Source of the DNA: a virus
Direction: 5' to 3' (one strand)
Length of the DNA: 64,000 nt
Virus record (IMG/VR): IMGVR_UViG_3300045988_047044
Span: 32,182-96,181 of that record
The position numbers were made by a program, and so were the translations under genes. The first letter of the stretch is position 1. The number at the start of each line of letters is the position of its first letter. Under the pieces are notes generated by a model. That model was given only the letters and a program-made list of their open reading frames with translations. It ran no database searches and was not told where the DNA came from. Positions 1 through 64,000 of the stretch are shown piece after piece.

Positions 1-88
1 TTTACTTCTTCTTTGACAATTTCCTGCTTTAGAGATTTATACTCTCCAGTAGCTGGGTCAAAGTCCAAAGTTAACAGCATTTTAACTA

Positions 89-781
89 TCATTCTCCGTA
101 TTCAAATTTATTGATTGTGTCAATCACCATCTTCATATTAGGTTCAACATATAAATCAGGGAAACATCCTGCGGTACTTCTACAAGTATCTGGACCAAGT
201 GACCTTGTTCTGAATTTATAGTCAACCTCTTCATCATTTACAATCTTCTCTGCATACAGCAAATAATTAAACAGTCCATCTATATTAACAGACCTATCCA
301 ACATCTTTCCAGTAGTAAATAACTTATATTTAGGGTCATAGTCGTTACCGTCATTTACAATATGAGATATGAACACTACAATTAAATCCTCTCTAAGAGT
401 CATAGCCTTCATTATTAAATCATAATAGTGCTTTGCAAAGTCAATATGCTTATCATATCCTTTCTCCGCACTTCTAGACATCACCTCTTGTGAAAGAAGA
501 TAATTACTATCGTCAATTACTAAGACCTTAATCTCTGGCATTTTAACATTAACTACATTCATGATGTTCATCACTTTGGCAAATTCATTGCTGAAATACC
601 AATTTCCAACATAGTTCTTGTCTTTGTCCTGAGTTAGCTTCTTGTAATTCTTCCTAAATCCTGGAATTGATAATTGTTTAGGAGTACAGCTAATGATAAA
701 TGTCTCCTTTGGGTTTAAATACTGTAGGGAACTAGACTTACCACTTCCCGAAAATCCTCCAAGTCCTATAATTTGGCTCAT
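89..781 (-). CDS. P-loop NTPase (phage ATPase)
   Basis: Walker A GLGGFSGSGKSS near the N-terminus and a Walker B-like VLVIDD; sits next to the helicase gene. Confidence 0.55.
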   Translation of the reverse strand: MSQIIGLGGFSGSGKSSSLQYLNPKETFIISCTPKQLSIPGFRKNYKKLTQDKDKNYVGNWYFSNEFAKVMNIMNVVNVKMPEIKVLVIDDSNYLLSQEVMSRSAEKGYDKHIDFAKHYYDLIMKAMTLREDLIVVFISHIVNDGNDYDPKYKLFTTGKMLDRSVNIDGLFNYLLYAEKIVNDEEVDYKFRTRSLGPDTCRSTAGCFPDLYVEPNMKMVIDTINKFEYGE

Positions 782-785
782 TAAA

Positions 786-1877
786 TCATAATGTTATGGT
801 TACGCGTAAATCATCTTTCTTAGTTCGTTCTATCTCGACTTCCCTGTCTGGGAAATCAATAATAGTCCAATCTGGATTCTTATACTTGTCATAATCATTG
901 ATTTCAGACGCAGATGGAAGCTCTTTAAAGATACCACATCTACCATAAAATCCTACACCAATGGCTACGTCAGACGCACCAAATCTATTCTTAAGAACCA
1001 ATAATGACCTGAAACCATCCTTTAGCTCTTTAATGCAATATCCTCTATATGTAGACAATTTGCTTCTAAATGGATTAAATAATACCAATACTACATTGGC
1101 ATCCTCACTCGGAGAACCACTCTCTTTTAAATCTGACAAATCAGGTTCTTGCAAGCCTTGTTTTAGTCGTTCTGCATTATTAGCATTTCTATTGAACTGC
1201 ATAATATTGATTGGAGATATCTTACATTTATTTCTAAATGAGACACCATATGCCGATATTGTATCAATCTCCTCTTTCTTGCTACGACCCAACTGTGGTC
1301 TCACTAAGCCTAAGTGGTCAGTAATTACTGCGATAATTTGTTTCGGATTATTAAGTTCATAAGTATCTTCATCAACAAAGGTTCCAAATTTCTTTAAATC
1401 CTCTATGATTAGAGACTTATACTTCTCTGAATTGAGAGTGCCGTCATGTATTATTAGTCTGTCCTCTATAGATTCTAGCCATGGAATACATTCCTGTACT
1501 AACTCATAATCCTCATTAGAGAGTGTAGAGTCCTTGCCTCTAGACAATAACTCTTTAAAAGATATTTGTTTACCATATGTCTCATATATATGAAGAGAGA
1601 GCAATTTAGCAAGTAACTGCTCAGCACTCATCTCCAAAGAGAATATAATAAACTGAACATCCTTATCAGAATCAGAGTCCAGTAGAGCCTTATATATAAA
1701 GGAGTGAAGCACGAAACTAGTCTTACCGTTACCAGTTCCTGCGGCAATCAGGTAATAGGTCTCTTGAGTTAATCCGTCAATTATATGCTCCAGCTTAGGC
1801 ATTCCAAGTGATAATCCTTGATTGTCACCTTCTCTGCCTCTTTTGATAAGTTCGATTAGTCTGCTAGTATATGTCAT
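786..1877 (-). CDS. dnaB: DnaB-like replicative DNA helicase (RecA-fold ATPase domain)
   Basis: Walker A AAGTGNGKTSF, a DHLGLV Walker B-like motif and DnaB-like C-terminal domain architecture; 363 aa. Confidence 0.55.
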   Translation of the reverse strand: MTYTSRLIELIKRGREGDNQGLSLGMPKLEHIIDGLTQETYYLIAAGTGNGKTSFVLHSFIYKALLDSDSDKDVQFIIFSLEMSAEQLLAKLLSLHIYETYGKQISFKELLSRGKDSTLSNEDYELVQECIPWLESIEDRLIIHDGTLNSEKYKSLIIEDLKKFGTFVDEDTYELNNPKQIIAVITDHLGLVRPQLGRSKKEEIDTISAYGVSFRNKCKISPINIMQFNRNANNAERLKQGLQEPDLSDLKESGSPSEDANVVLVLFNPFRSKLSTYRGYCIKELKDGFRSLLVLKNRFGASDVAIGVGFYGRCGIFKELPSASEINDYDKYKNPDWTIIDFPDREVEIERTKKDDLRVTITL

Positions 1878-2497
1878 AGTTCCGTCATAGTATCAAACAC
1901 TAATTCTTCATATGTTCCATCTTTAAACTTCTCGATGCCTTCCCAAGCCTTAGACATTATAAAGTCAGCAATATTGACGTTTATCAGATTACATTTGTTC
2001 TGTTTAGCCCAATTGACTAACTCTATCACCCTTTTATGATTCTCAAGTTTCCACCCTATATTCTTGCCATATCTAAAGAACATATCTTCCAAAGTGTTAA
2101 ACTTCTTAGACCAGTTCTTTAAACTATACTCCCTACCATTAATAATGACAATATCTGGGTATGCTTCCCAGAACTCTCCTCCCAGGTCTCCGGAATACTT
2201 TCTATAATTCTTAATGAAGTTTTCATTAAAGATTACAGATTCAGGGTCAAACGTCTGACCCTCTGCGGGAATTTTATACTTCTTAGTAATGACTCCCTTC
2301 ACCTGTAGACTTAATAATACGTCTCTAAGGCGGGTTTTAGTTATTGGCATTCCCAGATATCGGATGAGGGAGTCTTTATGTCCCTCTTCTGGTTGTGCCA
2401 AGAATAGCAACTCAATCATTAACAACTCCTCAGCAGTAAGCCTATACTGCTCCATTATTAACAACTGATTCTCTATTGTTAAACTTAATTTCTCCAA
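1874..2497 (-). CDS. hypothetical protein (replication-module, possible helicase partner)
   Basis: 207 aa ORF with a 4-nt overlap with the helicase gene, indicating operon coupling. Confidence 0.35.
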   Translation of the reverse strand: MEKLSLTIENQLLIMEQYRLTAEELLMIELLFLAQPEEGHKDSLIRYLGMPITKTRLRDVLLSLQVKGVITKKYKIPAEGQTFDPESVIFNENFIKNYRKYSGDLGGEFWEAYPDIVIINGREYSLKNWSKKFNTLEDMFFRYGKNIGWKLENHKRVIELVNWAKQNKCNLINVNIADFIMSKAWEGIEKFKDGTYEELVFDTMTEL

Positions 2498-2550
2498 GCG
2501 TATTGATTAATAAGTAAATAACTTACTAATCTATCAGCTGTGATACTTTG

Positions 2551-2775
2551 TTATTCTGATTTCTCAGTGTCCTCAATCACATAAGCTTCGCCTGCTACTT
2601 CGTAAGGAGCTATAAACTCTTTAAAGAGTTCTGTCTGCCTTGCTACCATAGCCTTGACGTCATAGATTCCACCTTCAAATTTAATTTCACCGTTTTCGTT
2701 GACACCACTAGCATGAATGATACTATCAAACGTGTTAGTAAGCATTACAAGTTCAAGCAATCTTTCAGTTGTCAT
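2551..2775 (-). CDS. hypothetical protein
   Basis: 74 aa ORF in the same orientation as its neighbours. Confidence 0.3.
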   Translation of the reverse strand: MTTERLLELVMLTNTFDSIIHASGVNENGEIKFEGGIYDVKAMVARQTELFKEFIAPYEVAGEAYVIEDTEKSE

Positions 2776-2835
2776 GTAATTTTGACCGTTAAGGATTACA
2801 AAGATACGATAATCTTGTTACATTTCAAAACGAAT

Positions 2836-3036
2836 CTACTTAAATTTCAGGCTCGTAATAAGACTTTGCACATCTAGAGGGCTACGCTCTAAATGCACAG
2901 ACATCATGCAAATACGATGCTCTGAATGCTTCTCTAACAGCTCTAATAGCTTAACAGCATCAACATCAGTAGATACTGTTGAAGTTCTATCAGGCTGCCC
3001 TTCAGCACCTATGTTGCAATATAACACTCTAAACAT
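2836..3036 (-). CDS. hypothetical small protein
   Basis: 66 aa ORF directly abutting the downstream helicase gene. Confidence 0.25.
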   Translation of the reverse strand: MFRVLYCNIGAEGQPDRTSTVSTDVDAVKLLELLEKHSEHRICMMSVHLERSPLDVQSLITSLKFK

Positions 3037-4310
3037 TAGAACCTAAATATCATTTTAGTTTCTTTGTTCTTCTTAGGAGTAAATTCTCGCCCTTCTAGTA
3101 GATTTAATAAATCAGAATCGGCTATAGTGATATAATCCTTACTACCAGTACTCTTGCGAAACCATTCTTCTTCAACAGTTCCCTTGATTACTAAAGTAAA
3201 GACTTCCGCTACTTTATTCTCTGCCTTTCTAATAACTCTACCTATTCTCTGCGTCTTAGACGTAGGACTGGAATCATATCCAAGAATAACGGCTACTGAC
3301 AGTCCTGGTATGTCAGCTCCTTCATCTAACATCTTAGAAGTATTAAGTACTCCCACAGATGCTGATTTAAACTCCTCTAAAGTCATCCTTCCCTTCTTCT
3401 TAGTTTCTTTACTAGATAGTACCTTACCATACTTGATTTGTTCGGCAATCTTGATTGTCTTACTAAAAGTAATACATTTCTTGTCTTGCCTATGCTCAAG
3501 TATCATATTTGTAAGTTCTATCTTTTTAGGATGTTCATAAATGAACTTCTTCCTTGCCTGTAAAGTCCTATTGAAACCCATAGCATGAATTAGAATGGTC
3601 TTATTAAGAGCTTTCCATTCATCTGGTTTCTTGTCAAAGTCAGGAAGCATAATTTTAGCTAGCTCAATTCTCTTCTGCCATTTAGTAGCACAAGCCATAG
3701 CAAGTGTAAAATCATGACCGAAGAAAGCAAAATGCTCATAAAACTCTCTATTTAACTCATAGTATTTGTCTAGATTGTCTACTTCTACCATGACTTTGTA
3801 TTCCCTATAAGGAGATAACCAGCCTCTAGCAGTAGCTTCACTAACATCTACTCTATCAACTACTGGACAATACTTCTTGATATAACTATCCTTACCGTCT
3901 AGTCGTTCCATAGTTGCAGTTAAACCTAGAATTATTTTATACTTGACTACTTCAAATACCTTTCCAAACAGGTCGGAAGCATATTTATGACATTCATCAA
4001 GTACTAGCAAATCACATGTCCACTCATGTTTCACAACAGAGTTTATTATTAGTACCTCGTACACCATTGGGACTTGCTGCTCTGTTAAATCACTAAGCCA
4101 TTGTCTCTGTAGTGCATCAGTAGGTACTACTATTATAATTCTTCTACCAGGATTCTTAGCCAAGAATCTTTTCATACACATAATGGCAGTTCTAGTCTTA
4201 CCGAAACCGGTACAATAGACTAAAGAACCACGCAACTTATTATCTACCCAACGTTGAACACCAATTGCTTGGCGTTCATCTCTGCTTACGTTTCCGAATA
4301 AGTCTGCCAC
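3036..4310 (-). CDS. superfamily-2 DEAD/DEAH-box helicase
   Basis: Motif I CTGFGKTRTA, motif II LVLDECHKY (DECH) and motif VI QRIGRVIRK. Confidence 0.65.
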   Translation of the reverse strand: MADLFGNVSRDERQAIGVQRWVDNKLRGSLVYCTGFGKTRTAIMCMKRFLAKNPGRRIIIVVPTDALQRQWLSDLTEQQVPMVYEVLIINSVVKHEWTCDLLVLDECHKYASDLFGKVFEVVKYKIILGLTATMERLDGKDSYIKKYCPVVDRVDVSEATARGWLSPYREYKVMVEVDNLDKYYELNREFYEHFAFFGHDFTLAMACATKWQKRIELAKIMLPDFDKKPDEWKALNKTILIHAMGFNRTLQARKKFIYEHPKKIELTNMILEHRQDKKCITFSKTIKIAEQIKYGKVLSSKETKKKGRMTLEEFKSASVGVLNTSKMLDEGADIPGLSVAVILGYDSSPTSKTQRIGRVIRKAENKVAEVFTLVIKGTVEEEWFRKSTGSKDYITIADSDLLNLLEGREFTPKKNKETKMIFRF

Positions 4311-4463
4311 TTGTTATAGGCTAAGCCCTTAATTAATAACTCATTTGAATCTATTACCTTGAACCCTGTTATTTAATATTAGTAAATTCTCACAAGTTAC
4401 GTTAAGTAGCTTATACCTACTACATAGTAATCTGGATTAACTGTGGTCAGCATCCAGAGTACA

Positions 4464-5306
4464 TTATAAAGTATAGCCTTTAGCATCACATACTAATTTA
4501 ATTTGGTTCTTGCGAGTTTCCCACTGAGATATATGGAACTTCACTTCATCTTCCAAAGAATACAAGATTCTATTTCTAAGAACCTTTAATTGGTCAGTAG
4601 TTAGTTCTGTATACTTCTTACTCTTCAAATTAACCATAGAACGAAGCTGTGAATAGCTAAGTCCTTTAGGAGTAACATAAAGAGGCATTGTGGGCTTCAG
4701 ACCTAGTCTTTCCTTCGCCACTTCAATCTTATCTCTTATCTGACCTGTCTTAGGGTCTTTCTCCACTAAGTCCTTGCTCTCTTGAGCAGTGAACCATAGA
4801 CCTTGCTTGAGAATAAATGTAAGAGTAATGTGTTGTTTGTTGAACTTTCCCAGTCTGTCCAAACAACCTTCGCGTACTGTCTCTGTTGGAATGTCTCCAA
4901 ACTCTTTAGGACAGCCGCACATAGTTCCTTCAATTGGATACTCTTTCGGGTCTATACCGTCCTTATTAATATCCAAGAAAGAGACTAACGCCTCTAGGAA
5001 CTTAAACCTTGGCATATGCTGCTCCTGTTCTAACCAGCGCAAGAACAATTCTGCGTTACAACGCTGACGCTGGTCTTTAATAATGTCCAATAGAACATAA
5101 CGACCAGGATAGTCCTTGTTAGTATTATAGAGCATAGAATCACAATGTGCATAGAAATTACGAAGTTCTTCTTCAGTACAATCAACCAAGCGTTTCTCCT
5201 CTTGTACTAAAGCTCCATTTACTTCTTGCTTACGACCCTTCCAAATGAAAGAGTTGATGTCATTATTCTTTCTATCGATAGCTGATGCCAATTTCTCTCT
5301 GAACAT
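4464..5306 (-). CDS. hypothetical protein
   Basis: 280 aa ORF with no recognisable motif. Confidence 0.4.
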   Translation of the reverse strand: MFREKLASAIDRKNNDINSFIWKGRKQEVNGALVQEEKRLVDCTEEELRNFYAHCDSMLYNTNKDYPGRYVLLDIIKDQRQRCNAELFLRWLEQEQHMPRFKFLEALVSFLDINKDGIDPKEYPIEGTMCGCPKEFGDIPTETVREGCLDRLGKFNKQHITLTFILKQGLWFTAQESKDLVEKDPKTGQIRDKIEVAKERLGLKPTMPLYVTPKGLSYSQLRSMVNLKSKKYTELTTDQLKVLRNRILYSLEDEVKFHISQWETRKNQIKLVCDAKGYTL

Positions 5307-5362
5307 AGATATATCATATTAATTTTAGATAATGGTCTAATCTCGTTAATTTAGATAATCTT

Positions 5363-5668
5363 TTACAGTATAATCTCACATTCTGGTGGTTTCTCATAAA
5401 CAAAGTCTTCGAAATATATATCGGTATATTTATACTTCTCAAAGGAGTCAGTGATGGGATTATACCATGTGTCTTCCCCTGCATATACTTCCTTACATTT
5501 CAAATACCCGATGTCACCAACTCTTAAGAATGGACCTTCCCAGTTAGGACATCGGGTACACATTTTATATGTGCCGTTTGACAAATCTTTGAATGCATAG
5601 ACTATATAACCACCAGCATCTTCCTTACTAGCTAGTAATTCAACGCGTATGGTATATTGAATCATCAT
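5363..5668 (-). CDS. hypothetical Cys-containing protein
   Basis: 101 aa ORF; 4-nt overlap with the upstream gene. Confidence 0.35.
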   Translation of the reverse strand: MMIQYTIRVELLASKEDAGGYIVYAFKDLSNGTYKMCTRCPNWEGPFLRVGDIGYLKCKEVYAGEDTWYNPITDSFEKYKYTDIYFEDFVYEKPPECEIIL

Positions 5669-5871
5669 TCCGAGCCCACCAGCTCATTTTGTCGTTTATT
5701 AACCCCACCGTCTTTATAATGCACACAACCATACTTGGCGAAATCACAAACACTGCGCTCAATACCTCTGAAACAGGGATATCTAGAACAGTCTTTGCAA
5801 GTTCTCTCGGGGTATTTGTACTTTACTCCATCTCTGTCCTTATCAAAACTGTCAGATAGTTTGTTCGCCAT
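5665..5871 (-). CDS. hypothetical Cys-rich small protein
   Basis: 68 aa ORF with CKDCSRYPC and CDFAKYGC, suggesting zinc binding. Confidence 0.35.
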   Translation of the reverse strand: MANKLSDSFDKDRDGVKYKYPERTCKDCSRYPCFRGIERSVCDFAKYGCVHYKDGGVNKRQNELVGSE

Positions 5872-5900
5872 GTTCCGAATAGTAGTTTGCCAAGAATTTG

Positions 5901-6314
5901 CTATTTAATCAGTAAGGCTAATAATAAGCCTACACTGATAGCAAATCCTCCTATTGACAATGTAGTTAATCTCTTGTTCTTTTTGTTCATCTTAGCTATC
6001 TGCTCCCGTTGCTTACTAATAGCTTCATCATACATCTGCATTTGCAATTCTGCTCGTGCTAGTTGTTGAAGTCTTATACTATCAGTTTTAGCATAGTTAG
6101 CAGTTAGTAATTCATAAGATGTAAGCTGTTTATTGAGTTCAAATCTCTCTAGCTTAAGCTTCTTATGCTCCAGAAATATAAGGTTACTAGCCTTTAATTG
6201 CTGTGGAGTAATCACAACTAAAGAGTCATCTACCAGCTTGGGATACATATTCTGCGAAGAAAGATGCATCAGCGGCAATAGACTGATTAGTAATATCAAT
6301 AAGCTCCTTTTCAT
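5901..6314 (-). CDS. secreted or membrane-anchored coiled-coil protein
   Basis: N-terminal signal-like LLILLISLLPL, central coiled coil and a C-terminal TM segment. It overlaps ORF 6226..6543 in another frame, so only one of the two may be real. Confidence 0.35.
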   Translation of the reverse strand: MKRSLLILLISLLPLMHLSSQNMYPKLVDDSLVVITPQQLKASNLIFLEHKKLKLERFELNKQLTSYELLTANYAKTDSIRLQQLARAELQMQMYDEAISKQREQIAKMNKKNKRLTTLSIGGFAISVGLLLALLIK

Positions 6315-6543
6315 ACCAATTATTAATAGTGTCTATCTTACCTTTAGAATTGGTAATGACACTAATTAGACTGTCGTTAGTAATTTCTAACTTCCTTACT
6401 TCCTTATTGAGCGAGTCTATAGCTTGCTCATATTTAGTGTTGTCAGGAATAACTACTGTGTTTCTATCCTTGCAAGCCCATGCTATACCAAGGCATATAG
6501 CAGCAGCAATCACACCTCCAACGAAAGCATCCTTAAATTTCAT
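6226..6543 (-). CDS. hypothetical membrane protein (alternative to 5901..6314)
   Basis: N-terminal hydrophobic segment VGGVIAAAICLGIAWAC; overlaps its neighbour by 89 nt. Confidence 0.3.
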   Translation of the reverse strand: MKFKDAFVGGVIAAAICLGIAWACKDRNTVVIPDNTKYEQAIDSLNKEVRKLEITNDSLISVITNSKGKIDTINNWYEKELIDITNQSIAADASFFAEYVSQAGR

Positions 6544-7067
6544 TTCTGAGACTGATAGTAGTTATAGATATCATAGATAACATCCACTCTATCATTCTTA
6601 GAAGTTAATAAGGTATCCAAGCATGTACGTTCTTCATCAGATAGTGATGCTTCTAGTTCAACCATTTTACGTCCTTCTTCATAGATAGCCTTAGCTGTAT
6701 CATATCCTTTCAGATACTTGCCAGGGCATTGTTTGAAGAATGCTACTTCCTGGTCAAGAAGAGCATTAACTACACCACGGTTAATCAATCCGGGGTCAGT
6801 ACTGTACAGAGCATGATTATGTAGTTTACGAGCCTTACCAAGAGCTATTTGAACTCCCATATTCTCATCAAACTCATCTTCTGGTTGACATACAGATACG
6901 CCAATAGACAGACATTTATCACTTAAGAGTGCATCTTCATCCCAGTTCTCTGTATCTGGGTCAATTTCAGCACATACTTCTTGTGACAATGCAACCATTA
7001 CGAACTTACGTTCCATGCCAGTAAAATCAACAAAACTGTCAACTCTATACTCAACTCTTTCTTTCAT
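6540..7067 (-). CDS. hypothetical protein
   Basis: 175 aa ORF; 4-nt overlap with the downstream ORF. Confidence 0.4.
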   Translation of the reverse strand: MKERVEYRVDSFVDFTGMERKFVMVALSQEVCAEIDPDTENWDEDALLSDKCLSIGVSVCQPEDEFDENMGVQIALGKARKLHNHALYSTDPGLINRGVVNALLDQEVAFFKQCPGKYLKGYDTAKAIYEEGRKMVELEASLSDEERTCLDTLLTSKNDRVDVIYDIYNYYQSQK

Positions 7068-7131
7068 AAACTTGTAGATTAAATGTTTCCAAATGTAATC
7101 TCTTTAGATAAGTTAATCTGATTATAGGCAA

Positions 7132-7773
7132 TTACTTGCGACCTAGACCATTATAGAAATCAAGTATTGCATTCTCTTTACGAAGCCAAGTAGCCTGTTC
7201 TTTAGCCATATCAAGAATAGTACGACTAATAGATTCTTCTTCTACTTGCTCTTTAACTAACATACCTTCATCCTCATCCTCTCCATTCAACCATTGGAAT
7301 GTAGCCCAATCACTCTCTTTTTGAGCTTGGTCTACAATCTTATTAATACCACGAGTAGTCTCAATCTCCCTATCTACTGTGGCAGCAAAGGGCATGACTC
7401 TATCAGTGATTTCAACATTAATGGCTGGAACAGGCGGATATTGGAACAGAGCATCGTTAGTGGTTAGATATTCAAATATCCAAGAATGATGCAAATATTC
7501 TTCCTTAGCACGACCTCTCCAGTAAATACCTAGCTTTGGTAAACCCTCTACTTCAAAGTAATTGGCAAAGGTCATATACAGAGCATGGTTGGCAAGTTCG
7601 GCTGACATCTGTTTTACCAACATCTCAACCATTACAGTTGATAGTGGGCAAACACGTCTAGACTTATCAATCACCTGCTCTGTATACTTCATAGTAGGTT
7701 CAGCGCCTACGGTTTGAACTCCTTCGCTTGTCTTCTCCTGTATTGGATTTCCGTCTTTGTCTAGCATTCTCAC
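7132..7773 (-). CDS. ferritin-like protein
   Basis: Resembles the ferritin diiron signature: QMSAELANHALYMTFANYFE ... GRAKEEYLHHSWIFEYL ... ATFQWLNGEDEDE (compare FtnA E..Y...EE..H ... QWYV.EQ.EEE). Confidence 0.5.
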   Translation of the reverse strand: MRMLDKDGNPIQEKTSEGVQTVGAEPTMKYTEQVIDKSRRVCPLSTVMVEMLVKQMSAELANHALYMTFANYFEVEGLPKLGIYWRGRAKEEYLHHSWIFEYLTTNDALFQYPPVPAINVEITDRVMPFAATVDREIETTRGINKIVDQAQKESDWATFQWLNGEDEDEGMLVKEQVEEESISRTILDMAKEQATWLRKENAILDFYNGLGRK

Positions 7774-8044
7774 GTTCTAACACTTTAAAATTGTTGTTCA
7801 TTAAATAATCTAGGGGAGCTGCTAGCCAAGTAATATACTTAGCACATGTAATCTCATCGTCGACTTTAATAAACTGCGATTCCCTTACCTTAATAGGCTT
7901 ATCAGTAGTATAGAACTTAGAACCTACACATTCTACCCTATCCTTCCTAATGAGGTATAGTTGTACTTCATATAGAAAGGAAGGATATACTGTTAGTTTA
8001 ACGTCCCCAGAATGGTAGACAGTCGGGGGCGTAGGTTTTGCCAT
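7700..8044 (-). CDS. hypothetical basic protein
   Basis: 114 aa ORF with an Arg/Lys-rich C-terminus. Confidence 0.3.
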   Translation of the reverse strand: MAKPTPPTVYHSGDVKLTVYPSFLYEVQLYLIRKDRVECVGSKFYTTDKPIKVRESQFIKVDDEITCAKYITWLAAPLDYLMNNNFKVLERENARQRRKSNTGEDKRRSSNRRR

Positions 8045-8456
8045 TCCAAGAATATTTAGTAACCTGGGACTTCTCTGTCTTATATTTACTTAATAAGAAA
8101 GGGATGTCAGATTGAATACATTTATGGCTAAATGTGTTCTTTGGTATAGGTTTGTTGGTCTTTGGATTCATTTTACCAGTAGTAAAGTTACCACCCTTTA
8201 CATACACGACCAGAGTTCCAGGAATAGGAATAGATTTGGCAGGAGCCGGCCATTGATAACTTGGAGCGGGGAATCGTCTATAGCGTTTCCACAACTTACG
8301 TTCTTTAGGAGTTTTACTCCACACACTTGGGTCACGTGGTGTTACAGACGGCTGTCTTAAATGCTCTGCCACCATGAAAGCATCATCGGTCAAATCCTTG
8401 ATTCTTAGTCTTTTGAATCTCTCTTCCGGAGTCTCTTTGATAGTTTCCTTCTTCAT
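7998..8456 (-). CDS. hypothetical protein
   Basis: 152 aa ORF. Confidence 0.35.
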   Translation of the reverse strand: MKKETIKETPEERFKRLRIKDLTDDAFMVAEHLRQPSVTPRDPSVWSKTPKERKLWKRYRRFPAPSYQWPAPAKSIPIPGTLVVYVKGGNFTTGKMNPKTNKPIPKNTFSHKCIQSDIPFLLSKYKTEKSQVTKYSWNGKTYAPDCLPFWGR

Positions 8457-8486
8457 TACTGATAAGTTTAATGAGTTAAATATTAG

Positions 8487-8663
8487 TTATTTACCACGTT
8501 TGGTATAAACTGCCCCACAGACATTACATTTGTAAAGCCTGTTGTCATAATCGAACAGCGTGTGAGTAGTATCCCTACCACACCTTGCACAATTCATTAA
8601 CTTAACAGATTCATACACCTTCTTCGGCTTATGAGGTGCCGTACCTTTCTTACGTGAAGCCAT
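8487..8663 (-). CDS. small zinc-ribbon protein
   Basis: Manually translated 58 aa ORF MASRKKGTAPHKPKK...NCARCGRDTTH...CNVCGAVYTKRGK with two CxxC pairs; not in the supplied track because it is under 60 aa. Confidence 0.35.
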   Translation of the reverse strand: MASRKKGTAPHKPKKVYESVKLMNCARCGRDTTHTLFDYDNRLYKCNVCGAVYTKRGK

Positions 8664-8666
8664 AGC

Positions 8667-8939
8667 TTAAATTCCTTTAGTTAACTCTTCTAATCTAGTT
8701 ACTTCTTGTTTGTAATCTTGAATATATTCTTTCAGAGACATGGCATCTGGGTGCTTACACTCTATTCTATAATCCGCTATTCTTTGAAGACATGCAGATA
8801 TGGGAAGTCCATAACCAATTACTTTAAACTCCTGACGTTCTCCGTCCTTAGATTTAATAGTCTTTAGTATAGATAGGTCCCAGAAGTGTAAATTGTCACC
8901 TACAGATTCCATTCTAAAGTCAGCTTCTTCAATAATCAT
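8667..8939 (-). CDS. hypothetical protein
   Basis: 90 aa ORF. Confidence 0.3.
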   Translation of the reverse strand: MIIEEADFRMESVGDNLHFWDLSILKTIKSKDGERQEFKVIGYGLPISACLQRIADYRIECKHPDAMSLKEYIQDYKQEVTRLEELTKGI

Positions 8940-8968
8940 ACTTGATTATCCGTAAAGTTAGTATTAGT

Positions 8969-9181
8969 TTAATCTGATTGTTCTTCTAATACCTTACCTA
9001 TTAGCCATAAGTATAAGAATGGTGATATGACTGGACATGTCATCCACCAACCTACATCCTCCTCTACGACTTCCCAGAAGTATTCTTCATCCAAGTCGTA
9101 GTATGCAAGCATGTAGTTCAGTACAATGTTTAGTAAGTAAGACACACCATACAGTGCGAGCACTATTAATATTACAATCAC
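8969..9181 (-). CDS. small membrane protein
   Basis: 70 aa, two predicted TM segments, 4-nt overlap with the upstream ORF. Confidence 0.3.
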   Translation of the reverse strand: MIVILIVLALYGVSYLLNIVLNYMLAYYDLDEEYFWEVVEEDVGWWMTCPVISPFLYLWLIGKVLEEQSD

Positions 9182-9654
9182 AATTTCTCTTTCTCTACTC
9201 TAAATTGACAACATAGTTTCTGCAACTCGAGTATGACGGGTTCTAAGGTACTAACACCCTTAACCAACACTGCTCGTTGGTCTACCGTCCTTCTAGCTAA
9301 ATGGGATTGGACGCTGGAAACAGCATCTTCATATCTCTTCTTAATAAGGTCTCTATTCTCGAAATACTTGGGAATTTTACCATGCAGATATATTAAAGCA
9401 TCTAATGCCTTAATAAGTTCCTTATGGCTCATAGAAGTAGATATTCTGTCATAAATAAATACATATCTATCAACTCCGTCTGGAATGATATTTATATATT
9501 TATCAGTTTCAGTTCCTTCTCTTCCTACATGGTCTGCTAACCTCACAGTAGCAGAGAATCCGTTCAATGTGTAGTACTCCGAATCTCCCTTATAATTAGT
9601 AGAAGTAAATCCCTTCCTCTTCAGCCACGCTTTTAATTTGCTCAACCCTCTCAT
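9178..9654 (-). CDS. hypothetical protein
   Basis: 158 aa ORF. Confidence 0.4.
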   Translation of the reverse strand: MRGLSKLKAWLKRKGFTSTNYKGDSEYYTLNGFSATVRLADHVGREGTETDKYINIIPDGVDRYVFIYDRISTSMSHKELIKALDALIYLHGKIPKYFENRDLIKKRYEDAVSSVQSHLARRTVDQRAVLVKGVSTLEPVILELQKLCCQFRVEKEKL

Positions 9655-9907
9655 CTTGTTTAATCTTCTTTTCCACCTTTCGAAATATCAGGTTTTCGTA
9701 AAGTGGACATCTACTCTCCATAGTACAGTCATCATTCCTGTCACGAAAGTAACAACCAGCACATCCAGGGCCCCAGTCAATTACTTCCACGAGTTTGTCG
9801 TTTACAGTGATAAGGTCTCCTGCCTGTAAAATGGGTATTAGTTCATTGTCCTCGTACTTAAATTTCTGCATATCTAAAGTTAAAAAAGAAGGGCCAAACC
9901 CAGACAA
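9596..9907 (-). CDS. hypothetical Cys-containing protein
   Basis: 103 aa with GPGCAGCYFRDRNDDCTMESRCP. Confidence 0.35.
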   Translation of the reverse strand: MSGFGPSFLTLDMQKFKYEDNELIPILQAGDLITVNDKLVEVIDWGPGCAGCYFRDRNDDCTMESRCPLYENLIFRKVEKKIKQDERVEQIKSVAEEEGIYFY

Positions 9908-10178
9908 TCACTAGAGTAGACCTTACCTCATTAGAAGTAAAGAATAATCTAATAACTAATCTGAATTTGACCCTAAACGGCAGTACGAATATCGTTCTGC
10001 GCGATTAGCACTACATTAAATATAACGTAGCCTAAAGTCCGTTACCATAAACTGATAACAATAATGCCAATGCCTGGCATTAGGTGTGTTGCTAAAAGCA
10101 ACGAAGAGGAGCCTACACCCCCCCCAGTGATATTCTGGCTGGAATGTCTATTCCATAACCTATCACCATACATAAGAA

Positions 10179-10547
10179 CTATTCAAAGTAGTCTGGGAAC
10201 TTATCTTTTAATATTTCAGATATGTCCACGCCAGTCAGTTCAGCCATAGATAATTCTTCCAACATTGCGTCTTCAGAATCGTCCACACTACCGTCAGCGC
10301 TATCAATAAGATTGAGCAGTAATTGAGCTTTCTCATCAGTCAGCCCGTCTTGCGCCCATTTACTTACTACTTCTGCAAAGAATTCATCGAACTCATAAGA
10401 AGTTTGCTCGTCTTCATCAGCGATTGCATTCTTCTTGGCAAACAGTTCTTTGATGTCTTCATCTGTAATAGTTCCGGCTTTATCATAAGCCGCGTTCAAT
10501 GACTCTATAAGAGAGTCTTGTTCATCGAATGTCATTGTTGTTAACAA
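10179..10547 (-). CDS. highly acidic protein (candidate DNA-mimic or anti-restriction)
   Basis: 122 aa that is strongly enriched in Asp and Glu and has no TM segment; it resembles the Ocr and ArdA acidic DNA mimics in composition only. Confidence 0.35.
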   Translation of the reverse strand: MLTTMTFDEQDSLIESLNAAYDKAGTITDEDIKELFAKKNAIADEDEQTSYEFDEFFAEVVSKWAQDGLTDEKAQLLLNLIDSADGSVDDSEDAMLEELSMAELTGVDISEILKDKFPDYFE

Positions 10548-10700
10548 TTAATGTTAAGAACATGTGAATAGTCTATTCACACCAACCCTCAAGGGCTTAA
10601 GATAATGTATGGTAATCAAATCACCATTACAGCAGTGGGGACTGCTTAAACAGGCATTTCACTCTCAATTATGCCTGTGGTTATGTTAGAATAAAGAAAT

Positions 10701-11024
10701 TCACTTCTTCCAGGATATGAATAGATATTCTCCAACTAAGCCAGGATATCCTTCTTTATCAATAACCTTAACGAAGAATCGTTTATCTTCGTAGTATTTA
10801 AGGATTTCATCCTTGGCTTTAGCTACATCATCATTCAAATCCATAACAAGACTAAAGTAATTGTTCTCACTCTTAGCCTTAATAAGTTGGTCAGTAGTAT
10901 CTAGAAACCTCTTAATTAGAGTTTCTTGTGTCACCACTTCATTGTAAGTGGCAACTGAATATGCCTCGTCCGCATTCATAGATTCACCTTCCAACAATTT
11001 ACCAAAATTAAAGATATTCTTCAT
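10701..11024 (-). CDS. hypothetical protein
   Basis: 107 aa ORF. Confidence 0.35.
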   Translation of the reverse strand: MKNIFNFGKLLEGESMNADEAYSVATYNEVVTQETLIKRFLDTTDQLIKAKSENNYFSLVMDLNDDVAKAKDEILKYYEDKRFFVKVIDKEGYPGLVGEYLFISWKK

Positions 11025-11125
11025 AATAACTAATAATTGGTTTGTGACTCAGGTGGGGCTCTAACCCACAACCCTCTCCTTAGGACGGAGATGCTCTATA
11101 CTATTGAGCTACTGAGCCTTGAAAG

Positions 11126-11491
11126 CTATACGTTAATACTCCCAGTGTGTCTGCCTTTTACTTTAACAGAGTTAGCATCAATGTCTCCTTGTACATTACC
11201 ACCAACCTCAATACTGTTAGCTTCTATAGAACCTCCCACATTGCCTTTAACTTTAACACTATTACCATGTACAGTAAATGCGTCTCCGTCAATATCACAT
11301 GTGTTGCAGTTAAGCTCTTTTACGTTACCAGTAAAACTGATATGTACACTATCCTTATTCGTTTCAGATATTAATTTACCATTTACGTAAATTTTACGCT
11401 TGATTTGTGAGATAGTGATATTGTCCTCTTCAATGTTATAGGACTCATTATCAATAAATAACTTATTCATGATTCTTTTTATCCAGTTCAT
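11126..11491 (-). CDS. beta-helical repeat protein (bactofilin-like repeats)
   Basis: Tandem ~9-residue repeats GNVKE.../GNSVKVKGNVGGSIEANSIEVGGNVQGDIDANSVKVKG. Confidence 0.35.
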   Translation of the reverse strand: MNWIKRIMNKLFIDNESYNIEEDNITISQIKRKIYVNGKLISETNKDSVHISFTGNVKELNCNTCDIDGDAFTVHGNSVKVKGNVGGSIEANSIEVGGNVQGDIDANSVKVKGRHTGSINV

Positions 11492-12090
11492 CTTCCTTCG
11501 TAATACTTAATCAGTTTATCAAATGCTTCAATCCTAGCATTGTGACCCTTCTCGTCATCGGGAGTCCACCAAAATGCCTTACCATACCTGTCTTTAGGCG
11601 CACCTAAAAACTCTCTATTGAACTCGGGGAACATGGCAACTACATCACATTCATCGTAGATGTTGATTCCTCGTTCGGTTCCAGCCATAGCATGCTCGAT
11701 ACAAAAGCACATTCCCCAGTATTCTGAATGGTCTTCAAACAGCTTCTTAGCTTTTAGTAAGATAGCGTGCTTATTGATTCTTTCTGTGTACCAATGGATG
11801 AGTTTATCGAAGGCTATAAGCCTGTGTTTCTTCTCATCTACGGGCCACCAAAAGACCAGCCTAGCTACTTCTTCTCGTTTGACATTACCTCCTAGAAACT
11901 CTGGGTTAAACTCCGGAATTAATGCCACTAATTCATTATAAGAGGGAGGTATTCCTTCTTTAAACACTCCGTTGAATGCTTGCTTCATATAGTGGCACAT
12001 ACCACCATTCTTATCACTACCTGGCTTTGTATCTTTATCGTACAAGTCTTTAGCAGTCTTTAATCTTTTAATAATTTCTAAGTTAGTCAT
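11488..12090 (-). CDS. hypothetical protein with internal duplication
   Basis: Two copies of a ~90 aa module: ...EFNPEFLGGNVKREEVARLVFWWPVDEKKHRLIAFDKLIHWY and ...EFNREFLGAPKDRYGKAFWWTPDDEKGHNARIEAFDKLIKYY. Confidence 0.4.
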   Translation of the reverse strand: MTNLEIIKRLKTAKDLYDKDTKPGSDKNGGMCHYMKQAFNGVFKEGIPPSYNELVALIPEFNPEFLGGNVKREEVARLVFWWPVDEKKHRLIAFDKLIHWYTERINKHAILLKAKKLFEDHSEYWGMCFCIEHAMAGTERGINIYDECDVVAMFPEFNREFLGAPKDRYGKAFWWTPDDEKGHNARIEAFDKLIKYYEGR

Positions 12091-12110
12091 CTCTTTCCTT
12101 ATTAAGTTAG

Positions 12111-12182
12111 TAGTCCCAGGCAGAGTCGAACTGCCATTTCAGGTTCCGTAGACCAGCGTTCTATCCATTGAACTATGGGACC
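12111..12182 (-). tRNA. tRNA-Arg(ACG): tRNA-Arg (anticodon ACG)
   Basis: Minus-strand cloverleaf: acceptor GGTCCCA/TGGGACT, T-arm GGCAG-TTCGACT-CTGCC and anticodon loop CTACGGA. Confidence 0.55.
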
Positions 12183-12329
12183 ATACAGGAAGCAATTCCG
12201 ATTTAACGGCCGCCCTTGCCAGTATCACGTACTGGGCTTTTCACGTGGACGGTCTGTCAGCATAACTCACAGTATTACTTACATGCTTCCTTTAAAGTTT
12301 AGCCTCTTCCAGCGCAAGAGCACTTATAG

Positions 12330-12596
12330 TCACTCTTCGCCATAGTACATCAAGTATAGCACCTGCTGACGCAAACCATATCTACGTGTAACCACGTTAG
12401 CTTCCGCTCTCCTGGAAAGCGCAGCATTGATACTCCTCTTGAGTTTATCGGCATCAAATAGCAAACCAGTTACTCCTACTAATCCATTAGGCTCATCAGC
12501 GCAGATGTAATCTACTGCTTCAAAGAGCTGGGCTTTAGTTTCAGAACTGTTCACCTTCTGCCATTTCTTTATTTCTTTCTCAAAGTCCATAATCAA
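12330..12596 (-). CDS. hypothetical protein
   Basis: 88 aa; 4-nt overlap with the upstream ORF. Confidence 0.35.
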   Translation of the reverse strand: MIMDFEKEIKKWQKVNSSETKAQLFEAVDYICADEPNGLVGVTGLLFDADKLKRSINAALSRRAEANVVTRRYGLRQQVLYLMYYGEE

Positions 12597-12967
12597 TTAA
12601 GTGCTTCAAGTTCTTTAGCTAATTCTTCCAGAGATTTGCCTTCGAGTTCAGCGTCTTGTTTCTTAGCCATAAGGTCAAGAATCTTCTGACGCTTAGCTTT
12701 CTTCTCACTTTCAAGTAGACGGTCTTCCTGTTCTTGCAACTTAACATCAATAATGTGTTTTGCAATATTGAATTTCAGTTCAAGTTCGGTAGTGTCCTTA
12801 GTCCGGGTTTTGATGAAGCTTTCAGTTTTAGACTCTTGCAATTTCTTGTTAAGAGCAATTGCAATATTGTCAAGTTGAATTAAGGGTAAATCCCACAAGT
12901 CTTCAACAGAAAGAACTCCACGTTGCGTGTTAAAACGCAATTTCATTCTAGATGCTTTCTCAAACAT
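12593..12967 (-). CDS. hypothetical coiled-coil protein
   Basis: 124 aa, rich in Lys, Glu and Leu. Confidence 0.35.
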   Translation of the reverse strand: MFEKASRMKLRFNTQRGVLSVEDLWDLPLIQLDNIAIALNKKLQESKTESFIKTRTKDTTELELKFNIAKHIIDVKLQEQEDRLLESEKKAKRQKILDLMAKKQDAELEGKSLEELAKELEALN

Positions 12968-12969
12968 AA

Positions 12970-13908
12970 TTATAGCATTAAATTGTTAATACGTTTATAT
13001 TCTTCAAACACCTTGTCCTCTGATTCTTCTCCCCACATACTGTGAATGAGAACACCGTAAGCACAAGGCTGGTACACAATAGGGTCTACTGCCTTCTTAG
13101 TGATTGTAACCTCTGGATTGTTTAATTGACCAGGAGGGCAAGCTACAAATAGCTCATTTCTACCTATCTTAACAGCATCAAAGGAAACTATGTTAGGATA
13201 GCTAAAACCCTTTACATCAGCAGGAAGACCAGGATTCTTGTTAACTATACTGGACAGCCTGAGTGTGCCTTCTATATCAGGACCAACAACTATATGATTA
13301 TGTGATTCTATGTATTTCTTCAGATTGTTCAACATAGTTTCGCTGTCATTATATCCATAGTTGATACCTGTAACATAATAATATGCTCCATTAGTACACT
13401 CCAACCCCAAATCAGAGAACATTGGTCCTTCACCATTAAGCTTGCGCTTAACTTTTATGATTTCTCTGATGTTGCGGTCAGGAATTACTCCAGTGTATTG
13501 TTTTAGTAGACCTTTGACAAGTTTATATTTCTTACAAACTTCATCAAATTGTTTAGAGCCAACCAAAAGAGTACTCTCTCCGAACACCTCTCTTGCACGC
13601 TTTACGAAATTAAATAGGTTCTTAGCGCGCATGGCATCCAGAGCTATCTGATTATATTCAGATATTTTAGCCTGTAATAGCCTGGCATTCTTTGAGCTAC
13701 CTAGCCCAGCATCAACCAACGTGTTGTATTCTCTTACTAATGTATCTCTATTAGGAATATCAACTGATGTCTTGGAAACAGAACGTAGATATTCCTCCAT
13801 ACATAAAGCAAGAGCCATAGCTATGCTGGACTGAATAGTCATCACCGGCACGTCAACCACTTCTGGAGTTATAACTTCAGAATCATTGCGTTTTAGAAAT
13901 CTAAACAT
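12970..13908 (-). CDS. uncharacterised paralog family protein, copy A
   Basis: Shares an N-terminal AGLGSSKNA block and a C-terminal ...GVLIHSMWGEESEDKVFEEY block with ORFs 15925..16791 and 21533..22384. Confidence 0.5.
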   Translation of the reverse strand: MFRFLKRNDSEVITPEVVDVPVMTIQSSIAMALALCMEEYLRSVSKTSVDIPNRDTLVREYNTLVDAGLGSSKNARLLQAKISEYNQIALDAMRAKNLFNFVKRAREVFGESTLLVGSKQFDEVCKKYKLVKGLLKQYTGVIPDRNIREIIKVKRKLNGEGPMFSDLGLECTNGAYYYVTGINYGYNDSETMLNNLKKYIESHNHIVVGPDIEGTLRLSSIVNKNPGLPADVKGFSYPNIVSFDAVKIGRNELFVACPPGQLNNPEVTITKKAVDPIVYQPCAYGVLIHSMWGEESEDKVFEEYKRINNLML

Positions 13909-15920
13909 CAGAAATTGACTTTTAAAGTTCTACTAAATGTTCCGTCCACTTTAACAATAACGGAATTACGCATAGTAGATGAGAATCCTAATCCACTCAA
14001 TTGATGTTCTTGGTAAGGAGTCTTCATCTTATCAGCTAGAACCTCAAATACCTTACGGTGAGGAGTTAGCTCACTGTTAAGATATTCGTTAAAGAATCCA
14101 CGAACAGGCTCCGGATTCTTGCAATCGTCCAACATAAAGAAGTAATGTTTATTGCCAATACCCTGCTCATCCCAATAATTGGGAGACATCATCATCACGT
14201 TCACCTTATGGAACTTGTTAGTATCAATATTCCATATGCCTATTGACGAATTGCTAGTACTGGGTATTAGCTCTCTTATTTGGATGCCTTTAGATTTACT
14301 GTAAGTAATCTCGGCAACCATGACATTCTCTTTATGTTTAACGGGTTTGTCATAGACAAATTGTCGAACTTCTCCGTTATATTCTATTTCCAATGTAAAG
14401 CCTGTGTCAACAGATTCTCTACAACAGAAGTTATTAACATATACGGTGTAATTGCCTTCAAGCATCTTACGTTCGTCAACCCATATGATGTTCTCAACGG
14501 GTTTACGAGTTTTGCCATATCCAGCATTTTCATCCACGTCTAGCTTACCGCCACTTTTACCAGTTCTGTTAGAATAGTAGATTTCGTTGTATGAAGGTTC
14601 AACGACATGCAAATCCAAGTCATCATAGTTAGACCATGCCAACGAACATCTTAAGAACCCTTCAGTCTGACCGCCAGCAGCTCTTACTTTCTCTTTAATA
14701 GAATCAGCTACTCCTCCATTATATGTCCAAGCAAAGTTGTTCGGCCATTTAAATAGATTCTTAGCATCCTTATTAACAGGAGCTGTAAGAGTTACTAAGT
14801 TATTAGACAGCCTACTCTCCATTAATACTTCTATGTTAGTGGCAGTGGGTACCACATTAGCAATGAAATCATCAATGCTAATTTCAGTTAACTTGTCAAA
14901 CTTCTTAGGATTAACTTTAGTGTCTGCGGCCAGTTCCTCGAATATGTTTCCGGCCATTACCTTCTTGGCATCACGGTTAGCGAATATAACATTGTTGACT
15001 GTTATATCCTCTAAGGCAGCATGTCTACGAGGTAGAGAATCCATAAGACCTAGTTCCTGCACTTTCTTCTGTGCTTCCTCAATCATTCTTTTAGTAACAA
15101 TTGACTTAGGTCTTTGATAGTTCTCTGGAGCCATGATACGTTCGTATGCAGTCACACAATCGTCCAATTCAAGTCCTGATGATATATTTACCAACAATGT
15201 ACCAATTGCCGTATTACGAATGCGTGCACATCCTACACGATTGAAGTTTGCCCAACACCAGTTGTCTTTCTCTTCATCAGGTAATGAATCATAGTGTCTT
15301 TTATGACCCAGGAATACACTTAAGTCATTTTTAAACTGTTCTCCTCTATATAAAGCATTCTGACCTATTAAGTCCAGAACTGTTTCTATAGAATCGATAG
15401 TTAATTCCTCCAGTGCACGTTTGAACACTTCCTTAGTTGTGCGTAAAGTCCCCATTACAGCAGATACGGATTCAGTTCCTGTATACACCAATTGATTTGG
15501 CATATGATAGTAAAGATGACTCCAGGTAATTACTTTAGGACCTTGCAAACTGTCAATATAGACATTGTTTCTATCAATTCCTAGTTCATAATCACGAGTG
15601 ATAAAAACATCTACAACTGGTTTTGATTTCACTAATGCATCGAGATTTCTAGCTACAGTAGCATAAGGTTCATCCAACTGTAGGTTCTCCCACATGGTTA
15701 CTACTTTATTGTCTTTAATGGCGACAACTCTACCATAATGTCTGATATAATGTTTACAATTGTTGCAATTATGAGACTGTCTCTCTTCCTCCGGAAAGGA
15801 ATTAAGGTAACAATCCCATAATGCGTCCTTGTCTACATTAGTCAGAAAGAGCATGTCTGCACCAGCAGCTAGTTGATTAAACTGCGCATGGACTGCTCTT
15901 TTAAACTTGACAAATTCCAT
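13908..15920 (-). CDS. large hypothetical protein (670 aa), function unknown
   Basis: Long intact ORF between paralog copies A and B; CNNCKHY near the N-terminus; no confident family assignment. Confidence 0.5.
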   Translation of the reverse strand: MEFVKFKRAVHAQFNQLAAGADMLFLTNVDKDALWDCYLNSFPEEERQSHNCNNCKHYIRHYGRVVAIKDNKVVTMWENLQLDEPYATVARNLDALVKSKPVVDVFITRDYELGIDRNNVYIDSLQGPKVITWSHLYYHMPNQLVYTGTESVSAVMGTLRTTKEVFKRALEELTIDSIETVLDLIGQNALYRGEQFKNDLSVFLGHKRHYDSLPDEEKDNWCWANFNRVGCARIRNTAIGTLLVNISSGLELDDCVTAYERIMAPENYQRPKSIVTKRMIEEAQKKVQELGLMDSLPRRHAALEDITVNNVIFANRDAKKVMAGNIFEELAADTKVNPKKFDKLTEISIDDFIANVVPTATNIEVLMESRLSNNLVTLTAPVNKDAKNLFKWPNNFAWTYNGGVADSIKEKVRAAGGQTEGFLRCSLAWSNYDDLDLHVVEPSYNEIYYSNRTGKSGGKLDVDENAGYGKTRKPVENIIWVDERKMLEGNYTVYVNNFCCRESVDTGFTLEIEYNGEVRQFVYDKPVKHKENVMVAEITYSKSKGIQIRELIPSTSNSSIGIWNIDTNKFHKVNVMMMSPNYWDEQGIGNKHYFFMLDDCKNPEPVRGFFNEYLNSELTPHRKVFEVLADKMKTPYQEHQLSGLGFSSTMRNSVIVKVDGTFSRTLKVNF

Positions 15921-15924
15921 AATC

Positions 15925-16791
15925 TTATAAAGGTTTAATATTGTCGAATATATTGTCTTCGGCTTCTACTCCCCATTTAGAGTGAATCATTACCCCTATT
16001 GGAGTTACTTGAAACACAAATGGGTCATTATTGATAGGAATAATCTTCCTTTCTGGAACCGTAAACTGCATCGTTTCATTCATTTCTTCAATAGGAGCGG
16101 CAATGAATAAGTCAGCGCTGCTACATTCTTTCGAATCAGCAATGTTCACATCATGTGCCTTGGCTTTATTAAGGATATGAAAGAATGGATATGCATTCAT
16201 TCTAGCCTTATTTCTACTCAAATACATAAGTCCAATATGGGAAGGTTCCTGCCTAATGAAGTACCTTCCAACCGGATAGGACATGCTATCAATAGGCATA
16301 GGGTGAGTAGCAACTTGCATACCAGTAACATACCGTAAAGGTGAACCGTTTCCGCTATAGTTAACATACTCATTTGCTTCAAGTGCTTGAGCAGTGGCCA
16401 TTACCTTAGAGATTTCATCAATGTTCTCGTCAGGCACAGAACCTTTATAAGCTGATAGTCTTCCAACAACTAATCCATACTTAACATTCAGATTAATGAA
16501 ATCCTCCTCCTTAAGTATCAATGAGCCAGGGAAATGTCTTTGCAAAAAGCTATAACATTTTAAGACTTTAAGGTCCTCTTCCGAAGTGATAGCATCACCT
16601 ACTTCTTTAGAATTAGTAAATCCTAAAGCTTTCAGTTTGACAGCCTTATCAACTAGTTGATGATTCGGATTCAGACCCTTAATAGTCTTCATGTACTCTA
16701 CAGCCATTAGAGTATAAGCTAATTGCACTTCTTGGGCTGTGAATCTCTTTGTGCCTACAGACGTATCTGTAGAAGGACTAAAATTGTTCAT
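15925..16791 (-). CDS. uncharacterised paralog family protein, copy B
   Basis: C-terminal ...IGVMIHSKWGVEAEDNIFDNI and an N-terminal ALGFTNSKEV block matching copies A and C. Confidence 0.5.
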   Translation of the reverse strand: MNNFSPSTDTSVGTKRFTAQEVQLAYTLMAVEYMKTIKGLNPNHQLVDKAVKLKALGFTNSKEVGDAITSEEDLKVLKCYSFLQRHFPGSLILKEEDFINLNVKYGLVVGRLSAYKGSVPDENIDEISKVMATAQALEANEYVNYSGNGSPLRYVTGMQVATHPMPIDSMSYPVGRYFIRQEPSHIGLMYLSRNKARMNAYPFFHILNKAKAHDVNIADSKECSSADLFIAAPIEEMNETMQFTVPERKIIPINNDPFVFQVTPIGVMIHSKWGVEAEDNIFDNIKPL

Positions 16792-16913
16792 AATTACTTT
16801 TGTTTAACTGAACCTGGTCTGGTAGTAGCTCTCTTAAATGAATCAGATTGCTTATCCCACCAAGCCTGTCGGTCTTTAAGACGTTGTACTTTCTTCTTGT
16901 ATTTTCATAGGTT

Positions 16914-17387
16914 TTATCCTATTTCGTTACTAGCATTATAAGCAAGCTTGTCGGCTTCCTTATTATGTTCATCACTTGCGTGACCTTTACACCACTCAAC
17001 AGACACTACTTTATGCCTGTTCACAGCCTTATCAAGACGTTCCCACAAATCAGTATTGGCTTTCCTCTTCCACCCTTTAGTAAGAGTTCCTACAATATAC
17101 ATAGAATCTGTTACTATTGTAATTTCAGAAGGTTCCTTTATAGATTCCAGGGCAACTATGACAGCCATTTGCTCCATTCGCTGATTGGTGCTGTTCTTAT
17201 ACATCTTACTGTATTGGAATATCTTTTTGTCATCCTCTAAAATGACAAAGCCTATTCCCCCTTGATTTCTCGCAGGGGAATAGGCACCATCACAGTATAT
17301 TCTGTACTTATGCGTCGGCATTAGGATTCTCAACAAAATCCTCATCATCCTCATCTTCTTCAGTTTCGGATATGACATCTTCATCAA
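16914..17387 (-). CDS. rnhA: ribonuclease H (RNase HI)
   Basis: CDGAYSPARNQGGIGFVI ... EQMAVIVALE ... TIVTDSMYIV ... WCKGHASDEHNKEADKLA, matching the RNase HI catalytic D-E-D-D pattern and motif order. Confidence 0.7.
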   Translation of the reverse strand: MMKMSYPKLKKMRMMRILLRILMPTHKYRIYCDGAYSPARNQGGIGFVILEDDKKIFQYSKMYKNSTNQRMEQMAVIVALESIKEPSEITIVTDSMYIVGTLTKGWKRKANTDLWERLDKAVNRHKVVSVEWCKGHASDEHNKEADKLAYNASNEIG

Positions 17388-17838
17388 TAAGGTGCTTAAC
17401 CCACATACCTAAGATAAAGATGACATAGAATTTGTCTTCCTCCTGTTTGTAGTTAACCTTGTCAGAGACTTCATTAACTACATCTAACATTGTGAACTCC
17501 TCTTTAGCCATAGCATCATCAGCTATAGCAGACATTTCTTCTACATAAGGTCTAGCCTTCTGCATCGCTTCGTCAAAACTCTTTACTAAGGCTATGCCTT
17601 CATCACCTCTAATTTGCATAGCAACAGATAGAGGTTGTTGCAATTCATTTCTAAAGAAGCCCAAATAGAAAGCTTTCTCTACATTTCCGTTCACGAAGTC
17701 ATTGAAAGATTTAGCTTTCATTACTTCTTCTACTTTGAAATCAATTTCTGATACGTCTCTGATTTTGTCCATAATGTTATGATAGCAACCCACCAATCTT
17801 CTCGGCCATGGCTGTTGCTTTGTTAGAAACTGCTTCAA
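17308..17838 (-). CDS. hypothetical acidic protein
   Basis: 176 aa with an acidic C-terminal tail (EDEDDEDFVENPNADA). Confidence 0.35.
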   Translation of the reverse strand: MKQFLTKQQPWPRRLVGCYHNIMDKIRDVSEIDFKVEEVMKAKSFNDFVNGNVEKAFYLGFFRNELQQPLSVAMQIRGDEGIALVKSFDEAMQKARPYVEEMSAIADDAMAKEEFTMLDVVNEVSDKVNYKQEEDKFYVIFILGMWVKHLIDEDVISETEEDEDDEDFVENPNADA

Positions 17839-18028
17839 GGTTTGCAGCTTCAGTTTGTAATTCGATAATCTCTTGTTCTCTAACCTCTTTCTCTGCTTGA
17901 GCTCTAGATGCTACCTCTTTAAGATTGGTAACAGCTTTCTCAAATACATCAATAATCTTAGCTGATTCCTCGGCTAGTGAGGTACTTGTTACTTTAGCCG
18001 GTTCGGCTGATTGTTTCTTTCCAAACAT
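17777..18028 (-). CDS. hypothetical coiled-coil protein
   Basis: 83 aa, predicted coiled coil. Confidence 0.3.
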   Translation of the reverse strand: MFGKKQSAEPAKVTSTSLAEESAKIIDVFEKAVTNLKEVASRAQAEKEVREQEIIELQTEAANLEAVSNKATAMAEKIGGLLS

Positions 18029-18059
18029 CTTATAGGATTAGAATTACAGGGTTCAGGGT

Positions 18060-18142
18060 GAGCGGCTGTCGGGAATCGAACCCAATCTATCACTTGTGCG
18101 CATACTAAAATTAGTGATGTGCCCTCCTTTACACTACAACCG
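18060..18142 (-). tRNA. tRNA-like element with oversized anticodon loop
   Basis: Acceptor GCGGTTG/CAGCCGC, D-arm GTGT-AAAGGAGG-GCAC and T-arm TTGGG-TTCGATT-CCCGA are canonical. The anticodon stem TCACT/AGTGA encloses an 18-nt loop AATTTTAGTATGCGCACA instead of the usual 7. Confidence 0.35.
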
Positions 18143-18410
18143 CATGGAGCAGTGGTTAGAATACTAATAGTCAAACACTGATAGTCATTCCTAAAGAGGT
18201 GTTCTGCAACCACCCCACAGTCAGCGCTAAACTGCACGTCTTATTACATACGCTCAACTCTGCTTTAGTTGTCATCGATGGACTTTATTTAACCCAGATT
18301 CCAGCCTGGTCTATACTCGTTTCCTTTTAAGCTTACCACACTTGGAACATACTAGTAAGTATCTGTTACAATCAGTATAGCTAGTTTTTGCTATTATAGT
18401 CCATTCATGC

Positions 18411-19604
18411 CTACATGCTAGTTTCTCTAGCCATTTCTTGAATAGTTCTTTCATAATCAATTCGTTTTACTAATGGATATAGTTGCCCATAGCCGTGATT
18501 AACTGTTATACACCTAGATGTTATAGACAGACGATAGTGAGCATTGTTAATTTCGTTAGTAAGATACTCCATAGTTACAGGAGTTACTCCGTCACTAAAT
18601 GTAACAGTTATGCCCGCTTCTATATCTTCTACACTCTTAGTAAGAGCATCTAAGCTACTTTGAATTTCTGCATATCTAGGATTAGGAATCTGCTCCGTCT
18701 CTAAATGCATAAAATGCTTAGATGTTTCACCTATATAACCTCCTTTGCTACATGGAATCGGAAGATAAACCCAGTTGTTATCAAACTTAACAGCTTGTTC
18801 ATAAGCATGAGTTCCAGGTCTAAAGAGTTGCTGGTACGTATCGACTTTAACTACTTCTCTAGTCCCAGGAAGTCTGCCTTGCTTGCCGTCTAACCACCAC
18901 CTTATATAGTCACGAGCATCACGCACATGATATACTGGCAACTCAACTGGAGTACCATTAACCATACACCAATAATGACCTAGCAACCTCGGTCTATAAA
19001 AGTCAGAGTCTGTTCCATTGGAGTCAGGATTAGAATTGGCAAATCCATAACAGTAATCATAATAGTCTGCTGCTTTATGAGGTTTAGCAATCTTACCAAA
19101 CTTGGGCAAAGCATGATTCCTGTTCTCCTTCCATTGCTTAGTACTAATGTTGTATCGACGACCTCTAGGAGTCTGCTCAACAGATTGTACTAATCCATTA
19201 TCATCAACTCTAAAGAACGCCTGTCTCCACCTATAATCAGTGAAGTAGTCGTCTAGGTATTCAGTTTTGTCAGTATTCTTAATTGGCTTAATCCACTCAT
19301 TCCAGGCTTTGGCTAGCTCTTTATAAGGCTTACCTACATACTTGGCTATGAATTTCACAATCCTAGATTCTTTAACGTATCCATAGCCGTGGTCCCAAGC
19401 TATATGACAACTTTTGTCTAATACCTTTCTACCATATCCTCTCTGCGCTGCCACTTCTTTAGATACTCTCAAATTGAAATCAGCATCAAAATCAGCTAGC
19501 GTCACTTTAGTAAGGTGTCTAGGATAGTAGCTTGGATTACGAGTATGCTTGCTTTTACGTTTATACTCTTTCCTATGACCAAGTTTAAGTCTTCGTTCAC
19601 TCAT
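18411..19604 (-). CDS. hypothetical protein
   Basis: 397 aa ORF with a basic N-terminus (KRKSKHTRNPSYYPRH). Confidence 0.45.
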   Translation of the reverse strand: MSERRLKLGHRKEYKRKSKHTRNPSYYPRHLTKVTLADFDADFNLRVSKEVAAQRGYGRKVLDKSCHIAWDHGYGYVKESRIVKFIAKYVGKPYKELAKAWNEWIKPIKNTDKTEYLDDYFTDYRWRQAFFRVDDNGLVQSVEQTPRGRRYNISTKQWKENRNHALPKFGKIAKPHKAADYYDYCYGFANSNPDSNGTDSDFYRPRLLGHYWCMVNGTPVELPVYHVRDARDYIRWWLDGKQGRLPGTREVVKVDTYQQLFRPGTHAYEQAVKFDNNWVYLPIPCSKGGYIGETSKHFMHLETEQIPNPRYAEIQSSLDALTKSVEDIEAGITVTFSDGVTPVTMEYLTNEINNAHYRLSITSRCITVNHGYGQLYPLVKRIDYERTIQEMARETSM

Positions 19605-19605
19605 G

Positions 19606-19890
19606 TTATAGTATTTTAGTTACTTTACCAAATACGGATTTGGTCCACCCATTAATCTTACCATGATTGTTGCCTATAAGAACTCCTCTGTCTCCCTTAG
19701 CTTTGACTAAGTGAGTATAGTATCTACCTTTAACTTTGCAGAATACTATATCACCTACCTCTACATCGCTAAGATTTATAGGACTCAAGACATGCTCTTG
19801 GCCAGATTTGATTAGAGGAGTCATAGAGTTTCCCTTCTCTGAGGTTCTGAAGGATTTTCCTTCGGTCAATAGTCTCTCCTTGTAATGCAT
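19606..19890 (-). CDS. S24/S26-family serine peptidase-like protein
   Basis: GNSMTPLI resembles the Ser-containing GDSM.P / SGSMEPTL motif, followed by VGDIVF and a conserved KAKG lysine. Confidence 0.4.
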   Translation of the reverse strand: MHYKERLLTEGKSFRTSEKGNSMTPLIKSGQEHVLSPINLSDVEVGDIVFCKVKGRYYTHLVKAKGDRGVLIGNNHGKINGWTKSVFGKVTKIL

Positions 19891-20260
19891 CGGCTTTAGA
19901 CATTAAATATACAAAGTTTAATCTCTCTTCCATGGTAGAGCCATTACTTATCCTTTCAAACAAGGTTAACTCTTGCCCATTCTTGTAGTTATAGTAAGAT
20001 ATCAACTCATTATATCTGACAGTTTTACTATTCAACGAAGCTATAGTCATTGGATATCTTCTTAGCACTACTCCCCTATATAAATCAACAAGTTCACCCA
20101 ATGAGTTGGCAATCTTTAATAACCTAACTACATTGGGTGAACCGTGTTTCTTATACCTAATAGCATAATTCTCCAGAGCAGCATCCCAATCATGGAACAC
20201 GTGTTGAGCTTGAGTTAAATCAATCTCAACTATTTTACGCAGGAACTCTTCTATAGTCAT
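19769..20260 (-). CDS. hypothetical protein
   Basis: 163 aa ORF. Confidence 0.35.
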   Translation of the reverse strand: MTIEEFLRKIVEIDLTQAQHVFHDWDAALENYAIRYKKHGSPNVVRLLKIANSLGELVDLYRGVVLRRYPMTIASLNSKTVRYNELISYYNYKNGQELTLFERISNGSTMEERLNFVYLMSKADALQGETIDRRKILQNLREGKLYDSSNQIWPRACLESYKS

Positions 20261-20463
20261 ATTAATTAGATATTGTAGGTGATGTTAACTTGTCAATTAG
20301 ATTCTTCATTGCTTCTTCACCAGCAGCAAAACCTTCAGAATATCCAATATTATATGCCTTCTCTATAGATACAGCAACAGCTTCCATGACGCTATTGCCC
20401 TCATACTGTTTCTTTAATTCTTCTAATAGTTCTTTCATAAATCCTCCTTCCTTTAATTATTAG

Positions 20464-20549
20464 TAGCTTGAGTGGGATTCGAACCCACACGTCCATTTCT
20501 GGACACCAGAGCTTAAATCTGGGGCGTCTACCAATTTCGCCATCAAGCC
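20464..20549 (-). tRNA. tRNA-Leu(TAA): tRNA-Leu (anticodon TAA)
   Basis: Type II tRNA: anticodon stem CCAGA/TCTGG, loop TTTAAGC, long variable arm, T-arm GTGGG-TTCGAAT-CCCAC. Confidence 0.6.
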
Positions 20550-20783
20550 ATACCCTTATACTGACATCATGACCTTGATTGTAACTACAATTATCATTCC
20601 TATAGTACTTATAGCAGCTATACTTAAGAATATCTTAACCCATTTAAAGTCACAATCCCATATAGTTAGTAACATAGCTATTAATGCAGCCACAAATGCA
20701 ATGACTACAGTAATCATTAATGCTGTTTCCATATCAATCTCTTACTAAGTCTATCCAATTAATTAGGATATGATACAACCACC

Positions 20784-21179
20784 TCATAATACGTAATCGC
20801 AATAAGTGTCAACAAAATCCTTAGCTTCTTTTAAACCACATTTAGCAGATTCTTTTACATGCTTAACTGCTTGCAGTTTGGAACCAGTCTGTACAAACTG
20901 TTTCATCTTAAAGAAGTCTTCACATGACAAATCAATTGTATTATTCCAACGCTTCCTGTATGCAAGCATTGCATCACTATACTCTTGAGGATGTTCTGTC
21001 CAGGTAATTTGTTGGTCTAATATAACTGTACAAGTTCCATCAAGTATATCATATTCTCTAGATTCTACGGTGAATTTACCAGCTTCTAACACTACTATAT
21101 CAGTAGGAAATGGAATCATCTCTGATGAGATTGATACTTCCTCTATTGTCTTATCATCTTTTACAAATTTTACAAACAT
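20784..21179 (-). CDS. hypothetical protein
   Basis: 131 aa ORF. Confidence 0.4.
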   Translation of the reverse strand: MFVKFVKDDKTIEEVSISSEMIPFPTDIVVLEAGKFTVESREYDILDGTCTVILDQQITWTEHPQEYSDAMLAYRKRWNNTIDLSCEDFFKMKQFVQTGSKLQAVKHVKESAKCGLKEAKDFVDTYCDYVL

Positions 21180-21204
21180 AATCTTTAAGTATTAATTAAT
21201 AACG

Positions 21205-21278
21205 TAGCGAGAAGGTGACTCGAACACCCAACCTTGCGATTATGAGTCGCACGCTCTAGCCAGTTGAGCTATCTCGCC
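21205..21278 (-). tRNA. tRNA-Met(CAT): tRNA-Met (anticodon CAT)
   Basis: D-arm GCTC-AACTGGCTA-GAGC, anticodon stem TGCGA/TCGCA, loop CTCATAA, T-arm GGGTG-TTCGAGT-CACCT. Confidence 0.6.
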
Positions 21279-21532
21279 ATTAATAAGAACATAAAGCTCA
21301 TCGTGTCTACATCGTTACCAATGCAACCTTAATACCTCCCGTTTGCTTCACTGCCGGCTAGTCTGGCTTTGTCTCCTTATGTTCTTATATATGAATAATC
21401 CGCCTGGCAGGGCTGCGAGCTGCCTTACCAATTATTGACGTCAGCTAATCTATGGAATAGCACGTCTGCTAAACTGAAATAGCCCTATAGTCATTTCTAC
21501 ACCTGCTCACATTTAAGTGGTGGATTACATGT

Positions 21533-22384
21533 TTATCGGTATTTATCGAACATGCTGTCTGATGCTTCTTCTCCCCACATAGACACGATAACAATACCTA
21601 CTTTGGTAGCCCTAAATACTATTGGGTCTTCTAACCTTCTTTTACGGTCTTCTTCAGCTTTAGAGAAGATTTCTATGCGAATATTATTCTCCATAGTATC
21701 ATAAGGCGCTGCAATTAGCCAAGTGTTATGGTCTAAATATGAGGTGCCAAGATGTAGGTAATCTTCCTCCTTATAACTTCCACCTATAGACCTCATGTAC
21801 TGATAACCACGGTCAATACCTTTGAATACAAATGGGAATCTAGAGAAATACTCAACAAGCCGTTTGGTCATGTCCTTAGACATTCTTGAATCTATTCTCG
21901 CAGCTTCAACCCAACTGACGTAGTTAAGATTTAAAGAGTTCAAAGCGTTAGAAGCCTTTGCTATTTGTGACACATTCTCACTTGGAATGAATCCGCTGAA
22001 GGTCGATATTGGACCACAATACAAATTGTACTTCTTCAGGATTGCAAAGAAATCCTCGTAAGTTACAACCAGTGCATCAGGATACGATTCTTTAATCCAG
22101 GATGTTATTTCGTTAACCTTCTTCAGGTCTAATTTCTCTGGACCTAAAGCTGACTTATACTTCTTAGACTCGAGAATAGTCCTAAGGGTATCTGCATTCT
22201 TAGTTCTACCTAAACCTGCTGCTTCCAACTTATCAAGCTCCTCTTTGATTTGCTCGGAATTGTCAAAGTCTTGATTGCCTTCTACGTACTTCTTATAGTA
22301 CTCCATAGATGCTGTTACTAAGGCTAAACGTAACGCATCTGCACTCAATTTCTCCATACTATGATAAATGTTCTTTAATATCAA
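21533..22384 (-). CDS. uncharacterised paralog family protein, copy C
   Basis: N-terminal AAGLGRTKNA and C-terminal ...KVGIVIVSMWGEEASDSMFDKY match copies A and B. Confidence 0.5.
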   Translation of the reverse strand: MILKNIYHSMEKLSADALRLALVTASMEYYKKYVEGNQDFDNSEQIKEELDKLEAAGLGRTKNADTLRTILESKKYKSALGPEKLDLKKVNEITSWIKESYPDALVVTYEDFFAILKKYNLYCGPISTFSGFIPSENVSQIAKASNALNSLNLNYVSWVEAARIDSRMSKDMTKRLVEYFSRFPFVFKGIDRGYQYMRSIGGSYKEEDYLHLGTSYLDHNTWLIAAPYDTMENNIRIEIFSKAEEDRKRRLEDPIVFRATKVGIVIVSMWGEEASDSMFDKYR

Positions 22385-22817
22385 TCATGTATTTTATACC
22401 TTCAATTATCACACATGCTAGCCCGCCAACGAGCATAATGAAGTATAATGCAACAATTAGTGGTTCCCAACCAGTCCCATAATCACTTCTATTAAGATTA
22501 AAGCTAAGCCTATTAGGCTTGTTATTAATAAAAGCTCTATCATAGGTTGGTTTGTCTACACGTAGTTTAAACTGATTGTCTCTACCGTCAGCTATTAGTG
22601 TAAGCTCATATACAGTATGCGTCTGTTGATTAACTGTTTCGGTATAACAGTCCTTAGCAACTACTGTAGTCCACACAGGTTTGTCAATACAGGTTTCTTT
22701 AACTAAGTTAGATTTACATCCTCCTAGTCCTACTAAGCACACCACCAGCCATATTACTATCAAAGTTGCATGTCTGAAAGTGTTAGCTGGTGGTCTCATA
22801 TCAACAATTGTCGGCAT
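22359..22817 (-). CDS. membrane protein
   Basis: 152 aa with N- and C-terminal TM segments (LIVIWLVVCLVGLGG; LIVALYFIMLVGGLACVII). Confidence 0.4.
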   Translation of the reverse strand: MPTIVDMRPPANTFRHATLIVIWLVVCLVGLGGCKSNLVKETCIDKPVWTTVVAKDCYTETVNQQTHTVYELTLIADGRDNQFKLRVDKPTYDRAFINNKPNRLSFNLNRSDYGTGWEPLIVALYFIMLVGGLACVIIEGIKYMIDIKEHLS

Positions 22818-22996
22818 CTTCTGTCAATAATTTAGTTGCCTTATCCATTCCTAACTCGTAAGCTTCAGCAATTAATACTGCCGCACTTGCTATAGAAAGC
22901 TTACCACCTTTGTCCTCTGCTACGTTAGCTGCATTTTCAAGCAGCTCACTTAAAGTTTCTACCATAATTAAATACATTTAATAGTTAATAATCTAG

Positions 22997-23078
22997 TAGG
23001 GTAGGTGAGACTCGAACTCACACGAGCTTAGCTCATTGGTTCCTAAGACCAACGCGGCTACCGTTACGCCACTACCCC
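22997..23078 (-). tRNA. tRNA-Leu(TAG): tRNA-Leu (anticodon TAG)
   Basis: Anticodon stem TTGGT/ACCAA, loop CTTAGGA, long variable arm, T-arm GTGAG-TTCGAGT-CTCAC. Confidence 0.6.
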
Positions 23079-23082
23079 ATTG

Positions 23083-23301
23083 TTACTTCATCAAATTGAT
23101 AAATTCATCTTCATGTCCTCTATAGTATCGCTGAAGATATGCAATATACACGGCTTCGTCCTTAACTATTTGAGGGAATTTGGATTCAAATTGTTCTACT
23201 TTCTCTTCTCCTACTATACTTACATGAAAGTCTCTAGGTGTGTTATCCACCTTAGTTGCAGACATTAATAAGACTAATAGGAATATCAATAAATGTTTCA
23301 T
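23083..23301 (-). CDS. small secreted protein
   Basis: 72 aa with signal-peptide-like MKHLLIFLLVLLMSATKV. Confidence 0.35.
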   Translation of the reverse strand: MKHLLIFLLVLLMSATKVDNTPRDFHVSIVGEEKVEQFESKFPQIVKDEAVYIAYLQRYYRGHEDEFINLMK

Positions 23302-23348
23302 TTAGTTGTTAATAAAAGGAGAGCGAGATTGCTCTCGCCCTCCAAGGT

Positions 23349-24806
23349 TTATTTGTTGTCTTTCTTCTCCGTAGAATAGTCCTTACGGTCGAGTTCCCAC
23401 TGATACTCACACATCTGAGTGATTGCTTCAAGCTTCTCTGTACCCAGAACGAGTTTGAGAGCATTTACCAATCTTTCAGCCGGAGTTTCCACAACAGCTT
23501 TCTTGGATGCAAGTCCAAGTTGACGTTGATAAGATTCAACGCTAGCTTTGATATGGAACGATGTTACATGGGTTTCTTCTGTAAAGATAAGTTTGGATTT
23601 GGTTGATTCAACGATTTCAGCCATAAATGCCGGAGCAATTTCAGCTTCTTGAATGTAGTTACATACTTCACTCAAATCATCGTCGATTGTATATCCTTCT
23701 TCAGCGGTGAAGGTAGAACGGATGAATTTCTCCGCAGTTTCAGCGTCCAGACAGTCCATGGTAATCACAGAACCAATTCTCTTACCTCTCAAGAAGGTAG
23801 GTTCAATCAATTCAATGTGATTAGTAGTGAACAAGGTGATTACGTTCATGTCTTTGGTATCACCACCGTCCAGAGTATTCAGGATGTCTTGCATAGCAGC
23901 ATCTCTGTTACCTCTAGTTACTTGGTCAATATCTTCAACAAATACGACAACACCATGGCCCGAACGGTCAACAACTTTACACATGCGCAGAGTTTCTGCA
24001 AGAAGAGAAGGATTCTTCAAATACACGAATGACCAGCCGTTTGTCACAGCATCTTTAGCCAGCTTAAATGCCAGCAAGGTCTTACCTGTACCATATTTAC
24101 CTTCCAGCAAACAACCGTACTTCAATGGAATACCTTTAGCCAGACATTTCTCCGGATACAAGATTCTTGAACGTAGCGGTTGCAATTCAAATTCAGTCTT
24201 CTTAGAAAGAACCATGAATTGTTTCTCAATGCCGGCAAGTGTCATGATAGTAGGTTCAGACAGATTGCTGATTTCCAGTGCTTGATTCTTGTAGATAGAC
24301 TCCGATGCTAACAGCTCTTTAGTTCTGTCAACAATATCATCAATCAATGACTGGTATTTGAACTGGCATTGTCCTTTAATAAGGAGCAAATGACGGTCAT
24401 TGTCATAGTTGATGTTGATTTCAGAATCTTCTCCCAATTCTTCAAGGCTGATTTTACCAAACGGAACCTTGGTACGAGAACCGTCTGCCAGAACAACGTC
24501 TACGGTATCAATATTGCTGTTTCCAGAAGGACTGTTATCCTCCTTACTAACGGCAGAACCGAAGATTTCATTGATTGCTCTGTTCAACTGATATACACCG
24601 TCCGGTTTCCAACAAAGCAGCGAGTATTTGAAACTTGCCATTTTCTTGGACTGTTTGATTTCACCTTCGATGAATCCCAGAGCATCAGCATACTTCACGT
24701 TGCTTTGGAGCACTTCAATCATTCTCTGTTTCTGAGTTTCCTCGTACTTGTTAACTCTCTGCTTAATAGCAGCTGTAGTTCCTTGCGGAATAATGTTCTT
24801 TGCCAT
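23349..24806 (-). CDS. AAA+ ATPase
   Basis: Walker A GKYGTGKTLLAFKLA and Walker B VVVFVEDIDQV, plus a sensor-1-like TTNHIELI and an arginine finger region; 485 aa with an N-terminal extension. Confidence 0.6.
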   Translation of the reverse strand: MAKNIIPQGTTAAIKQRVNKYEETQKQRMIEVLQSNVKYADALGFIEGEIKQSKKMASFKYSLLCWKPDGVYQLNRAINEIFGSAVSKEDNSPSGNSNIDTVDVVLADGSRTKVPFGKISLEELGEDSEININYDNDRHLLLIKGQCQFKYQSLIDDIVDRTKELLASESIYKNQALEISNLSEPTIMTLAGIEKQFMVLSKKTEFELQPLRSRILYPEKCLAKGIPLKYGCLLEGKYGTGKTLLAFKLAKDAVTNGWSFVYLKNPSLLAETLRMCKVVDRSGHGVVVFVEDIDQVTRGNRDAAMQDILNTLDGGDTKDMNVITLFTTNHIELIEPTFLRGKRIGSVITMDCLDAETAEKFIRSTFTAEEGYTIDDDLSEVCNYIQEAEIAPAFMAEIVESTKSKLIFTEETHVTSFHIKASVESYQRQLGLASKKAVVETPAERLVNALKLVLGTEKLEAITQMCEYQWELDRKDYSTEKKDNK

Positions 24807-24809
24807 TAC

Positions 24810-25082
24810 TTAATTAGGTTTATTAATCTTATTTACTTCTTTAATGATTGCCTCACAATTCTCTCTTGTTGTAGTTAAACAACCAAGTTGAATAATAGAA
24901 CCGTCTTGAGTGATAGTCAGGTTCTTCTCTTCGATTGTTTCCCTACATAGACCTCCTCTGATAATTCTTTTAATGAGTGGAAAGGGTAATATAGTATTCT
25001 TACAGAATATCATATTCTTGCCTTCCACATAAATGACATCGTAGCCGTCAATGCTACCTACTACCTTACTCATTCGATTCAA
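24810..25082 (-). CDS. hypothetical protein
   Basis: 90 aa ORF directly downstream of the AAA+ gene. Confidence 0.35.
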   Translation of the reverse strand: MNRMSKVVGSIDGYDVIYVEGKNMIFCKNTILPFPLIKRIIRGGLCRETIEEKNLTITQDGSIIQLGCLTTTRENCEAIIKEVNKINKPN

Positions 25083-25095
25083 CTATTAACTGTGT

Positions 25096-25169
25096 GGGCC
25101 CGGCCGGACTTGAACCGACAACCTCCTGATTATGAGTCAGTTTCTCTAACCGATTGAGATACGGGCCCC
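25096..25169 (-). tRNA. tRNA-Met(CAT): tRNA-Met/Ile2 (anticodon CAT)
   Basis: Acceptor GGGCCCG/CGGGCCC, anticodon loop CTCATAA, T-arm GTCGG-TTCAAGT-CCGGC. Confidence 0.55.
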
Positions 25170-25264
25170 GAACGCCCATGTTTACTCACAATTAACAGTT
25201 CTCAAAGAGTAGTGTTGTTAGTGACTTCATGATAAATTCTATTTTAAACTGAAATAATTAGTAG

Positions 25265-25336
25265 TTGGGCTACCAGGATTCGAACCTGGGCTACAAGAGC
25301 CAAAACCTTGTGTGACTACCACTACACCATAGCCCA
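25265..25336 (-). tRNA. tRNA-Gln(TTG): tRNA-Gln (anticodon TTG)
   Basis: U1-A72 start TGGGCTA/TAGCCCA, anticodon stem CAAGG/TCTTG, loop TTTTGGC, T-arm CCAGG-TTCGAAT-CCTGG. Confidence 0.55.
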
Positions 25337-25357
25337 GTAAAAGGAGTCCGAAGACTC

Positions 25358-26425
25358 CTAAACTAACTTATCGAATATCATGGGCTGTATCGACATCCAT
25401 AAATTTGCTAGCATTTCTCGCTCTGCGTCAGATGCTTCATCCCAATGTGATACGTACAATTTCTCCGTTCGTTCATTCCTATAAGGAACTTTAAATGAAC
25501 GGTTAATGCGTACACTGTGTGCGAATAGGTCTTTGTCGAAATCAATAGCCCTAAGCGTCTTCTGGAAATCGTTGAACTTATTATTAGGGTCATCGACATC
25601 CCTAACAGACATTCCAGAAGGAAATGGGCCGTTACCATGCCTTGTTATATAAGGACGAGTTACATAACAAGTTTGGATTTCTTTACGTATGCCTGCTTTC
25701 CGCAACAGCTCGTAAGCGTTTTGTGAAGTTGTATTAGACGGAGTGCAATAAGGCATTATGCCGAATCTTTGGTCAAGCAATATTCCCTGTGAACCTTCAA
25801 ACACTAGGTTGTCATAGTTTAACAAGCAATCTTCATTAACCGTACCTGTATGTAAGAAATAAGCATGTGCTAACCTACACCAGTTGTCTAGGTCTATCGA
25901 GGGATATTTACTAGACATGTTGTAATAGTTATCCACTATGGCATTTAATTTCTCACGTAGTATGTAAGGATTCATACAATCTACAACTGTTAAGCTGTAT
26001 CCTGCCTTAACTCGGTCCAAACAAGCTTTAAACCCTGTACCTACAGTACCATGTCGTAAGTTCTCTTCGTTATTAACTTGGGAATAGACATCGAAGGGAA
26101 TTACAACTTGGCAGTGAGGGTGATACTGAACAATGGGACGAACTCCCATTTTAGCTAAGTCTGCACCCTCTAACATAGAGGTAATTGGGTCTACAGTACA
26201 GTATTCGGACCAATACGTCGGCACTCCAAGTAAGGTTCCGCTGCCAAAGTTACTAAAGGTGTGCATCATGTCTCCATGCTTTACAGTATGTCCTACTTGA
26301 TGTCCACCACTAAACCTGACTACTAATACAGACTCTCGCTTACCTATGTACTTGTTACATAAGTTGTGAACTGTCTGTCCCTTACCGCAATCGCCGAAGA
26401 AACTACCTAAAACTATATTTATCAT
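25358..26425 (-). CDS. adenylosuccinate synthetase homolog (PurA-like; possible PurZ)
   Basis: N-terminal P-loop VLGSFFGDCGKGQ (PurA GDEGKGK) and RFSGGHQVGHT (PurA GGHNAGHT); 355 aa, shorter than cellular PurA (~430 aa). Confidence 0.6.
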   Translation of the reverse strand: MINIVLGSFFGDCGKGQTVHNLCNKYIGKRESVLVVRFSGGHQVGHTVKHGDMMHTFSNFGSGTLLGVPTYWSEYCTVDPITSMLEGADLAKMGVRPIVQYHPHCQVVIPFDVYSQVNNEENLRHGTVGTGFKACLDRVKAGYSLTVVDCMNPYILREKLNAIVDNYYNMSSKYPSIDLDNWCRLAHAYFLHTGTVNEDCLLNYDNLVFEGSQGILLDQRFGIMPYCTPSNTTSQNAYELLRKAGIRKEIQTCYVTRPYITRHGNGPFPSGMSVRDVDDPNNKFNDFQKTLRAIDFDKDLFAHSVRINRSFKVPYRNERTEKLYVSHWDEASDAEREMLANLWMSIQPMIFDKLV

Positions 26426-26429
26426 AAAA

Positions 26430-27179
26430 TTACGCTATTGTGCTACTTAATGTATGAGTTATCTCTGCTTCACATTGTCTACAATTCACCCTTATCAAGG
26501 TAACTGCATCCTTATGTCTATCACAGAAATCATTAAGTAGCTGGTCCCTGTATTGCTGCATTTGGAAATCAGCCATGCTATCATAGAATCTATAGGTTGG
26601 GCTGAAGTGCTGTTCCCCATCGTACTCTATGAAATACTGACGTCCTTTATGCTTTACAAAGAAATCAATAACTAATCTATGTGAGGGCCTGTCTATCTCC
26701 TGGTTAATCAATACGAATTGTCGTTCATAACGAATATTACTTCGTTGTAACCACGCTTCAATCATGTTCTCTCCACGAGACTGTTTGCATCTAGGACATC
26801 CACGTCCTTTCAGATGGTTATCTGGAGTTACGTAAAATTCCCCGTGCTTTTTGCACATGATACAAACCTTAGTTCTAGAATTAACATACTCTACTTTAGA
26901 GTAGTTATATCTATCGCCATGTTTGCTAACAGCCTTCCTTACAAATTCTTCGGTAGTAGAAGAGAAGTGGTTTCTTAGTTTAGTACCCTTGCATTTAGGG
27001 CATCCATGCTTCCTATTAATATGTTTGGCGGGAGTTTGTTCAAACTCTCCATGCTCTGGACATATAATGGTTACTTTAGAGTTCATATCTACATAGACGA
27101 CTTTACTATAGTCGTATTTGTCTCCATGAACATCTCTAAACCTAGATATTACTTCCTCCTCGGTCAATTTCTTACCCAT
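26430..27179 (-). CDS. homing-endonuclease-like protein with duplicated zinc-ribbon modules
   Basis: Tandem repeat of YDYSKVVYVDMNSKVTIICPEHGEF...CPKCKG and YNYSKVEYVNSRTKVCIMCKKHGEF...CPRCKQ, then a C-terminal IDFFVKHKGRQYFIEYDGEQHF nuclease-like motif. Confidence 0.45.
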   Translation of the reverse strand: MGKKLTEEEVISRFRDVHGDKYDYSKVVYVDMNSKVTIICPEHGEFEQTPAKHINRKHGCPKCKGTKLRNHFSSTTEEFVRKAVSKHGDRYNYSKVEYVNSRTKVCIMCKKHGEFYVTPDNHLKGRGCPRCKQSRGENMIEAWLQRSNIRYERQFVLINQEIDRPSHRLVIDFFVKHKGRQYFIEYDGEQHFSPTYRFYDSMADFQMQQYRDQLLNDFCDRHKDAVTLIRVNCRQCEAEITHTLSSTIA

Positions 27180-27213
27180 GTACTGTTCCTAATACAATAC
27201 TAATCATTTCAGT

Positions 27214-28146
27214 TTAATAAAATTTGTCATTACTATCAGACGGCACATCTTGCCATTCTTGACTAACAGAAGCACTAGGAGCTAAACCTTCAGCAGGCTC
27301 CTCATAGTTCTCTTTAATTGCGGTGACAATCACCTTGTCTACTTCTCCAGATGCACATGTTAATACATTCTGTCCAAGTAAAGTCTTCCAAGATTCAGCA
27401 ACCCTTGAGCCATGACTGGCATTAGTAATGTGAATGTGGAATACATGGTACTGTTCCTTTGCTTTGTCAAGAGCTTCTTGACAAGTAATGGTTTTAGCAC
27501 CTTTTTGATATCCTAGAACACGTTCTAAGTAACATCCCTCTACCTTATCGAGATTTGGTTCATCTCCAATAGTAAATAGGAATCCCTTAGTGTGTCTTTC
27601 AAACCAGGAATCAGTTTCAGTATGATAACCTGCCACAATATGAGCTAGTAGATAGCTTTCGCCTCTATTACCTCCTCCTCCACCTTCAATCACGAACGAT
27701 TGTAAAGTGTCAAGAATTTTAGCTGTATCAGACTCAAACTGCCCAATTTGAATTGGATATCGGTCATAAACGTGGTCCCCAACTGCCATAAACATGATTT
27801 GTGGGTCACGTACACCTAGTTGAATGAGAGAGTCCATAATCTTAGGGAATTGGTCTCTAATCATTTCATAAGGTGTGTCCATCATTGAACCAGTAACGTC
27901 TAGCGCAATGATTATCGGAGTAGAGAAAGGATGTTCTTTAGAATCACGAGATTCACGAACACCCACGTTAACCATTTCTTGCCTTATCTGCGTGTTATAC
28001 TGCCTAACATTGTTGTTAAGCGATGCAGCAGTATTACATGCATTAATGGCATGGCTACTAAAGAGTTCATCCCTAGTAGAGGTGTACAAACCTCTACTGC
28101 TGGCCTCTACATCATAAGCAATTCTAGAATAACTACCTGCTCCCAT
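27214..28146 (-). CDS. von Willebrand factor A (vWA) domain protein
   Basis: MIDAS motif IIALDVTGSMMD (DxTGS) with downstream conserved T and D; 310 aa. Confidence 0.5.
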   Translation of the reverse strand: MGAGSYSRIAYDVEASSRGLYTSTRDELFSSHAINACNTAASLNNNVRQYNTQIRQEMVNVGVRESRDSKEHPFSTPIIIALDVTGSMMDTPYEMIRDQFPKIMDSLIQLGVRDPQIMFMAVGDHVYDRYPIQIGQFESDTAKILDTLQSFVIEGGGGGNRGESYLLAHIVAGYHTETDSWFERHTKGFLFTIGDEPNLDKVEGCYLERVLGYQKGAKTITCQEALDKAKEQYHVFHIHITNASHGSRVAESWKTLLGQNVLTCASGEVDKVIVTAIKENYEEPAEGLAPSASVSQEWQDVPSDSNDKFY

Positions 28147-28149
28147 AAA

Positions 28150-28530
28150 TTACTCATTTACAATTGCAGCAGCGTCATCTTTCACGTCATCCAAATTAAT
28201 GGATTCTGATGCATCAGCGGGAAATTCTTCTGCGTCGACTTGCATAGCTAGAGCAAGTTCAATCTTTGCAACACGCAGTTTACGTGCCAATTCATGTCTC
28301 GTTCTTACCCATTCAGCCGGATTCAGTCCTTCTCCCGGATTCAAAGAGTCTCTTGATTTAACAGCTAGGTCATTGTGTTTGTTGATTTCTCCCTGAATGC
28401 GAAGTACTTTCAACTTACAATCCTGAACAAATCTGTCTTCCTCGATTTTAGCCAATTCATACAGATTCTGCGCTCTTGCATCAAGTACACTTTGTCCACT
28501 CTTACTTAATTTCTCTTTAAAACTGCTCAT
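28150..28530 (-). CDS. hypothetical coiled-coil protein
   Basis: 126 aa; its start lies 4 nt from the vWA gene stop. Confidence 0.35.
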   Translation of the reverse strand: MSSFKEKLSKSGQSVLDARAQNLYELAKIEEDRFVQDCKLKVLRIQGEINKHNDLAVKSRDSLNPGEGLNPAEWVRTRHELARKLRVAKIELALAMQVDAEEFPADASESINLDDVKDDAAAIVNE

Positions 28531-28617
28531 TTACACTTACATTTAACATGTTAAATTCAATAAGCATCTCTGTGTGGTAATTTATAATCTAACTGTAATC
28601 ATCTAGGATTACAATCG

Positions 28618-28700
28618 AGCCGACTGTCAGATTCGAACTGACGTGGAGTTTCCTCTCGTGATTACAAGTCACGTGCAATCAACCACTATGCGAAGTCGGC
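28618..28700 (-). tRNA. tRNA-Thr(TGT): tRNA with Thr anticodon (TGT) and unusually long variable arm
   Basis: Acceptor GCCGACT/AGTCGGC, anticodon stem CGTGA/TCACG, loop CTTGTAA, T-arm GTCAG-TTCGAAT-CTGAC. It has a 14-nt variable arm with a GAGG-AAA-CTCC stem, which is class-II-like and atypical for Thr. Confidence 0.45.
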
Positions 28701-28758
28701 ATAAACAGGAGACGATGTTACCAAGTGTGCTGACATCTCCTTCGTAAATCAAAGAAAG

Positions 28759-28830
28759 CGGTGCATACGGGATTCAAACCCGTGGTCTCCTCATAGACAG
28801 TGAGGCATCCTATCACTGAACGAATGCACC
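28759..28830 (-). tRNA. tRNA-Asp(GTC): tRNA-Asp (anticodon GTC)
   Basis: Acceptor GGTGCAT/ATGCACC, anticodon stem CCTCA/TGAGG, loop CTGTCTA, T-arm ACGGG-TTTGAAT-CCCGT. Confidence 0.6.
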
Positions 28831-29135
28831 ATGAAGCTTGCTTAACCTACCCTCTAAACCTATGCTTGGACTTGCAGTCAGTTATTCAGATATTGTCCCT
28901 TCCCGCTAGCTGAGTCATTCTCTTACTGTAATCATGTGTCCAACTCACAATTACTATTCAGATGTGCCAAATGGGACATGGCAATTCATAGAAAGTGGGT
29001 GCTAGCCGTTTCTATCCCACCATTGCGTACTACAGTGCTAGCTACCGTCTAAGCTCCTATCCCTTACGTCGCCTTAGAGTGTACATGATTATTATTGCCT
29101 AACCAGTTACCTGATTGGAAGGATTATGTACGAGG

Positions 29136-29207
29136 TACTGCCAACGGGATTCGAACCCGTATTTTCAGTGTGAGAGACTGATTACCTAACCCTTAGTAGA
29201 TGGCAGT
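29136..29207 (-). tRNA. tRNA-Glu(CTC): tRNA-Glu (anticodon CTC)
   Basis: Acceptor ACTGCCA/TGGCAGT, anticodon stem TCAGT/ACTGA, loop CTCTCAC, T-arm ACGGG-TTCGAAT-CCCGT. Confidence 0.55.
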
Positions 29208-29490
29208 GTGTTAAATAGTCGTGAGTAGTTAATTGCAACTATGACAAAATTAAGATTAAAGTCAAAGACCAGCCTATTGCTATCTAGGGCAAAGTCAAAG
29301 GAATTTTGTAACTTCGCAATAGACTGACAGGGTTTGAATTAATAATACTTAATTATGCTGGAAATCGTCCCTGTATGAAATACAGAACACGATTAATTTG
29401 TCGACAATGCATCGACTAGAGTCTTTGATGCAATTCATACTACTCACGCAAAGCTATGTTAGAATCCAATGAGATTCAAGACTATAGCAC

Positions 29491-38263: not shown

Positions 38264-38562
38264 TCTCTTACTAATTTAAGTTTCTTGAACATGCGACCGT
38301 CATCTTGTAATGCGATTGCTGTTAATTGATTGCCAAGGTCTGGTTCATAGAACGAAGAATAGTCCTTATTAACTAAGTCTAATCTTACTTTCCATTTGTC
38401 TAAGTCTGCATATAAGTAGATTAAATAGTTATTATTCCAATCCTGCTTAGGATGTTCTAATAACCACTGCGCTACTGCATGACCTCCTTGTACACAACCA
38501 TAAACTGCATCAAGCTTCTGGTCTATCAGCACATACAATCTCTTCATCAGAATATGTATCAA
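38260..38562 (-). CDS. hypothetical protein
   Basis: 100 aa ORF. Confidence 0.35.
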   Translation of the reverse strand: MIHILMKRLYVLIDQKLDAVYGCVQGGHAVAQWLLEHPKQDWNNNYLIYLYADLDKWKVRLDLVNKDYSSFYEPDLGNQLTAIALQDDGRMFKKLKLVRE

Positions 38563-38848
38563 TCAGTGAATCAACTCTTTCTCGGAAATACTTCTCTCCA
38601 CTATACATCTTAGAATAACCACACCAACCTTGAGTTTCAAGTGATTTCCATTCTTTGATAACTTTAGCTAGATACTCATTCATAGCTTCTCCGATTAGTT
38701 TATGCTTTAATATGTAATAAGCTACATACATTGCATGTAATCTTCCTCTGTTGTAATAAACTGATGAGCAGTCATTAATATTCTTAGCTGCTTTCTGTGC
38801 TTTTACTAAATTCGCGATTTCTTGTTTAAATTGTTTAATTGTTGCCAT
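38510..38848 (-). CDS. hypothetical protein
   Basis: 112 aa; overlaps the neighbouring ORF in another frame. Confidence 0.35.
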   Translation of the reverse strand: MATIKQFKQEIANLVKAQKAAKNINDCSSVYYNRGRLHAMYVAYYILKHKLIGEAMNEYLAKVIKEWKSLETQGWCGYSKMYSGEKYFRERVDSLIDTYSDEEIVCADRPEA

Positions 38849-38937
38849 GATAGTTAATTGTTAATAAGTTAATAAATAAATTGCCTTAATTAATAATCAA
38901 CTATCTTATGGTGGCTTGTAAGTAATCTACCGCATAA

Positions 38938-39234
38938 TCATTTCCCTTTAATTTGTTTACACATGTTAATAAACTCATCATCCGATTCACATATAATCGG
39001 ATTCGTTTCCTTGAGATACATCTCCAGATAGGCTTCTTTAGACAAATCGTCCACGTCATCCGGATACACACCATGTATATCATATGACATATGAGAACCC
39101 CAGCAACTAAGCCAATCAGCATCCTCAAATGTAGTACATATACACACACTTAACCCAGCATCCTCTAGTTTCTTACGAAGTTCTGGAGTATTCTTCTTAA
39201 TAAGACAGTGTTCACTCATGGATTTAATACACAT
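38938..39234 (-). CDS. hypothetical protein
   Basis: 98 aa ORF. Confidence 0.35.
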   Translation of the reverse strand: MCIKSMSEHCLIKKNTPELRKKLEDAGLSVCICTTFEDADWLSCWGSHMSYDIHGVYPDDVDDLSKEAYLEMYLKETNPIICESDDEFINMCKQIKGK

Positions 39235-39554
39235 AAACCACCTTTCTCGGAATCTCTAAGCACATACTTAATACCTGGAATACCAGGACCTGATACCTTA
39301 TAAATGGTTAGTTCGTTAATAAATTCATACTGCACTCTGTTGATTTTATAATCTCCATTAGTAGCAGCAGACTCATTAATTGATGCTTTACTTGTGGTTG
39401 CAAATAATGCCAAGAAGGTAAATACTCCACATAATCCACCAATAACACCTGCCTTAAATGATGTCTCTTTCATAATCTCATCTATTATTAATAATGAGCG
39501 GGATAACAGAATTGAACTGTCATCTTCAGCTTGGAAGGCTGTTATAATAACCAT
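39216..39554 (-). CDS. hypothetical membrane protein
   Basis: 112 aa with central TM segment GVIGGLCGVFTFLALFATT. Confidence 0.35.
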   Translation of the reverse strand: MVIITAFQAEDDSSILLSRSLLIIDEIMKETSFKAGVIGGLCGVFTFLALFATTSKASINESAATNGDYKINRVQYEFINELTIYKVSGPGIPGIKYVLRDSEKGGLCVLNP

Positions 39555-39655
39555 TATACGAATCCCGCAGTTTACTTCTACTATTCTCTCGAACCATAGA
39601 AGGGTTTGTCGAGTTTGACCTCAACAGATATTGTATTTAATTATCGCAGTGTGAG

Positions 39656-39738
39656 TGGGCATGGTAGGATTCGAACCTACTCAGCCATAGGCAACGGTTT
39701 TACAGACCGCCCCAGCTCTCCAACTCTGGCGCATACCC
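39656..39738 (-). tRNA. tRNA-Tyr(GTA): tRNA-Tyr (anticodon GTA)
   Basis: Type II tRNA: anticodon stem GCGGT/ACCGT, loop CTGTAAA, long variable arm, T-arm GTAGG-TTCGAAT-CCTAC. Confidence 0.6.
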
Positions 39739-39988
39739 GAATCACACAATCCATATTAACTGTGAATTGTGAGTGCAAAGGTAATGAATCTTTCCCATAT
39801 GTAAAAGTTAATATGTATTAAATACGATAGAAGTTTGCTCGGTATTAAACTAAGCTCACATATTCTCTCGAACCGATGAGCTTAGCAGTTATTCAACAAT
39901 TGCAGATACTTTAACTCGTAATAATGACTATGAGTCGAGATAGAAATGACACTGCATATGTTGAAAGAATCATATTAATAAAATGGTG

Positions 39989-40062
39989 TAGAGATAACCA
40001 GATTCGAACTGATGTTCTTCTAAAGATTGACTTTAGCTGTTCTACCACTGAACTATATCTCT
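39989..40062 (-). tRNA. tRNA with atypical anticodon loop GTCAATC (anticodon CAA, or TCA if misread)
   Basis: Acceptor, D-arm (GTTC-AGTGGTA-GAAC) and T-arm (ATCAG-TTCGAAT-CTGGT) are canonical. The loop GTCAATC has G32 and T37, both unusual, and the short variable arm is inconsistent with Leu identity. Confidence 0.4.
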
Positions 40063-40225
40063 ATCCAGTCCCTATGGAATCATCCAATAAATTCCCACCT
40101 AGTGTTACTAGATATGCACAAAGATTACTATACCAAATATGCGCTCTTCTCCATGCATAATGAAATCTATCTTCTATCCAATCAGAACATTAATTCAACT
40201 ATTAAATAAACGGTGCGCGAAATAC

Positions 40226-41920
40226 TTAGACCTTCACAGGCTTCTTCTGCACGCTTGCATTCTTCTTGACAACATCCTTCTCTAGAATCATCATATTAAG
40301 CAACTCTTGATTCATAGCATGCTTAAAGATGTCTCTAGTGGTTTTAGGCACCTGGAACCTCTTCTCTCCAGTAATAAATGAGGATGTTGAATTATTAAGT
40401 CCATTTACTAAGAAGCAATTTGACACTCCTGGAACCAAAGCCACATTAGGTCTTCCCTTATATGCTAAAGGAACTCTCCAAATGATAACTTTGAATGCTC
40501 TTACAAATTCCTTACTGAAATTTGCTTTAAGCAGTCTTTGCTTAAATTCCACGAATGCTTGGTTGTTCAACTTGGTAAAATATGTATGGTTAGTAATTAC
40601 CACACAGCCTCTAGGGAACTCTCCTTCATTCACACCATAATCTTCTTTCATTTTACACAGCATTTCTGCTATATTAATAATAGAAGGATTCTGGCATAAT
40701 GCTTCTTCTTTGTCAGATTTCCATTTCTCAATGACATTCTGACCTTTGAACTTACGTAGAACCATGTTATCCTCTAACACGGCATAGGAGTTCTTGAATA
40801 TTGTAGGAAGTAATTCAGAATGATATAAAGCATATGCTTTACCCAAACTGTAAGCAGATGTTTCGCTATTCTCTATCTCACCATTAGCAGAATGACTTAT
40901 ATCTCTTACTACCAACAACGGAGCTACTCTATTGCGTTTAGCATTATCAACAAATACGTTGAAACTTGCATTAATAGAAGTTTCCATAAATTCTGGAATC
41001 TCTTCGGCAATTTTATCCAATCCGTATGGTTTGAACAGAGTATGTAGAAATCCGCTATTAGAGGGCTTCTTACGGTTCTTTAACCAGTTCTGATACTTCT
41101 CTTTAAGACCTTGATGTTTGAGGAATTTAGAGCCTACTAGCTGTGCCAGCGCCTTTCCAGTAACAGTGTCAAAATCGATTTCCAAGAATTTCTTTTGACT
41201 GATTAACTGCTGCCATTGGGCTGCTTTCCCGCTATTCTTCATCTTCCTATATTTACGATAGGTTGAATAGTCTCCTTCATCCTTAGGTTTACCATAAAGG
41301 CCTTCCGCCAAGAATTTGGCTACTGTGTTACGTGCTTTTGCCTCATCTGTCTTACATGCAACACTGGAACGAACACGAGGAAGATACTTCTTTACTAAAT
41401 CACATGTCTGACCGTTGGCAAGACCTGCGAATATGACTTTCTTGAAGAAGTCCCAATCCAATCTGTGCTTAAAGCCATGGAGTTGAACATCTAAAGCCAT
41501 CATAGTAATGAAATCTTTCCAGCATCCAGCTGCTGCAAAATAAGCAATGTTGGCATGGAATGTGGGTTTGTGATAGATTGCCAACCACAACATTCTCATT
41601 ATACCTTCATTCTTCAAACCTTCTCCTTGCTGTGTATCAAGTTGTATAACTCCTTCCGGGGTAGTTATTCTACATTTACGAGTTATCATTCTCGTATATG
41701 CAGTAAACTTAGTACATAGTAATGGATTAGCTTTCCATAAAGGATACATATCTTTAGCCACTTGCACGTAGGTACGTGGCTGAAGACATTTCTTAAGATT
41801 AACAAACTGGTCTATGAATAACTGATTATTATCCACAAACTTAGGTTTATTCTCATCCCGCCTTTGACGTGCGGCATTAGGGTAAGGCCTCCTTGGCCTT
41901 TGTGCTCCTTTCATTTCCAT
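40226..41920 (-). CDS. large protein with C-terminal vWA domain (possible TROVE/Ro60-like architecture)
   Basis: 564 aa; MIDAS-like LLVVRDISHSANG (DxSxS) at about residue 350 and a long N-terminal domain. The Ro60-like assignment is inferred from architecture only. Confidence 0.45.
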   Translation of the reverse strand: MEMKGAQRPRRPYPNAARQRRDENKPKFVDNNQLFIDQFVNLKKCLQPRTYVQVAKDMYPLWKANPLLCTKFTAYTRMITRKCRITTPEGVIQLDTQQGEGLKNEGIMRMLWLAIYHKPTFHANIAYFAAAGCWKDFITMMALDVQLHGFKHRLDWDFFKKVIFAGLANGQTCDLVKKYLPRVRSSVACKTDEAKARNTVAKFLAEGLYGKPKDEGDYSTYRKYRKMKNSGKAAQWQQLISQKKFLEIDFDTVTGKALAQLVGSKFLKHQGLKEKYQNWLKNRKKPSNSGFLHTLFKPYGLDKIAEEIPEFMETSINASFNVFVDNAKRNRVAPLLVVRDISHSANGEIENSETSAYSLGKAYALYHSELLPTIFKNSYAVLEDNMVLRKFKGQNVIEKWKSDKEEALCQNPSIINIAEMLCKMKEDYGVNEGEFPRGCVVITNHTYFTKLNNQAFVEFKQRLLKANFSKEFVRAFKVIIWRVPLAYKGRPNVALVPGVSNCFLVNGLNNSTSSFITGEKRFQVPKTTRDIFKHAMNQELLNMMILEKDVVKKNASVQKKPVKV

Positions 41921-42300
41921 CTCTTTGTTTAAATTTATTGTTATGAGAGTCTTTCTTTATTCTAAACAATAAACAAGCGGCATTACGGCAATCGGACATA
42001 CGTTAACCCGCTCGCCACTTACAGACCGTAATGCACACTTGACCAGGCAGGAAAGAGGTTTGCTTGGTGACCTATCTGCATGCTGATTATATAATGCAGA
42101 CCGTGTAGATTCTCTCTTACACAATATCTATAGTAGATTTGCACTACTGTTTTCTGATGCTTAATCAGGTGAACTTCTACTGTTCGAATAGATACAGGTT
42201 TCAACTCTTTGATATAGCCTTTAAGTCATAGACACACTCCGGAGTATGTCTACTGGTTCTTCAGACCAAGTTTGCTACCACTACTCGTCAATAGTGGATT

Positions 42301-42996
42301 TTACGGTATCAGATAGTCCACACGAAGGTCTACCGTCTCTTCGTTTGCTTCTAACACCACAGTCGTCGAAAGAATGTCAGGATTGTCAGCCGTAGTTATC
42401 ATACTCACAATATCATGTGGGGATTCCAAGTATAAATAACCTCTACCGTCCCAAGCTGGAACATATCCGCCTCGTAGAATGTTTCGAGACGGAATAGACT
42501 TATAATAATAGTGTGCTGGCCGGTAGTGAGCGAATGATACATTAATAGCTGATTGGTGTGTGCCTATGGTAAAACCACCTAAGACTGTTGCCAGTCTCAT
42601 CACCTTACTAACATATTTTGAATCGCCTACTACATCAAGTCTTATGTTCAAGCCTGGATAGTAGAATTTAGCAACTCTCCTGCTTATATCCTTCAACGTT
42701 TGAAGAGATTGAAATTCAGCAACATCAACATAGTCTTTCTCCGATTCAGAACTACCGAAGATACAATTAATTGGTATTGGCTGATTGGCTTCAATACATT
42801 CTTCCAAAATAGTGATTGCTTCGGACGGAATAGCTTCATTACCAAGTCTGATTCTCTTAGTCCCATATAAGATATGAGCTATAATCTGACTAAGTGGCAA
42901 TGATAATTTCTCCTTGGCAAAGTTGCTTTCCAAATCATATAGATATTGGCAAATATGTGCACTGAATGGCGTGTTCCCTTGTACTGTAAACTTCAT
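42301..42996 (-). CDS. hypothetical protein
   Basis: 231 aa; 4-nt overlap with the upstream ORF. Confidence 0.45.
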   Translation of the reverse strand: MKFTVQGNTPFSAHICQYLYDLESNFAKEKLSLPLSQIIAHILYGTKRIRLGNEAIPSEAITILEECIEANQPIPINCIFGSSESEKDYVDVAEFQSLQTLKDISRRVAKFYYPGLNIRLDVVGDSKYVSKVMRLATVLGGFTIGTHQSAINVSFAHYRPAHYYYKSIPSRNILRGGYVPAWDGRGYLYLESPHDIVSMITTADNPDILSTTVVLEANEETVDLRVDYLIP

Positions 42997-43490
42997 ACTA
43001 TCTGTTCAACTGTTATTAATTTAGTGATTCTATAACCTCTCGATTTCAGGAATTTGATTGCTTCCATTTCAGCTTGTGTAATAGGAATCAGATGTTTGTC
43101 TTCTTCCGCTTCTGTAACAGCTTCCATTTCAGCTTGTGGCTTAGGTTTGGGAGGTGCTACATAAGTGCCAGCTTTAATAGCCATTCTCTTAGCATATGCA
43201 TCTCTCTGTATCTTAGCCATTTCTTTCCTACTGATAGTTATCAATTCAATGACTCTAGTCTTATACAAAGGGCCATGTTCTTTCCACATAAATCCTTTAG
43301 TATAGATAGCACCGTCAGGTTCAATCACTCCCTGCTTACGCAAAACAGCCATGAAGTTCTCTGGCCTTGGGAAGCCATTCTTCTTTAAATCCCTGACTAC
43401 ATCTGTAATCTTAAAAGGCCCAGGATTCATTGCCTTTACCGTGTTAAAAATCCGAACGATGTCATCGTCGGATATTGACCTCTTTCCCAT
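42993..43490 (-). CDS. hypothetical protein
   Basis: 165 aa ORF. Confidence 0.4.
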   Translation of the reverse strand: MGKRSISDDDIVRIFNTVKAMNPGPFKITDVVRDLKKNGFPRPENFMAVLRKQGVIEPDGAIYTKGFMWKEHGPLYKTRVIELITISRKEMAKIQRDAYAKRMAIKAGTYVAPPKPKPQAEMEAVTEAEEDKHLIPITQAEMEAIKFLKSRGYRITKLITVEQIV

Positions 43491-43516
43491 AATTTCAATA
43501 ACTTTTAGTGAAACAA

Positions 43517-43798
43517 TTACTCTTTATATATTCTAATTCGAGATTTACGTAGATGTACACGCATTCGTTTAACCTCGGACAGAATCCAATTACGTCTGCA
43601 TTGATGTAACCATGCAATTACATCTTCGTCAAATAATAATTCTTGACCACAGTAGTATGTGCCACTGTAGTAAGTATCAAGCTTTGGTCTTAATATGTCA
43701 TGAGGACTATCAGTAACTATGTATTGATAATCCTCACCTCTTATTAATTTCAGCTTCTTTGACTCCTTGCGAAGTTTCTTTAATAACCTTGCTTTCAT
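43517..43798 (-). CDS. hypothetical basic protein
   Basis: 93 aa; 4-nt overlap with the upstream ORF. Confidence 0.35.
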   Translation of the reverse strand: MKARLLKKLRKESKKLKLIRGEDYQYIVTDSPHDILRPKLDTYYSGTYYCGQELLFDEDVIAWLHQCRRNWILSEVKRMRVHLRKSRIRIYKE

Positions 43799-44148
43799 TT
43801 TAATAGTTCCAATTTAGCTACGTCCTTATCATACCATATCCCAATCCAGAAGTTGTCTACAAAGTTCCTATGATTCATGATGGTATAATTAAGCCTTAAG
43901 ATATCACTAGATATAAGATAGTAATTCTTCCTATCAGTAGCCTCCAATGTTTCTTTGAGCACTGCGTGCTTGCCAATAATTTGAATATTCCTTGTAATAG
44001 CGAATGGTAATGAAATCGCTGCCCCAACTGTTGCTATTGAGAATACAACCTCAACTGCCACTGCAACTCCTCTTAGGTCTTCAGACCCTACTCGCGAAAG
44101 ACATACACAAATAAGTAAAACAATCACTGCAATAATAAATAATCCCAT
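43795..44148 (-). CDS. membrane protein
   Basis: 117 aa with two N-terminal TM segments. Confidence 0.4.
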   Translation of the reverse strand: MGLFIIAVIVLLICVCLSRVGSEDLRGVAVAVEVVFSIATVGAAISLPFAITRNIQIIGKHAVLKETLEATDRKNYYLISSDILRLNYTIMNHRNFVDNFWIGIWYDKDVAKLELLK

Positions 44149-44176
44149 AAAATTGATATTTAAACGTTAATAATAG

Positions 44177-44206
44177 TGGACCATCGCGGACTCGAACCGC
44201 GGTCTT
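44177..44206 (-). other. partial tRNA-like element (T-arm plus 3' acceptor strand only)
   Basis: Minus strand reads CGCGG-TTCGAGT-CCGCG-ATGGTCC-A, but no matching 5' acceptor (GGACCAT) is found within 150 nt. Confidence 0.3.
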
Positions 44207-44830
44207 CACAACTCTAAATAATAAGATTACGTGTGTCTCTATTTTATTACATCAGCTGTTGAGTTCAGCATGTAGGTAGTTTTACTAAGAAGCCGAGTGT
44301 TAATTCACCAATTACGTCTCCCTCGTAGGGCTACGACTTAGTTGTTCACAAACTACCAAACTGGGCTTGACCGAACGGTCGCTCCACCACTCCATTTACG
44401 TTGGAGAACGTTTCTATTTGTAACCCATAGATAGGTAGTGGAGATTTCAGCTTTACTAACCTTTGGCTTTCAAGTTAAGTGGGCTGCCCTATATGCTTCT
44501 TCCCACACCTCTTCTGTTTCTAGGTCTCTCCAATTAACCCGACTTAATCAATGACGTCCACTAATTAAGCCAGCAGCTTAGGCTGCCATTCTGTAAGTAG
44601 TGTTTCCACTTAAATTGCCGTATCATTATTAAAGAGTTGGTACGAACTCTACACGTCTTACTACCCAGTCATCATGAATCAATTCCATGTATGGCCCATA
44701 AGTGGCATGATTATACTCTCATGCCAGGAGTCTCATTTAAAATAATGAATATAGCAGCCAGTATCCTCCTGTGCCACATTAAGTGGCGTACCCATTATGG
44801 ACTTGGCAGCTTACGAGTTATTTGTTCCAT

Positions 44831-45184
44831 TTAAAATGGTAAGTTTCCTTCATGTTTCATCCAACTATAAACTACAATTTCATAATCTGGGAAATCGTTG
44901 GCAAGTTTAATACAACTGTCAAACGATAACTCTGTTATGCATATAAGAGGGTAATCATTGTCAAGCCATTCTCTAATTACATCCTTATCAGGAATATGCT
45001 CATCCAATGACCATTTAAGCTCACGTTCAAGTCTTTCACGTATCGTATTTAATTTAATATGGTCATGTGTTCCATATATAACATTTAATATGTAATACAA
45101 TAAATGGCTATTGAACTTATCAACATCGCTAATAAGAATATGCCTCTTGGCATTCCTTAAAGAATTAACTGCATTCTGATTCAT
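44831..45184 (-). CDS. hypothetical protein
   Basis: 117 aa ORF. Confidence 0.4.
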   Translation of the reverse strand: MNQNAVNSLRNAKRHILISDVDKFNSHLLYYILNVIYGTHDHIKLNTIRERLERELKWSLDEHIPDKDVIREWLDNDYPLICITELSFDSCIKLANDFPDYEIVVYSWMKHEGNLPF

Positions 45185-45267
45185 ACACTTATTAATTAAA
45201 AGCCCAAGTGTGTTTCACAACATGGCTGGGCAAACTCAAAATACAAAACAAAACTTTAAAATGATTG

Positions 45268-45336
45268 GAGAGGATGGGAGATTCGAACTCCCTCCGCCAG
45301 TTCGCAACTAACCTTCTACCATTAAACTAATCCTCT
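45268..45336 (-). tRNA. compact tRNA, possibly Arg (anticodon GCG)
   Basis: Acceptor AGAGGAT/ATCCTCT and T-arm GGGAG-TTCGAAT-CTCCC are clear. Total length is only 68 nt plus discriminator, with a weak D-stem and a short variable region; the anticodon loop is tentatively TTGCGAA. Confidence 0.4.
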
Positions 45337-45346
45337 CTTGGCATTA

Positions 45347-45970
45347 TTAACGCTTCACAGCTTCTTCAAAGTTCTTTACAATCTTCTCTGCCTTCTCACG
45401 GGAACAGTCAAGCATGTGCATAGTAAGATGAATGCGTTGTTCACGCATCAAATCTTCTATGGCTCCTTCATTGCCTTCTTCTCTAGCCTTGAGAGCTTTT
45501 AATAGCTCTTCTGGCGTTTCAACACCTTCAACATCAGCACCGATAGCCTTAGATATATCCTTCAGAAACTCAAACAAAGCTTTTTTGCCTTCTTCGACTT
45601 TAAATGTAGAGCCTTGTCTTTGGTCTCTCATTTTCATAAGAATGTCAAAGATTTCACGGGCAGAAGCTTCGTCATCCTCATTCAGAGTGACAGCATGACG
45701 TTCATGAGGTTGAACACGAATAGATTCGTCTTTAACTTCCATAACGAGCAAGTCTTCACCGTCGCCACGAACAATGACGATTTCACGGTCTTTCCTTTCG
45801 TCATAACCGCCACCAACAGTGAAATTCTTGTAAGGAACTTCTTTGCCTTCAGCGGCATCGAGCACATGCCCAAGAATAGTTTCAGCTTCTTCTACGATAG
45901 AATCATAGCATGGGTCTTTCTTTGGATTGAAATCAATACCAGCTTTCAGGCGTTCTTGTAATTTCTTCAT
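45347..45970 (-). CDS. hypothetical acidic protein
   Basis: 207 aa, Glu/Lys/Asp-rich; codon usage is noticeably richer in G/C than neighbouring genes. Confidence 0.45.
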   Translation of the reverse strand: MKKLQERLKAGIDFNPKKDPCYDSIVEEAETILGHVLDAAEGKEVPYKNFTVGGGYDERKDREIVIVRGDGEDLLVMEVKDESIRVQPHERHAVTLNEDDEASAREIFDILMKMRDQRQGSTFKVEEGKKALFEFLKDISKAIGADVEGVETPEELLKALKAREEGNEGAIEDLMREQRIHLTMHMLDCSREKAEKIVKNFEEAVKR

Positions 45971-46282
45971 TTCCTTCTAAATTTAAAAAGTTTGATTTAT
46001 TAATTATTTGATTAATCTGGTAAGAACCAGACTCCTATGGCCGCAACAATACCTATAGCTCCGGCTACATATGTAAAATCGCCAGCTGTAGGCAACATGA
46101 TATTAATAATTACTAATGCTCCAATGGCAGAACTAATTATTATATTGTCTTTCTTATTCTTAGTGAGTTTCATAATTACTAATATTGGTTAAGAGTGACT
46201 CCACCGTGACGTGCCAAATCATAGTGAAGTTTCGTCGTAATTTTCAACGACTCATCAGACTCTCTTTTAGACGGAAAGGAGA

Positions 46283-46525
46283 TTATGACATATAATTATC
46301 AATAGAATCTCCAGTTGCTGCCCTAATCTGTTCCCATGGAATGTTCTCTTCTTCGCAAAGCTGTTTGGAGGACTGTATCCACTCCTTGGCGAAGTCTATA
46401 AAATCACCGCATTCTCTCTTAGCCATTACCATAGCTTCTTTGCAGCTGTAAGCGATGATTCCGGGAAGAAGAGATTTGTCATTGTTAATTGCATGTTTAA
46501 CTATAGGGCTGTTCTTTATATCCAT
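46283..46525 (-). CDS. hypothetical protein
   Basis: 80 aa ORF. Confidence 0.3.
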   Translation of the reverse strand: MDIKNSPIVKHAINNDKSLLPGIIAYSCKEAMVMAKRECGDFIDFAKEWIQSSKQLCEEENIPWEQIRAATGDSIDNYMS

Positions 46526-46535
46526 TGTTTAAAGG

Positions 46536-46769
46536 TTAGATTGTTGTTACACTGCTGATAATAGAATAATCAATAATGATTGAAAGCATGCCATTTAAAT
46601 CAGATGTCTCATAAGGAACTTGATATTTGGCAATTTGTCTTTCGGCTTGTTGCATCATGGGCTGGTTAGTTCCAAACCCAAGAAGCAACTTACCTTCACG
46701 AGAAGTAATAGATTGATGATTGAGAGTACATGGTATTCTCTGTTTCCTAAATTGTATCTGCGATAACAT
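46536..46769 (-). CDS. hypothetical protein
   Basis: 77 aa ORF. Confidence 0.3.
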   Translation of the reverse strand: MLSQIQFRKQRIPCTLNHQSITSREGKLLLGFGTNQPMMQQAERQIAKYQVPYETSDLNGMLSIIIDYSIISSVTTI

Positions 46770-46771
46770 TG

Positions 46772-47116
46772 TTACTTAGTTAATAAGTTAGCAAATCCTT
46801 TCCAGAAGTAGCGAGGGAAGTGTCCAGTCAGTTGTACATAATTAACTCCTGCTGACACCTTATGTCTAGCTGTAACCTTATGTCCGTCAATGGACATCGT
46901 GATTAAGCTGCCAGAAACTGTCACATCACTATCTGACATATCATACAAATCTCCTAAGTCCTTAATAGGAATCCACTTAGATGTAGTTTCATCTTTGTAG
47001 CTATTAAGACGAGATTGTAGTTTGGCATCAGAAGGCTGGCCAGTTCTCATATCGATAACCTCACCCTCACAATCTGCAAGGATGAAGTTCTGTGTATAGT
47101 TAAAGTATAGTTTCAT
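46772..47116 (-). CDS. hypothetical protein
   Basis: 114 aa; 4-nt overlap with the upstream ORF. Confidence 0.4.
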   Translation of the reverse strand: MKLYFNYTQNFILADCEGEVIDMRTGQPSDAKLQSRLNSYKDETTSKWIPIKDLGDLYDMSDSDVTVSGSLITMSIDGHKVTARHKVSAGVNYVQLTGHFPRYFWKGFANLLTK

Positions 47117-47652
47117 GTGTACTGAACTTTATATCTTTTAGTTCTTCTAGTTTGTAGATTAATAACATCTACCGAATCAGTACCTGCCTTTACATAAACC
47201 TTACCAGATATCTCTTTGATAAAGTCATTCTCTGATTTACCTTCAAAAGTTCCGATAAGGCATAGTGTTACTCCATTGACAAGTACTTTGGTAAATTTAT
47301 CAACCTGTATAGGAGCCAAAGGTATTCCTTCTTCTCTTACATGGTTAAATGCCTTAGTGTAGGCTCTATACCTCGCAAGACGATGTTCATAATTAGCACC
47401 TTTAGAGGGATAGCTGGCAAGTACTGAAGTATCCTTAATTACCACATACTCTTTACCAGGCAATCCACCTTCATACCATGATTTAGATATTACTTTGATA
47501 CCGGATTTTACTAATAACCATTTGTCTACAGCATCACATAAACGCTCTTTACCACATGTCTGTAACAATATGGGTATTAAGTTACGTTTAAGCTCTCTGT
47601 ATTCCTCTGCTAATTCATTAGTCATAGATAAGTTGGCAGTTAACCTACTCAC
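47113..47652 (-). CDS. hypothetical protein
   Basis: 179 aa ORF. Confidence 0.4.
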   Translation of the reverse strand: MSRLTANLSMTNELAEEYRELKRNLIPILLQTCGKERLCDAVDKWLLVKSGIKVISKSWYEGGLPGKEYVVIKDTSVLASYPSKGANYEHRLARYRAYTKAFNHVREEGIPLAPIQVDKFTKVLVNGVTLCLIGTFEGKSENDFIKEISGKVYVKAGTDSVDVINLQTRRTKRYKVQYT

Positions 47653-47691
47653 TGCCAGGTTTTAAAATATGGAAATCTCACACTCCTTTGG

Positions 47692-48498
47692 TTACTTAAA
47701 GATTATTGCAGACGTGATATTAACGCGGATGTTCTCTTTAGAAGAGATATATTTATTCCACAGGTCAGTCACAACCTTTTGTTTGTCCTGACCACGCACA
47801 GACAGCAAACGATTACGACCACTCGTATACAACGGAAGTGTGCTTGTAGATACTTTGTTCCAGAAGTCGTCAAGAGTATCTAATTTATGCTTCTTATCAA
47901 GAACAAGATAAGCTGTTACACCACCAATCATAGATGCATGGAGTAATCCTTTAGTGTACTTCTTGTACTTGAGTGCAAGTCCTGTAACCTCATCAAAGGT
48001 AGTTTCATGCTTTCTGTACATGTTCAACAAATCTTGACGAGTCAGACCAGTCCCTCTAAGTCTGTGAAGAGCGCCAGCATCAGCCAAACCTTTCAAGCCC
48101 TTGGTCAAAGCGTAATATTTAGCCACAATGGAAGCTTTCTGGGTAGGATTAGTAATGCCCATGATTCCAAACACATCACCTGCACTTCTTGTTTTACCAG
48201 TATCTATGGTAGTCCAAGTTTCGTGTTTAACACCTTCTATGAGCACAGTTTGAAATGGAACACCTGCCTGTATGCACGCTGCTAGACGATGATAGCCGTT
48301 ATCAGTAAGACCTTTATCATTTATAATGATTGCCTCACCGTTCAAATGCCATTTACCTTCAGACATTTGAATAGCATACTTGTTGATATTGTCTCTAGAA
48401 ATAGGCCGATTGTGCAAATACTTTGACAATAGTACTTCTGCATCTTTCGGTGTGATTTCTACTACACTGAACTTGAGAGATGATTTTAATGTCTTCAT
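47692..48498 (-). CDS. ParB-like nuclease domain protein
   Basis: N-terminal ParB/Srx-like block ...INDKGLTDNGYHRLAACIQAG (compare the ParB GxxRxxA motif); 268 aa. Confidence 0.45.
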   Translation of the reverse strand: MKTLKSSLKFSVVEITPKDAEVLLSKYLHNRPISRDNINKYAIQMSEGKWHLNGEAIIINDKGLTDNGYHRLAACIQAGVPFQTVLIEGVKHETWTTIDTGKTRSAGDVFGIMGITNPTQKASIVAKYYALTKGLKGLADAGALHRLRGTGLTRQDLLNMYRKHETTFDEVTGLALKYKKYTKGLLHASMIGGVTAYLVLDKKHKLDTLDDFWNKVSTSTLPLYTSGRNRLLSVRGQDKQKVVTDLWNKYISSKENIRVNITSAIIFK

Positions 48499-48838
48499 AA
48501 TTAATCTAATGAGTTACCTATACACTCACGAGGTTTTAGTGAAACGTTAATAAAGAACTAATTAGTTTCAGTCTATTGACTTACCTTATAGCATCGCCAC
48601 GTAAAGGCTTAGTCATGATGCCACTCCCGTCACGGGAGGATATGCTGTAATAAAACGAACAAAAATATTATTACAAGTAAAGGAATCCACCTTCCTGTGC
48701 CACACTCCTTTGCCTTATCTCACGATAAGACATCTCTCCAGTATTAAAGGAAGATACTGTTTGGTATAAGAGATGCTCTGCATTAGTCTCCGGGCGTACC
48801 CATTATGGTGGTAGATTATATTATTCCTACGAAAGTAA

Positions 48839-49138
48839 TCACGCAATGGTTTTACATTTACTCACCTTTAAGATGAGTTCTTGGTCTTCAGGGTCTTTCT
48901 CTAACTGACGTTCTAATCCTTTCATGTAATTGGAACGTTCGTAGCCAGTAAGACTGAATCCTTGCCAGTTCTCCAGACACCATGCTACATAGAATGGATT
49001 GAAGTAACAGACATCTTTCACTTTCTGATTCTTATATTTGCCAATATTAAAGAATCTCCACGAGCTCATTCCTATAGCTGTGGTATATCTATTGTCAACT
49101 CTGCGACAATCATCGTATTTGCTCATAGCTATATACAC
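48839..49138 (-). CDS. hypothetical protein
   Basis: 99 aa ORF flanked by ~340 and ~610 bp ORF-free stretches. Confidence 0.35.
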   Translation of the reverse strand: MYIAMSKYDDCRRVDNRYTTAIGMSSWRFFNIGKYKNQKVKDVCYFNPFYVAWCLENWQGFSLTGYERSNYMKGLERQLEKDPEDQELILKVSKCKTIA

Positions 49139-49749
49139 TTTACCTATTCAGTGTGAGGTTTCTAGTGGTTGCATTTTACACCTAAAACTCTATGAGCAGC
49201 AACTCACATCTATTAGATAGTTTGCGCGCGTTTTATAAAGAAAAACTGGTGCCCTCAATGTCTTGGGAAGTTATTGAGTTTTTTAAATGCCTGTCTTTCC
49301 AGGTTGTATAGCGAATTAATCAATGTGTGTTACTGATTATCCACTTGCTCAGGGTTACTATATCAGAGCCATGAGTGATAGTTTTACAGACCTATCCAAC
49401 TGCTCTCCCAAGGCATCATAAACTTATACAAAACACACTTGTATTGGTCTAAATTTACTTAGCCTTAAAACGGCCCTTTTGGGCAGGGAGAGAATTTAAC
49501 TTCAATTTTTAGGGTAAGTACCGACCAAAGTAACTCACCCATAATTCTTAAAAATATAAAAACATAAGTTAAAGTGAGTTCTTCAAGTTCTTAACAAGAA
49601 GAACCCTTAAAATTGAACATAAGTGGACTCCTGCTTTAGCGTTTTGAAACAGGAACGTTTTAATTTGGGCATTACACGTATTATGTCCGTTTTGCATGTA
49701 AAGGATTCTAAGCATTTGCAACTACTTAGAAGAGCTAAACCCTGTGATG

Positions 49750-50067
49750 TTATCGGTGTGAGGAATAGATGTCTATAATCTCTTTGTAAAAGTCTCTACG
49801 ACCTACGAGATAGTCATCTCCCCAATACTCTACTACCTTCTTAAGACCTTCAATCACTTGATACATAGTAGCGCCATTACTGAAGTATGTTAACAGCTCT
49901 AAATGTCCATGTATGTCCTCTTTACACAAATGCATCCATTCGTTGCCAATTGGATTGTAAATGTATAATATGCTGTTAGTCAAAGGTCTAGCTGGACGTA
50001 GTTTAATTCCGCTTGGATGAATGTATTCGAATACCATAAATGTGCGCATGGTTAACCTGTACACCAT
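49750..50067 (-). CDS. hypothetical protein
   Basis: 105 aa ORF. Confidence 0.35.
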   Translation of the reverse strand: MVYRLTMRTFMVFEYIHPSGIKLRPARPLTNSILYIYNPIGNEWMHLCKEDIHGHLELLTYFSNGATMYQVIEGLKKVVEYWGDDYLVGRRDFYKEIIDIYSSHR

Positions 50068-50084
50068 GAGGTTTTAATTGTTAT

Positions 50085-50339
50085 TTACTTCCAGATAAGT
50101 TTAGAGCCTTTGGAATATGCTACATAAGATTCATCATTAAGTACTACATATAACGAATCAAAGTCGTCTTTGCTTTCATTAAATGCATCTTCAATGTCCT
50201 TCTTATTGTTAGCTTCCTTGACTATTGTCTCTTCGTCTGGGTCAAAGTTCTCTCCTATTAAAGTGTACCAAGTACTTGGTAATTTCCCACAAACTGCATC
50301 AATCAGAGCATCTGTGAAATCGTCTTCGATGTAGTCCAT
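50085..50339 (-). CDS. hypothetical acidic protein
   Basis: 84 aa ORF. Confidence 0.35.
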   Translation of the reverse strand: MDYIEDDFTDALIDAVCGKLPSTWYTLIGENFDPDEETIVKEANNKKDIEDAFNESKDDFDSLYVVLNDESYVAYSKGSKLIWK

Positions 50340-50431
50340 AAATATATATTATTATTGTCAACTCAAATAAAAGGTGAGTATGCATATCTATCACAGACCT
50401 ACATACTCTTAATAATATTCATTTTACACAT

Positions 50432-50629
50432 TCAAACGGTCTGAACTACGTACTTTAGTACTTTATATCTCGTCCCACTCCAAGTGGAGATTTGTTCAAG
50501 CAAATAATAGCCTACTGCTTCCTCAAACAGGGGATTTGTCAGTTTATACATTATACCATTATTTGCATGAATTGCATCGTTCCGATTACGTCCAAATACA
50601 GTTCTTAGTTTTGATTTCTTCGCTTTCAT
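50432..50629 (-). CDS. hypothetical small basic protein
   Basis: 65 aa ORF. Confidence 0.25.
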   Translation of the reverse strand: MKAKKSKLRTVFGRNRNDAIHANNGIMYKLTNPLFEEAVGYYLLEQISTWSGTRYKVLKYVVQTV

Positions 50630-50736
50630 TTCACTATTCAGCTAACTACATACTAACAAATATATCTGAATAAGCATGATAAAAAGAAAGACACAAATAG
50701 ACTTTCTAAATGTGCCTTTCAATAAGAAGTACTTTG

Positions 50737-51219
50737 TTATTCCTTACAATATGCAATAACATTTACGTTCATTTGTGAGCCGTCCCTTGCGACGCTTTCA
50801 AACGTTTCTATCGCCTTTGCGGTTACTTCCGTACCTTGTAAATCTGCAAGACATTCCGCTATTGTCTTATTTTCAAACATATTGAAAATACATTTGTCTT
50901 TGTCCGCCTCTGGAAGAATGTCAACCGGTGTAATACGCTTGTTGTTTTCACGGTCGTTGAAAGACCGGAACAAAGAGTTTATAGATACGTTTCTTGCCAC
51001 TCCATTGACCTCAACGGCAACTTGAAAGAACGTATTGCCATTTACAACGCCCTTTGTAATAGTTCCGTTGAACTCGTTAATTTCAGCGGGAAATTTCAAT
51101 TTGTCGCCTACCTTGATAGAATCAGGATTAACACCCAAACGGTTTAAAGCCGCCGCAATTTCGTTTTTGCTTGCTTTCGGTAACTTCTTGTTAACTTCTT
51201 GTAATTCTGCTAAATTCAT
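50737..51219 (-). CDS. hypothetical protein, first gene of the leftward transcription unit
   Basis: 160 aa ORF whose start faces the divergent switch region. Confidence 0.45.
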   Translation of the reverse strand: MNLAELQEVNKKLPKASKNEIAAALNRLGVNPDSIKVGDKLKFPAEINEFNGTITKGVVNGNTFFQVAVEVNGVARNVSINSLFRSFNDRENNKRITPVDILPEADKDKCIFNMFENKTIAECLADLQGTEVTAKAIETFESVARDGSQMNVNVIAYCKE

Positions 51220-51249
51220 AGTTTAATAATTTATTAGTGAAACAATATA

Positions 51250-51271
51250 GAACGGGCTTATTTACCCGTTC
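51250..51271. promoter_or_regulatory. hairpin in the leader of the leftward unit
   Basis: GAACGGG-CTTATTTA-CCCGTTC: 7-bp stem with 8-nt loop, 30 nt upstream of the 50737..51219 start codon. Confidence 0.3.
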
Positions 51272-51455
51272 TTGATTTAATTTTATACGTTTGCAATTAG
51301 TTCTTTATATTCTGACATTGTGATATAACAACCTGTGAGATTAACACGAACTAAACCGTTTGATAAAATAGTGTACATAAGCTAATAATTTTAAAATGAA
51401 TATTATAAAGCAAAACCAAATGATATAAATCTTTTGATTTTCTCCAAACATGGGT

Positions 51456-51742
51456 GAGGGGTGTGAAGGGTAACACGACTGTCGTATCCGCAATATACAC
51501 AAATCTTGCAATATTCACCCAGCATCCGAGTTGGCAATATATAATATGACAACCCACCCCGGGAGTGGGAGGGGTGTGATTTTGAGCACCCGTACTTGTA
51601 AGTTGGCAATATATATTAATTTCTATTCATCTTACTAATTGCAAGCAAGCCCCGAAGGGGCGCAGATTGCCACAGCACGTCATGAAGTTCCGAGTTGGCA
51701 ATATACTTAATATTAACTGTGAATTTGAGTTGGCAATATATA
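51456..51742 (+). repeat. direct repeats (A)GTTGGCAATATA x4 with GC-rich islands, in the divergent switch region
   Basis: Copies start at 51528, 51601, 51692 and 51727 (spacings 73, 91, 35 nt). A GC-rich motif GAGGGGTGTGA occurs at 51456 and 51569, and a GCCCC-GAA-GGGGC hairpin lies at 51649-51661. Confidence 0.6.
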
Positions 51743-51760
51743 ATATATATTAATAATTAT

Positions 51761-51776
51761 ATTACCATTTGGTAAT
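51761..51776. promoter_or_regulatory. perfect 16-bp palindrome ATTACCA-TT-TGGTAAT (candidate operator)
   Basis: Inverted repeat seen directly in the sequence, between the last direct repeat and the rightward promoter. Confidence 0.4.
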
Positions 51777-51794
51777 ATTGAAATATATAACTAA

Positions 51795-51828
51795 TTTTGT
51801 ATTGTCAAATTAAATAGTAATATATTTG
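51795..51828 (+). promoter_or_regulatory. Bacteroidetes-type promoter (-33 TTTG / -7 TAnnTTTG) for the rightward gene block
   Basis: TTTTG at 51795-51799 and TATATTTG at 51821-51828, with 21-bp spacing, about 45 nt upstream of the ATG at 51873. Confidence 0.5.
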
Positions 51829-51872
51829 CGAACTTAAATCGCAGAATTTAATAACAATTAAAATTTATAACA

Positions 51873-52127
51873 ATGGCTAAAGAAGTTAAAGACTTAACAA
51901 GTAAAGAAGTAGATGAAGTAAAAATATTAAAGACTAGTTTGTCAGAATGTCCAGTAAATACTGATTTAGGATGTAATGAATCAAAGGCAACTAACTGGGT
52001 GAAGTTAGACAATAAAACAACAGATGTAAAATTAGAATTATTAAATAAATTGCAAGACGGACTAGCTAATGGAGCTGGTATTGAATATTTAATGCAACTA
52101 TCTTGCATTTATAATAACATTCGCTAA
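51873..52127 (+). CDS. hypothetical protein (first rightward gene)
   Basis: 84 aa ORF starting about 45 nt after the promoter-like element. Confidence 0.4.
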   Translation: MAKEVKDLTSKEVDEVKILKTSLSECPVNTDLGCNESKATNWVKLDNKTTDVKLELLNKLQDGLANGAGIEYLMQLSCIYNNIR

Positions 52128-52129
52128 TA

Positions 52130-52504
52130 ATGAGACATATTGATAGAATTAATAAGCAGTATGAAGAGAAGGAAGTTAAATTGCTATATGATAAAGCTGT
52201 AGCGTTAATGAATCTTCTTAGTGATGAGGAATATGAACAAGTAATTACAGATAATGCAGATATATTTAAATTAGCATCTCATCCCGAGAGGGGTGAGTTC
52301 TATTTACAAGATAAGCACAACTTAGCCCAGATTGTAGACATATTTAGTAAATTCATTAAAACTAAAGGCCTATCTAAGGACGAATTTAAAATAATGACTC
52401 TAGATGAAGTTAAAGAGTATATGGTTGATGTTATTAATGATATCACATCATTCGAACCAGATGAGCTATTCACAATAGTAAAGAACTTAGAGAAACTTCA
52501 ATGA
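52130..52504 (+). CDS. hypothetical acidic protein
   Basis: 124 aa; its start is 2 nt after the previous stop. Confidence 0.4.
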   Translation: MRHIDRINKQYEEKEVKLLYDKAVALMNLLSDEEYEQVITDNADIFKLASHPERGEFYLQDKHNLAQIVDIFSKFIKTKGLSKDEFKIMTLDEVKEYMVDVINDITSFEPDELFTIVKNLEKLQ

Positions 52505-52574
52505 TAACACAAGAAGTAGAGTTAGTAGAAGAAGCATTGTATAGGAATGCATACATATATCCAGGCTGGAAGTA

Positions 52575-52844
52575 TTGCCTACCTGGATTACTAAAGACAA
52601 TATATTTATGACAGGAGAAGAAATTATAGTAACATTTAAAGAGCCTTGGTATAATGATTATACCAGACGATTATACACTCAATTATCTGAACAAATGATT
52701 AGAGAAGAGATTGAGAGAGTGCATAAAGAACCAATCATTACTAATACTGCATTTGATATAGCAGTAGACAAGGCTTTCTTAGAGTTACTGCATGACAACA
52801 AGGATTTAATTAATATTACAGAACGATACAAGAACCATGAGTAA
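52575..52844 (+). CDS. hypothetical protein
   Basis: 89 aa ORF. Confidence 0.35.
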   Translation: MPTWITKDNIFMTGEEIIVTFKEPWYNDYTRRLYTQLSEQMIREEIERVHKEPIITNTAFDIAVDKAFLELLHDNKDLINITERYKNHE

Positions 52845-53484
52845 AATAGCAACAGAATTAGAAGCTAAGACTATGGGGGGGGGGACTCTCTCGGTAATTG
52901 ATAATAAGTGCTGTACTAAAGCTAGAGCACTTGAATTAGGATGTCAGATTAAAAGTGGATTTAGTTATACTGATAATCAGTTAGTAGAGTTAGAAGGTAT
53001 AGAGGCAGCTATAACTGCTCCAAATGTAATCCTTCATTATGGTTGGCAGGATATGCCAATTAATAATATACAGCAATTTAGAGTACGTTTCTCATTTGTT
53101 AATGAGAGTTCAGTGGATGGAGAGCCGTTTGAGTATTCTGACAATACTATGTACTTTACAATTACTCCAAGATTAGAGCAAGGAGAACGAACGTACACTA
53201 AGACTTTAGCAAATCCTCTTAAATATTACTTAGAGAAATTAGCACTTCCTAACCAAGACCCATATAATACACCTGTTTGGATACGTTTTGAGGGATACGT
53301 GATGCTTAGGCAAGTGTCTCAAATTACATTAGCAGTAGATTCTCAATCTGAGAATTGGGCAGAAGGAGTAACATTTCCTTCATCTGGAAGGTGGGTCAAA
53401 ATGAATAATTCTGGTAGAGTATTTAGATTTACTGGTGGGGAAATAGACCTAAACATAGAACTGTATACAGCGTCAGCGCAATGA
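52837..53484 (+). CDS. hypothetical protein with G10 tract near its 5' end
   Basis: 215 aa; homopolymer G10 at 52875-52884 encodes Gly-Gly-Gly at codons 14-16. Confidence 0.45.
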   Translation: MSKIATELEAKTMGGGTLSVIDNKCCTKARALELGCQIKSGFSYTDNQLVELEGIEAAITAPNVILHYGWQDMPINNIQQFRVRFSFVNESSVDGEPFEYSDNTMYFTITPRLEQGERTYTKTLANPLKYYLEKLALPNQDPYNTPVWIRFEGYVMLRQVSQITLAVDSQSENWAEGVTFPSSGRWVKMNNSGRVFRFTGGEIDLNIELYTASAQ

Positions 53485-53678
53485 TTAAAGTAACTGATAA
53501 TAAAGAAGTAAAGGAAACAGTCCTAGCAGGACTTAAAAGGAATAAAGAGAAGTATGGTAAGAAGTATTGTCCATGCTCTTTAGTAAGAGATGAAGATACA
53601 GTATGTATGTGTAAAGAGTTTAGGGAAATGGAAGAAGGGACTTGCCATTGCCAACTTTATGTTAAAACTAAAGACTAA
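53481..53678 (+). CDS. small Cys-rich protein
   Basis: 65 aa with CPCS...CMCKEF...CHCQ; 4-nt overlap with the upstream ORF. Confidence 0.35.
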   Translation: MIKVTDNKEVKETVLAGLKRNKEKYGKKYCPCSLVRDEDTVCMCKEFREMEEGTCHCQLYVKTKD

Positions 53679-53844
53679 TAATTATGGATGAATTAAAGAA
53701 CCAATTAGCACAGTATTTATGTAGCCAAATTCATAATGGCACTAAGGATTTGATTGAATTAATTGAATCAGAAGACCTTATTAATGAACAGTGGTATAAG
53801 AACTGGAAGGAAGAGATGAGAATCTTACTACAGGAGAAGTAATT

Positions 53845-54084
53845 ATGATAATACTTAGTGGGAACTGTCCTAGGCATCATAATGCCATTATGTTGGAACT
53901 TACAGACTTTGATGATAGTAAAATTTCCTATCTAGCTAGAATATCTAGAGGACATCATGTTGATACTCTGTTAGTTCCTAGGGAATATAAAGATACATTT
54001 GAATCTACAGAACTATATAAAGTATTACTGCCTAATATTAGTATAGGTGATGTACAATTTGCTAAAATATACTATTATGATTGA
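53845..54084 (+). CDS. hypothetical protein
   Basis: 79 aa ORF. Confidence 0.3.
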   Translation: MIILSGNCPRHHNAIMLELTDFDDSKISYLARISRGHHVDTLLVPREYKDTFESTELYKVLLPNISIGDVQFAKIYYYD

Positions 54085-54307
54085 CGTTAGAAAGACATTA
54101 GAGAATTTACATCAGATACTTCCAAACTTATCAATAGAGGACTTATTTAGAGTTCTTGATAACATAGTAGAGATTCCACAATTTAACGTAGGACAGACAA
54201 CTACTATACGTAGAGATGATAGTGGCTGGAGACCATATGACACAGGTACATTTATATCTTATGCTAGTAATGGAATAACACTTAGTGATGAAGGAACTTG
54301 TAAATAA
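54047..54307 (+). CDS. hypothetical protein
   Basis: 86 aa ORF. Confidence 0.3.
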   Translation: MMYNLLKYTIMIDVRKTLENLHQILPNLSIEDLFRVLDNIVEIPQFNVGQTTTIRRDDSGWRPYDTGTFISYASNGITLSDEGTCK

Positions 54308-54494
54308 TTGGAATGAGAAGCATCCCGAATACGTATTGGTACACGGGATGTATTCTTATGTAGACAACGGTCAGTCTAAGGATATGCACATGCTTACTAT
54401 CTTTAATAAGGATAATGAATGTATATGTGAATATAAAGGAGAAGATTTTATTAAATTATATAATACATTAGAAGAAGAATGGGAAGATGCTTAA
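54285..54494 (+). CDS. hypothetical protein
   Basis: 69 aa ORF. Confidence 0.3.
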   Translation: MMKELVNNWNEKHPEYVLVHGMYSYVDNGQSKDMHMLTIFNKDNECICEYKGEDFIKLYNTLEEEWEDA

Positions 54495-54518
54495 TGTTAA
54501 TATAATAGTAAGTGAATT

Positions 54519-54800
54519 ATGGAGAATAAATTAAACGTACCAAAGCTGGAATATAAAACAGGAGAGCCTATGTGGGTTCATTGGGATAATAGATACGTAT
54601 TGCGTGGAGGACATATACTAGGAAAATGCCCAGATGAGAATTTGATAACCACAGTGGGCTACTTGGCATATATGGACGACAAATCAATAATATTGGGAAG
54701 AGGTATTGAGAATCATTGTGATGAGGACGGTACTCGCAGAGTAAAAGATACAATACACATACCAATGAGCTTAGTAGCTAGTTTTGGAAGTTTTGATTGA
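54519..54800 (+). CDS. hypothetical protein
   Basis: 93 aa ORF. Confidence 0.35.
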   Translation: MENKLNVPKLEYKTGEPMWVHWDNRYVLRGGHILGKCPDENLITTVGYLAYMDDKSIILGRGIENHCDEDGTRRVKDTIHIPMSLVASFGSFD

Positions 54801-54806
54801 TGAACT

Positions 54807-55661
54807 ATGATAAATGAGGAGTATAATAAATGGCTAATCCTTTACTTTGATATGCAATCTATAAATTTACAGTTCAATTGTAATGATATAGCATCATCAC
54901 TAAAGGCACAAAGAGATAAGATAAAACAATTCTGTATTGACTGTCTAACAGGAGTAAAACATCAGGCTGACAGCTTTCTATTTGACACAAATGCCTGCAT
55001 ATTCTCTACTCCCGAAACCAGAGAGCTATTGTTCTCGCATGAAGAATATCTCATTCTTGAGGCTGATACTACTAAAGTAGTTGACGGAAAGTATCCCTTA
55101 GACTACGCTAACGAAATAGTAGAATCTAATGTGGACACTATTATTGACTATATAGTACAATCAGGAACAGAAACATATAATGATAGAACCAGTAGAGGAT
55201 TTGGGAATAGGTGGAGTCCTTATAACGAGGAGGAGCGTAAACAAGTAATTAAACTGTTTAACTCTGGAACTTGGTATGATACACTTGGGTCCTTAAAGCA
55301 TTTATATTATGAAAGAACCCCCAAAGGCTTAAGAATGTGTAACCTGACTGACGAACCCTTACAAGCCAATGTTCTAGAACATATAGAAGATATTATTTTG
55401 AACATAAAAGACCATTATGAAACATTTGCCGTTGTTCCTAGAGGTAAATCTAAATTACAAGTTTATATGACAATTAGCAATGGAACAAATGGGGCTGAAG
55501 GATGTATCATTAATCCCATGGAAGATGTGCTGAATGTACTTAAGGACTTACGGAAATGCAAAGGAGTAACTTGGTCACAGCTACTGGAAGTTGGGATAGA
55601 TAATGCAGATGATTTATATTGGTGGTACGTGACATTCTCTATAGACACTACAGCTATATAA
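54807..55661 (+). CDS. hypothetical protein
   Basis: 284 aa, the largest ORF of the rightward block. Confidence 0.45.
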   Translation: MINEEYNKWLILYFDMQSINLQFNCNDIASSLKAQRDKIKQFCIDCLTGVKHQADSFLFDTNACIFSTPETRELLFSHEEYLILEADTTKVVDGKYPLDYANEIVESNVDTIIDYIVQSGTETYNDRTSRGFGNRWSPYNEEERKQVIKLFNSGTWYDTLGSLKHLYYERTPKGLRMCNLTDEPLQANVLEHIEDIILNIKDHYETFAVVPRGKSKLQVYMTISNGTNGAEGCIINPMEDVLNVLKDLRKCKGVTWSQLLEVGIDNADDLYWWYVTFSIDTTAI

Positions 55662-55792
55662 TAAATTGATACCAGCCAGTAGATGCTAGGCACAAAGCCT
55701 AAGATAGTTTTTACATCTTCGTCTTGGTGGTCTACGCCAGTGCGCTCTGACGTATTCTCACTTACCGAGACGGAATCTTATTATAAACAACA

Positions 55793-55828
55793 AAGCCCGA
55801 ACTTAGTTTAATTACTAGGCTCGGGCTT
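55793..55828 (+). terminator. rho-independent terminator of the rightward block
   Basis: AAGCCCGA...TCGGGCTT 8-bp GC-rich stem followed by ATTTTAT. Confidence 0.5.
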
Positions 55829-55951
55829 ATTTTATATAGTAACATTAACAGTTATAGTAGCTGTATCTCCTGTGTTACTATTTTACTCATATTTATTGTT
55901 ATATTAATTCATCTATTAGATTTATAGTTATTCATCTGTCATATTAATTGT

Positions 55952-55959
55952 TATATTTG
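55952..55959 (+). promoter_or_regulatory. Bacteroidetes -7 promoter element TATATTTG
   Basis: Matches TAnnTTTG about 30 nt upstream of the ATG at 55991. Confidence 0.35.
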
Positions 55960-55990
55960 CAGTATTGTTTAACCATTAAATTATAAGATT

Positions 55991-56332
55991 ATGCCATTAG
56001 TAACAATTCCACTCCGATTATTTGGTAAATCACTTAAAGAGTATAACTTCTCTGTATTTACATTACCTGCTACTTTTAAACCGGTAGAGGAGTTTGGTAT
56101 GCTTTATGTTTACTTCTATAAGGATGAAACTACTACTAGATTAATTTATTGTGGTAAAGATACCAATATTCCTCAAAGGCTAGAAGACCACGAACGTGAT
56201 GACAAAGATATTATAGAAGCATCAAATTACATAGGCGTTATATACTATGCTGATTATGAGCAACTCAAAGCTGATGAAGTTGATATATTAGAAGGCAACA
56301 ACTTCGAGAAGAACATTCAACATAATTGTTGA
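55991..56332 (+). CDS. hypothetical protein
   Basis: 113 aa ORF preceded by an AT-rich promoter-like region. Confidence 0.4.
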   Translation: MPLVTIPLRLFGKSLKEYNFSVFTLPATFKPVEEFGMLYVYFYKDETTTRLIYCGKDTNIPQRLEDHERDDKDIIEASNYIGVIYYADYEQLKADEVDILEGNNFEKNIQHNC

Positions 56333-56541
56333 ATTATTTCCATTGGGACAGAATGGATAGGATGCCAGTTCATCCCTCCTTCTGTTCTCATAAAGACATA
56401 ATTATCTTCTTTATTGTACACCATTATAGTACTGTTGGTACATTTAAATAATGCTGTAACTTTTACTTGCCCGTCTTCTTTAGTCATTACTCCACATTCT
56501 AAAACGGGATGTTCCTGCACTTTAGTCCATTTATTATCCAT
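56317..56541 (-). CDS. hypothetical protein
   Basis: 74 aa ORF convergent with the previous gene. Confidence 0.3.
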   Translation of the reverse strand: MDNKWTKVQEHPVLECGVMTKEDGQVKVTALFKCTNSTIMVYNKEDNYVFMRTEGGMNWHPIHSVPMEIIQQLC

Positions 56542-56782
56542 ATTAATCCATTTAATTATTATCAGTTGTATATCTATATGTAAAGTTATTGATTATTAGC
56601 CAATTAAACTAATGTAAGAATGTTAAGTATTGTTACTAGGTTGTTCACCTAGCATATCATCATCTTCCTCTCCCTCTATAAATGCCAAAAGCTCACCAGT
56701 CTTAGCATCTCTTATATATCTAATTCCAGGAGCTACATATTCAGTAACTACCTCTTTATCACCCCACCATGGTACAAATGTG

Positions 56783-57751
56783 TTACTCATTATCATAATT
56801 GTTAATAATAGTAGTTGCAGGAACTACCCCAAATCCATACTTATTAAATCTTCTCATAAATTCATTCTTATCCTTAATTATATAATTAAATAGAAGTCTA
56901 AGATTTCTAAGTCCATTATTCTCACTAGTCCCCACATAAGGATTATTATTAATAAGTCTATCAATCTCATCAACACTCTTGAAGTTGGGAACTCCAGACT
57001 TACCTGCTCTTTGTTCAAACTCTATTAAGGGATGCAATTGGGAGTTAAACTCTGAAGGAATGGTTAGATATTTATATTTATTTCTAACACTTACTTCGTT
57101 ATACTCTGGATGTTCTTTCATTATCCGTTTAACAAACTCATCTTCTGATACTATATTGTCCTTCATTAGAGCTTGTAGCCTAGGTCCTCCAGTCTTAGCG
57201 TACTGATGATACTCAGTTGGAGTCATATCTTTTAATAATGCTGCTTGCACAGTTTCTATTCCATGCTTAGCTTCATGACCCGGTACATGAGCAAAATCGT
57301 CCCTAAGTATCTCAAAGGCAATTCTATCGAAGTCTTTAGTAGTTAGTATTTCCTCACTAGGGACAGACCTAGAGAACTTTATTATATCATTATCCAAACC
57401 TACATCTCTCTTATTTCTGGGAAGTACAGTTAAGTTTCCATTGTTATATCTATCGACAAATCTCTTAGCTGCTTCGCCATACTTAGTCCCTAATTCTGCA
57501 TCTATACTAGCGATTCTCTGTTGCGTTTCAGGATTTAGTAGATATTCCACGAAATTCTGTATGTTCTTATTAATGTCTAAATCACCATTCATAGAAGTTC
57601 CTGTATCAATGAACTGGCTCTTCTCTAATGGCTTAGCTCCTTTCTTAAACACTCTACCATTCTTCAAATCATCTCTAAGACTAAAGATTACTTGGTTATT
57701 AGAATATCCATTATCATATACATTATTAAAGATTACCCCGTCAGCACTCAT
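56783..57751 (-). CDS. hypothetical protein (virion or lysis module)
   Basis: 322 aa ORF downstream of the large glucosaminidase-domain gene. Confidence 0.45.
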   Translation of the reverse strand: MSADGVIFNNVYDNGYSNNQVIFSLRDDLKNGRVFKKGAKPLEKSQFIDTGTSMNGDLDINKNIQNFVEYLLNPETQQRIASIDAELGTKYGEAAKRFVDRYNNGNLTVLPRNKRDVGLDNDIIKFSRSVPSEEILTTKDFDRIAFEILRDDFAHVPGHEAKHGIETVQAALLKDMTPTEYHQYAKTGGPRLQALMKDNIVSEDEFVKRIMKEHPEYNEVSVRNKYKYLTIPSEFNSQLHPLIEFEQRAGKSGVPNFKSVDEIDRLINNNPYVGTSENNGLRNLRLLFNYIIKDKNEFMRRFNKYGFGVVPATTIINNYDNE

Positions 57752-57834
57752 CTTATCAGCTGCTCGTTCTAATGCTGCCCTGTTAGGTACATCACCTACA
57801 GTAACTATTGGTCTCTCTAACTCTAAATCACTTT

Positions 57835-60831
57835 CTACTCTGTAAGGTCTCTTGGCAAATCTCTCTCTCTAGCCTTAGCTGCTTTCTCTGCCTTACCTGG
57901 TATAGAATGATTAGCTGCTGTTCTAGGATTACCTAATTTACCTTGATACCATATACCAACTTCAGGAGCACCTTCATGAATAGCATCCCACCTTTCTGGA
58001 CTGTATAATGTTAACTTAGTAGGAGCATCAGTATCATGTACTACATGTATGGATTGTCTAGGTCCCCAACCTACATTATTGGGCAATGGCTCAACTGAAG
58101 GAGTCCCTTTATCTATAGCCTTACTAATTACTCTAGCTCTAGCCCATTTATTACCACCAACAGCCATATCTTTTACTGGCTTTAACTTAGGTCCAAAGTT
58201 ACGCATTCCAAATCCACCTGCCAAATTATCTATGTTAAAGAAATCTGCAACTACCGGATTCATTCCTGTAGTCTTAGAGAGCATATCAGCCCAGTCTTTA
58301 TATTTGTCATTACTAGCTACATTAGTTATCTTATTAACTGCTTCATTACCTGCATATCCACCTGCTACTGATAATGGTCCAAATATTGCACCTGTTAATA
58401 ATGTACTAACATAAGGTGCGGCTTCTCTCCTTCCTCTATCTACAGCTCCTGCTAGATTTATATTTCTAGGAGTAACTGTTACTTCTGGTAAAGTTACATT
58501 ATTCATACCATTCTCATTATTAACTGGCAATACTATATTACCTCTCTTATCATAACCTCCCATATATTTAATAGGTCGAGCTGGATTCTTGTATTTAATA
58601 ATCATACCATTCTCACCTTTAGGAATACCATTATATACCCCAGTAAGTACTTTAGCATAATTAGTAGCTTCTGCATATCTTCTCTTACCTTTATTAGAAC
58701 CTGTAAGCTTAGCTACAAACTTATTAATATCATCATTCTCATCAAAGTCATATAGTCTCTTTAGGAATTGTACCTTATCTGCTGCATACTCATCCATAGA
58801 ATTATAAGACCTAAACTTCTGCTTAATAGCTTCACCTTTAGCATTCTTATCATTACCAGTTACATAATCACCTTTCCATGAACTACCAGTAGTTAAATTG
58901 CCAAAGTTGTACTTACCTTGTGCAGACCTACCCCAACTAGATTCTAATGCGTCTTGTGCTAATAACATTCTAATTGCATTATCATTAGTAATACCTGCCT
59001 TCTTATAGGCATTAATAAGTTCTGTAGACCATTGCTTTCTGTTAGTATATGGACTCTTCCAAGTTGAGTTGGCAGTTTTAGTAACAGGTTTATCAGTAAC
59101 AGATTTACTAGCTACTGGCTTATTAATTACTGGCTCTGCTATAGGATTATTAGCTACTACATCAGGTTCATTAGTATCTCTTACTGGTACTACTAATGCT
59201 TCCGGCTTATCGTAAACTGTATTAAAGTTATATTCACTGAATGGATTAATAGGATTAGTAATATCAGTGTAATCTATTGTAGGATTACTTACTGGATTAT
59301 AACTTACGAACTTCGTTCCTTGTTGAGCTTTCTTGATTCGCTTCTTATAGGTTGGGCGACTTGATTTGATGAACTTCTTACGCATATCCCTCTTACCGTT
59401 AATCTCTTCTTGTTTCTTTAGCAGAGGGGACTTCTTAAAATCAAATCTTCCACCATGTGCCATAGTTACCAATTCCGGATTTCTAACAGACTTACCTTCA
59501 ATCCATATAGGATTAGATTGCTGTAATATGAAAGGACGACCTACTTTATCCATTAATGCAGCTTGTTTAGTAAGCCTAACTTGGTTAGCAGTATTAGGAG
59601 AATCATTCCACCTCTTAGCATAGTCAGCAGGATTAAATTTCCACATATCTTGAGAAGTCTGTCTTAATTTACCTTTGTTCATTTGAAACTTAACCAAGTG
59701 TCCAGCAACATCATCAATAGGACCTATATAATCAGTTCCTGGCTGCCTAAAGGTCATGAACTCTTTATCTCCCATACGCATTACTGGTTCAGCTTCCTTA
59801 CCAATAATTTTACCAATCGGATTCTTTCCTGCGTATTCTGTAAATTCAGAAGCTTCTTGAAATTTCAATGGCCTACCAGAGGGTACTACTGCACTCATTT
59901 CGTATCTTCTGTTATATATCCCAGGATAAAGCTGCTCATATCTATCGCCATGACTAAATCCTCTCCTTGCTTCATTACGGCTAATAGGTTTGATATTACT
60001 AGTAGCTTTATTAAAGAACATTCTTTTAACTACTGGATTCTCATCAAATATATATTTAGCTAATAGATTCCTGCCTTCTAAATTTCCTCCACCTAGTATT
60101 GAAGAACCTGTGTAGTCGGCTGGCATTGTTTTTATATCTTGCAAACTTACTGATGCATTACCGTTAGTTCTCTTGGCAGCTTTATAAGCAGCCACTTTTA
60201 ATGGTAATTTCTCTACCTTAGATAGAAATGGAGTAATTCTGTTAGCTGTTGCCATTGCTATATTAGAAGGAGTCCTTGCTTCCTTATTAAATATCCAATG
60301 ATTCTTGTTAATAGGATTCCAAGCTAGGTCAGCGTCACCTTTAATTGATTTAGTTATTAACTTGTCCTTTCCAATCTTATATCCTTTAGCACCACCATAC
60401 CAAGCTCCTGGATTAGTATAAACTCCAATTTCAGACGGAATGCCAGTCTTATTTTCTAACCAGTTACCCCAGCCCCCGGTAAGCTTATCCACAGTCATAT
60501 TACCTAAAGCTCCTCCTACAACAGCGGCTGGAGTTGTTACTAATGCAGCACCAGCTGCTGAAGGAAGTATAGTTCTTTCTATTCCAACTAGAGGATTAGT
60601 CTCGTTGGACATGGAAGCTTTGAATCTATCTCTAGCTCCTTTAATAGGATGCCAATAGTCTCTATTTCTTTCAGCAGCTGACCTGGTATCATTAGAAGGT
60701 TCTCCACCTAAATCTACAATGGAATACTGTCTAGGTTTAGCTTTAATAGGTTCATGAGTTTCTGGCCTAACTACTTTAGTATTATCGGACTCTATGGTAT
60801 TTCCTTGTTGTAGTTTAGGTATTACTTTCAT
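57835..60831 (-). CDS. large virion-associated protein with FlgJ-type glucosaminidase (peptidoglycan hydrolase) domain
   Basis: 998 aa; NAYKKAGITNDNAIRMLLAQDALESSWGRSAQGKYNFGNLT resembles the mannosyl-glycoprotein endo-beta-N-acetylglucosaminidase / FlgJ motif (AQAALESGWG); also Gly-rich segments. Confidence 0.55.
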   Translation of the reverse strand: MKVIPKLQQGNTIESDNTKVVRPETHEPIKAKPRQYSIVDLGGEPSNDTRSAAERNRDYWHPIKGARDRFKASMSNETNPLVGIERTILPSAAGAALVTTPAAVVGGALGNMTVDKLTGGWGNWLENKTGIPSEIGVYTNPGAWYGGAKGYKIGKDKLITKSIKGDADLAWNPINKNHWIFNKEARTPSNIAMATANRITPFLSKVEKLPLKVAAYKAAKRTNGNASVSLQDIKTMPADYTGSSILGGGNLEGRNLLAKYIFDENPVVKRMFFNKATSNIKPISRNEARRGFSHGDRYEQLYPGIYNRRYEMSAVVPSGRPLKFQEASEFTEYAGKNPIGKIIGKEAEPVMRMGDKEFMTFRQPGTDYIGPIDDVAGHLVKFQMNKGKLRQTSQDMWKFNPADYAKRWNDSPNTANQVRLTKQAALMDKVGRPFILQQSNPIWIEGKSVRNPELVTMAHGGRFDFKKSPLLKKQEEINGKRDMRKKFIKSSRPTYKKRIKKAQQGTKFVSYNPVSNPTIDYTDITNPINPFSEYNFNTVYDKPEALVVPVRDTNEPDVVANNPIAEPVINKPVASKSVTDKPVTKTANSTWKSPYTNRKQWSTELINAYKKAGITNDNAIRMLLAQDALESSWGRSAQGKYNFGNLTTGSSWKGDYVTGNDKNAKGEAIKQKFRSYNSMDEYAADKVQFLKRLYDFDENDDINKFVAKLTGSNKGKRRYAEATNYAKVLTGVYNGIPKGENGMIIKYKNPARPIKYMGGYDKRGNIVLPVNNENGMNNVTLPEVTVTPRNINLAGAVDRGRREAAPYVSTLLTGAIFGPLSVAGGYAGNEAVNKITNVASNDKYKDWADMLSKTTGMNPVVADFFNIDNLAGGFGMRNFGPKLKPVKDMAVGGNKWARARVISKAIDKGTPSVEPLPNNVGWGPRQSIHVVHDTDAPTKLTLYSPERWDAIHEGAPEVGIWYQGKLGNPRTAANHSIPGKAEKAAKARERDLPRDLTE

Positions 60832-61073
60832 TATTTATTCGATTTATCGTTATTGGTGAATCTCTTCCATATTCCTGTTACTGAATCTATGCCAAGCAAT
60901 CCCATACAACACAACAGGACTGTGTCTATCATTAATGGGGCTTGAATTACGTTTATTGCACAGTATATTAACACTCCCAAGCAGACAAACCACCCTACTA
61001 CTCCGCAGAGTCTCTTAGATGATATGCCAGAGTGGGATGTGAATACTTGCTTTAAGAATGTTACAAACTTCAT
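60831..61073 (-). CDS. small membrane protein (holin-like candidate)
   Basis: 80 aa with two TM segments (LCGVVGWFVCLGVLIYCAI; LLCCMGLLGI); its start overlaps the upstream stop by 1 nt. Confidence 0.35.
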   Translation of the reverse strand: MKFVTFLKQVFTSHSGISSKRLCGVVGWFVCLGVLIYCAINVIQAPLMIDTVLLCCMGLLGIDSVTGIWKRFTNNDKSNK

Positions 61074-61615
61074 TATATAATTACATTTATAGAAATATTA
61101 GCTGTGTCACCTCCTATATATGCCTGATTTATTGGTATTTCAGTAGTTACCCCAGATTGGCATACTGCATTATTTGTTACACTATCTGCATCTACAGTCA
61201 CCCTGTATGTACTGAAATATCCAGTGAACAATAATTTAGAGACATTAGTTAAATCAGTTGGTAAATCAAAGTGGAAGTTTCTGTCAAAGAAAGTTGCCCC
61301 TTGATAGTCTAGAGTTCCAGACCTAGGAATTGTTATAAACCCGTCTGGAACTCCATCTATGTAAACATCTGCTACAAAGTCATAGGATTTAGACGTGAGT
61401 GTAGAATTAGTTATTGAGACATGTACATTAAAATCATACGGGAATGTTGATAGCTGTACATCGTCTTCCTTAACTAATTGATTATTAGTGTAACTACCAT
61501 TAGCTTCTAGTCCGAAGAACTCTACTCTATCTCTAGTGGCACACTTGGTTGGAGTATTTGTACCTCCACCAGCTAAATTAATTAAATATTGTTCTGTTGC
61601 AATTTTATTTGTCAT
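61073..61615 (-). CDS. hypothetical structural protein
   Basis: 180 aa, Thr/Ser/Asn-rich and beta-rich composition. Confidence 0.4.
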   Translation of the reverse strand: MTNKIATEQYLINLAGGGTNTPTKCATRDRVEFFGLEANGSYTNNQLVKEDDVQLSTFPYDFNVHVSITNSTLTSKSYDFVADVYIDGVPDGFITIPRSGTLDYQGATFFDRNFHFDLPTDLTNVSKLLFTGYFSTYRVTVDADSVTNNAVCQSGVTTEIPINQAYIGGDTANISINVII

Positions 61616-61627
61616 TTTAAATACTTG

Positions 61628-61909
61628 CTATGTATTGTTTATACACATAACGGCAAGTAGACCCTGTACTGGTAGATTCTGATTAGTTCCTATAAAAAGT
61701 CTATCTGTTTCATAATTAGAATAGTAGTTCATAATCTTTGCATTATTTAATAGGAATGCTACGTAAGTATTACTTCCAATCACACTATTGCCAAACAAAG
61801 TTACAGTTCTTATAGTACCTGCTATAGGGTATACCACCATAGATGAAGCAGGAATATCTGGTGTAGCCGATGTGCTTTGACCATACATATTCATGATTGA
61901 TATACCCAT
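61628..61909 (-). CDS. hypothetical protein, probably longer at the N-terminus
   Basis: The frame stays open for 65 more codons upstream of the first ATG (to 62104) without any ATG, and this extension contains a C9 tract at 61995-62003. Confidence 0.35.
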   Translation of the reverse strand: MGISIMNMYGQSTSATPDIPASSMVVYPIAGTIRTVTLFGNSVIGSNTYVAFLLNNAKIMNYYSNYETDRLFIGTNQNLPVQGLLAVMCINNT

Positions 61910-62120
61910 TGTAGTGTCTGTAGTAGTGTTATTAAAGAATATTAGGGTGCTGCCGCTTAGTGAACCGTTTAATAAATCTATAGCGTCAGCAATACCCCCC
62001 CCGACGGTAGGTTATCATTGAACTGTTGCTTAGTAATGCATCTATTGTTCGCAACTCCGTCTAAGCTCAAGCCTTCTGCTCTGGCTTCAGCTGCTGTTAC
62101 TAATTCATTAGTGCTTTCCA

Positions 62121-62324
62121 TTATTCTTGATATTCTCTTAAATTACCAATTGTTACTTCAAATTCATCTGATTTCATGTAGGGTGATACATCTGCATCTT
62201 TAGCAGCTTCGTTCAAACAGAACATGTCTGAAGGAAACGATAGTGCCTTTACCCTTATTTGCTTAAGTAGTCTGGAGTGTTTGGCTTTAGACCAAACCCA
62301 GACGTCAAATATAAAATTTCTCAT
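62121..62324 (-). CDS. hypothetical protein
   Basis: 67 aa ORF. Confidence 0.3.
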   Translation of the reverse strand: MRNFIFDVWVWSKAKHSRLLKQIRVKALSFPSDMFCLNEAAKDADVSPYMKSDEFEVTIGNLREYQE

Positions 62325-62355
62325 ACTGCGATTAATGTACTTTAATTCTTAAATG

Positions 62356-62703
62356 TTAAGAATTTCTAAGTGTAGAAGCAGTCCACTTTTGATTGGAGCC
62401 TTTGTTAAGGCTAAAGTGCTGTAAACCACCTTGATTTACATTTACATATAACGTGAACATATTAGCTAACGGCACACCATATAGTGATACTGGAAGTGAT
62501 TGTGCTAAAGCACCTCCTCCACCAGTTACTCCATAGTACAGTAATTGAAATGGAATATTATTCGTCATATTAGACTTTACAGTGTCCATCACTGCCTGGT
62601 CTGAACTGTTTACTTCTAAGGTATCACTTCTAACTGTGCTAATTAAATCTTGTGTTGTTAAAACCAGGGTCTGAACCCCCCCCCATAGACTTGAGTGCGT
62701 CAT
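62356..62703 (-). CDS. hypothetical protein with C9/G9 tract at codons 7-10
   Basis: 115 aa; TGG GGG GGG GTT (WGGV) at 62686-62694. Confidence 0.4.
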   Translation of the reverse strand: MTHSSLWGGVQTLVLTTQDLISTVRSDTLEVNSSDQAVMDTVKSNMTNNIPFQLLYYGVTGGGGALAQSLPVSLYGVPLANMFTLYVNVNQGGLQHFSLNKGSNQKWTASTLRNS

Positions 62704-62763
62704 TCACTTGTTTAGTGGTAGGGCATTTGTTGTCTTCATTTTGAATTAAAGCCATGATTGTTA

Positions 62764-63144
62764 TTATTTAATAATTCTACGTTTAATTTGCACACCTCTC
62801 TTAGCTATTAGCATAGTATTACTTCTTTTGTTGTTAGCATTACTAGCGAAGGTATTATGCAATTTAGCTATCTCGTCATCATTAAGGGTATTAAACCCTG
62901 AAGGTATTTTAGCTCCCTTAGTTCTCATCTCTTGAATATCTGTACCTTTTAATTGCCTGTTGGGGTCAATATAATAGTTACCATTTGCATCTTTCATGTT
63001 CACATTAGCTCCTCTAAATCCTTGTTGTTGAACATTAACTCTGTCTGGATTGTCTTTATTCTCCTTGGGATTAGGTCTTGCTACTGTTCCTTGCTGTGCC
63101 TTAATAATCCCTCTTCCTTTAGTTGAGATTCTCATAATATCCAC
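62764..63144 (-). CDS. hypothetical basic protein
   Basis: 126 aa, Lys/Arg/Asn-rich. Confidence 0.4.
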   Translation of the reverse strand: MDIMRISTKGRGIIKAQQGTVARPNPKENKDNPDRVNVQQQGFRGANVNMKDANGNYYIDPNRQLKGTDIQEMRTKGAKIPSGFNTLNDDEIAKLHNTFASNANNKRSNTMLIAKRGVQIKRRIIK

Positions 63145-63512
63145 TTAAACCAGCCATAGCTAAACGTCTTCCTATTAAGCTCTGGATGTTCAGCTACATA
63201 TCTAGCTTCTCTCTCAAATGATATGTTTCTATAAGCAGTATGGGCATTACCGTTAGCTAGTAATTTAATAAACCACTCTATTACATACCATAAATAGAAG
63301 AATACTATTCCCATTTCTAACATCTGTTTTGTGTGAGTCTTCTCATGTGTAACTGTAGCTTGAGTCATTCTCTTTATATAATCCTCACTTCTAGTGAACA
63401 TAATAGCACAGATATTCATAAATGAATATCCTTTTACCGGAAGTAACGGATTGATAAAGAATAGCAATCCTTTAGATTTGTCGTACTTAAATTTCATAGT
63501 TAATGCTTCCAT
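63132..63512 (-). CDS. small membrane protein with HEXXH motif (putative zinc metallopeptidase)
   Basis: VTHEKTHTKQM (HExxH) with flanking hydrophobic segments; 126 aa. Confidence 0.4.
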   Translation of the reverse strand: MEALTMKFKYDKSKGLLFFINPLLPVKGYSFMNICAIMFTRSEDYIKRMTQATVTHEKTHTKQMLEMGIVFFYLWYVIEWFIKLLANGNAHTAYRNISFEREARYVAEHPELNRKTFSYGWFKWIL

Positions 63513-64000
63513 TTAGCGGCATTATCAACTATTGCAGAACACAGAATTAAAATAGTATCCATATCTAAATCTGACTTAAGTTGATTAACTGCCATACATA
63601 CTAATTGTATATTATCTATAGTATAACCTTTTGAGGGCATTATCTGGTCAATGCTAACATTCGTATAGATTCGACCTTCTCCTAATTCATAAGTCATGTC
63701 TAATCCAGAAATTGCACATTTGCCATTTTGTGCCTTCCATACGGTTAGTAAATCTTCTTTAGTAATAGTGAAAGGTATAGATTTGTCTATAGCTCTGGAT
63801 TTAGCTGCAAGCCAACGTGCTTGTAAAACCTTCTCTAGTTTAACGTCGTTATCATAAGTAGCTATAGCAGCTTTCCTTTGTTCTAGTTTACAGGAATTGC
63901 ACCTACACTCCTTATTCTGACGTAAAGTGTATTTGTTAGCCCCTGCATAAGTAAACTCACTAGGCTCTTTATATTCTCCACATATGTGGCATAAGAGCTT
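63500..64000 (-). CDS. HNH-family endonuclease-like protein (C-terminal part; 5' end beyond the window)
   Basis: The frame is open from the window edge to the stop at 63500. Manual translation gives ...CHICGEY...CRCNSC...NGKCAISGL...IDQIMPSKGYTIDNIQLVCMAVNQLK, resembling HNH/endonuclease-VII-type zinc-binding nucleases. Confidence 0.45.
   Translation of the reverse strand, partial: KLLCHICGEYKEPSEFTYAGANKYTLRQNKECRCNSCKLEQRKAAIATYDNDVKLEKVLQARWLAAKSRAIDKSIPFTITKEDLLTVWKAQNGKCAISGLDMTYELGEGRIYTNVSIDQIMPSKGYTIDNIQLVCMAVNQLKSDLDMDTILILCSAIVDNAAKWKH

What the first reader, a model, noticed from the sequence alone, without database searches (positions are those of the whole stretch)
25358..26425. 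PurA/PurZ-like adenylosuccinate synthetase homolog in a phage
The N-terminal GDCGKGQ P-loop and GGHQVGHT motif are diagnostic of the adenylosuccinate synthetase fold. The protein is about 75 aa shorter than cellular PurA. Phage PurA homologs include PurZ, which makes 2-aminoadenine (Z) for Z-genome DNA together with DatZ, MazZ and DpoZ. Those companion genes are not visible in this window. The gene could instead boost AMP synthesis.
Basis: partly seen in the sequence, partly recalled or inferred. Interest (0 to 1): 0.7.

Follow-up and report, generated by a model that had tools for sequence, protein, structure and literature searches.

The report
Phage PurA-like enzyme, not PurZ
The gene is a real phage relative of the AMP-making enzyme PurA but not the PurZ that makes 2-aminoadenine DNA: it belongs to a large unstudied branch that always sits beside a metal-binding vWA protein, which points to chemistry nobody has yet worked out.

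Summary
The ORF at 25358..26425 (minus strand, 355 aa) is real and has the adenylosuccinate synthetase fold: Pfam PF00709 E=5e-33, AlphaFold pLDDT 94.9, best structural matches bacterial PurA.

It is not PurZ.
- It keeps the catalytic Asp that every phage PurZ/PurZ0 replaces with Ser.
- It scores 19 bits against the NCBIfam PurZ model (cutoff 300).
- It falls in a 99%-bootstrap clade beside canonical PurA, away from PurZ.
- No DatZ, MazZ, DpoZ or dUTPase homologue lies in the 64-kb window.

It is not a canonical PurA either. About 1,176 cluster representatives share fixed changes at the aspartate pocket (V273H, T300 aromatic, T301Q, R303 lost) and the IMP 5'-phosphate site (N38Q, T129V/C, R143 lost).

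The gene always follows a ~306-aa vWA/MIDAS protein, usually preceded by a ~115-aa helical protein. This holds in 75/76 viral loci, 75/80 bacterial loci and cultured Mycobacterium, Vibrio and Rhizobium phages. In Flavobacteriales the three genes sit inside NrtR-headed NAD+/ADP-ribose clusters.

Best reading: a partner-dependent, probably GTP-driven purine C6 aminating enzyme whose amine substrate is unknown.

In this window a homing endonuclease has also inserted into the gene's P-loop codons.

The parts
25358..26425 (-). PurA-like P-loop enzyme, 355 aa, member of the vWA-linked clade. It has Asp12, His46, Gln213, His263 (TRHG), Gln288 and Asp329.
   Evidence: ORF. Pfam PF00709 E=5e-33. AF2 pLDDT 94.9. 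Foldseek best matches are bacterial PurA. Residue table against E. coli PurA. Clade bootstrap 99.
26387..26425 (-). Recoded duplicate of the first 13 codons (MINIVLGSFFGDC) that came with the homing endonuclease. Relatives without the insert have MISIVLGTFFGDE.
   Evidence: Differences from 99%-identical proteins are N3/S8/C13 plus two scattered residues per comparison. BLAST homology with contigs lacking the insert breaks at 26386. Junction sequence.
26430..27179 (-). Free-standing homing endonuclease gene, 249 aa, inserted into the 5' end of the PurA-like gene.
   Evidence: phrog_559 HNH endonuclease E=8e-57 and phrog_9084 homing endonuclease. Pfam DUF723 and treble-clef zinc finger. Absent from the near-identical contigs L009 and L010. 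Present in 5 and absent in other near-identical IMG/VR loci.
27184..27207 (-). Orphaned original start of the PurA-like gene (ATGATTAGTATTGTATTAGGAACA, MISIVLGT), left upstream of the endonuclease insertion.
   Evidence: Direct reading of the junction against L009. Homology with L009 resumes at 27184.
27214..28146 (-). Obligate partner: 310-aa vWA-fold protein with a MIDAS motif (LDVTGSM ... TIGDEP) and an invariant Met-Gly N-terminus.
   Evidence: AF2 pLDDT 88. Foldseek best matches are integrin I-like and vWF A domains. phrog_2971, unknown function. Directly upstream of the PurA-like gene in 75/76 viral loci, 75/80 bacterial loci, and in Va1, RHph_TM2_3B, Rizal and MT835469.
28150..28530 (-). 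Third cassette member: 126-aa helical protein that precedes the vWA gene.
   Evidence: Matches the profile of the bacterial ~111-aa protein (E=4.9e-9) and of the ~120-aa protein in other phage lineages (E=6.8e-14). Present in 71/80 bacterial loci and in 40 of the 78 phage loci by the profile built from the bacterial small protein.

Best explanation
The gene encodes neither PurZ nor an ordinary PurA. It is a member of a third, large and uncharacterised branch of the adenylosuccinate synthetase superfamily. This branch works as part of a conserved three-gene cassette: a small helical protein, a vWA/MIDAS protein and the PurA-like enzyme. The cassette is found in large phages and in bacterial chromosomes.

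Shown: the fold; clade membership; retention of the phosphotransfer and base-activation residues (P-loop, Asp13, His41, Gln224) and of the guanine-specifying Asp; clade-wide replacement of the aspartate-pocket residues and of three of the five IMP 5'-phosphate ligands; and the near-obligate gene linkage.

Inferred: the enzyme still uses GTP to phosphorylate O6 of a hypoxanthine-type nucleotide. This could be IMP or dIMP, or such a nucleotide whose 5'-phosphate is esterified. An amine then displaces the phosphate. That amine is not free L-aspartate bound in the PurA manner. The pocket is filled with bulkier, less basic residues, which suits ammonia, a small amine or a peptide amino group. The vWA partner takes the place of the second PurA subunit, because the trans-acting Arg143 is lost, and supplies part of the site or the substrate.

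The biological role is most likely management of adenine-nucleotide, NAD+ or ADP-ribose pools during phage-host conflict. It is not DNA base replacement, and this phage's DNA is predicted to contain ordinary adenine.
For: Not PurZ.
- Asp is retained in 143/143 clade members and in the query, whereas all 147 phage PurZ/PurZ0 carry Ser (PMC12884076). Mutating S14 to Asp in phiVC8 PurZ abolishes substrate selectivity (bioRxiv 2025.10.22.683976).
- NCBIfam PurZ gives 19 bits against a cutoff of 300.
- Profile scores are at least 250 bits for clade members, 155-189 for canonical PurA and at most 60 for the PurZ group.
- In the NJ tree the clade has bootstrap 99 and is sister to canonical PurA.
- There are no Z-cluster genes in the window. 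Mycobacterium and Rhizobium do not appear among the ten commonest organism names of the DatZ hits in deposited phage genomes, although about 210 of those genomes carry the clade.

Not canonical PurA.
- All PurA equivalog models score 59-95 bits against cutoffs of 368-700.
- N38Q is found in 142/144 members, T129V/C in 136/144, and no Arg among the four commonest residues at R143 (G, H, P, N).
- V273H is found in 144/144, T300 to Y/F/W/H in 132/144, T301Q in 142/144. R303 is variable and R304 becomes F/L/M.

Catalytic core kept: K16 and H41 in 144/144, Q224 in 143/144, T239 in 142/144. The D333 equivalent is Asp329 in the query and Asp in at least 90% of the clade.

Cassette.
- The vWA gene lies directly upstream on the same strand in 75/76 viral loci spanning 33-100% identity and in 75/80 bacterial loci.
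- The phage collection shows matching genome counts for the two genes: Mycobacterium 202 versus 201, Rhizobium 10 versus 10, Vibrio 6 versus 6.
- The partner has the vWA fold.

NAD+/ADP-ribose context. In Chryseobacterium and Flavobacterium the cassette lies among genes for NrtR, NADAR, Macro, PARG, SIR2, ADP-ribosylglycohydrolase, Tpt1/KptA, NAMPT and a Prs-like protein. NrtR, NADAR or PARG are also adjacent in Bacteroidales and Acidimicrobiales loci.
Against: - No biochemical data exist for any member, and the literature searches found none.
- His263, Gln288 and Arg292 could still bind aspartate in a new way, so canonical chemistry is not excluded.
- The roles assigned to the E. coli residues rest on my knowledge of the E. 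coli enzyme literature. That literature could not be retrieved here. Only the existence of the R303L, R143L and K16Q mutant structures is visible.
- The NAD+/ADP-ribose context is seen in 61/80 bacterial loci, but 58 of these come from one order. In cable bacteria, Methylococcales, Dyadobacter and others the neighbours are housekeeping genes.
- No NAD+ genes lie within 10 kb of the cassette in the phage loci.
- A physical complex of the two proteins was not modelled, and no gene fusions were found.
- Only one third of this phage genome is visible.
Confidence: 0.55

Rival explanations
1. It is a genuine adenylosuccinate synthetase (IMP + L-Asp + GTP) carried as an auxiliary metabolic gene to raise AMP and ATP supply. 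The vWA and small proteins merely regulate or localise it.
For: The PurA fold and catalytic Asp, His and Gln are intact, and the guanine-specifying Asp is kept. The clade is sister to canonical PurA. Database annotators call it adenylosuccinate synthase. Linkage to NAD+ salvage genes, which consume ATP, would fit an adenylate-supply role.
Against: - T301, R303, T300 and V273 are replaced throughout the clade. From my knowledge of E. coli mutagenesis, these are the aspartate determinants.
- PurZ, which still uses aspartate, keeps the TT...RR loop (PMC8342488).
- R143, which binds the IMP phosphate across the dimer in both PurA and PurZ, is lost.
- Curated PurA models score far below their cutoffs.
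- A megaphage carries a canonical-type PurA (185 bits on the clade profile, within the canonical range) with no vWA partner gene within 3 kb on either side, so phages can carry the plain enzyme alone.
Confidence: 0.27
2. It is a PurZ-type enzyme (dGMP + Asp giving the dZ precursor) and marks a Z-genome phage. Its DatZ, MazZ and DpoZ genes would lie outside the window.
For: PHROG 1211, which it matches at E=8e-45, is labelled '2-aminooxy adenylosuccinate synthetase'. RefSeq gives its mycobacteriophage relatives the same label. Its length resembles that of PurZ. Two thirds of the genome is unseen.
Against: - Asp rather than Ser sits at the defining position.
- The PurZ model gives 19 bits against a cutoff of 300.
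- S-2L PurZ matches the ORF only at E=0.028.
- PurZ structures rank below every PurA in both sequence and fold searches.
- It lies outside the PurZ clade.
- The sets of phage records hit by PurZ and by this protein differ in makeup: Arthrobacter, phiVC8-like Vibrio, Microbacterium and Acinetobacter phages against Mycobacterium, Rhizobium and Va1-like Vibrio phages.
- The roughly 200 mycobacteriophage and 10 Rhizobium phage carriers do not appear among the ten commonest organism names of the DatZ hits.
Confidence: 0.02
3. The PurA-like protein no longer does small-molecule metabolism. One option is that it modifies a macromolecule, for instance by joining a purine nucleotide through C6 to the invariant N-terminal glycine of the vWA partner, or by acting on hypoxanthine in RNA. 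The other is that it serves only as an NTP-driven switch for the vWA protein, as MoxR ATPases do for their vWA partners.
For: - The partner is obligate and its Met1-Gly2 is invariant across phage and bacterial homologues at 27-40% identity.
- The loss of three dianion-binding contacts at the 5'-phosphate site would suit a phosphodiester-linked nucleotide.
- The aspartate pocket is remodelled.
- The bacterial context is rich in enzymes that add or remove nucleotide-derived adducts on proteins and RNA, namely ARH, Macro, PARG, NADAR and Tpt1.
- The phage copy sits in a tRNA array next to a predicted RNA-binding protein (phrog_850).
Against: This is purely inferential and there is no precedent in the superfamily. 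The base-binding Gln224 and the phosphate-binding T128 and T239 are kept as in mononucleotide enzymes. There are no fusions or other direct signs of a complex. No PADLOC defence model matches.
Confidence: 0.14

Closest known systems
Bacterial adenylosuccinate synthetase PurA (EC 6.3.4.4; E. coli 1ADE/1CG0, H. pylori 6ZXQ)
   Same: Same fold, with TM about 0.72. The P-loop GDxGKG, GGHxxGH with the catalytic His, Gln224, T128 and T239 are shared, as is the NKxD-like Asp for guanine. It is the nearest sequence relative outside the clade, at 183-189 bits with the clade profile.
   Different: The query is 77 aa shorter and lacks the C-terminal S414 segment. It has N38Q, T129V, R143G, V273H, T300F, T301Q and R303T, and the Asp loop is one residue shorter. 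It falls far below the curated PurA cutoffs. It is always gene-linked to a vWA protein.
PurZ / PurZ0 (succino-2-amino-deoxyadenylate synthase of Z-genome phages; 6FM1, 7ODX, 7VF6)
   Same: Both are phage-borne PurA-superfamily enzymes of about 350 aa. Both are examples of the superfamily being retargeted in viruses.
   Different: PurZ and PurZ0 have Ser in place of Asp13, keep the TT...RR aspartate loop and the trans Arg, and sit beside DatZ, MazZ, DUF550 or DutZ and DpoZ (PMC8342488, PMC12884076). The query has none of these features. Sequence similarity is marginal.
'PurA-like adenylosuccinate synthetase' of cluster C1 mycobacteriophages (e.g. Rizal gp253), Vibrio phage Va1_039, Rhizobium phage RHph_TM2_3B EVB95_019
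   Same: They belong to the same clade, scoring 259-307 bits with the clade profile. Rizal gp253 and RHph_019 carry the full Q38/H273/Q301 signature, while Va1_039 keeps Asn at position 38. Each has the vWA partner: directly upstream in Va1 and RHph_TM2_3B, and one small gene away in Rizal.
   Different: They share only 31-33% identity with the query. Some are longer at the C-terminus (Rizal 442 aa). None has been characterised. RefSeq labels several of them '2-aminooxy adenylosuccinate synthetase', which the Asp residue contradicts.
NTPase plus vWA two-component modules (MoxR-vWA, BchI-BchD, CoxD-CoxE) and the vWA 'chaperones' of ARG-centred ADP-ribose systems (Iyer et al. 2022, PMC9503650)
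   Same: A P-loop NTPase gene is tightly coupled to a MIDAS-bearing vWA gene. The vWA genes occur in NrtR-regulated ADP-ribose-processing neighbourhoods.
   Different: Here the NTPase is a PurA-type enzyme with an intact purine-activating site, not an AAA+ ATPase. The cited paper does not mention a PurA-like component ('adenylosuccinate' occurs 0 times).

Membership tests
PurZ / PurZ0 | Ser replaces the catalytic Asp13 of PurA (S14 in phiVC8, S23 in S-2L). This holds for 100% of 147 phage sequences. | tested here: not met
   The query has Asp12 in GDCGKG. 143/143 clade members have Asp. Literature criterion.
PurZ / PurZ0 | Falls in the PurZ clade, or passes the curated PurZ model NF038379. | tested here: not met
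   19.3 bits against a cutoff of 300. The clade profile scores 29-60 bits on PurZ/PurZ0 against 155-189 on PurA. The tree places it apart.
PurZ / PurZ0 | Z-cluster companions are present: DatZ, MazZ/DUF550 and DpoZ, or DutZ and DmtZ. | tested here: not met
   None is found in the 64-kb window by tblastn or Pfam. The rest of this genome cannot be seen. Mycobacterium and Rhizobium phages, which make up most complete carrier genomes, are not among the ten commonest organism names of the DatZ hits.
PurZ / PurZ0 | Condenses dGMP with Asp, and virion DNA carries 2-aminoadenine. | not testable with these tools
   Needs an enzyme assay and nucleoside LC-MS.
Canonical PurA (EC 6.3.4.4) | PurA fold with the P-loop and catalytic Asp13, His41 and Gln224. 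| tested here: met
Canonical PurA (EC 6.3.4.4) | L-aspartate determinants Val273, Thr300, Thr301 and Arg303. Their roles are taken from my knowledge of E. coli mutagenesis and structures. | tested here: not met
   The query has His263, Phe287, Gln288 and Thr290. The substitutions are fixed across the clade.
Canonical PurA (EC 6.3.4.4) | IMP 5'-phosphate ligands Asn38, Thr128, Thr129, Thr239 and Arg143 from the second subunit. | tested here: not met
   Thr128 and Thr239 are kept. Asn38 is Gln, Thr129 is Val and Arg143 is Gly.
Canonical PurA (EC 6.3.4.4) | Guanine-specific contacts Lys331, Asp333 and Ser414. | tested here: inconclusive
   The Asp333 equivalent, Asp329, is kept. Lys331 is His. 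The Ser414 segment is absent because the protein ends early.
Canonical PurA (EC 6.3.4.4) | Passes the curated equivalog models (TIGR00184, NF002223 and others). | tested here: not met
   59-95 bits against cutoffs of 368-700.
vWA-linked PurA-like clade (defined operationally in this report) | Signature Asp13 + Gln38 + His273 (TRHG) + Gln301. | tested here: met
   Clade bootstrap 99.
vWA-linked PurA-like clade (defined operationally in this report) | A vWA/MIDAS partner gene lies immediately upstream on the same strand, usually preceded by a ~115-aa helical protein. | tested here: met
   The window has 28150..28530, then 27214..28146, then the endonuclease insert, then 25358..26425. The general pattern is shown.

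The most novel reading that the evidence does not exclude
The three-gene cassette is a previously unrecognised nucleotide-chemistry system shared by large phages and bacteria. Its PurA-like enzyme, acting with the vWA partner, activates C6 of a hypoxanthine nucleotide and joins it to something other than aspartate. Three outcomes are possible. It could aminate IMP or dIMP directly to AMP or dAMP, which would bypass PurB and could undo deaminase-based immunity. It could make an N6-substituted adenylate. It could attach the nucleotide to the partner's invariant N-terminal glycine. In any case the cassette would be deployed in the conflict over adenylate, NAD+ and ADP-ribose pools.
Probability: 0.35. 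Interest if true: 0.85.

Novelty: new variant of a known kind. Interest (0 to 1): 0.62.

Why it matters
It corrects an annotation trap. PHROG 1211 and RefSeq label Asp-bearing phage proteins as PurZ-type, which would wrongly flag hundreds of phages as having Z-genomes. This includes about 200 mycobacteriophages.

It also defines a third branch of the PurA superfamily. The branch has more than a thousand 50%-identity clusters and a fixed, remodelled substrate pocket. It has an obligate vWA partner, and cultured carriers exist in which it could be tested: Bxz1-like mycobacteriophages, Vibrio phage Va1, Rhizobium RHph phages, Chryseobacterium and Flavobacterium.

PurZ showed that small changes in this fold can rewrite nucleic-acid chemistry. 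A second retargeted branch could reveal a new purine reaction or a new move in phage-host metabolic warfare, especially as it is tied in some bacteria to NAD+/ADP-ribose islands.

Tried and rejected
- **Nucleotide search.** Megablast of 24000-28000 against deposited phages found nothing.
- **PurZ hypothesis.** Rejected on residue, model score, phylogeny and context.
- **Z-cluster genes in the window.** tblastn with S-2L and phiVC8 DatZ, MazZ, DpoZ and PrimPol, and with Archimedes dUTPase, gave no hit better than E=0.05. Pfam on 67 concatenated ORFs found no HD, MazG or dUTPase domains.
- **Defence-system membership.** PADLOC had no model for any of the three cassette proteins.
- **Partner by sequence.** Pfam VWA reached only E=0.03, and the profile found no PDB sequence hit. 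The fold had to be predicted.
- **Cassette fusions.** A search for fusions between cassette members, as evidence of a complex, found none.
- **Genome-level link to phage NAD+ salvage.** A NAMPT tblastn was uninformative. NAMPT occurs in 2,048 phage records, and the 104 Mycobacterium hits do not map cleanly onto the roughly 200 carriers.
- **NAD+ genes near the cassette in phage loci.** None within 10 kb.
- **NARP3 paper.** Unrelated, as it describes a PnuC and NadR system.
- **Literature.** No source was found for the clade, for the vWA link, or for the E. coli residue roles.
- **Amber suppressor tRNA.** I considered whether it signals TAG recoding. TAG ends 11 of 67 ORFs, so this window gives no sign of it.
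- **AAA ATPase at 23349..24806.** I considered it as a cassette member. It is conserved only in the closest relatives, so it was left out.
Full report
**1.

A single uninterrupted ORF runs on the minus strand from 26425 to 25358 and encodes 355 aa. It carries GDCGKGQ at residues 11-17 and GGHQVGHT at residues 40-47.
- Pfam's adenylosuccinate synthetase model matches at E=5.3e-33, but only over profile positions 1-277 of 416.
- An AlphaFold2 model built on 144 homologues is very confident, with pLDDT 94.9 and pTM 0.93. Its best PDB neighbours are bacterial PurA enzymes from H. pylori, E. coli and T. thermophilus, with TM about 0.72.
- The protein is 77 aa shorter than E. coli PurA.

The setting is a large phage.
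- IMG/VR viral contigs encode proteins 98-100% identical.
- The window holds about 29 tRNA genes, a DnaB-type helicase, an SNF2/DEAD helicase, RNase H, a homing endonuclease and a glucosaminidase-bearing 998-aa protein.
- More distant homologues, 54-65% identical, sit on viral and metagenomic contigs of roughly 175-190 kb.

**2. It is not PurZ**

The literature gives a sharp criterion. In a survey of 481 viral PF00709 proteins, all 147 phage PurZ/PurZ0 sequences carry Ser where PurA has the catalytic Asp13, while 99% of the canonical PurA group keeps Asp (PMC12884076). [quoted passage not shown] Mutating S14 to Asp abolishes substrate selectivity (bioRxiv 2025.10.22.683976).

The query fails this and every other test.
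- It has Asp12, as do 143 of 143 aligned relatives.
- The curated NCBIfam PurZ model gives 19 bits against a cutoff of 300.
- No PurZ chain appears among the query's PDB sequence hits.
- With a profile of the query's family, bacterial PurA chains score 159-189 bits, archaeal PurA 113, PurZ0 47 and PurZ 29-34.
- S-2L PurZ finds the ORF only at E=0.028.
- A neighbour-joining tree of 34 sequences and 339 columns puts the query in a 26-member clade with 99% bootstrap. That clade is sister to canonical PurA (E. coli, Listeria and a megaphage copy, 100% bootstrap). PurZ and PurZ0 lie outside.
- The phage records hit by S-2L PurZ differ in makeup from those hit by the query. PurZ finds Arthrobacter, phiVC8-like Vibrio, Microbacterium, Acinetobacter and Gordonia phages. 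The query finds Mycobacterium, Rhizobium and Va1-like Vibrio phages.
- No DatZ, MazZ, DpoZ, PrimPol or dUTPase homologue is in the window.
- DatZ homologues in the deposited phage collection list no Mycobacterium or Rhizobium among their ten commonest organism names, although about 210 of those genomes carry the query's clade.

The rest of this particular genome could not be examined.

**3. It is not an ordinary PurA either**

All NCBIfam PurA equivalog models score 59-95 bits against cutoffs of 368-700. An exhaustive search found 1,176 cluster representatives (50% identity) at E<=1e-30, mostly 350-400 aa. The clade is therefore large and old.

I mapped the functional residues of E. coli PurA onto 144 diverse members. 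The roles of these residues come from my knowledge of the E. coli crystallographic and mutagenesis literature, which I could not retrieve here. The R303L, R143L and K16Q mutant structures do appear.

| Site | E. coli residue | In the clade |
|---|---|---|
| Phosphotransfer and base activation | P-loop, Asp13, Lys16, Gly40 | Retained |
| | His41 | 144/144 |
| | Gln224 | 143/144 |
| | Thr128, Thr239 | Retained |
| | Asp333 (guanine-specifying) | Asp329 in the query, at least 90% of the clade |
| Aspartate pocket | Val273 | His in 144/144 |
| | Thr300 | Tyr/Phe/Trp/His in 132/144 |
| | Thr301 | Gln in 142/144 |
| | Arg303 | Variable |
| | Arg304 | Phe/Leu/Met; loop one residue shorter |
| IMP 5'-phosphate site | Asn38 | Gln in 142/144 |
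| | Thr129 | Val or Cys in 136/144 |
| | Arg143 (from the second subunit in PurA and PurZ) | No Arg among the four commonest residues (Gly, His, Pro, Asn) |

PurZ, which still uses aspartate, keeps the Thr-Thr...Arg-Arg loop and the trans Arg. The pattern here argues for a change of substrate or binding mode, not mere drift.

**4. The decisive new fact is gene linkage**

I clustered the neighbours of 78 IMG/VR loci that encode relatives of 33-100% identity.
- One protein family of about 306 aa is present in 76 loci. In 75 of the 76 it lies immediately upstream on the same strand. Two of the loci lacking it are cut at the contig end. One (L091) has a tRNA-rich gap upstream.
- In the window this is the ORF at 27214..28146.
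- Sequence methods barely recognise it: Pfam VWA at E=0.03, no PDB sequence hit, and phrog_2971 of unknown function.
- Its AlphaFold model (pLDDT 88) is a von Willebrand A / integrin I-like domain. The MIDAS residues are conserved (LDVTGSM ... GGGGNxGESY ... TIGDEP) and Met1-Gly2 is invariant.

The same pairing is seen in cultured phages: Va1_038/039, RHph_TM2_3B EVB95_018/019, Rizal gp251/gp253 and MT835469. Genome counts in the phage collection match almost exactly for the two genes.

| Organism name | PurA-like hits | Partner hits |
|---|---|---|
| Mycobacterium | 202 | 201 |
| Rhizobium | 10 | 10 |
| Vibrio | 6 | 6 |

A small helical protein of about 111-126 aa (window 28150..28530) precedes the partner. 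The profile built from the bacterial small protein finds it in 40 of the 78 phage loci, and it is present in 71 of 80 bacterial loci.

By contrast, the canonical-type PurA of megaphage LR756501 has no partner gene within 3 kb on either side.

**5. The cassette also lives in bacterial chromosomes**

I searched one genome per species with the partner's profile.
- This returned 80 loci. In 75 of them a PurA-like gene of the same clade follows directly, scoring 397-472 bits against 155-189 for canonical PurA.
- All 75 keep the P-loop Asp, the TRHG His and the guanine Asp.
- In Chryseobacterium and Flavobacterium the three genes sit in the middle of a long co-directional cluster. It is headed by an NrtR-type Nudix-wHTH regulator and is full of NAD+/ADP-ribose enzymes: NADAR, a 2OG-Fe(II) oxygenase, Macro, two DUF4291 proteins, microbial PARG, SIR2, ADP-ribosylglycohydrolase, Tpt1/KptA and a calcineurin-like phosphoesterase. 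Flavobacterium adds NAMPT and a Prs-like gene.
- NrtR, NADAR or PARG are also adjacent in Bacteroidales and Acidimicrobiales loci.
- In cable bacteria, Methylococcales, Dyadobacter and Pyrinomonadaceae only the three genes are shared, and the neighbours are housekeeping genes. The cassette is therefore self-contained and mobile.
- No NAD+ genes lie within 10 kb of it in the phage loci.
- A review of viral and host NAD+/ADP-ribose systems notes vWA 'chaperones' in NrtR-regulated ADP-ribosylglycohydrolase neighbourhoods but never mentions a PurA-like gene (PMC9503650).
- No paper found describes the clade or the pairing.

**6. How it most likely works**

Shown:
- A PurA fold with an intact phosphotransfer and base-activation core and a guanine-type NTP contact.
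- A remodelled third-substrate pocket and 5'-phosphate site.
- An obligate vWA/MIDAS neighbour.

Inferred:
- GTP-dependent phosphorylation of O6 of a hypoxanthine nucleotide. Asp13, rather than Ser, argues against a 2-amino purine.
- Displacement of the phosphate by an amine that is not aspartate bound in the PurA way.
- Every pocket substitution goes to a bulkier or less basic residue. This fits a smaller nucleophile (ammonia, giving direct IMP-to-AMP amination), a mono-carboxylate or neutral amine, or a peptide amino group.
- The lost dianion contacts would also suit a nucleotide whose 5'-phosphate is esterified.
- Because the trans-acting Arg143 is gone and a partner has appeared, the vWA protein plausibly replaces the second PurA subunit and supplies part of the site or the substrate.
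- The recurrent NAD+/ADP-ribose context suggests a role in adenylate or NAD+ economy during phage-host conflict.

I hold the negative conclusions (not PurZ, not a standard PurA) with high confidence, the cassette with high confidence, and the chemistry with moderate to low confidence. The main rival is that it still makes adenylosuccinate with a re-engineered aspartate site.

**7. A side finding explains the odd P-loop**

Proteins 99% identical to the query read MISIVLGTFFGDE where the window reads MINIVLGSFFGDC. Near-identical contigs lack window positions 26387..27183. The junction, read in gene orientation, shows the following:
- the original start codons ATGATTAGTATTGTATTAGGAACA, stranded at 27207..27184;
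- a 249-aa HNH-type homing endonuclease gene at 27179..26430;
- a recoded duplicate of the first 13 codons that restores the reading frame.

The endonuclease has therefore invaded the most conserved part of its target, the P-loop codons, and brought a cleavage-immune replacement with it. Five IMG/VR loci carry the insert and close relatives lack it. Cys at this position occurs in 3 of 144 clade members, including the query itself, so the enzyme is probably still functional.

**8. Verdict**

What is there is a member of a large, unstudied, vWA-coupled branch of the PurA superfamily. The branch is of known fold, and its members are annotated as 'PurA-like' or mislabelled as PurZ-like in deposited phage records. 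Its conserved pocket changes, its obligate partner and its bacterial NAD+/ADP-ribose context are not described in any paper I could find. I therefore rate it a new variant of a known kind, of moderately high interest, with clear experiments available in cultured carriers.

Noticed in passing
window 26387..27207 (-): A free-standing HNH-type homing endonuclease gene (26430..27179) is inserted after codon 8 of the PurA-like gene. It leaves the original start (27184..27207) orphaned and carries a recoded duplicate of codons 1-13 (26387..26425). The insert is polymorphic among near-identical phages.
   Followed up: yes
window 11044..45336, mostly minus strand: About 29 tRNA genes are interspersed with ORFs and cover nearly all amino acids. 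One has an amber-suppressor-type anticodon, CTA (37836..37908, called 'Pyl' by ARAGORN). TAG still ends 11 of 67 ORFs of at least 100 aa, so there is no sign of TAG recoding in this window.
   Followed up: partly
window 30819..30922: ARAGORN calls two overlapping tRNAs on opposite strands, Arg-TCG on plus and Ser-GCT on minus. One of them is probably spurious.
   Followed up: no
window 12970..13908, 15925..16791, 21533..22384 (all -): Three paralogous proteins of 283-312 aa, 25-27% identical to one another at E 1e-15 to 1e-19, share a C-terminal '...SMWGEE..D..F' motif. They have no Pfam match. Relatives recur in related phage loci.
   Followed up: partly
window 23349..24806 (-): A 485-aa AAA+ ATPase lies two genes downstream of the PurA-like gene. 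It matches phrog_10440 (unknown function) and gives weak PADLOC IetA-like hits. It is conserved next to the cassette only in the closest relatives.
   Followed up: partly
window 31010..32971 and 32985..33506 (-): A 653-aa SPFH/Band-7 (flotillin-like) protein has a long Ala/Glu/Lys-rich coiled region. It is followed by a 173-aa membrane protein. This is an unusual pair for a phage. Related phages carry Band_7 and TerD genes near the cassette (L011).
   Followed up: no
window 40226..41920 (-): A 564-aa protein matches phrog_850 'RNA-binding protein' at E=1e-11 and sits within the tRNA array. It has no Pfam hit.
   Followed up: no
RefSeq mycobacteriophage records (e.g. NC_011272.1 Rizal gp253) and PHROG 1211: Proteins of this Asp-bearing clade are labelled '2-aminooxy adenylosuccinate synthetase', a PurZ-type name. 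This label would wrongly imply Z-genomes for about 200 cluster C1 mycobacteriophages.
   Followed up: yes
Mycobacterium phages Sauce, Quasimodo and others (hits H183-H190): In a subset of C1 mycobacteriophages the vWA partner matches over only 42% of its length, and in one record (Quasimodo) an HNH endonuclease is annotated under the match. This suggests that homing endonucleases repeatedly target this cassette.
   Followed up: no
L101 (Chryseobacterium sp. RRHN12) 5070..16546; L103 (Flavobacterium chungangense): A roughly 12-kb co-directional island headed by NrtR combines NADAR, 2OG-Fe(II) oxygenase, Macro, DUF4291 x2, PARG, SUKH, SIR2, ARH, Tpt1/KptA and a calcineurin-like phosphoesterase, with NAMPT and a Prs-like gene in L103. 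The cassette sits at its centre.
   Followed up: partly
window 52000..56500: A short block of genes on the plus strand, with reversed GC and AT skew and lower GC (0.33-0.34), interrupts an otherwise minus-strand genome. None of its ORFs has a Pfam match.
   Followed up: no

Follow-up and report, generated by a model that had tools for sequence, protein, structure and literature searches.

A conserved repeat array between the divergent early operons of an uncultured human-gut phage: a candidate replication origin

What purpose is served by the non-coding gap that lies between two diverging early gene blocks in an uncultured human-gut phage of ~183 kb? We analyzed this gap within a 64,000-nucleotide stretch of the genome, called the window here, and in related genomes. 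An earlier note on the same DNA had listed four direct repeats, GC-rich islands, a palindrome and a promoter in the gap, and all of these features were found in the 64-kb window where the note had placed them.

The phage, its relatives and the bounds of the spacer

The window holds 30 genes for tRNAs, one of them a CTA suppressor, and a RAGATH-34 RNA, and its genes encode DnaB-like and other helicases as well as a Sak4-like annealing protein. The INPHARED phage collection contained no DNA match to the region and no cultured relative. Near-identical genomes are common in human-gut metagenomes, where complete contigs measure ~180 to 189 kb, and one protein search alone, with a 998-aa neighbor as the query, was saturated by thousands of near-identical variants. 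The host is likely a member of the Bacteroidota, since strict Bacteroidota-type promoters (TTTG-N19-21-TAnnTTTG) are present at the spacer, at another divergent junction of a relative, and ahead of a nuclease gene that is inserted in some strains.

At the locus, 16 IMG/VR contigs and many metagenome contigs are 93 to 98% identical to the window. A much more distant lineage, represented by a 185-kb contig (L189), was found by a 20-mer scan, and a third deep lineage (L218) was found, together with several intermediate strains, through homologues of a neighboring 124-aa protein. Aligned with its counterpart in L189, the spacer of the window shows 82.6% identity, compared to 64 to 74% for the flanking genes and 45 to 69% for the flanking proteins. 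This higher DNA identity indicates that the spacer is under stronger constraint than the genes that surround it.

The spacer is somewhat shorter than had been proposed. The earlier note described 650 bp, from 51220 to 51872, but the left ~160 bp are occupied by a 31-aa open reading frame (ORF) and a hairpin (51249 to 51378), and the true non-coding spacer is the 494 bp from 51379 to 51872. In a coding-potential check, no longer ORF within the spacer survived the indels of relatives, even with TAG read-through. The 31-aa gene (MYTILSNGLVRVNLTGCYITMSEYKELIANV; 51283 to 51378, minus strand) holds its frame in two diverged haplotypes and occurs in two of the three lineages, with a homologue in L189 and none in L218. 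Between it and the next leftward gene, a terminator scan identified an 8-bp terminator- or attenuator-like hairpin (51249 to 51272, minus strand), for which relatives show the compensatory variants GGG/CCC, GAG/CTC, and GGA/TCC; L189 has a different hairpin in the same place. The first sizeable leftward gene (50737 to 51219, minus strand) encodes 160 aa with an N-terminal helical hairpin and a beta-barrel. The protein weakly resembles OB-fold phage single-stranded DNA (ssDNA)-binding proteins, and neither an INPHARED protein search nor a PDB sequence search gave a match to it. On the right, the first two genes of the rightward operon (84 and 124 aa; 51873 to 52504, plus strand) have no family matches, and the model of the 124-aa protein is a generic helical bundle that matches no DNA-binding fold. 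Searches of the flanking ORFs against Pfam and PHROGs gave no Rep, O, or helix-turn-helix (HTH) match, and no HTH was detected among 16 neighboring ORFs, most of which are orphans.

Modules of the spacer

Read from left to right, the spacer consists of an AT-rich stretch, a G-rich block (A), a hypervariable segment, repeat copy 1, a hairpin block (C), copy 2, a second hairpin block (E), copies 3 and 4, each preceded by a filler (17 and 24 nt, respectively), a highly AT-rich tract, and promoters. The AT-rich block at the left edge (51385 to 51437) does not vary among close relatives and is mostly preserved in L189 and L218. It is probably the promoter region of the leftward genes, although a search of its minus strand for the strict consensus TTTG-N-TAnnTTTG gave no match.

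The GC-rich islands of the earlier note are indeed present, but they are better described as conserved hairpin modules, one of which has a terminator-like end. The sequence GAGGGGTGTGA occurs at 51456 and 51569 only. Its first copy lies within block A (TTTTCTCCAAACATGGGTGAGGGGTGTGAAGGGTAACACGACTGTC; 51438 to 51483, plus strand), a G-rich module kept in all three deep lineages and duplicated in three strains (L211, L212, and L216). Next to it lies the hypervariable segment (51484 to 51527), which is composed of degenerate 18-nt repeats of the GTATCCGCAATATAC type with GCAATAT half-copies. This segment carries a 35-nt insertion in L138, four units in L208, and three in L218, and it has been replaced in L206. 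It is also the landing site of a mobile nuclease gene, found in L214 and L217, whose product of 289 to 296 aa has a weak N-terminal HTH and a C-terminal EndoVII/HNH-type domain (phrog_3322, E = 6e-24), and which brings its own consensus promoter.

The second copy of GAGGGGTGTGA lies in block C (51552 to 51599, plus strand), which contains GC hairpins (CCCAC/GTGGG or, alternatively, CACCCC/GGGGTG), a T-run, and ACCCGTACTT, and which is terminator-like in the rightward direction. Some 47 nt of the block are nearly identical in L189, and in L218 the stem has been rebuilt with other bases. The CACCCC/GGGGTG pairing and TGATTTT are kept, with a C5/G5 version in L218, and in type-II strains a paired insertion of T and G preserves the outer stem. 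The minimum-energy fold favors two side-by-side hairpins, with the T-run within a loop. In both L214 and L217 the end of the inserted nuclease ORF falls directly at block C, and this position suggests that the block can serve as a putative end for rightward transcripts.

Block E (51632 to 51674, plus strand), with the arrangement CTTACTAATTGCAAGCAA-GCCCC-GAA-GGGGC-GCAGATTGCCACA, is the most conserved element of the spacer and is found in all lineages. Its hairpin (51645 to 51663, with GCCCC-GAA-GGGGC at 51649 to 51661) has a stem of 5 bp, or 7 bp with a bulge, closed by a GNA triloop. An inverted TGGCAAT core (51666 to 51672) is present as ATTGCCA inside GCAGATTGCCACA. Across strains the loop is restricted to GAA, GCA, or GGA, and the stem occurs in a compensatory form (GCTCC/GGAGC) and in a wobble form (GCCCT), which together argue that the hairpin itself is under selection. 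The covariation is thin, consisting of one double change, and 33 of 500 shuffles did equally well. Like block A, the module formed by copy 2 and block E is duplicated in some assemblies, and these duplications offer an explanation for short contigs often breaking at the locus. For the region as a whole there was no fold signal on either strand (z about 0), and RNAalifold gave only local hairpins. Rfam searches, both at the gathering threshold and with E values up to 10, gave nothing relevant in the spacer.

The repeat array, the melting tract and the promoters

The repeat GTTGGCAATATA occurs exactly at 51530, 51602, 51694, and 51729, with all four copies on the plus strand, within 212 bp and at start-to-start spacings of 72, 92, and 35. 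There is no further exact match in the 64 kb, the closest being a single one-mismatch match at 41574, and a 20-mer form of the motif is likewise confined to the locus in 16 related contigs of 66 to 162 kb. The extended repeat unit is (Y)GAGTTGGCAATATA, and units measure 14 to 17 bp. Partial copies are present as GCAATAT at 51490 and 51508, as TTGGTAATAT at 51769, and as the inverted core in block E. In scans of IMG/VR and GTDB genomes for two spaced copies of the motif, the only matches outside the phage's own contigs were chance ones in tandem coding repeats, and the GTDB scan turned up no copy of the array in a host genome. The repeat itself was also considered as a sigma-70, sigma-54, or Bacteroidota promoter and does not fit any of these consensus sequences.

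The comparison with related phages that the earlier note had proposed splits the four repeats into two pairs. Four exact copies are there as described, but only copies 3 and 4 are kept in every lineage examined. Copy 1 (GAGTTGGCAATATATA; 51528 to 51543) is missing from L214 and L217, in which the nuclease gene has taken the place of both the hypervariable segment and this copy. Copy 1 is therefore dispensable, to judge from these genomes. Copy 2 (AAGTTGGCAATATATA; 51600 to 51615) reads GAG... in most relatives and is degenerate in L189 and L218, but an element of the GG(C/A)A(A)TAT type is still always found 25 to 27 nt ahead of block E. Copy 3 (GAGTTGGCAATATAC; 51692 to 51707) always lies 17 nt past block E, and copy 4 (GAGTTGGCAATATATA; 51727 to 51742), which belongs to a 27-nt stretch identical in L189, always lies 35 nt past copy 3. 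We measured this geometry in the window and in L138, L189, L218, L214, L217, L215, and L220. It was fixed in all eight sequences, which represent three deep lineages, while the bases of the filler differed. One inverted site, in block E, and two direct sites, copies 3 and 4, thus stand at set distances from the GNA-triloop hairpin.

The uniqueness of the motif, its fixed orientation, the exact spacing across variable filler, the turnover of copies, and a related dyad all suggest that these asymmetric, one-orientation sites behave as a protein-binding array, and we regard them as candidate binding sites. The earlier note had read the region as an origin, an iteron or operator, or a binding array for a phage regulator. 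Of this, the binding-array behavior stands, on account of the invariance of copies 3 and 4 and their spacing, the restriction of the motif to this locus, the turnover in copy number through duplication and loss, and the adjoining minimum in duplex stability.

That minimum is the tract from 51736 to 51795, which resembles a DNA-unwinding element and is the least stable 60-mer of the entire window, with a nearest-neighbor dG of -54.6 against a window mean of -74.1 (standard deviation, 4.5; z about +4.3). It begins 8 to 9 nt into copy 4. The stability minimum of the locus falls at the same position in L189, L160, L138, and L218 although the sequence differs, and what is conserved is therefore the property of the tract and not its central sequence. 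Within the tract lies what had been called a perfect 16-bp palindrome, ATTACCATTTGGTAAT (51762 to 51777). It is in fact imperfect, with 7-bp arms, ATTACCA and TGGTAAT, around a non-symmetric TT, and its half-site resembles the repeat core. An inverted repeat of the form ATTACC...GGTAAT is present in all three lineages, with 2, 0, or 9 central bases, but its position is not conserved: in L189 it lies between block A and copy 1 (AATTACCGGTAATT), and in L218 it lies ahead of block C (TTACCTATACTATAGGTAA).

The Bacteroidota sigma-ABfr consensus consists of a -7 element, TAnnTTTG, and a -33 element, TTTG, located ~19 to 21 nt upstream (PMC7366714). Six strict matches to such a promoter are present in the window, two of them at this spacer, and TAnnTTTG shows no enrichment over the window as a whole. 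The promoter match of the earlier note, TTTG-N21-TATATTTG at 51796 to 51828, was confirmed, and it is overlapped by a second strict match, TTTG-N20-TAATTTTG at 51768 to 51799. Together they form two predicted overlapping promoters for the rightward early operon (51768 to 51828, plus strand). The TTTG that they share (51796 to 51799) is conserved in all lineages, and the -7 box is weaker in L189 and L218.

A candidate origin and the competing readings

The reading that we prefer, tentatively and in the knowledge that it may well be wrong, is that the spacer is a candidate replication origin of the iteron-plus-unwinding-element kind adjoining Bacteroidota-type early promoters. A sequence-specific protein, encoded by the phage or by the host, would load on the fixed TGGCAAT-type sites, and the dispensable or degenerate copies upstream, 1 and 2, might contribute cooperative binding. 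The resulting protein-DNA complex would open the adjoining AT-rich tract and allow helicase loading. The GC hairpin modules may act as priming or transcript-ending signals, and the Bacteroidota-type promoter at the right edge would fire the rightward early operon, with transcription possibly aiding the opening. Several observations led us to this reading: the repeats are unique to the locus, and the spacer is constrained beyond the genes; the geometry is fixed across variable filler and adjoins the least stable 60-mer; the array turns over through extra variant copies, module duplications, and the loss of copy 1; the block E hairpin varies between strains in ways that preserve its structure; and the setting is between divergent early operons, of which the leftward one has a weakly SSB-like protein as its first sizeable product.

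Origins of this general plan combine iterons, set in helical phase, with an AT-rich unwinding element (PMC5043065). The spacer has the at least three replicon-specific direct repeats and the adjacent AT-rich unwinding element expected of an iteron origin, with the qualification that the tract also holds promoters. In having such repeats beside an AT-rich element and near a promoter, it resembles lambda ori and the oriV regions of P1, F, RK2, R6K, and pSC101. It differs from them in that the repeats are shorter (14 to 17 bp), irregularly spaced, and out of helical phase, the distances of 72, 92, and 35 bp corresponding to 6.9, 8.8, and 3.3 turns; the 30 bp from the inverted site to copy 3 likewise count as out of phase. 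Conserved GC hairpins are also interleaved with the repeats, which is not the arrangement in iteron origins, and no Rep- or O-type gene adjoins or overlaps the array. Indeed, no gene for a cognate initiator was found beside the array among the flanking ORFs. Host DnaA boxes are common, if not universal, at origins of the iteron type, and none (TTATCCACA, with up to one mismatch) was found in 51379 to 51872. The cumulative GC skew, which the earlier note had put forward as a check, proved uninformative, as the skew mirrors the direction of the genes and reverses again at 56.3 kb, after 4.5 kb. The lack of an initiator gene, helical phasing, a DnaA box, and an informative skew all count against an origin. 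So does the identity of the motif across lineages, given that initiators and their iterons often co-diverge, and so does the presence in the AT-rich tract of host-type promoters, which are AT-rich by nature in the Bacteroidota.

Other known systems offer partial parallels to an origin. Rep operators consist of an inverted half-site pair near a promoter, and in the window lineage a related inverted half-site pair is found in such a place. The oriV of the IncQ plasmid RSF1010 combines iterons, GC-rich and AT-rich stretches, and small hairpins that act as priming signals, and oriE of phage T4, a large virulent phage, combines short iterons with an early transcript. The spacer has no sequence similarity to either, we identified neither a RepB'-type primase nor a RepEA/EB homologue, and the hairpins that prime in RSF1010 have only putative priming counterparts in the spacer. 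In the Vibrio cholerae satellite PLE, a non-coding region between divergent operons with four repeats was first proposed and later demonstrated to be an origin, to which a RepA_N initiator binds (PMC7145576). The argument that we make for the spacer parallels the one made for that experimentally supported origin (PMC7145576). PLE differs in being a satellite with its own adjacent repA, semi-palindromic repeats, and a poly-A tract, whereas the spacer belongs to a 183-kb phage.

A possible but more doubtful reading is that the sites control transcription, with a regulator, either an early or middle phage protein or a host factor, binding the TGGCAAT-type sites to switch the early operons on or off in the manner of a phage early/late switch. 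Multiple binding sites between divergent early promoters are found in lambda OR/OL and in the p4/p6 region of phi29, and the spacer likewise has several candidate sites in such a setting, at about -70 to -300 of two strict host-type promoters. The fixed spacing would suit a stereospecific nucleoprotein complex, and copy 4 keeps a constant distance of 146 to 147 nt from the start codon. Known phage operators overlap core promoters and are mostly dyad-symmetric. The conserved sites here are asymmetric, unlike those of lambda OR/OL and phi29 p4/p6; they lie 60 to 300 bp upstream, at least 55 nt from the -33 element, and no conserved copy overlaps a core promoter. The one site that does overlap, the inverted repeat of related half-sites at the -33 of the first promoter in the window lineage, is not found at that place in L189 or L218. 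No adjacent regulator gene was found, no HTH or other regulator being detected among the neighboring genes, and the motif is confined to this one locus across genome sequences of up to 162 kb. Such control would also leave the extreme, property-conserved melting tract and the GNA hairpin unexplained.

It is unlikely that each repeat is itself a phage-specific promoter, or a portion of one, in a tandem series, with the GC blocks as short structured RNAs or leaders. Short transcripts would then begin at each repeat, run rightward, and fold into blocks C and E. Consistent with this, every copy points in one orientation, a copy-like element is fixed 10 to 27 nt ahead of blocks C and E in all lineages, and the block C hairpin and T-run form the 3' end of the inserted nuclease gene. 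Moreover, four independent one-sided changes retain G-U pairs in the plus sense, compared to one in the minus sense. However, the motif is unlike the Bacteroidota and sigma-70 consensus sequences and precedes no other gene, copy 1 has been lost in strains where block C remains, and neither the thin covariation nor the flat whole-region fold and empty Rfam search described above speaks for structured RNAs. In a variant of this reading, block E would be a hairpin promoter like those of coliphage N4, whose three early promoters are hairpins for the virion RNA polymerase with a purine at the loop center, -10G, -8G, and +1C (PMC4496689). The short GC stem of 5 bp, the three-base GNA loop closed by C-G, and the early control setting are all shared with N4 (PMC4496689). 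Stem and loop size thus fit, but the locus has a single hairpin of this kind (the window has three, with 1.2 expected), and its loop center may be A, C, or G, being C in many strains, where N4 has a purine at -11. We rejected an N4-type promoter on these grounds.

We consider quite improbable a further alternative with two forms: that the GC modules are working parts of an undescribed type of Bacteroidota-phage origin, or that the phage expresses blocks A, C, and E as novel small structured RNAs. In the first form, transcription running rightward through the G-rich blocks A and C would leave persistent RNA-DNA hybrids. These would terminate at the hairpin with its T-run and serve as primers for DNA synthesis. 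The GNA-triloop hairpin, extruded by supercoiling, and the three fixed TGGCAAT sites would then place a primase, a polymerase, or a helicase loader specific to the phage at the melting tract.

Finally, a role in packaging or as a genome terminus (a pac or cos site, or the edge of a terminal repeat), in which the terminase small subunit would bind the repeats and the GC palindrome would be cut, is very hard to credit. One inverted and two direct sites do resemble the R3/R2/R1 layout that lambda cosB has, and several metagenomic contigs end within the spacer. Those ends are scattered, however: some follow copy 4 and others coincide with copy 3 or block A, and they fall at repeats or duplicated modules, as assembly breaks would. 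In full-length contigs of ~183 kb the locus is internal and its coordinates vary, and the genes nearby are small early-type ORFs with no terminase among them.

The kind of element that we prefer here, repeats with an unwinding tract and promoters, is a textbook one, found in this case in an unstudied phage. What is notable is how deeply the non-coding DNA is conserved and how abundant the phage is, rather than a new principle. Pinning down an origin or early control region would provide a handle for Bacteroidota-phage replicons or reporters, and a known origin would allow replication state to be estimated from metagenomic read depth. It would also help in finding which protein recognizes a motif that has stayed the same as the neighboring genes diverged by half.

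One minor observation concerns a 16-mer, not conserved in L189, that is common to positions 51710 to 51725 of the spacer and to the leader of the tRNA-Tyr gene at 39753 to 39768.

Nuclease genes and variable content around the early genes

In some strains, the non-coding spacer between the diverging early gene blocks is interrupted by an inserted free-standing nuclease gene, found at 1531-2421 of the related contig L214 and at 1547-2416 of L217, at a place equivalent to 51484-51551 in the window. The encoded protein combines a weak N-terminal helix-turn-helix match with a C-terminal domain of the EndoVII/HNH type, and the inserted gene brings its own consensus Bacteroidota promoter. A third related contig, L206, has what looks like the footprint of this cassette, the gene itself being absent. 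Elsewhere in the window, the open reading frames (ORFs) at 55991-56332 (plus strand), 56783-57751 (minus), and 26430-27179 (minus) are likely mobile nuclease genes, as judged from one weak GIY-YIG match and one HNH/homing endonuclease among them. The relative L160 lacks the 322-aa ORF and its neighbors (window 56.3 to 57.8 kb).

Gene content of the early operon likewise differs from strain to strain. In many close relatives (L152, L155, L158, and others), roughly 300 additional bp are present 3' of the 124-aa gene, the second of the rightward genes, and this stretch is missing from the window, where the corresponding point lies at about 52505. A 65-aa protein of the early operon (53481-53678, plus strand) that matches the ferredoxin-thioredoxin reductase catalytic chain (PF02943, E value of 1.5e-13) is kept in all related loci.

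Shared sequence elements near tRNA genes

The filler between copies 3 and 4 of the spacer repeat contains an exact 16-mer, ATATTAACTGTGAATT (51710-51725), that occurs again at 39753-39768 in the tRNA-Tyr leader, which is located downstream of a TACCTTTG -7 box. The 16-mer is not kept in L189, a more distant lineage.

A different element of about 55 nt lies directly upstream of at least five tRNA genes on the minus strand of the window, those for tRNA-Ser (30923-30980), tRNA-Arg (35250-35310), tRNA-Lys (37033-37090), tRNA-Pro (37488-37545), and tRNA-Ile (37664-37720). It takes the form AAGAAG(G/A)C..ACAGCA(C)...G(C/T)CTTCTG(A/T)(T/G)GAT; its 5' and 3' ends are mutually complementary, and the 3' end resembles a CUGAUGA core. 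No Rfam family matched it at E values up to 1. It may form a hairpin in the leader, or it may serve in self-cleavage or in processing.

A suppressor tRNA and other features

One of the 30 phage tRNAs in the window (37836-37908, minus strand; labeled "Pyl" by ARAGORN) has the anticodon CTA of an amber suppressor, which hints at TAG reassignment in some of the genome. The minus-strand stretches at 57835-60831 and 61073-61615 concern a glucosaminidase-domain ORF of 998 aa, which measures 1240 to 1352 aa in near-identical relatives, which number in the thousands. In the window, this gene may be in two pieces, or its start may be masked by a stop codon in the frame, which could be a recoded TAG.

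The ORF at 25358-26425 (minus strand) matches phrog_1211, a PurZ/adenylosuccinate-synthetase-like phage family (E value of 8e-45), a similarity that could point to DNA with modified adenine (2-aminoadenine). A RAGATH-34 RNA is strongly matched at 42191-42297 (minus strand), scoring 123 bits versus a gathering score of 60.7.
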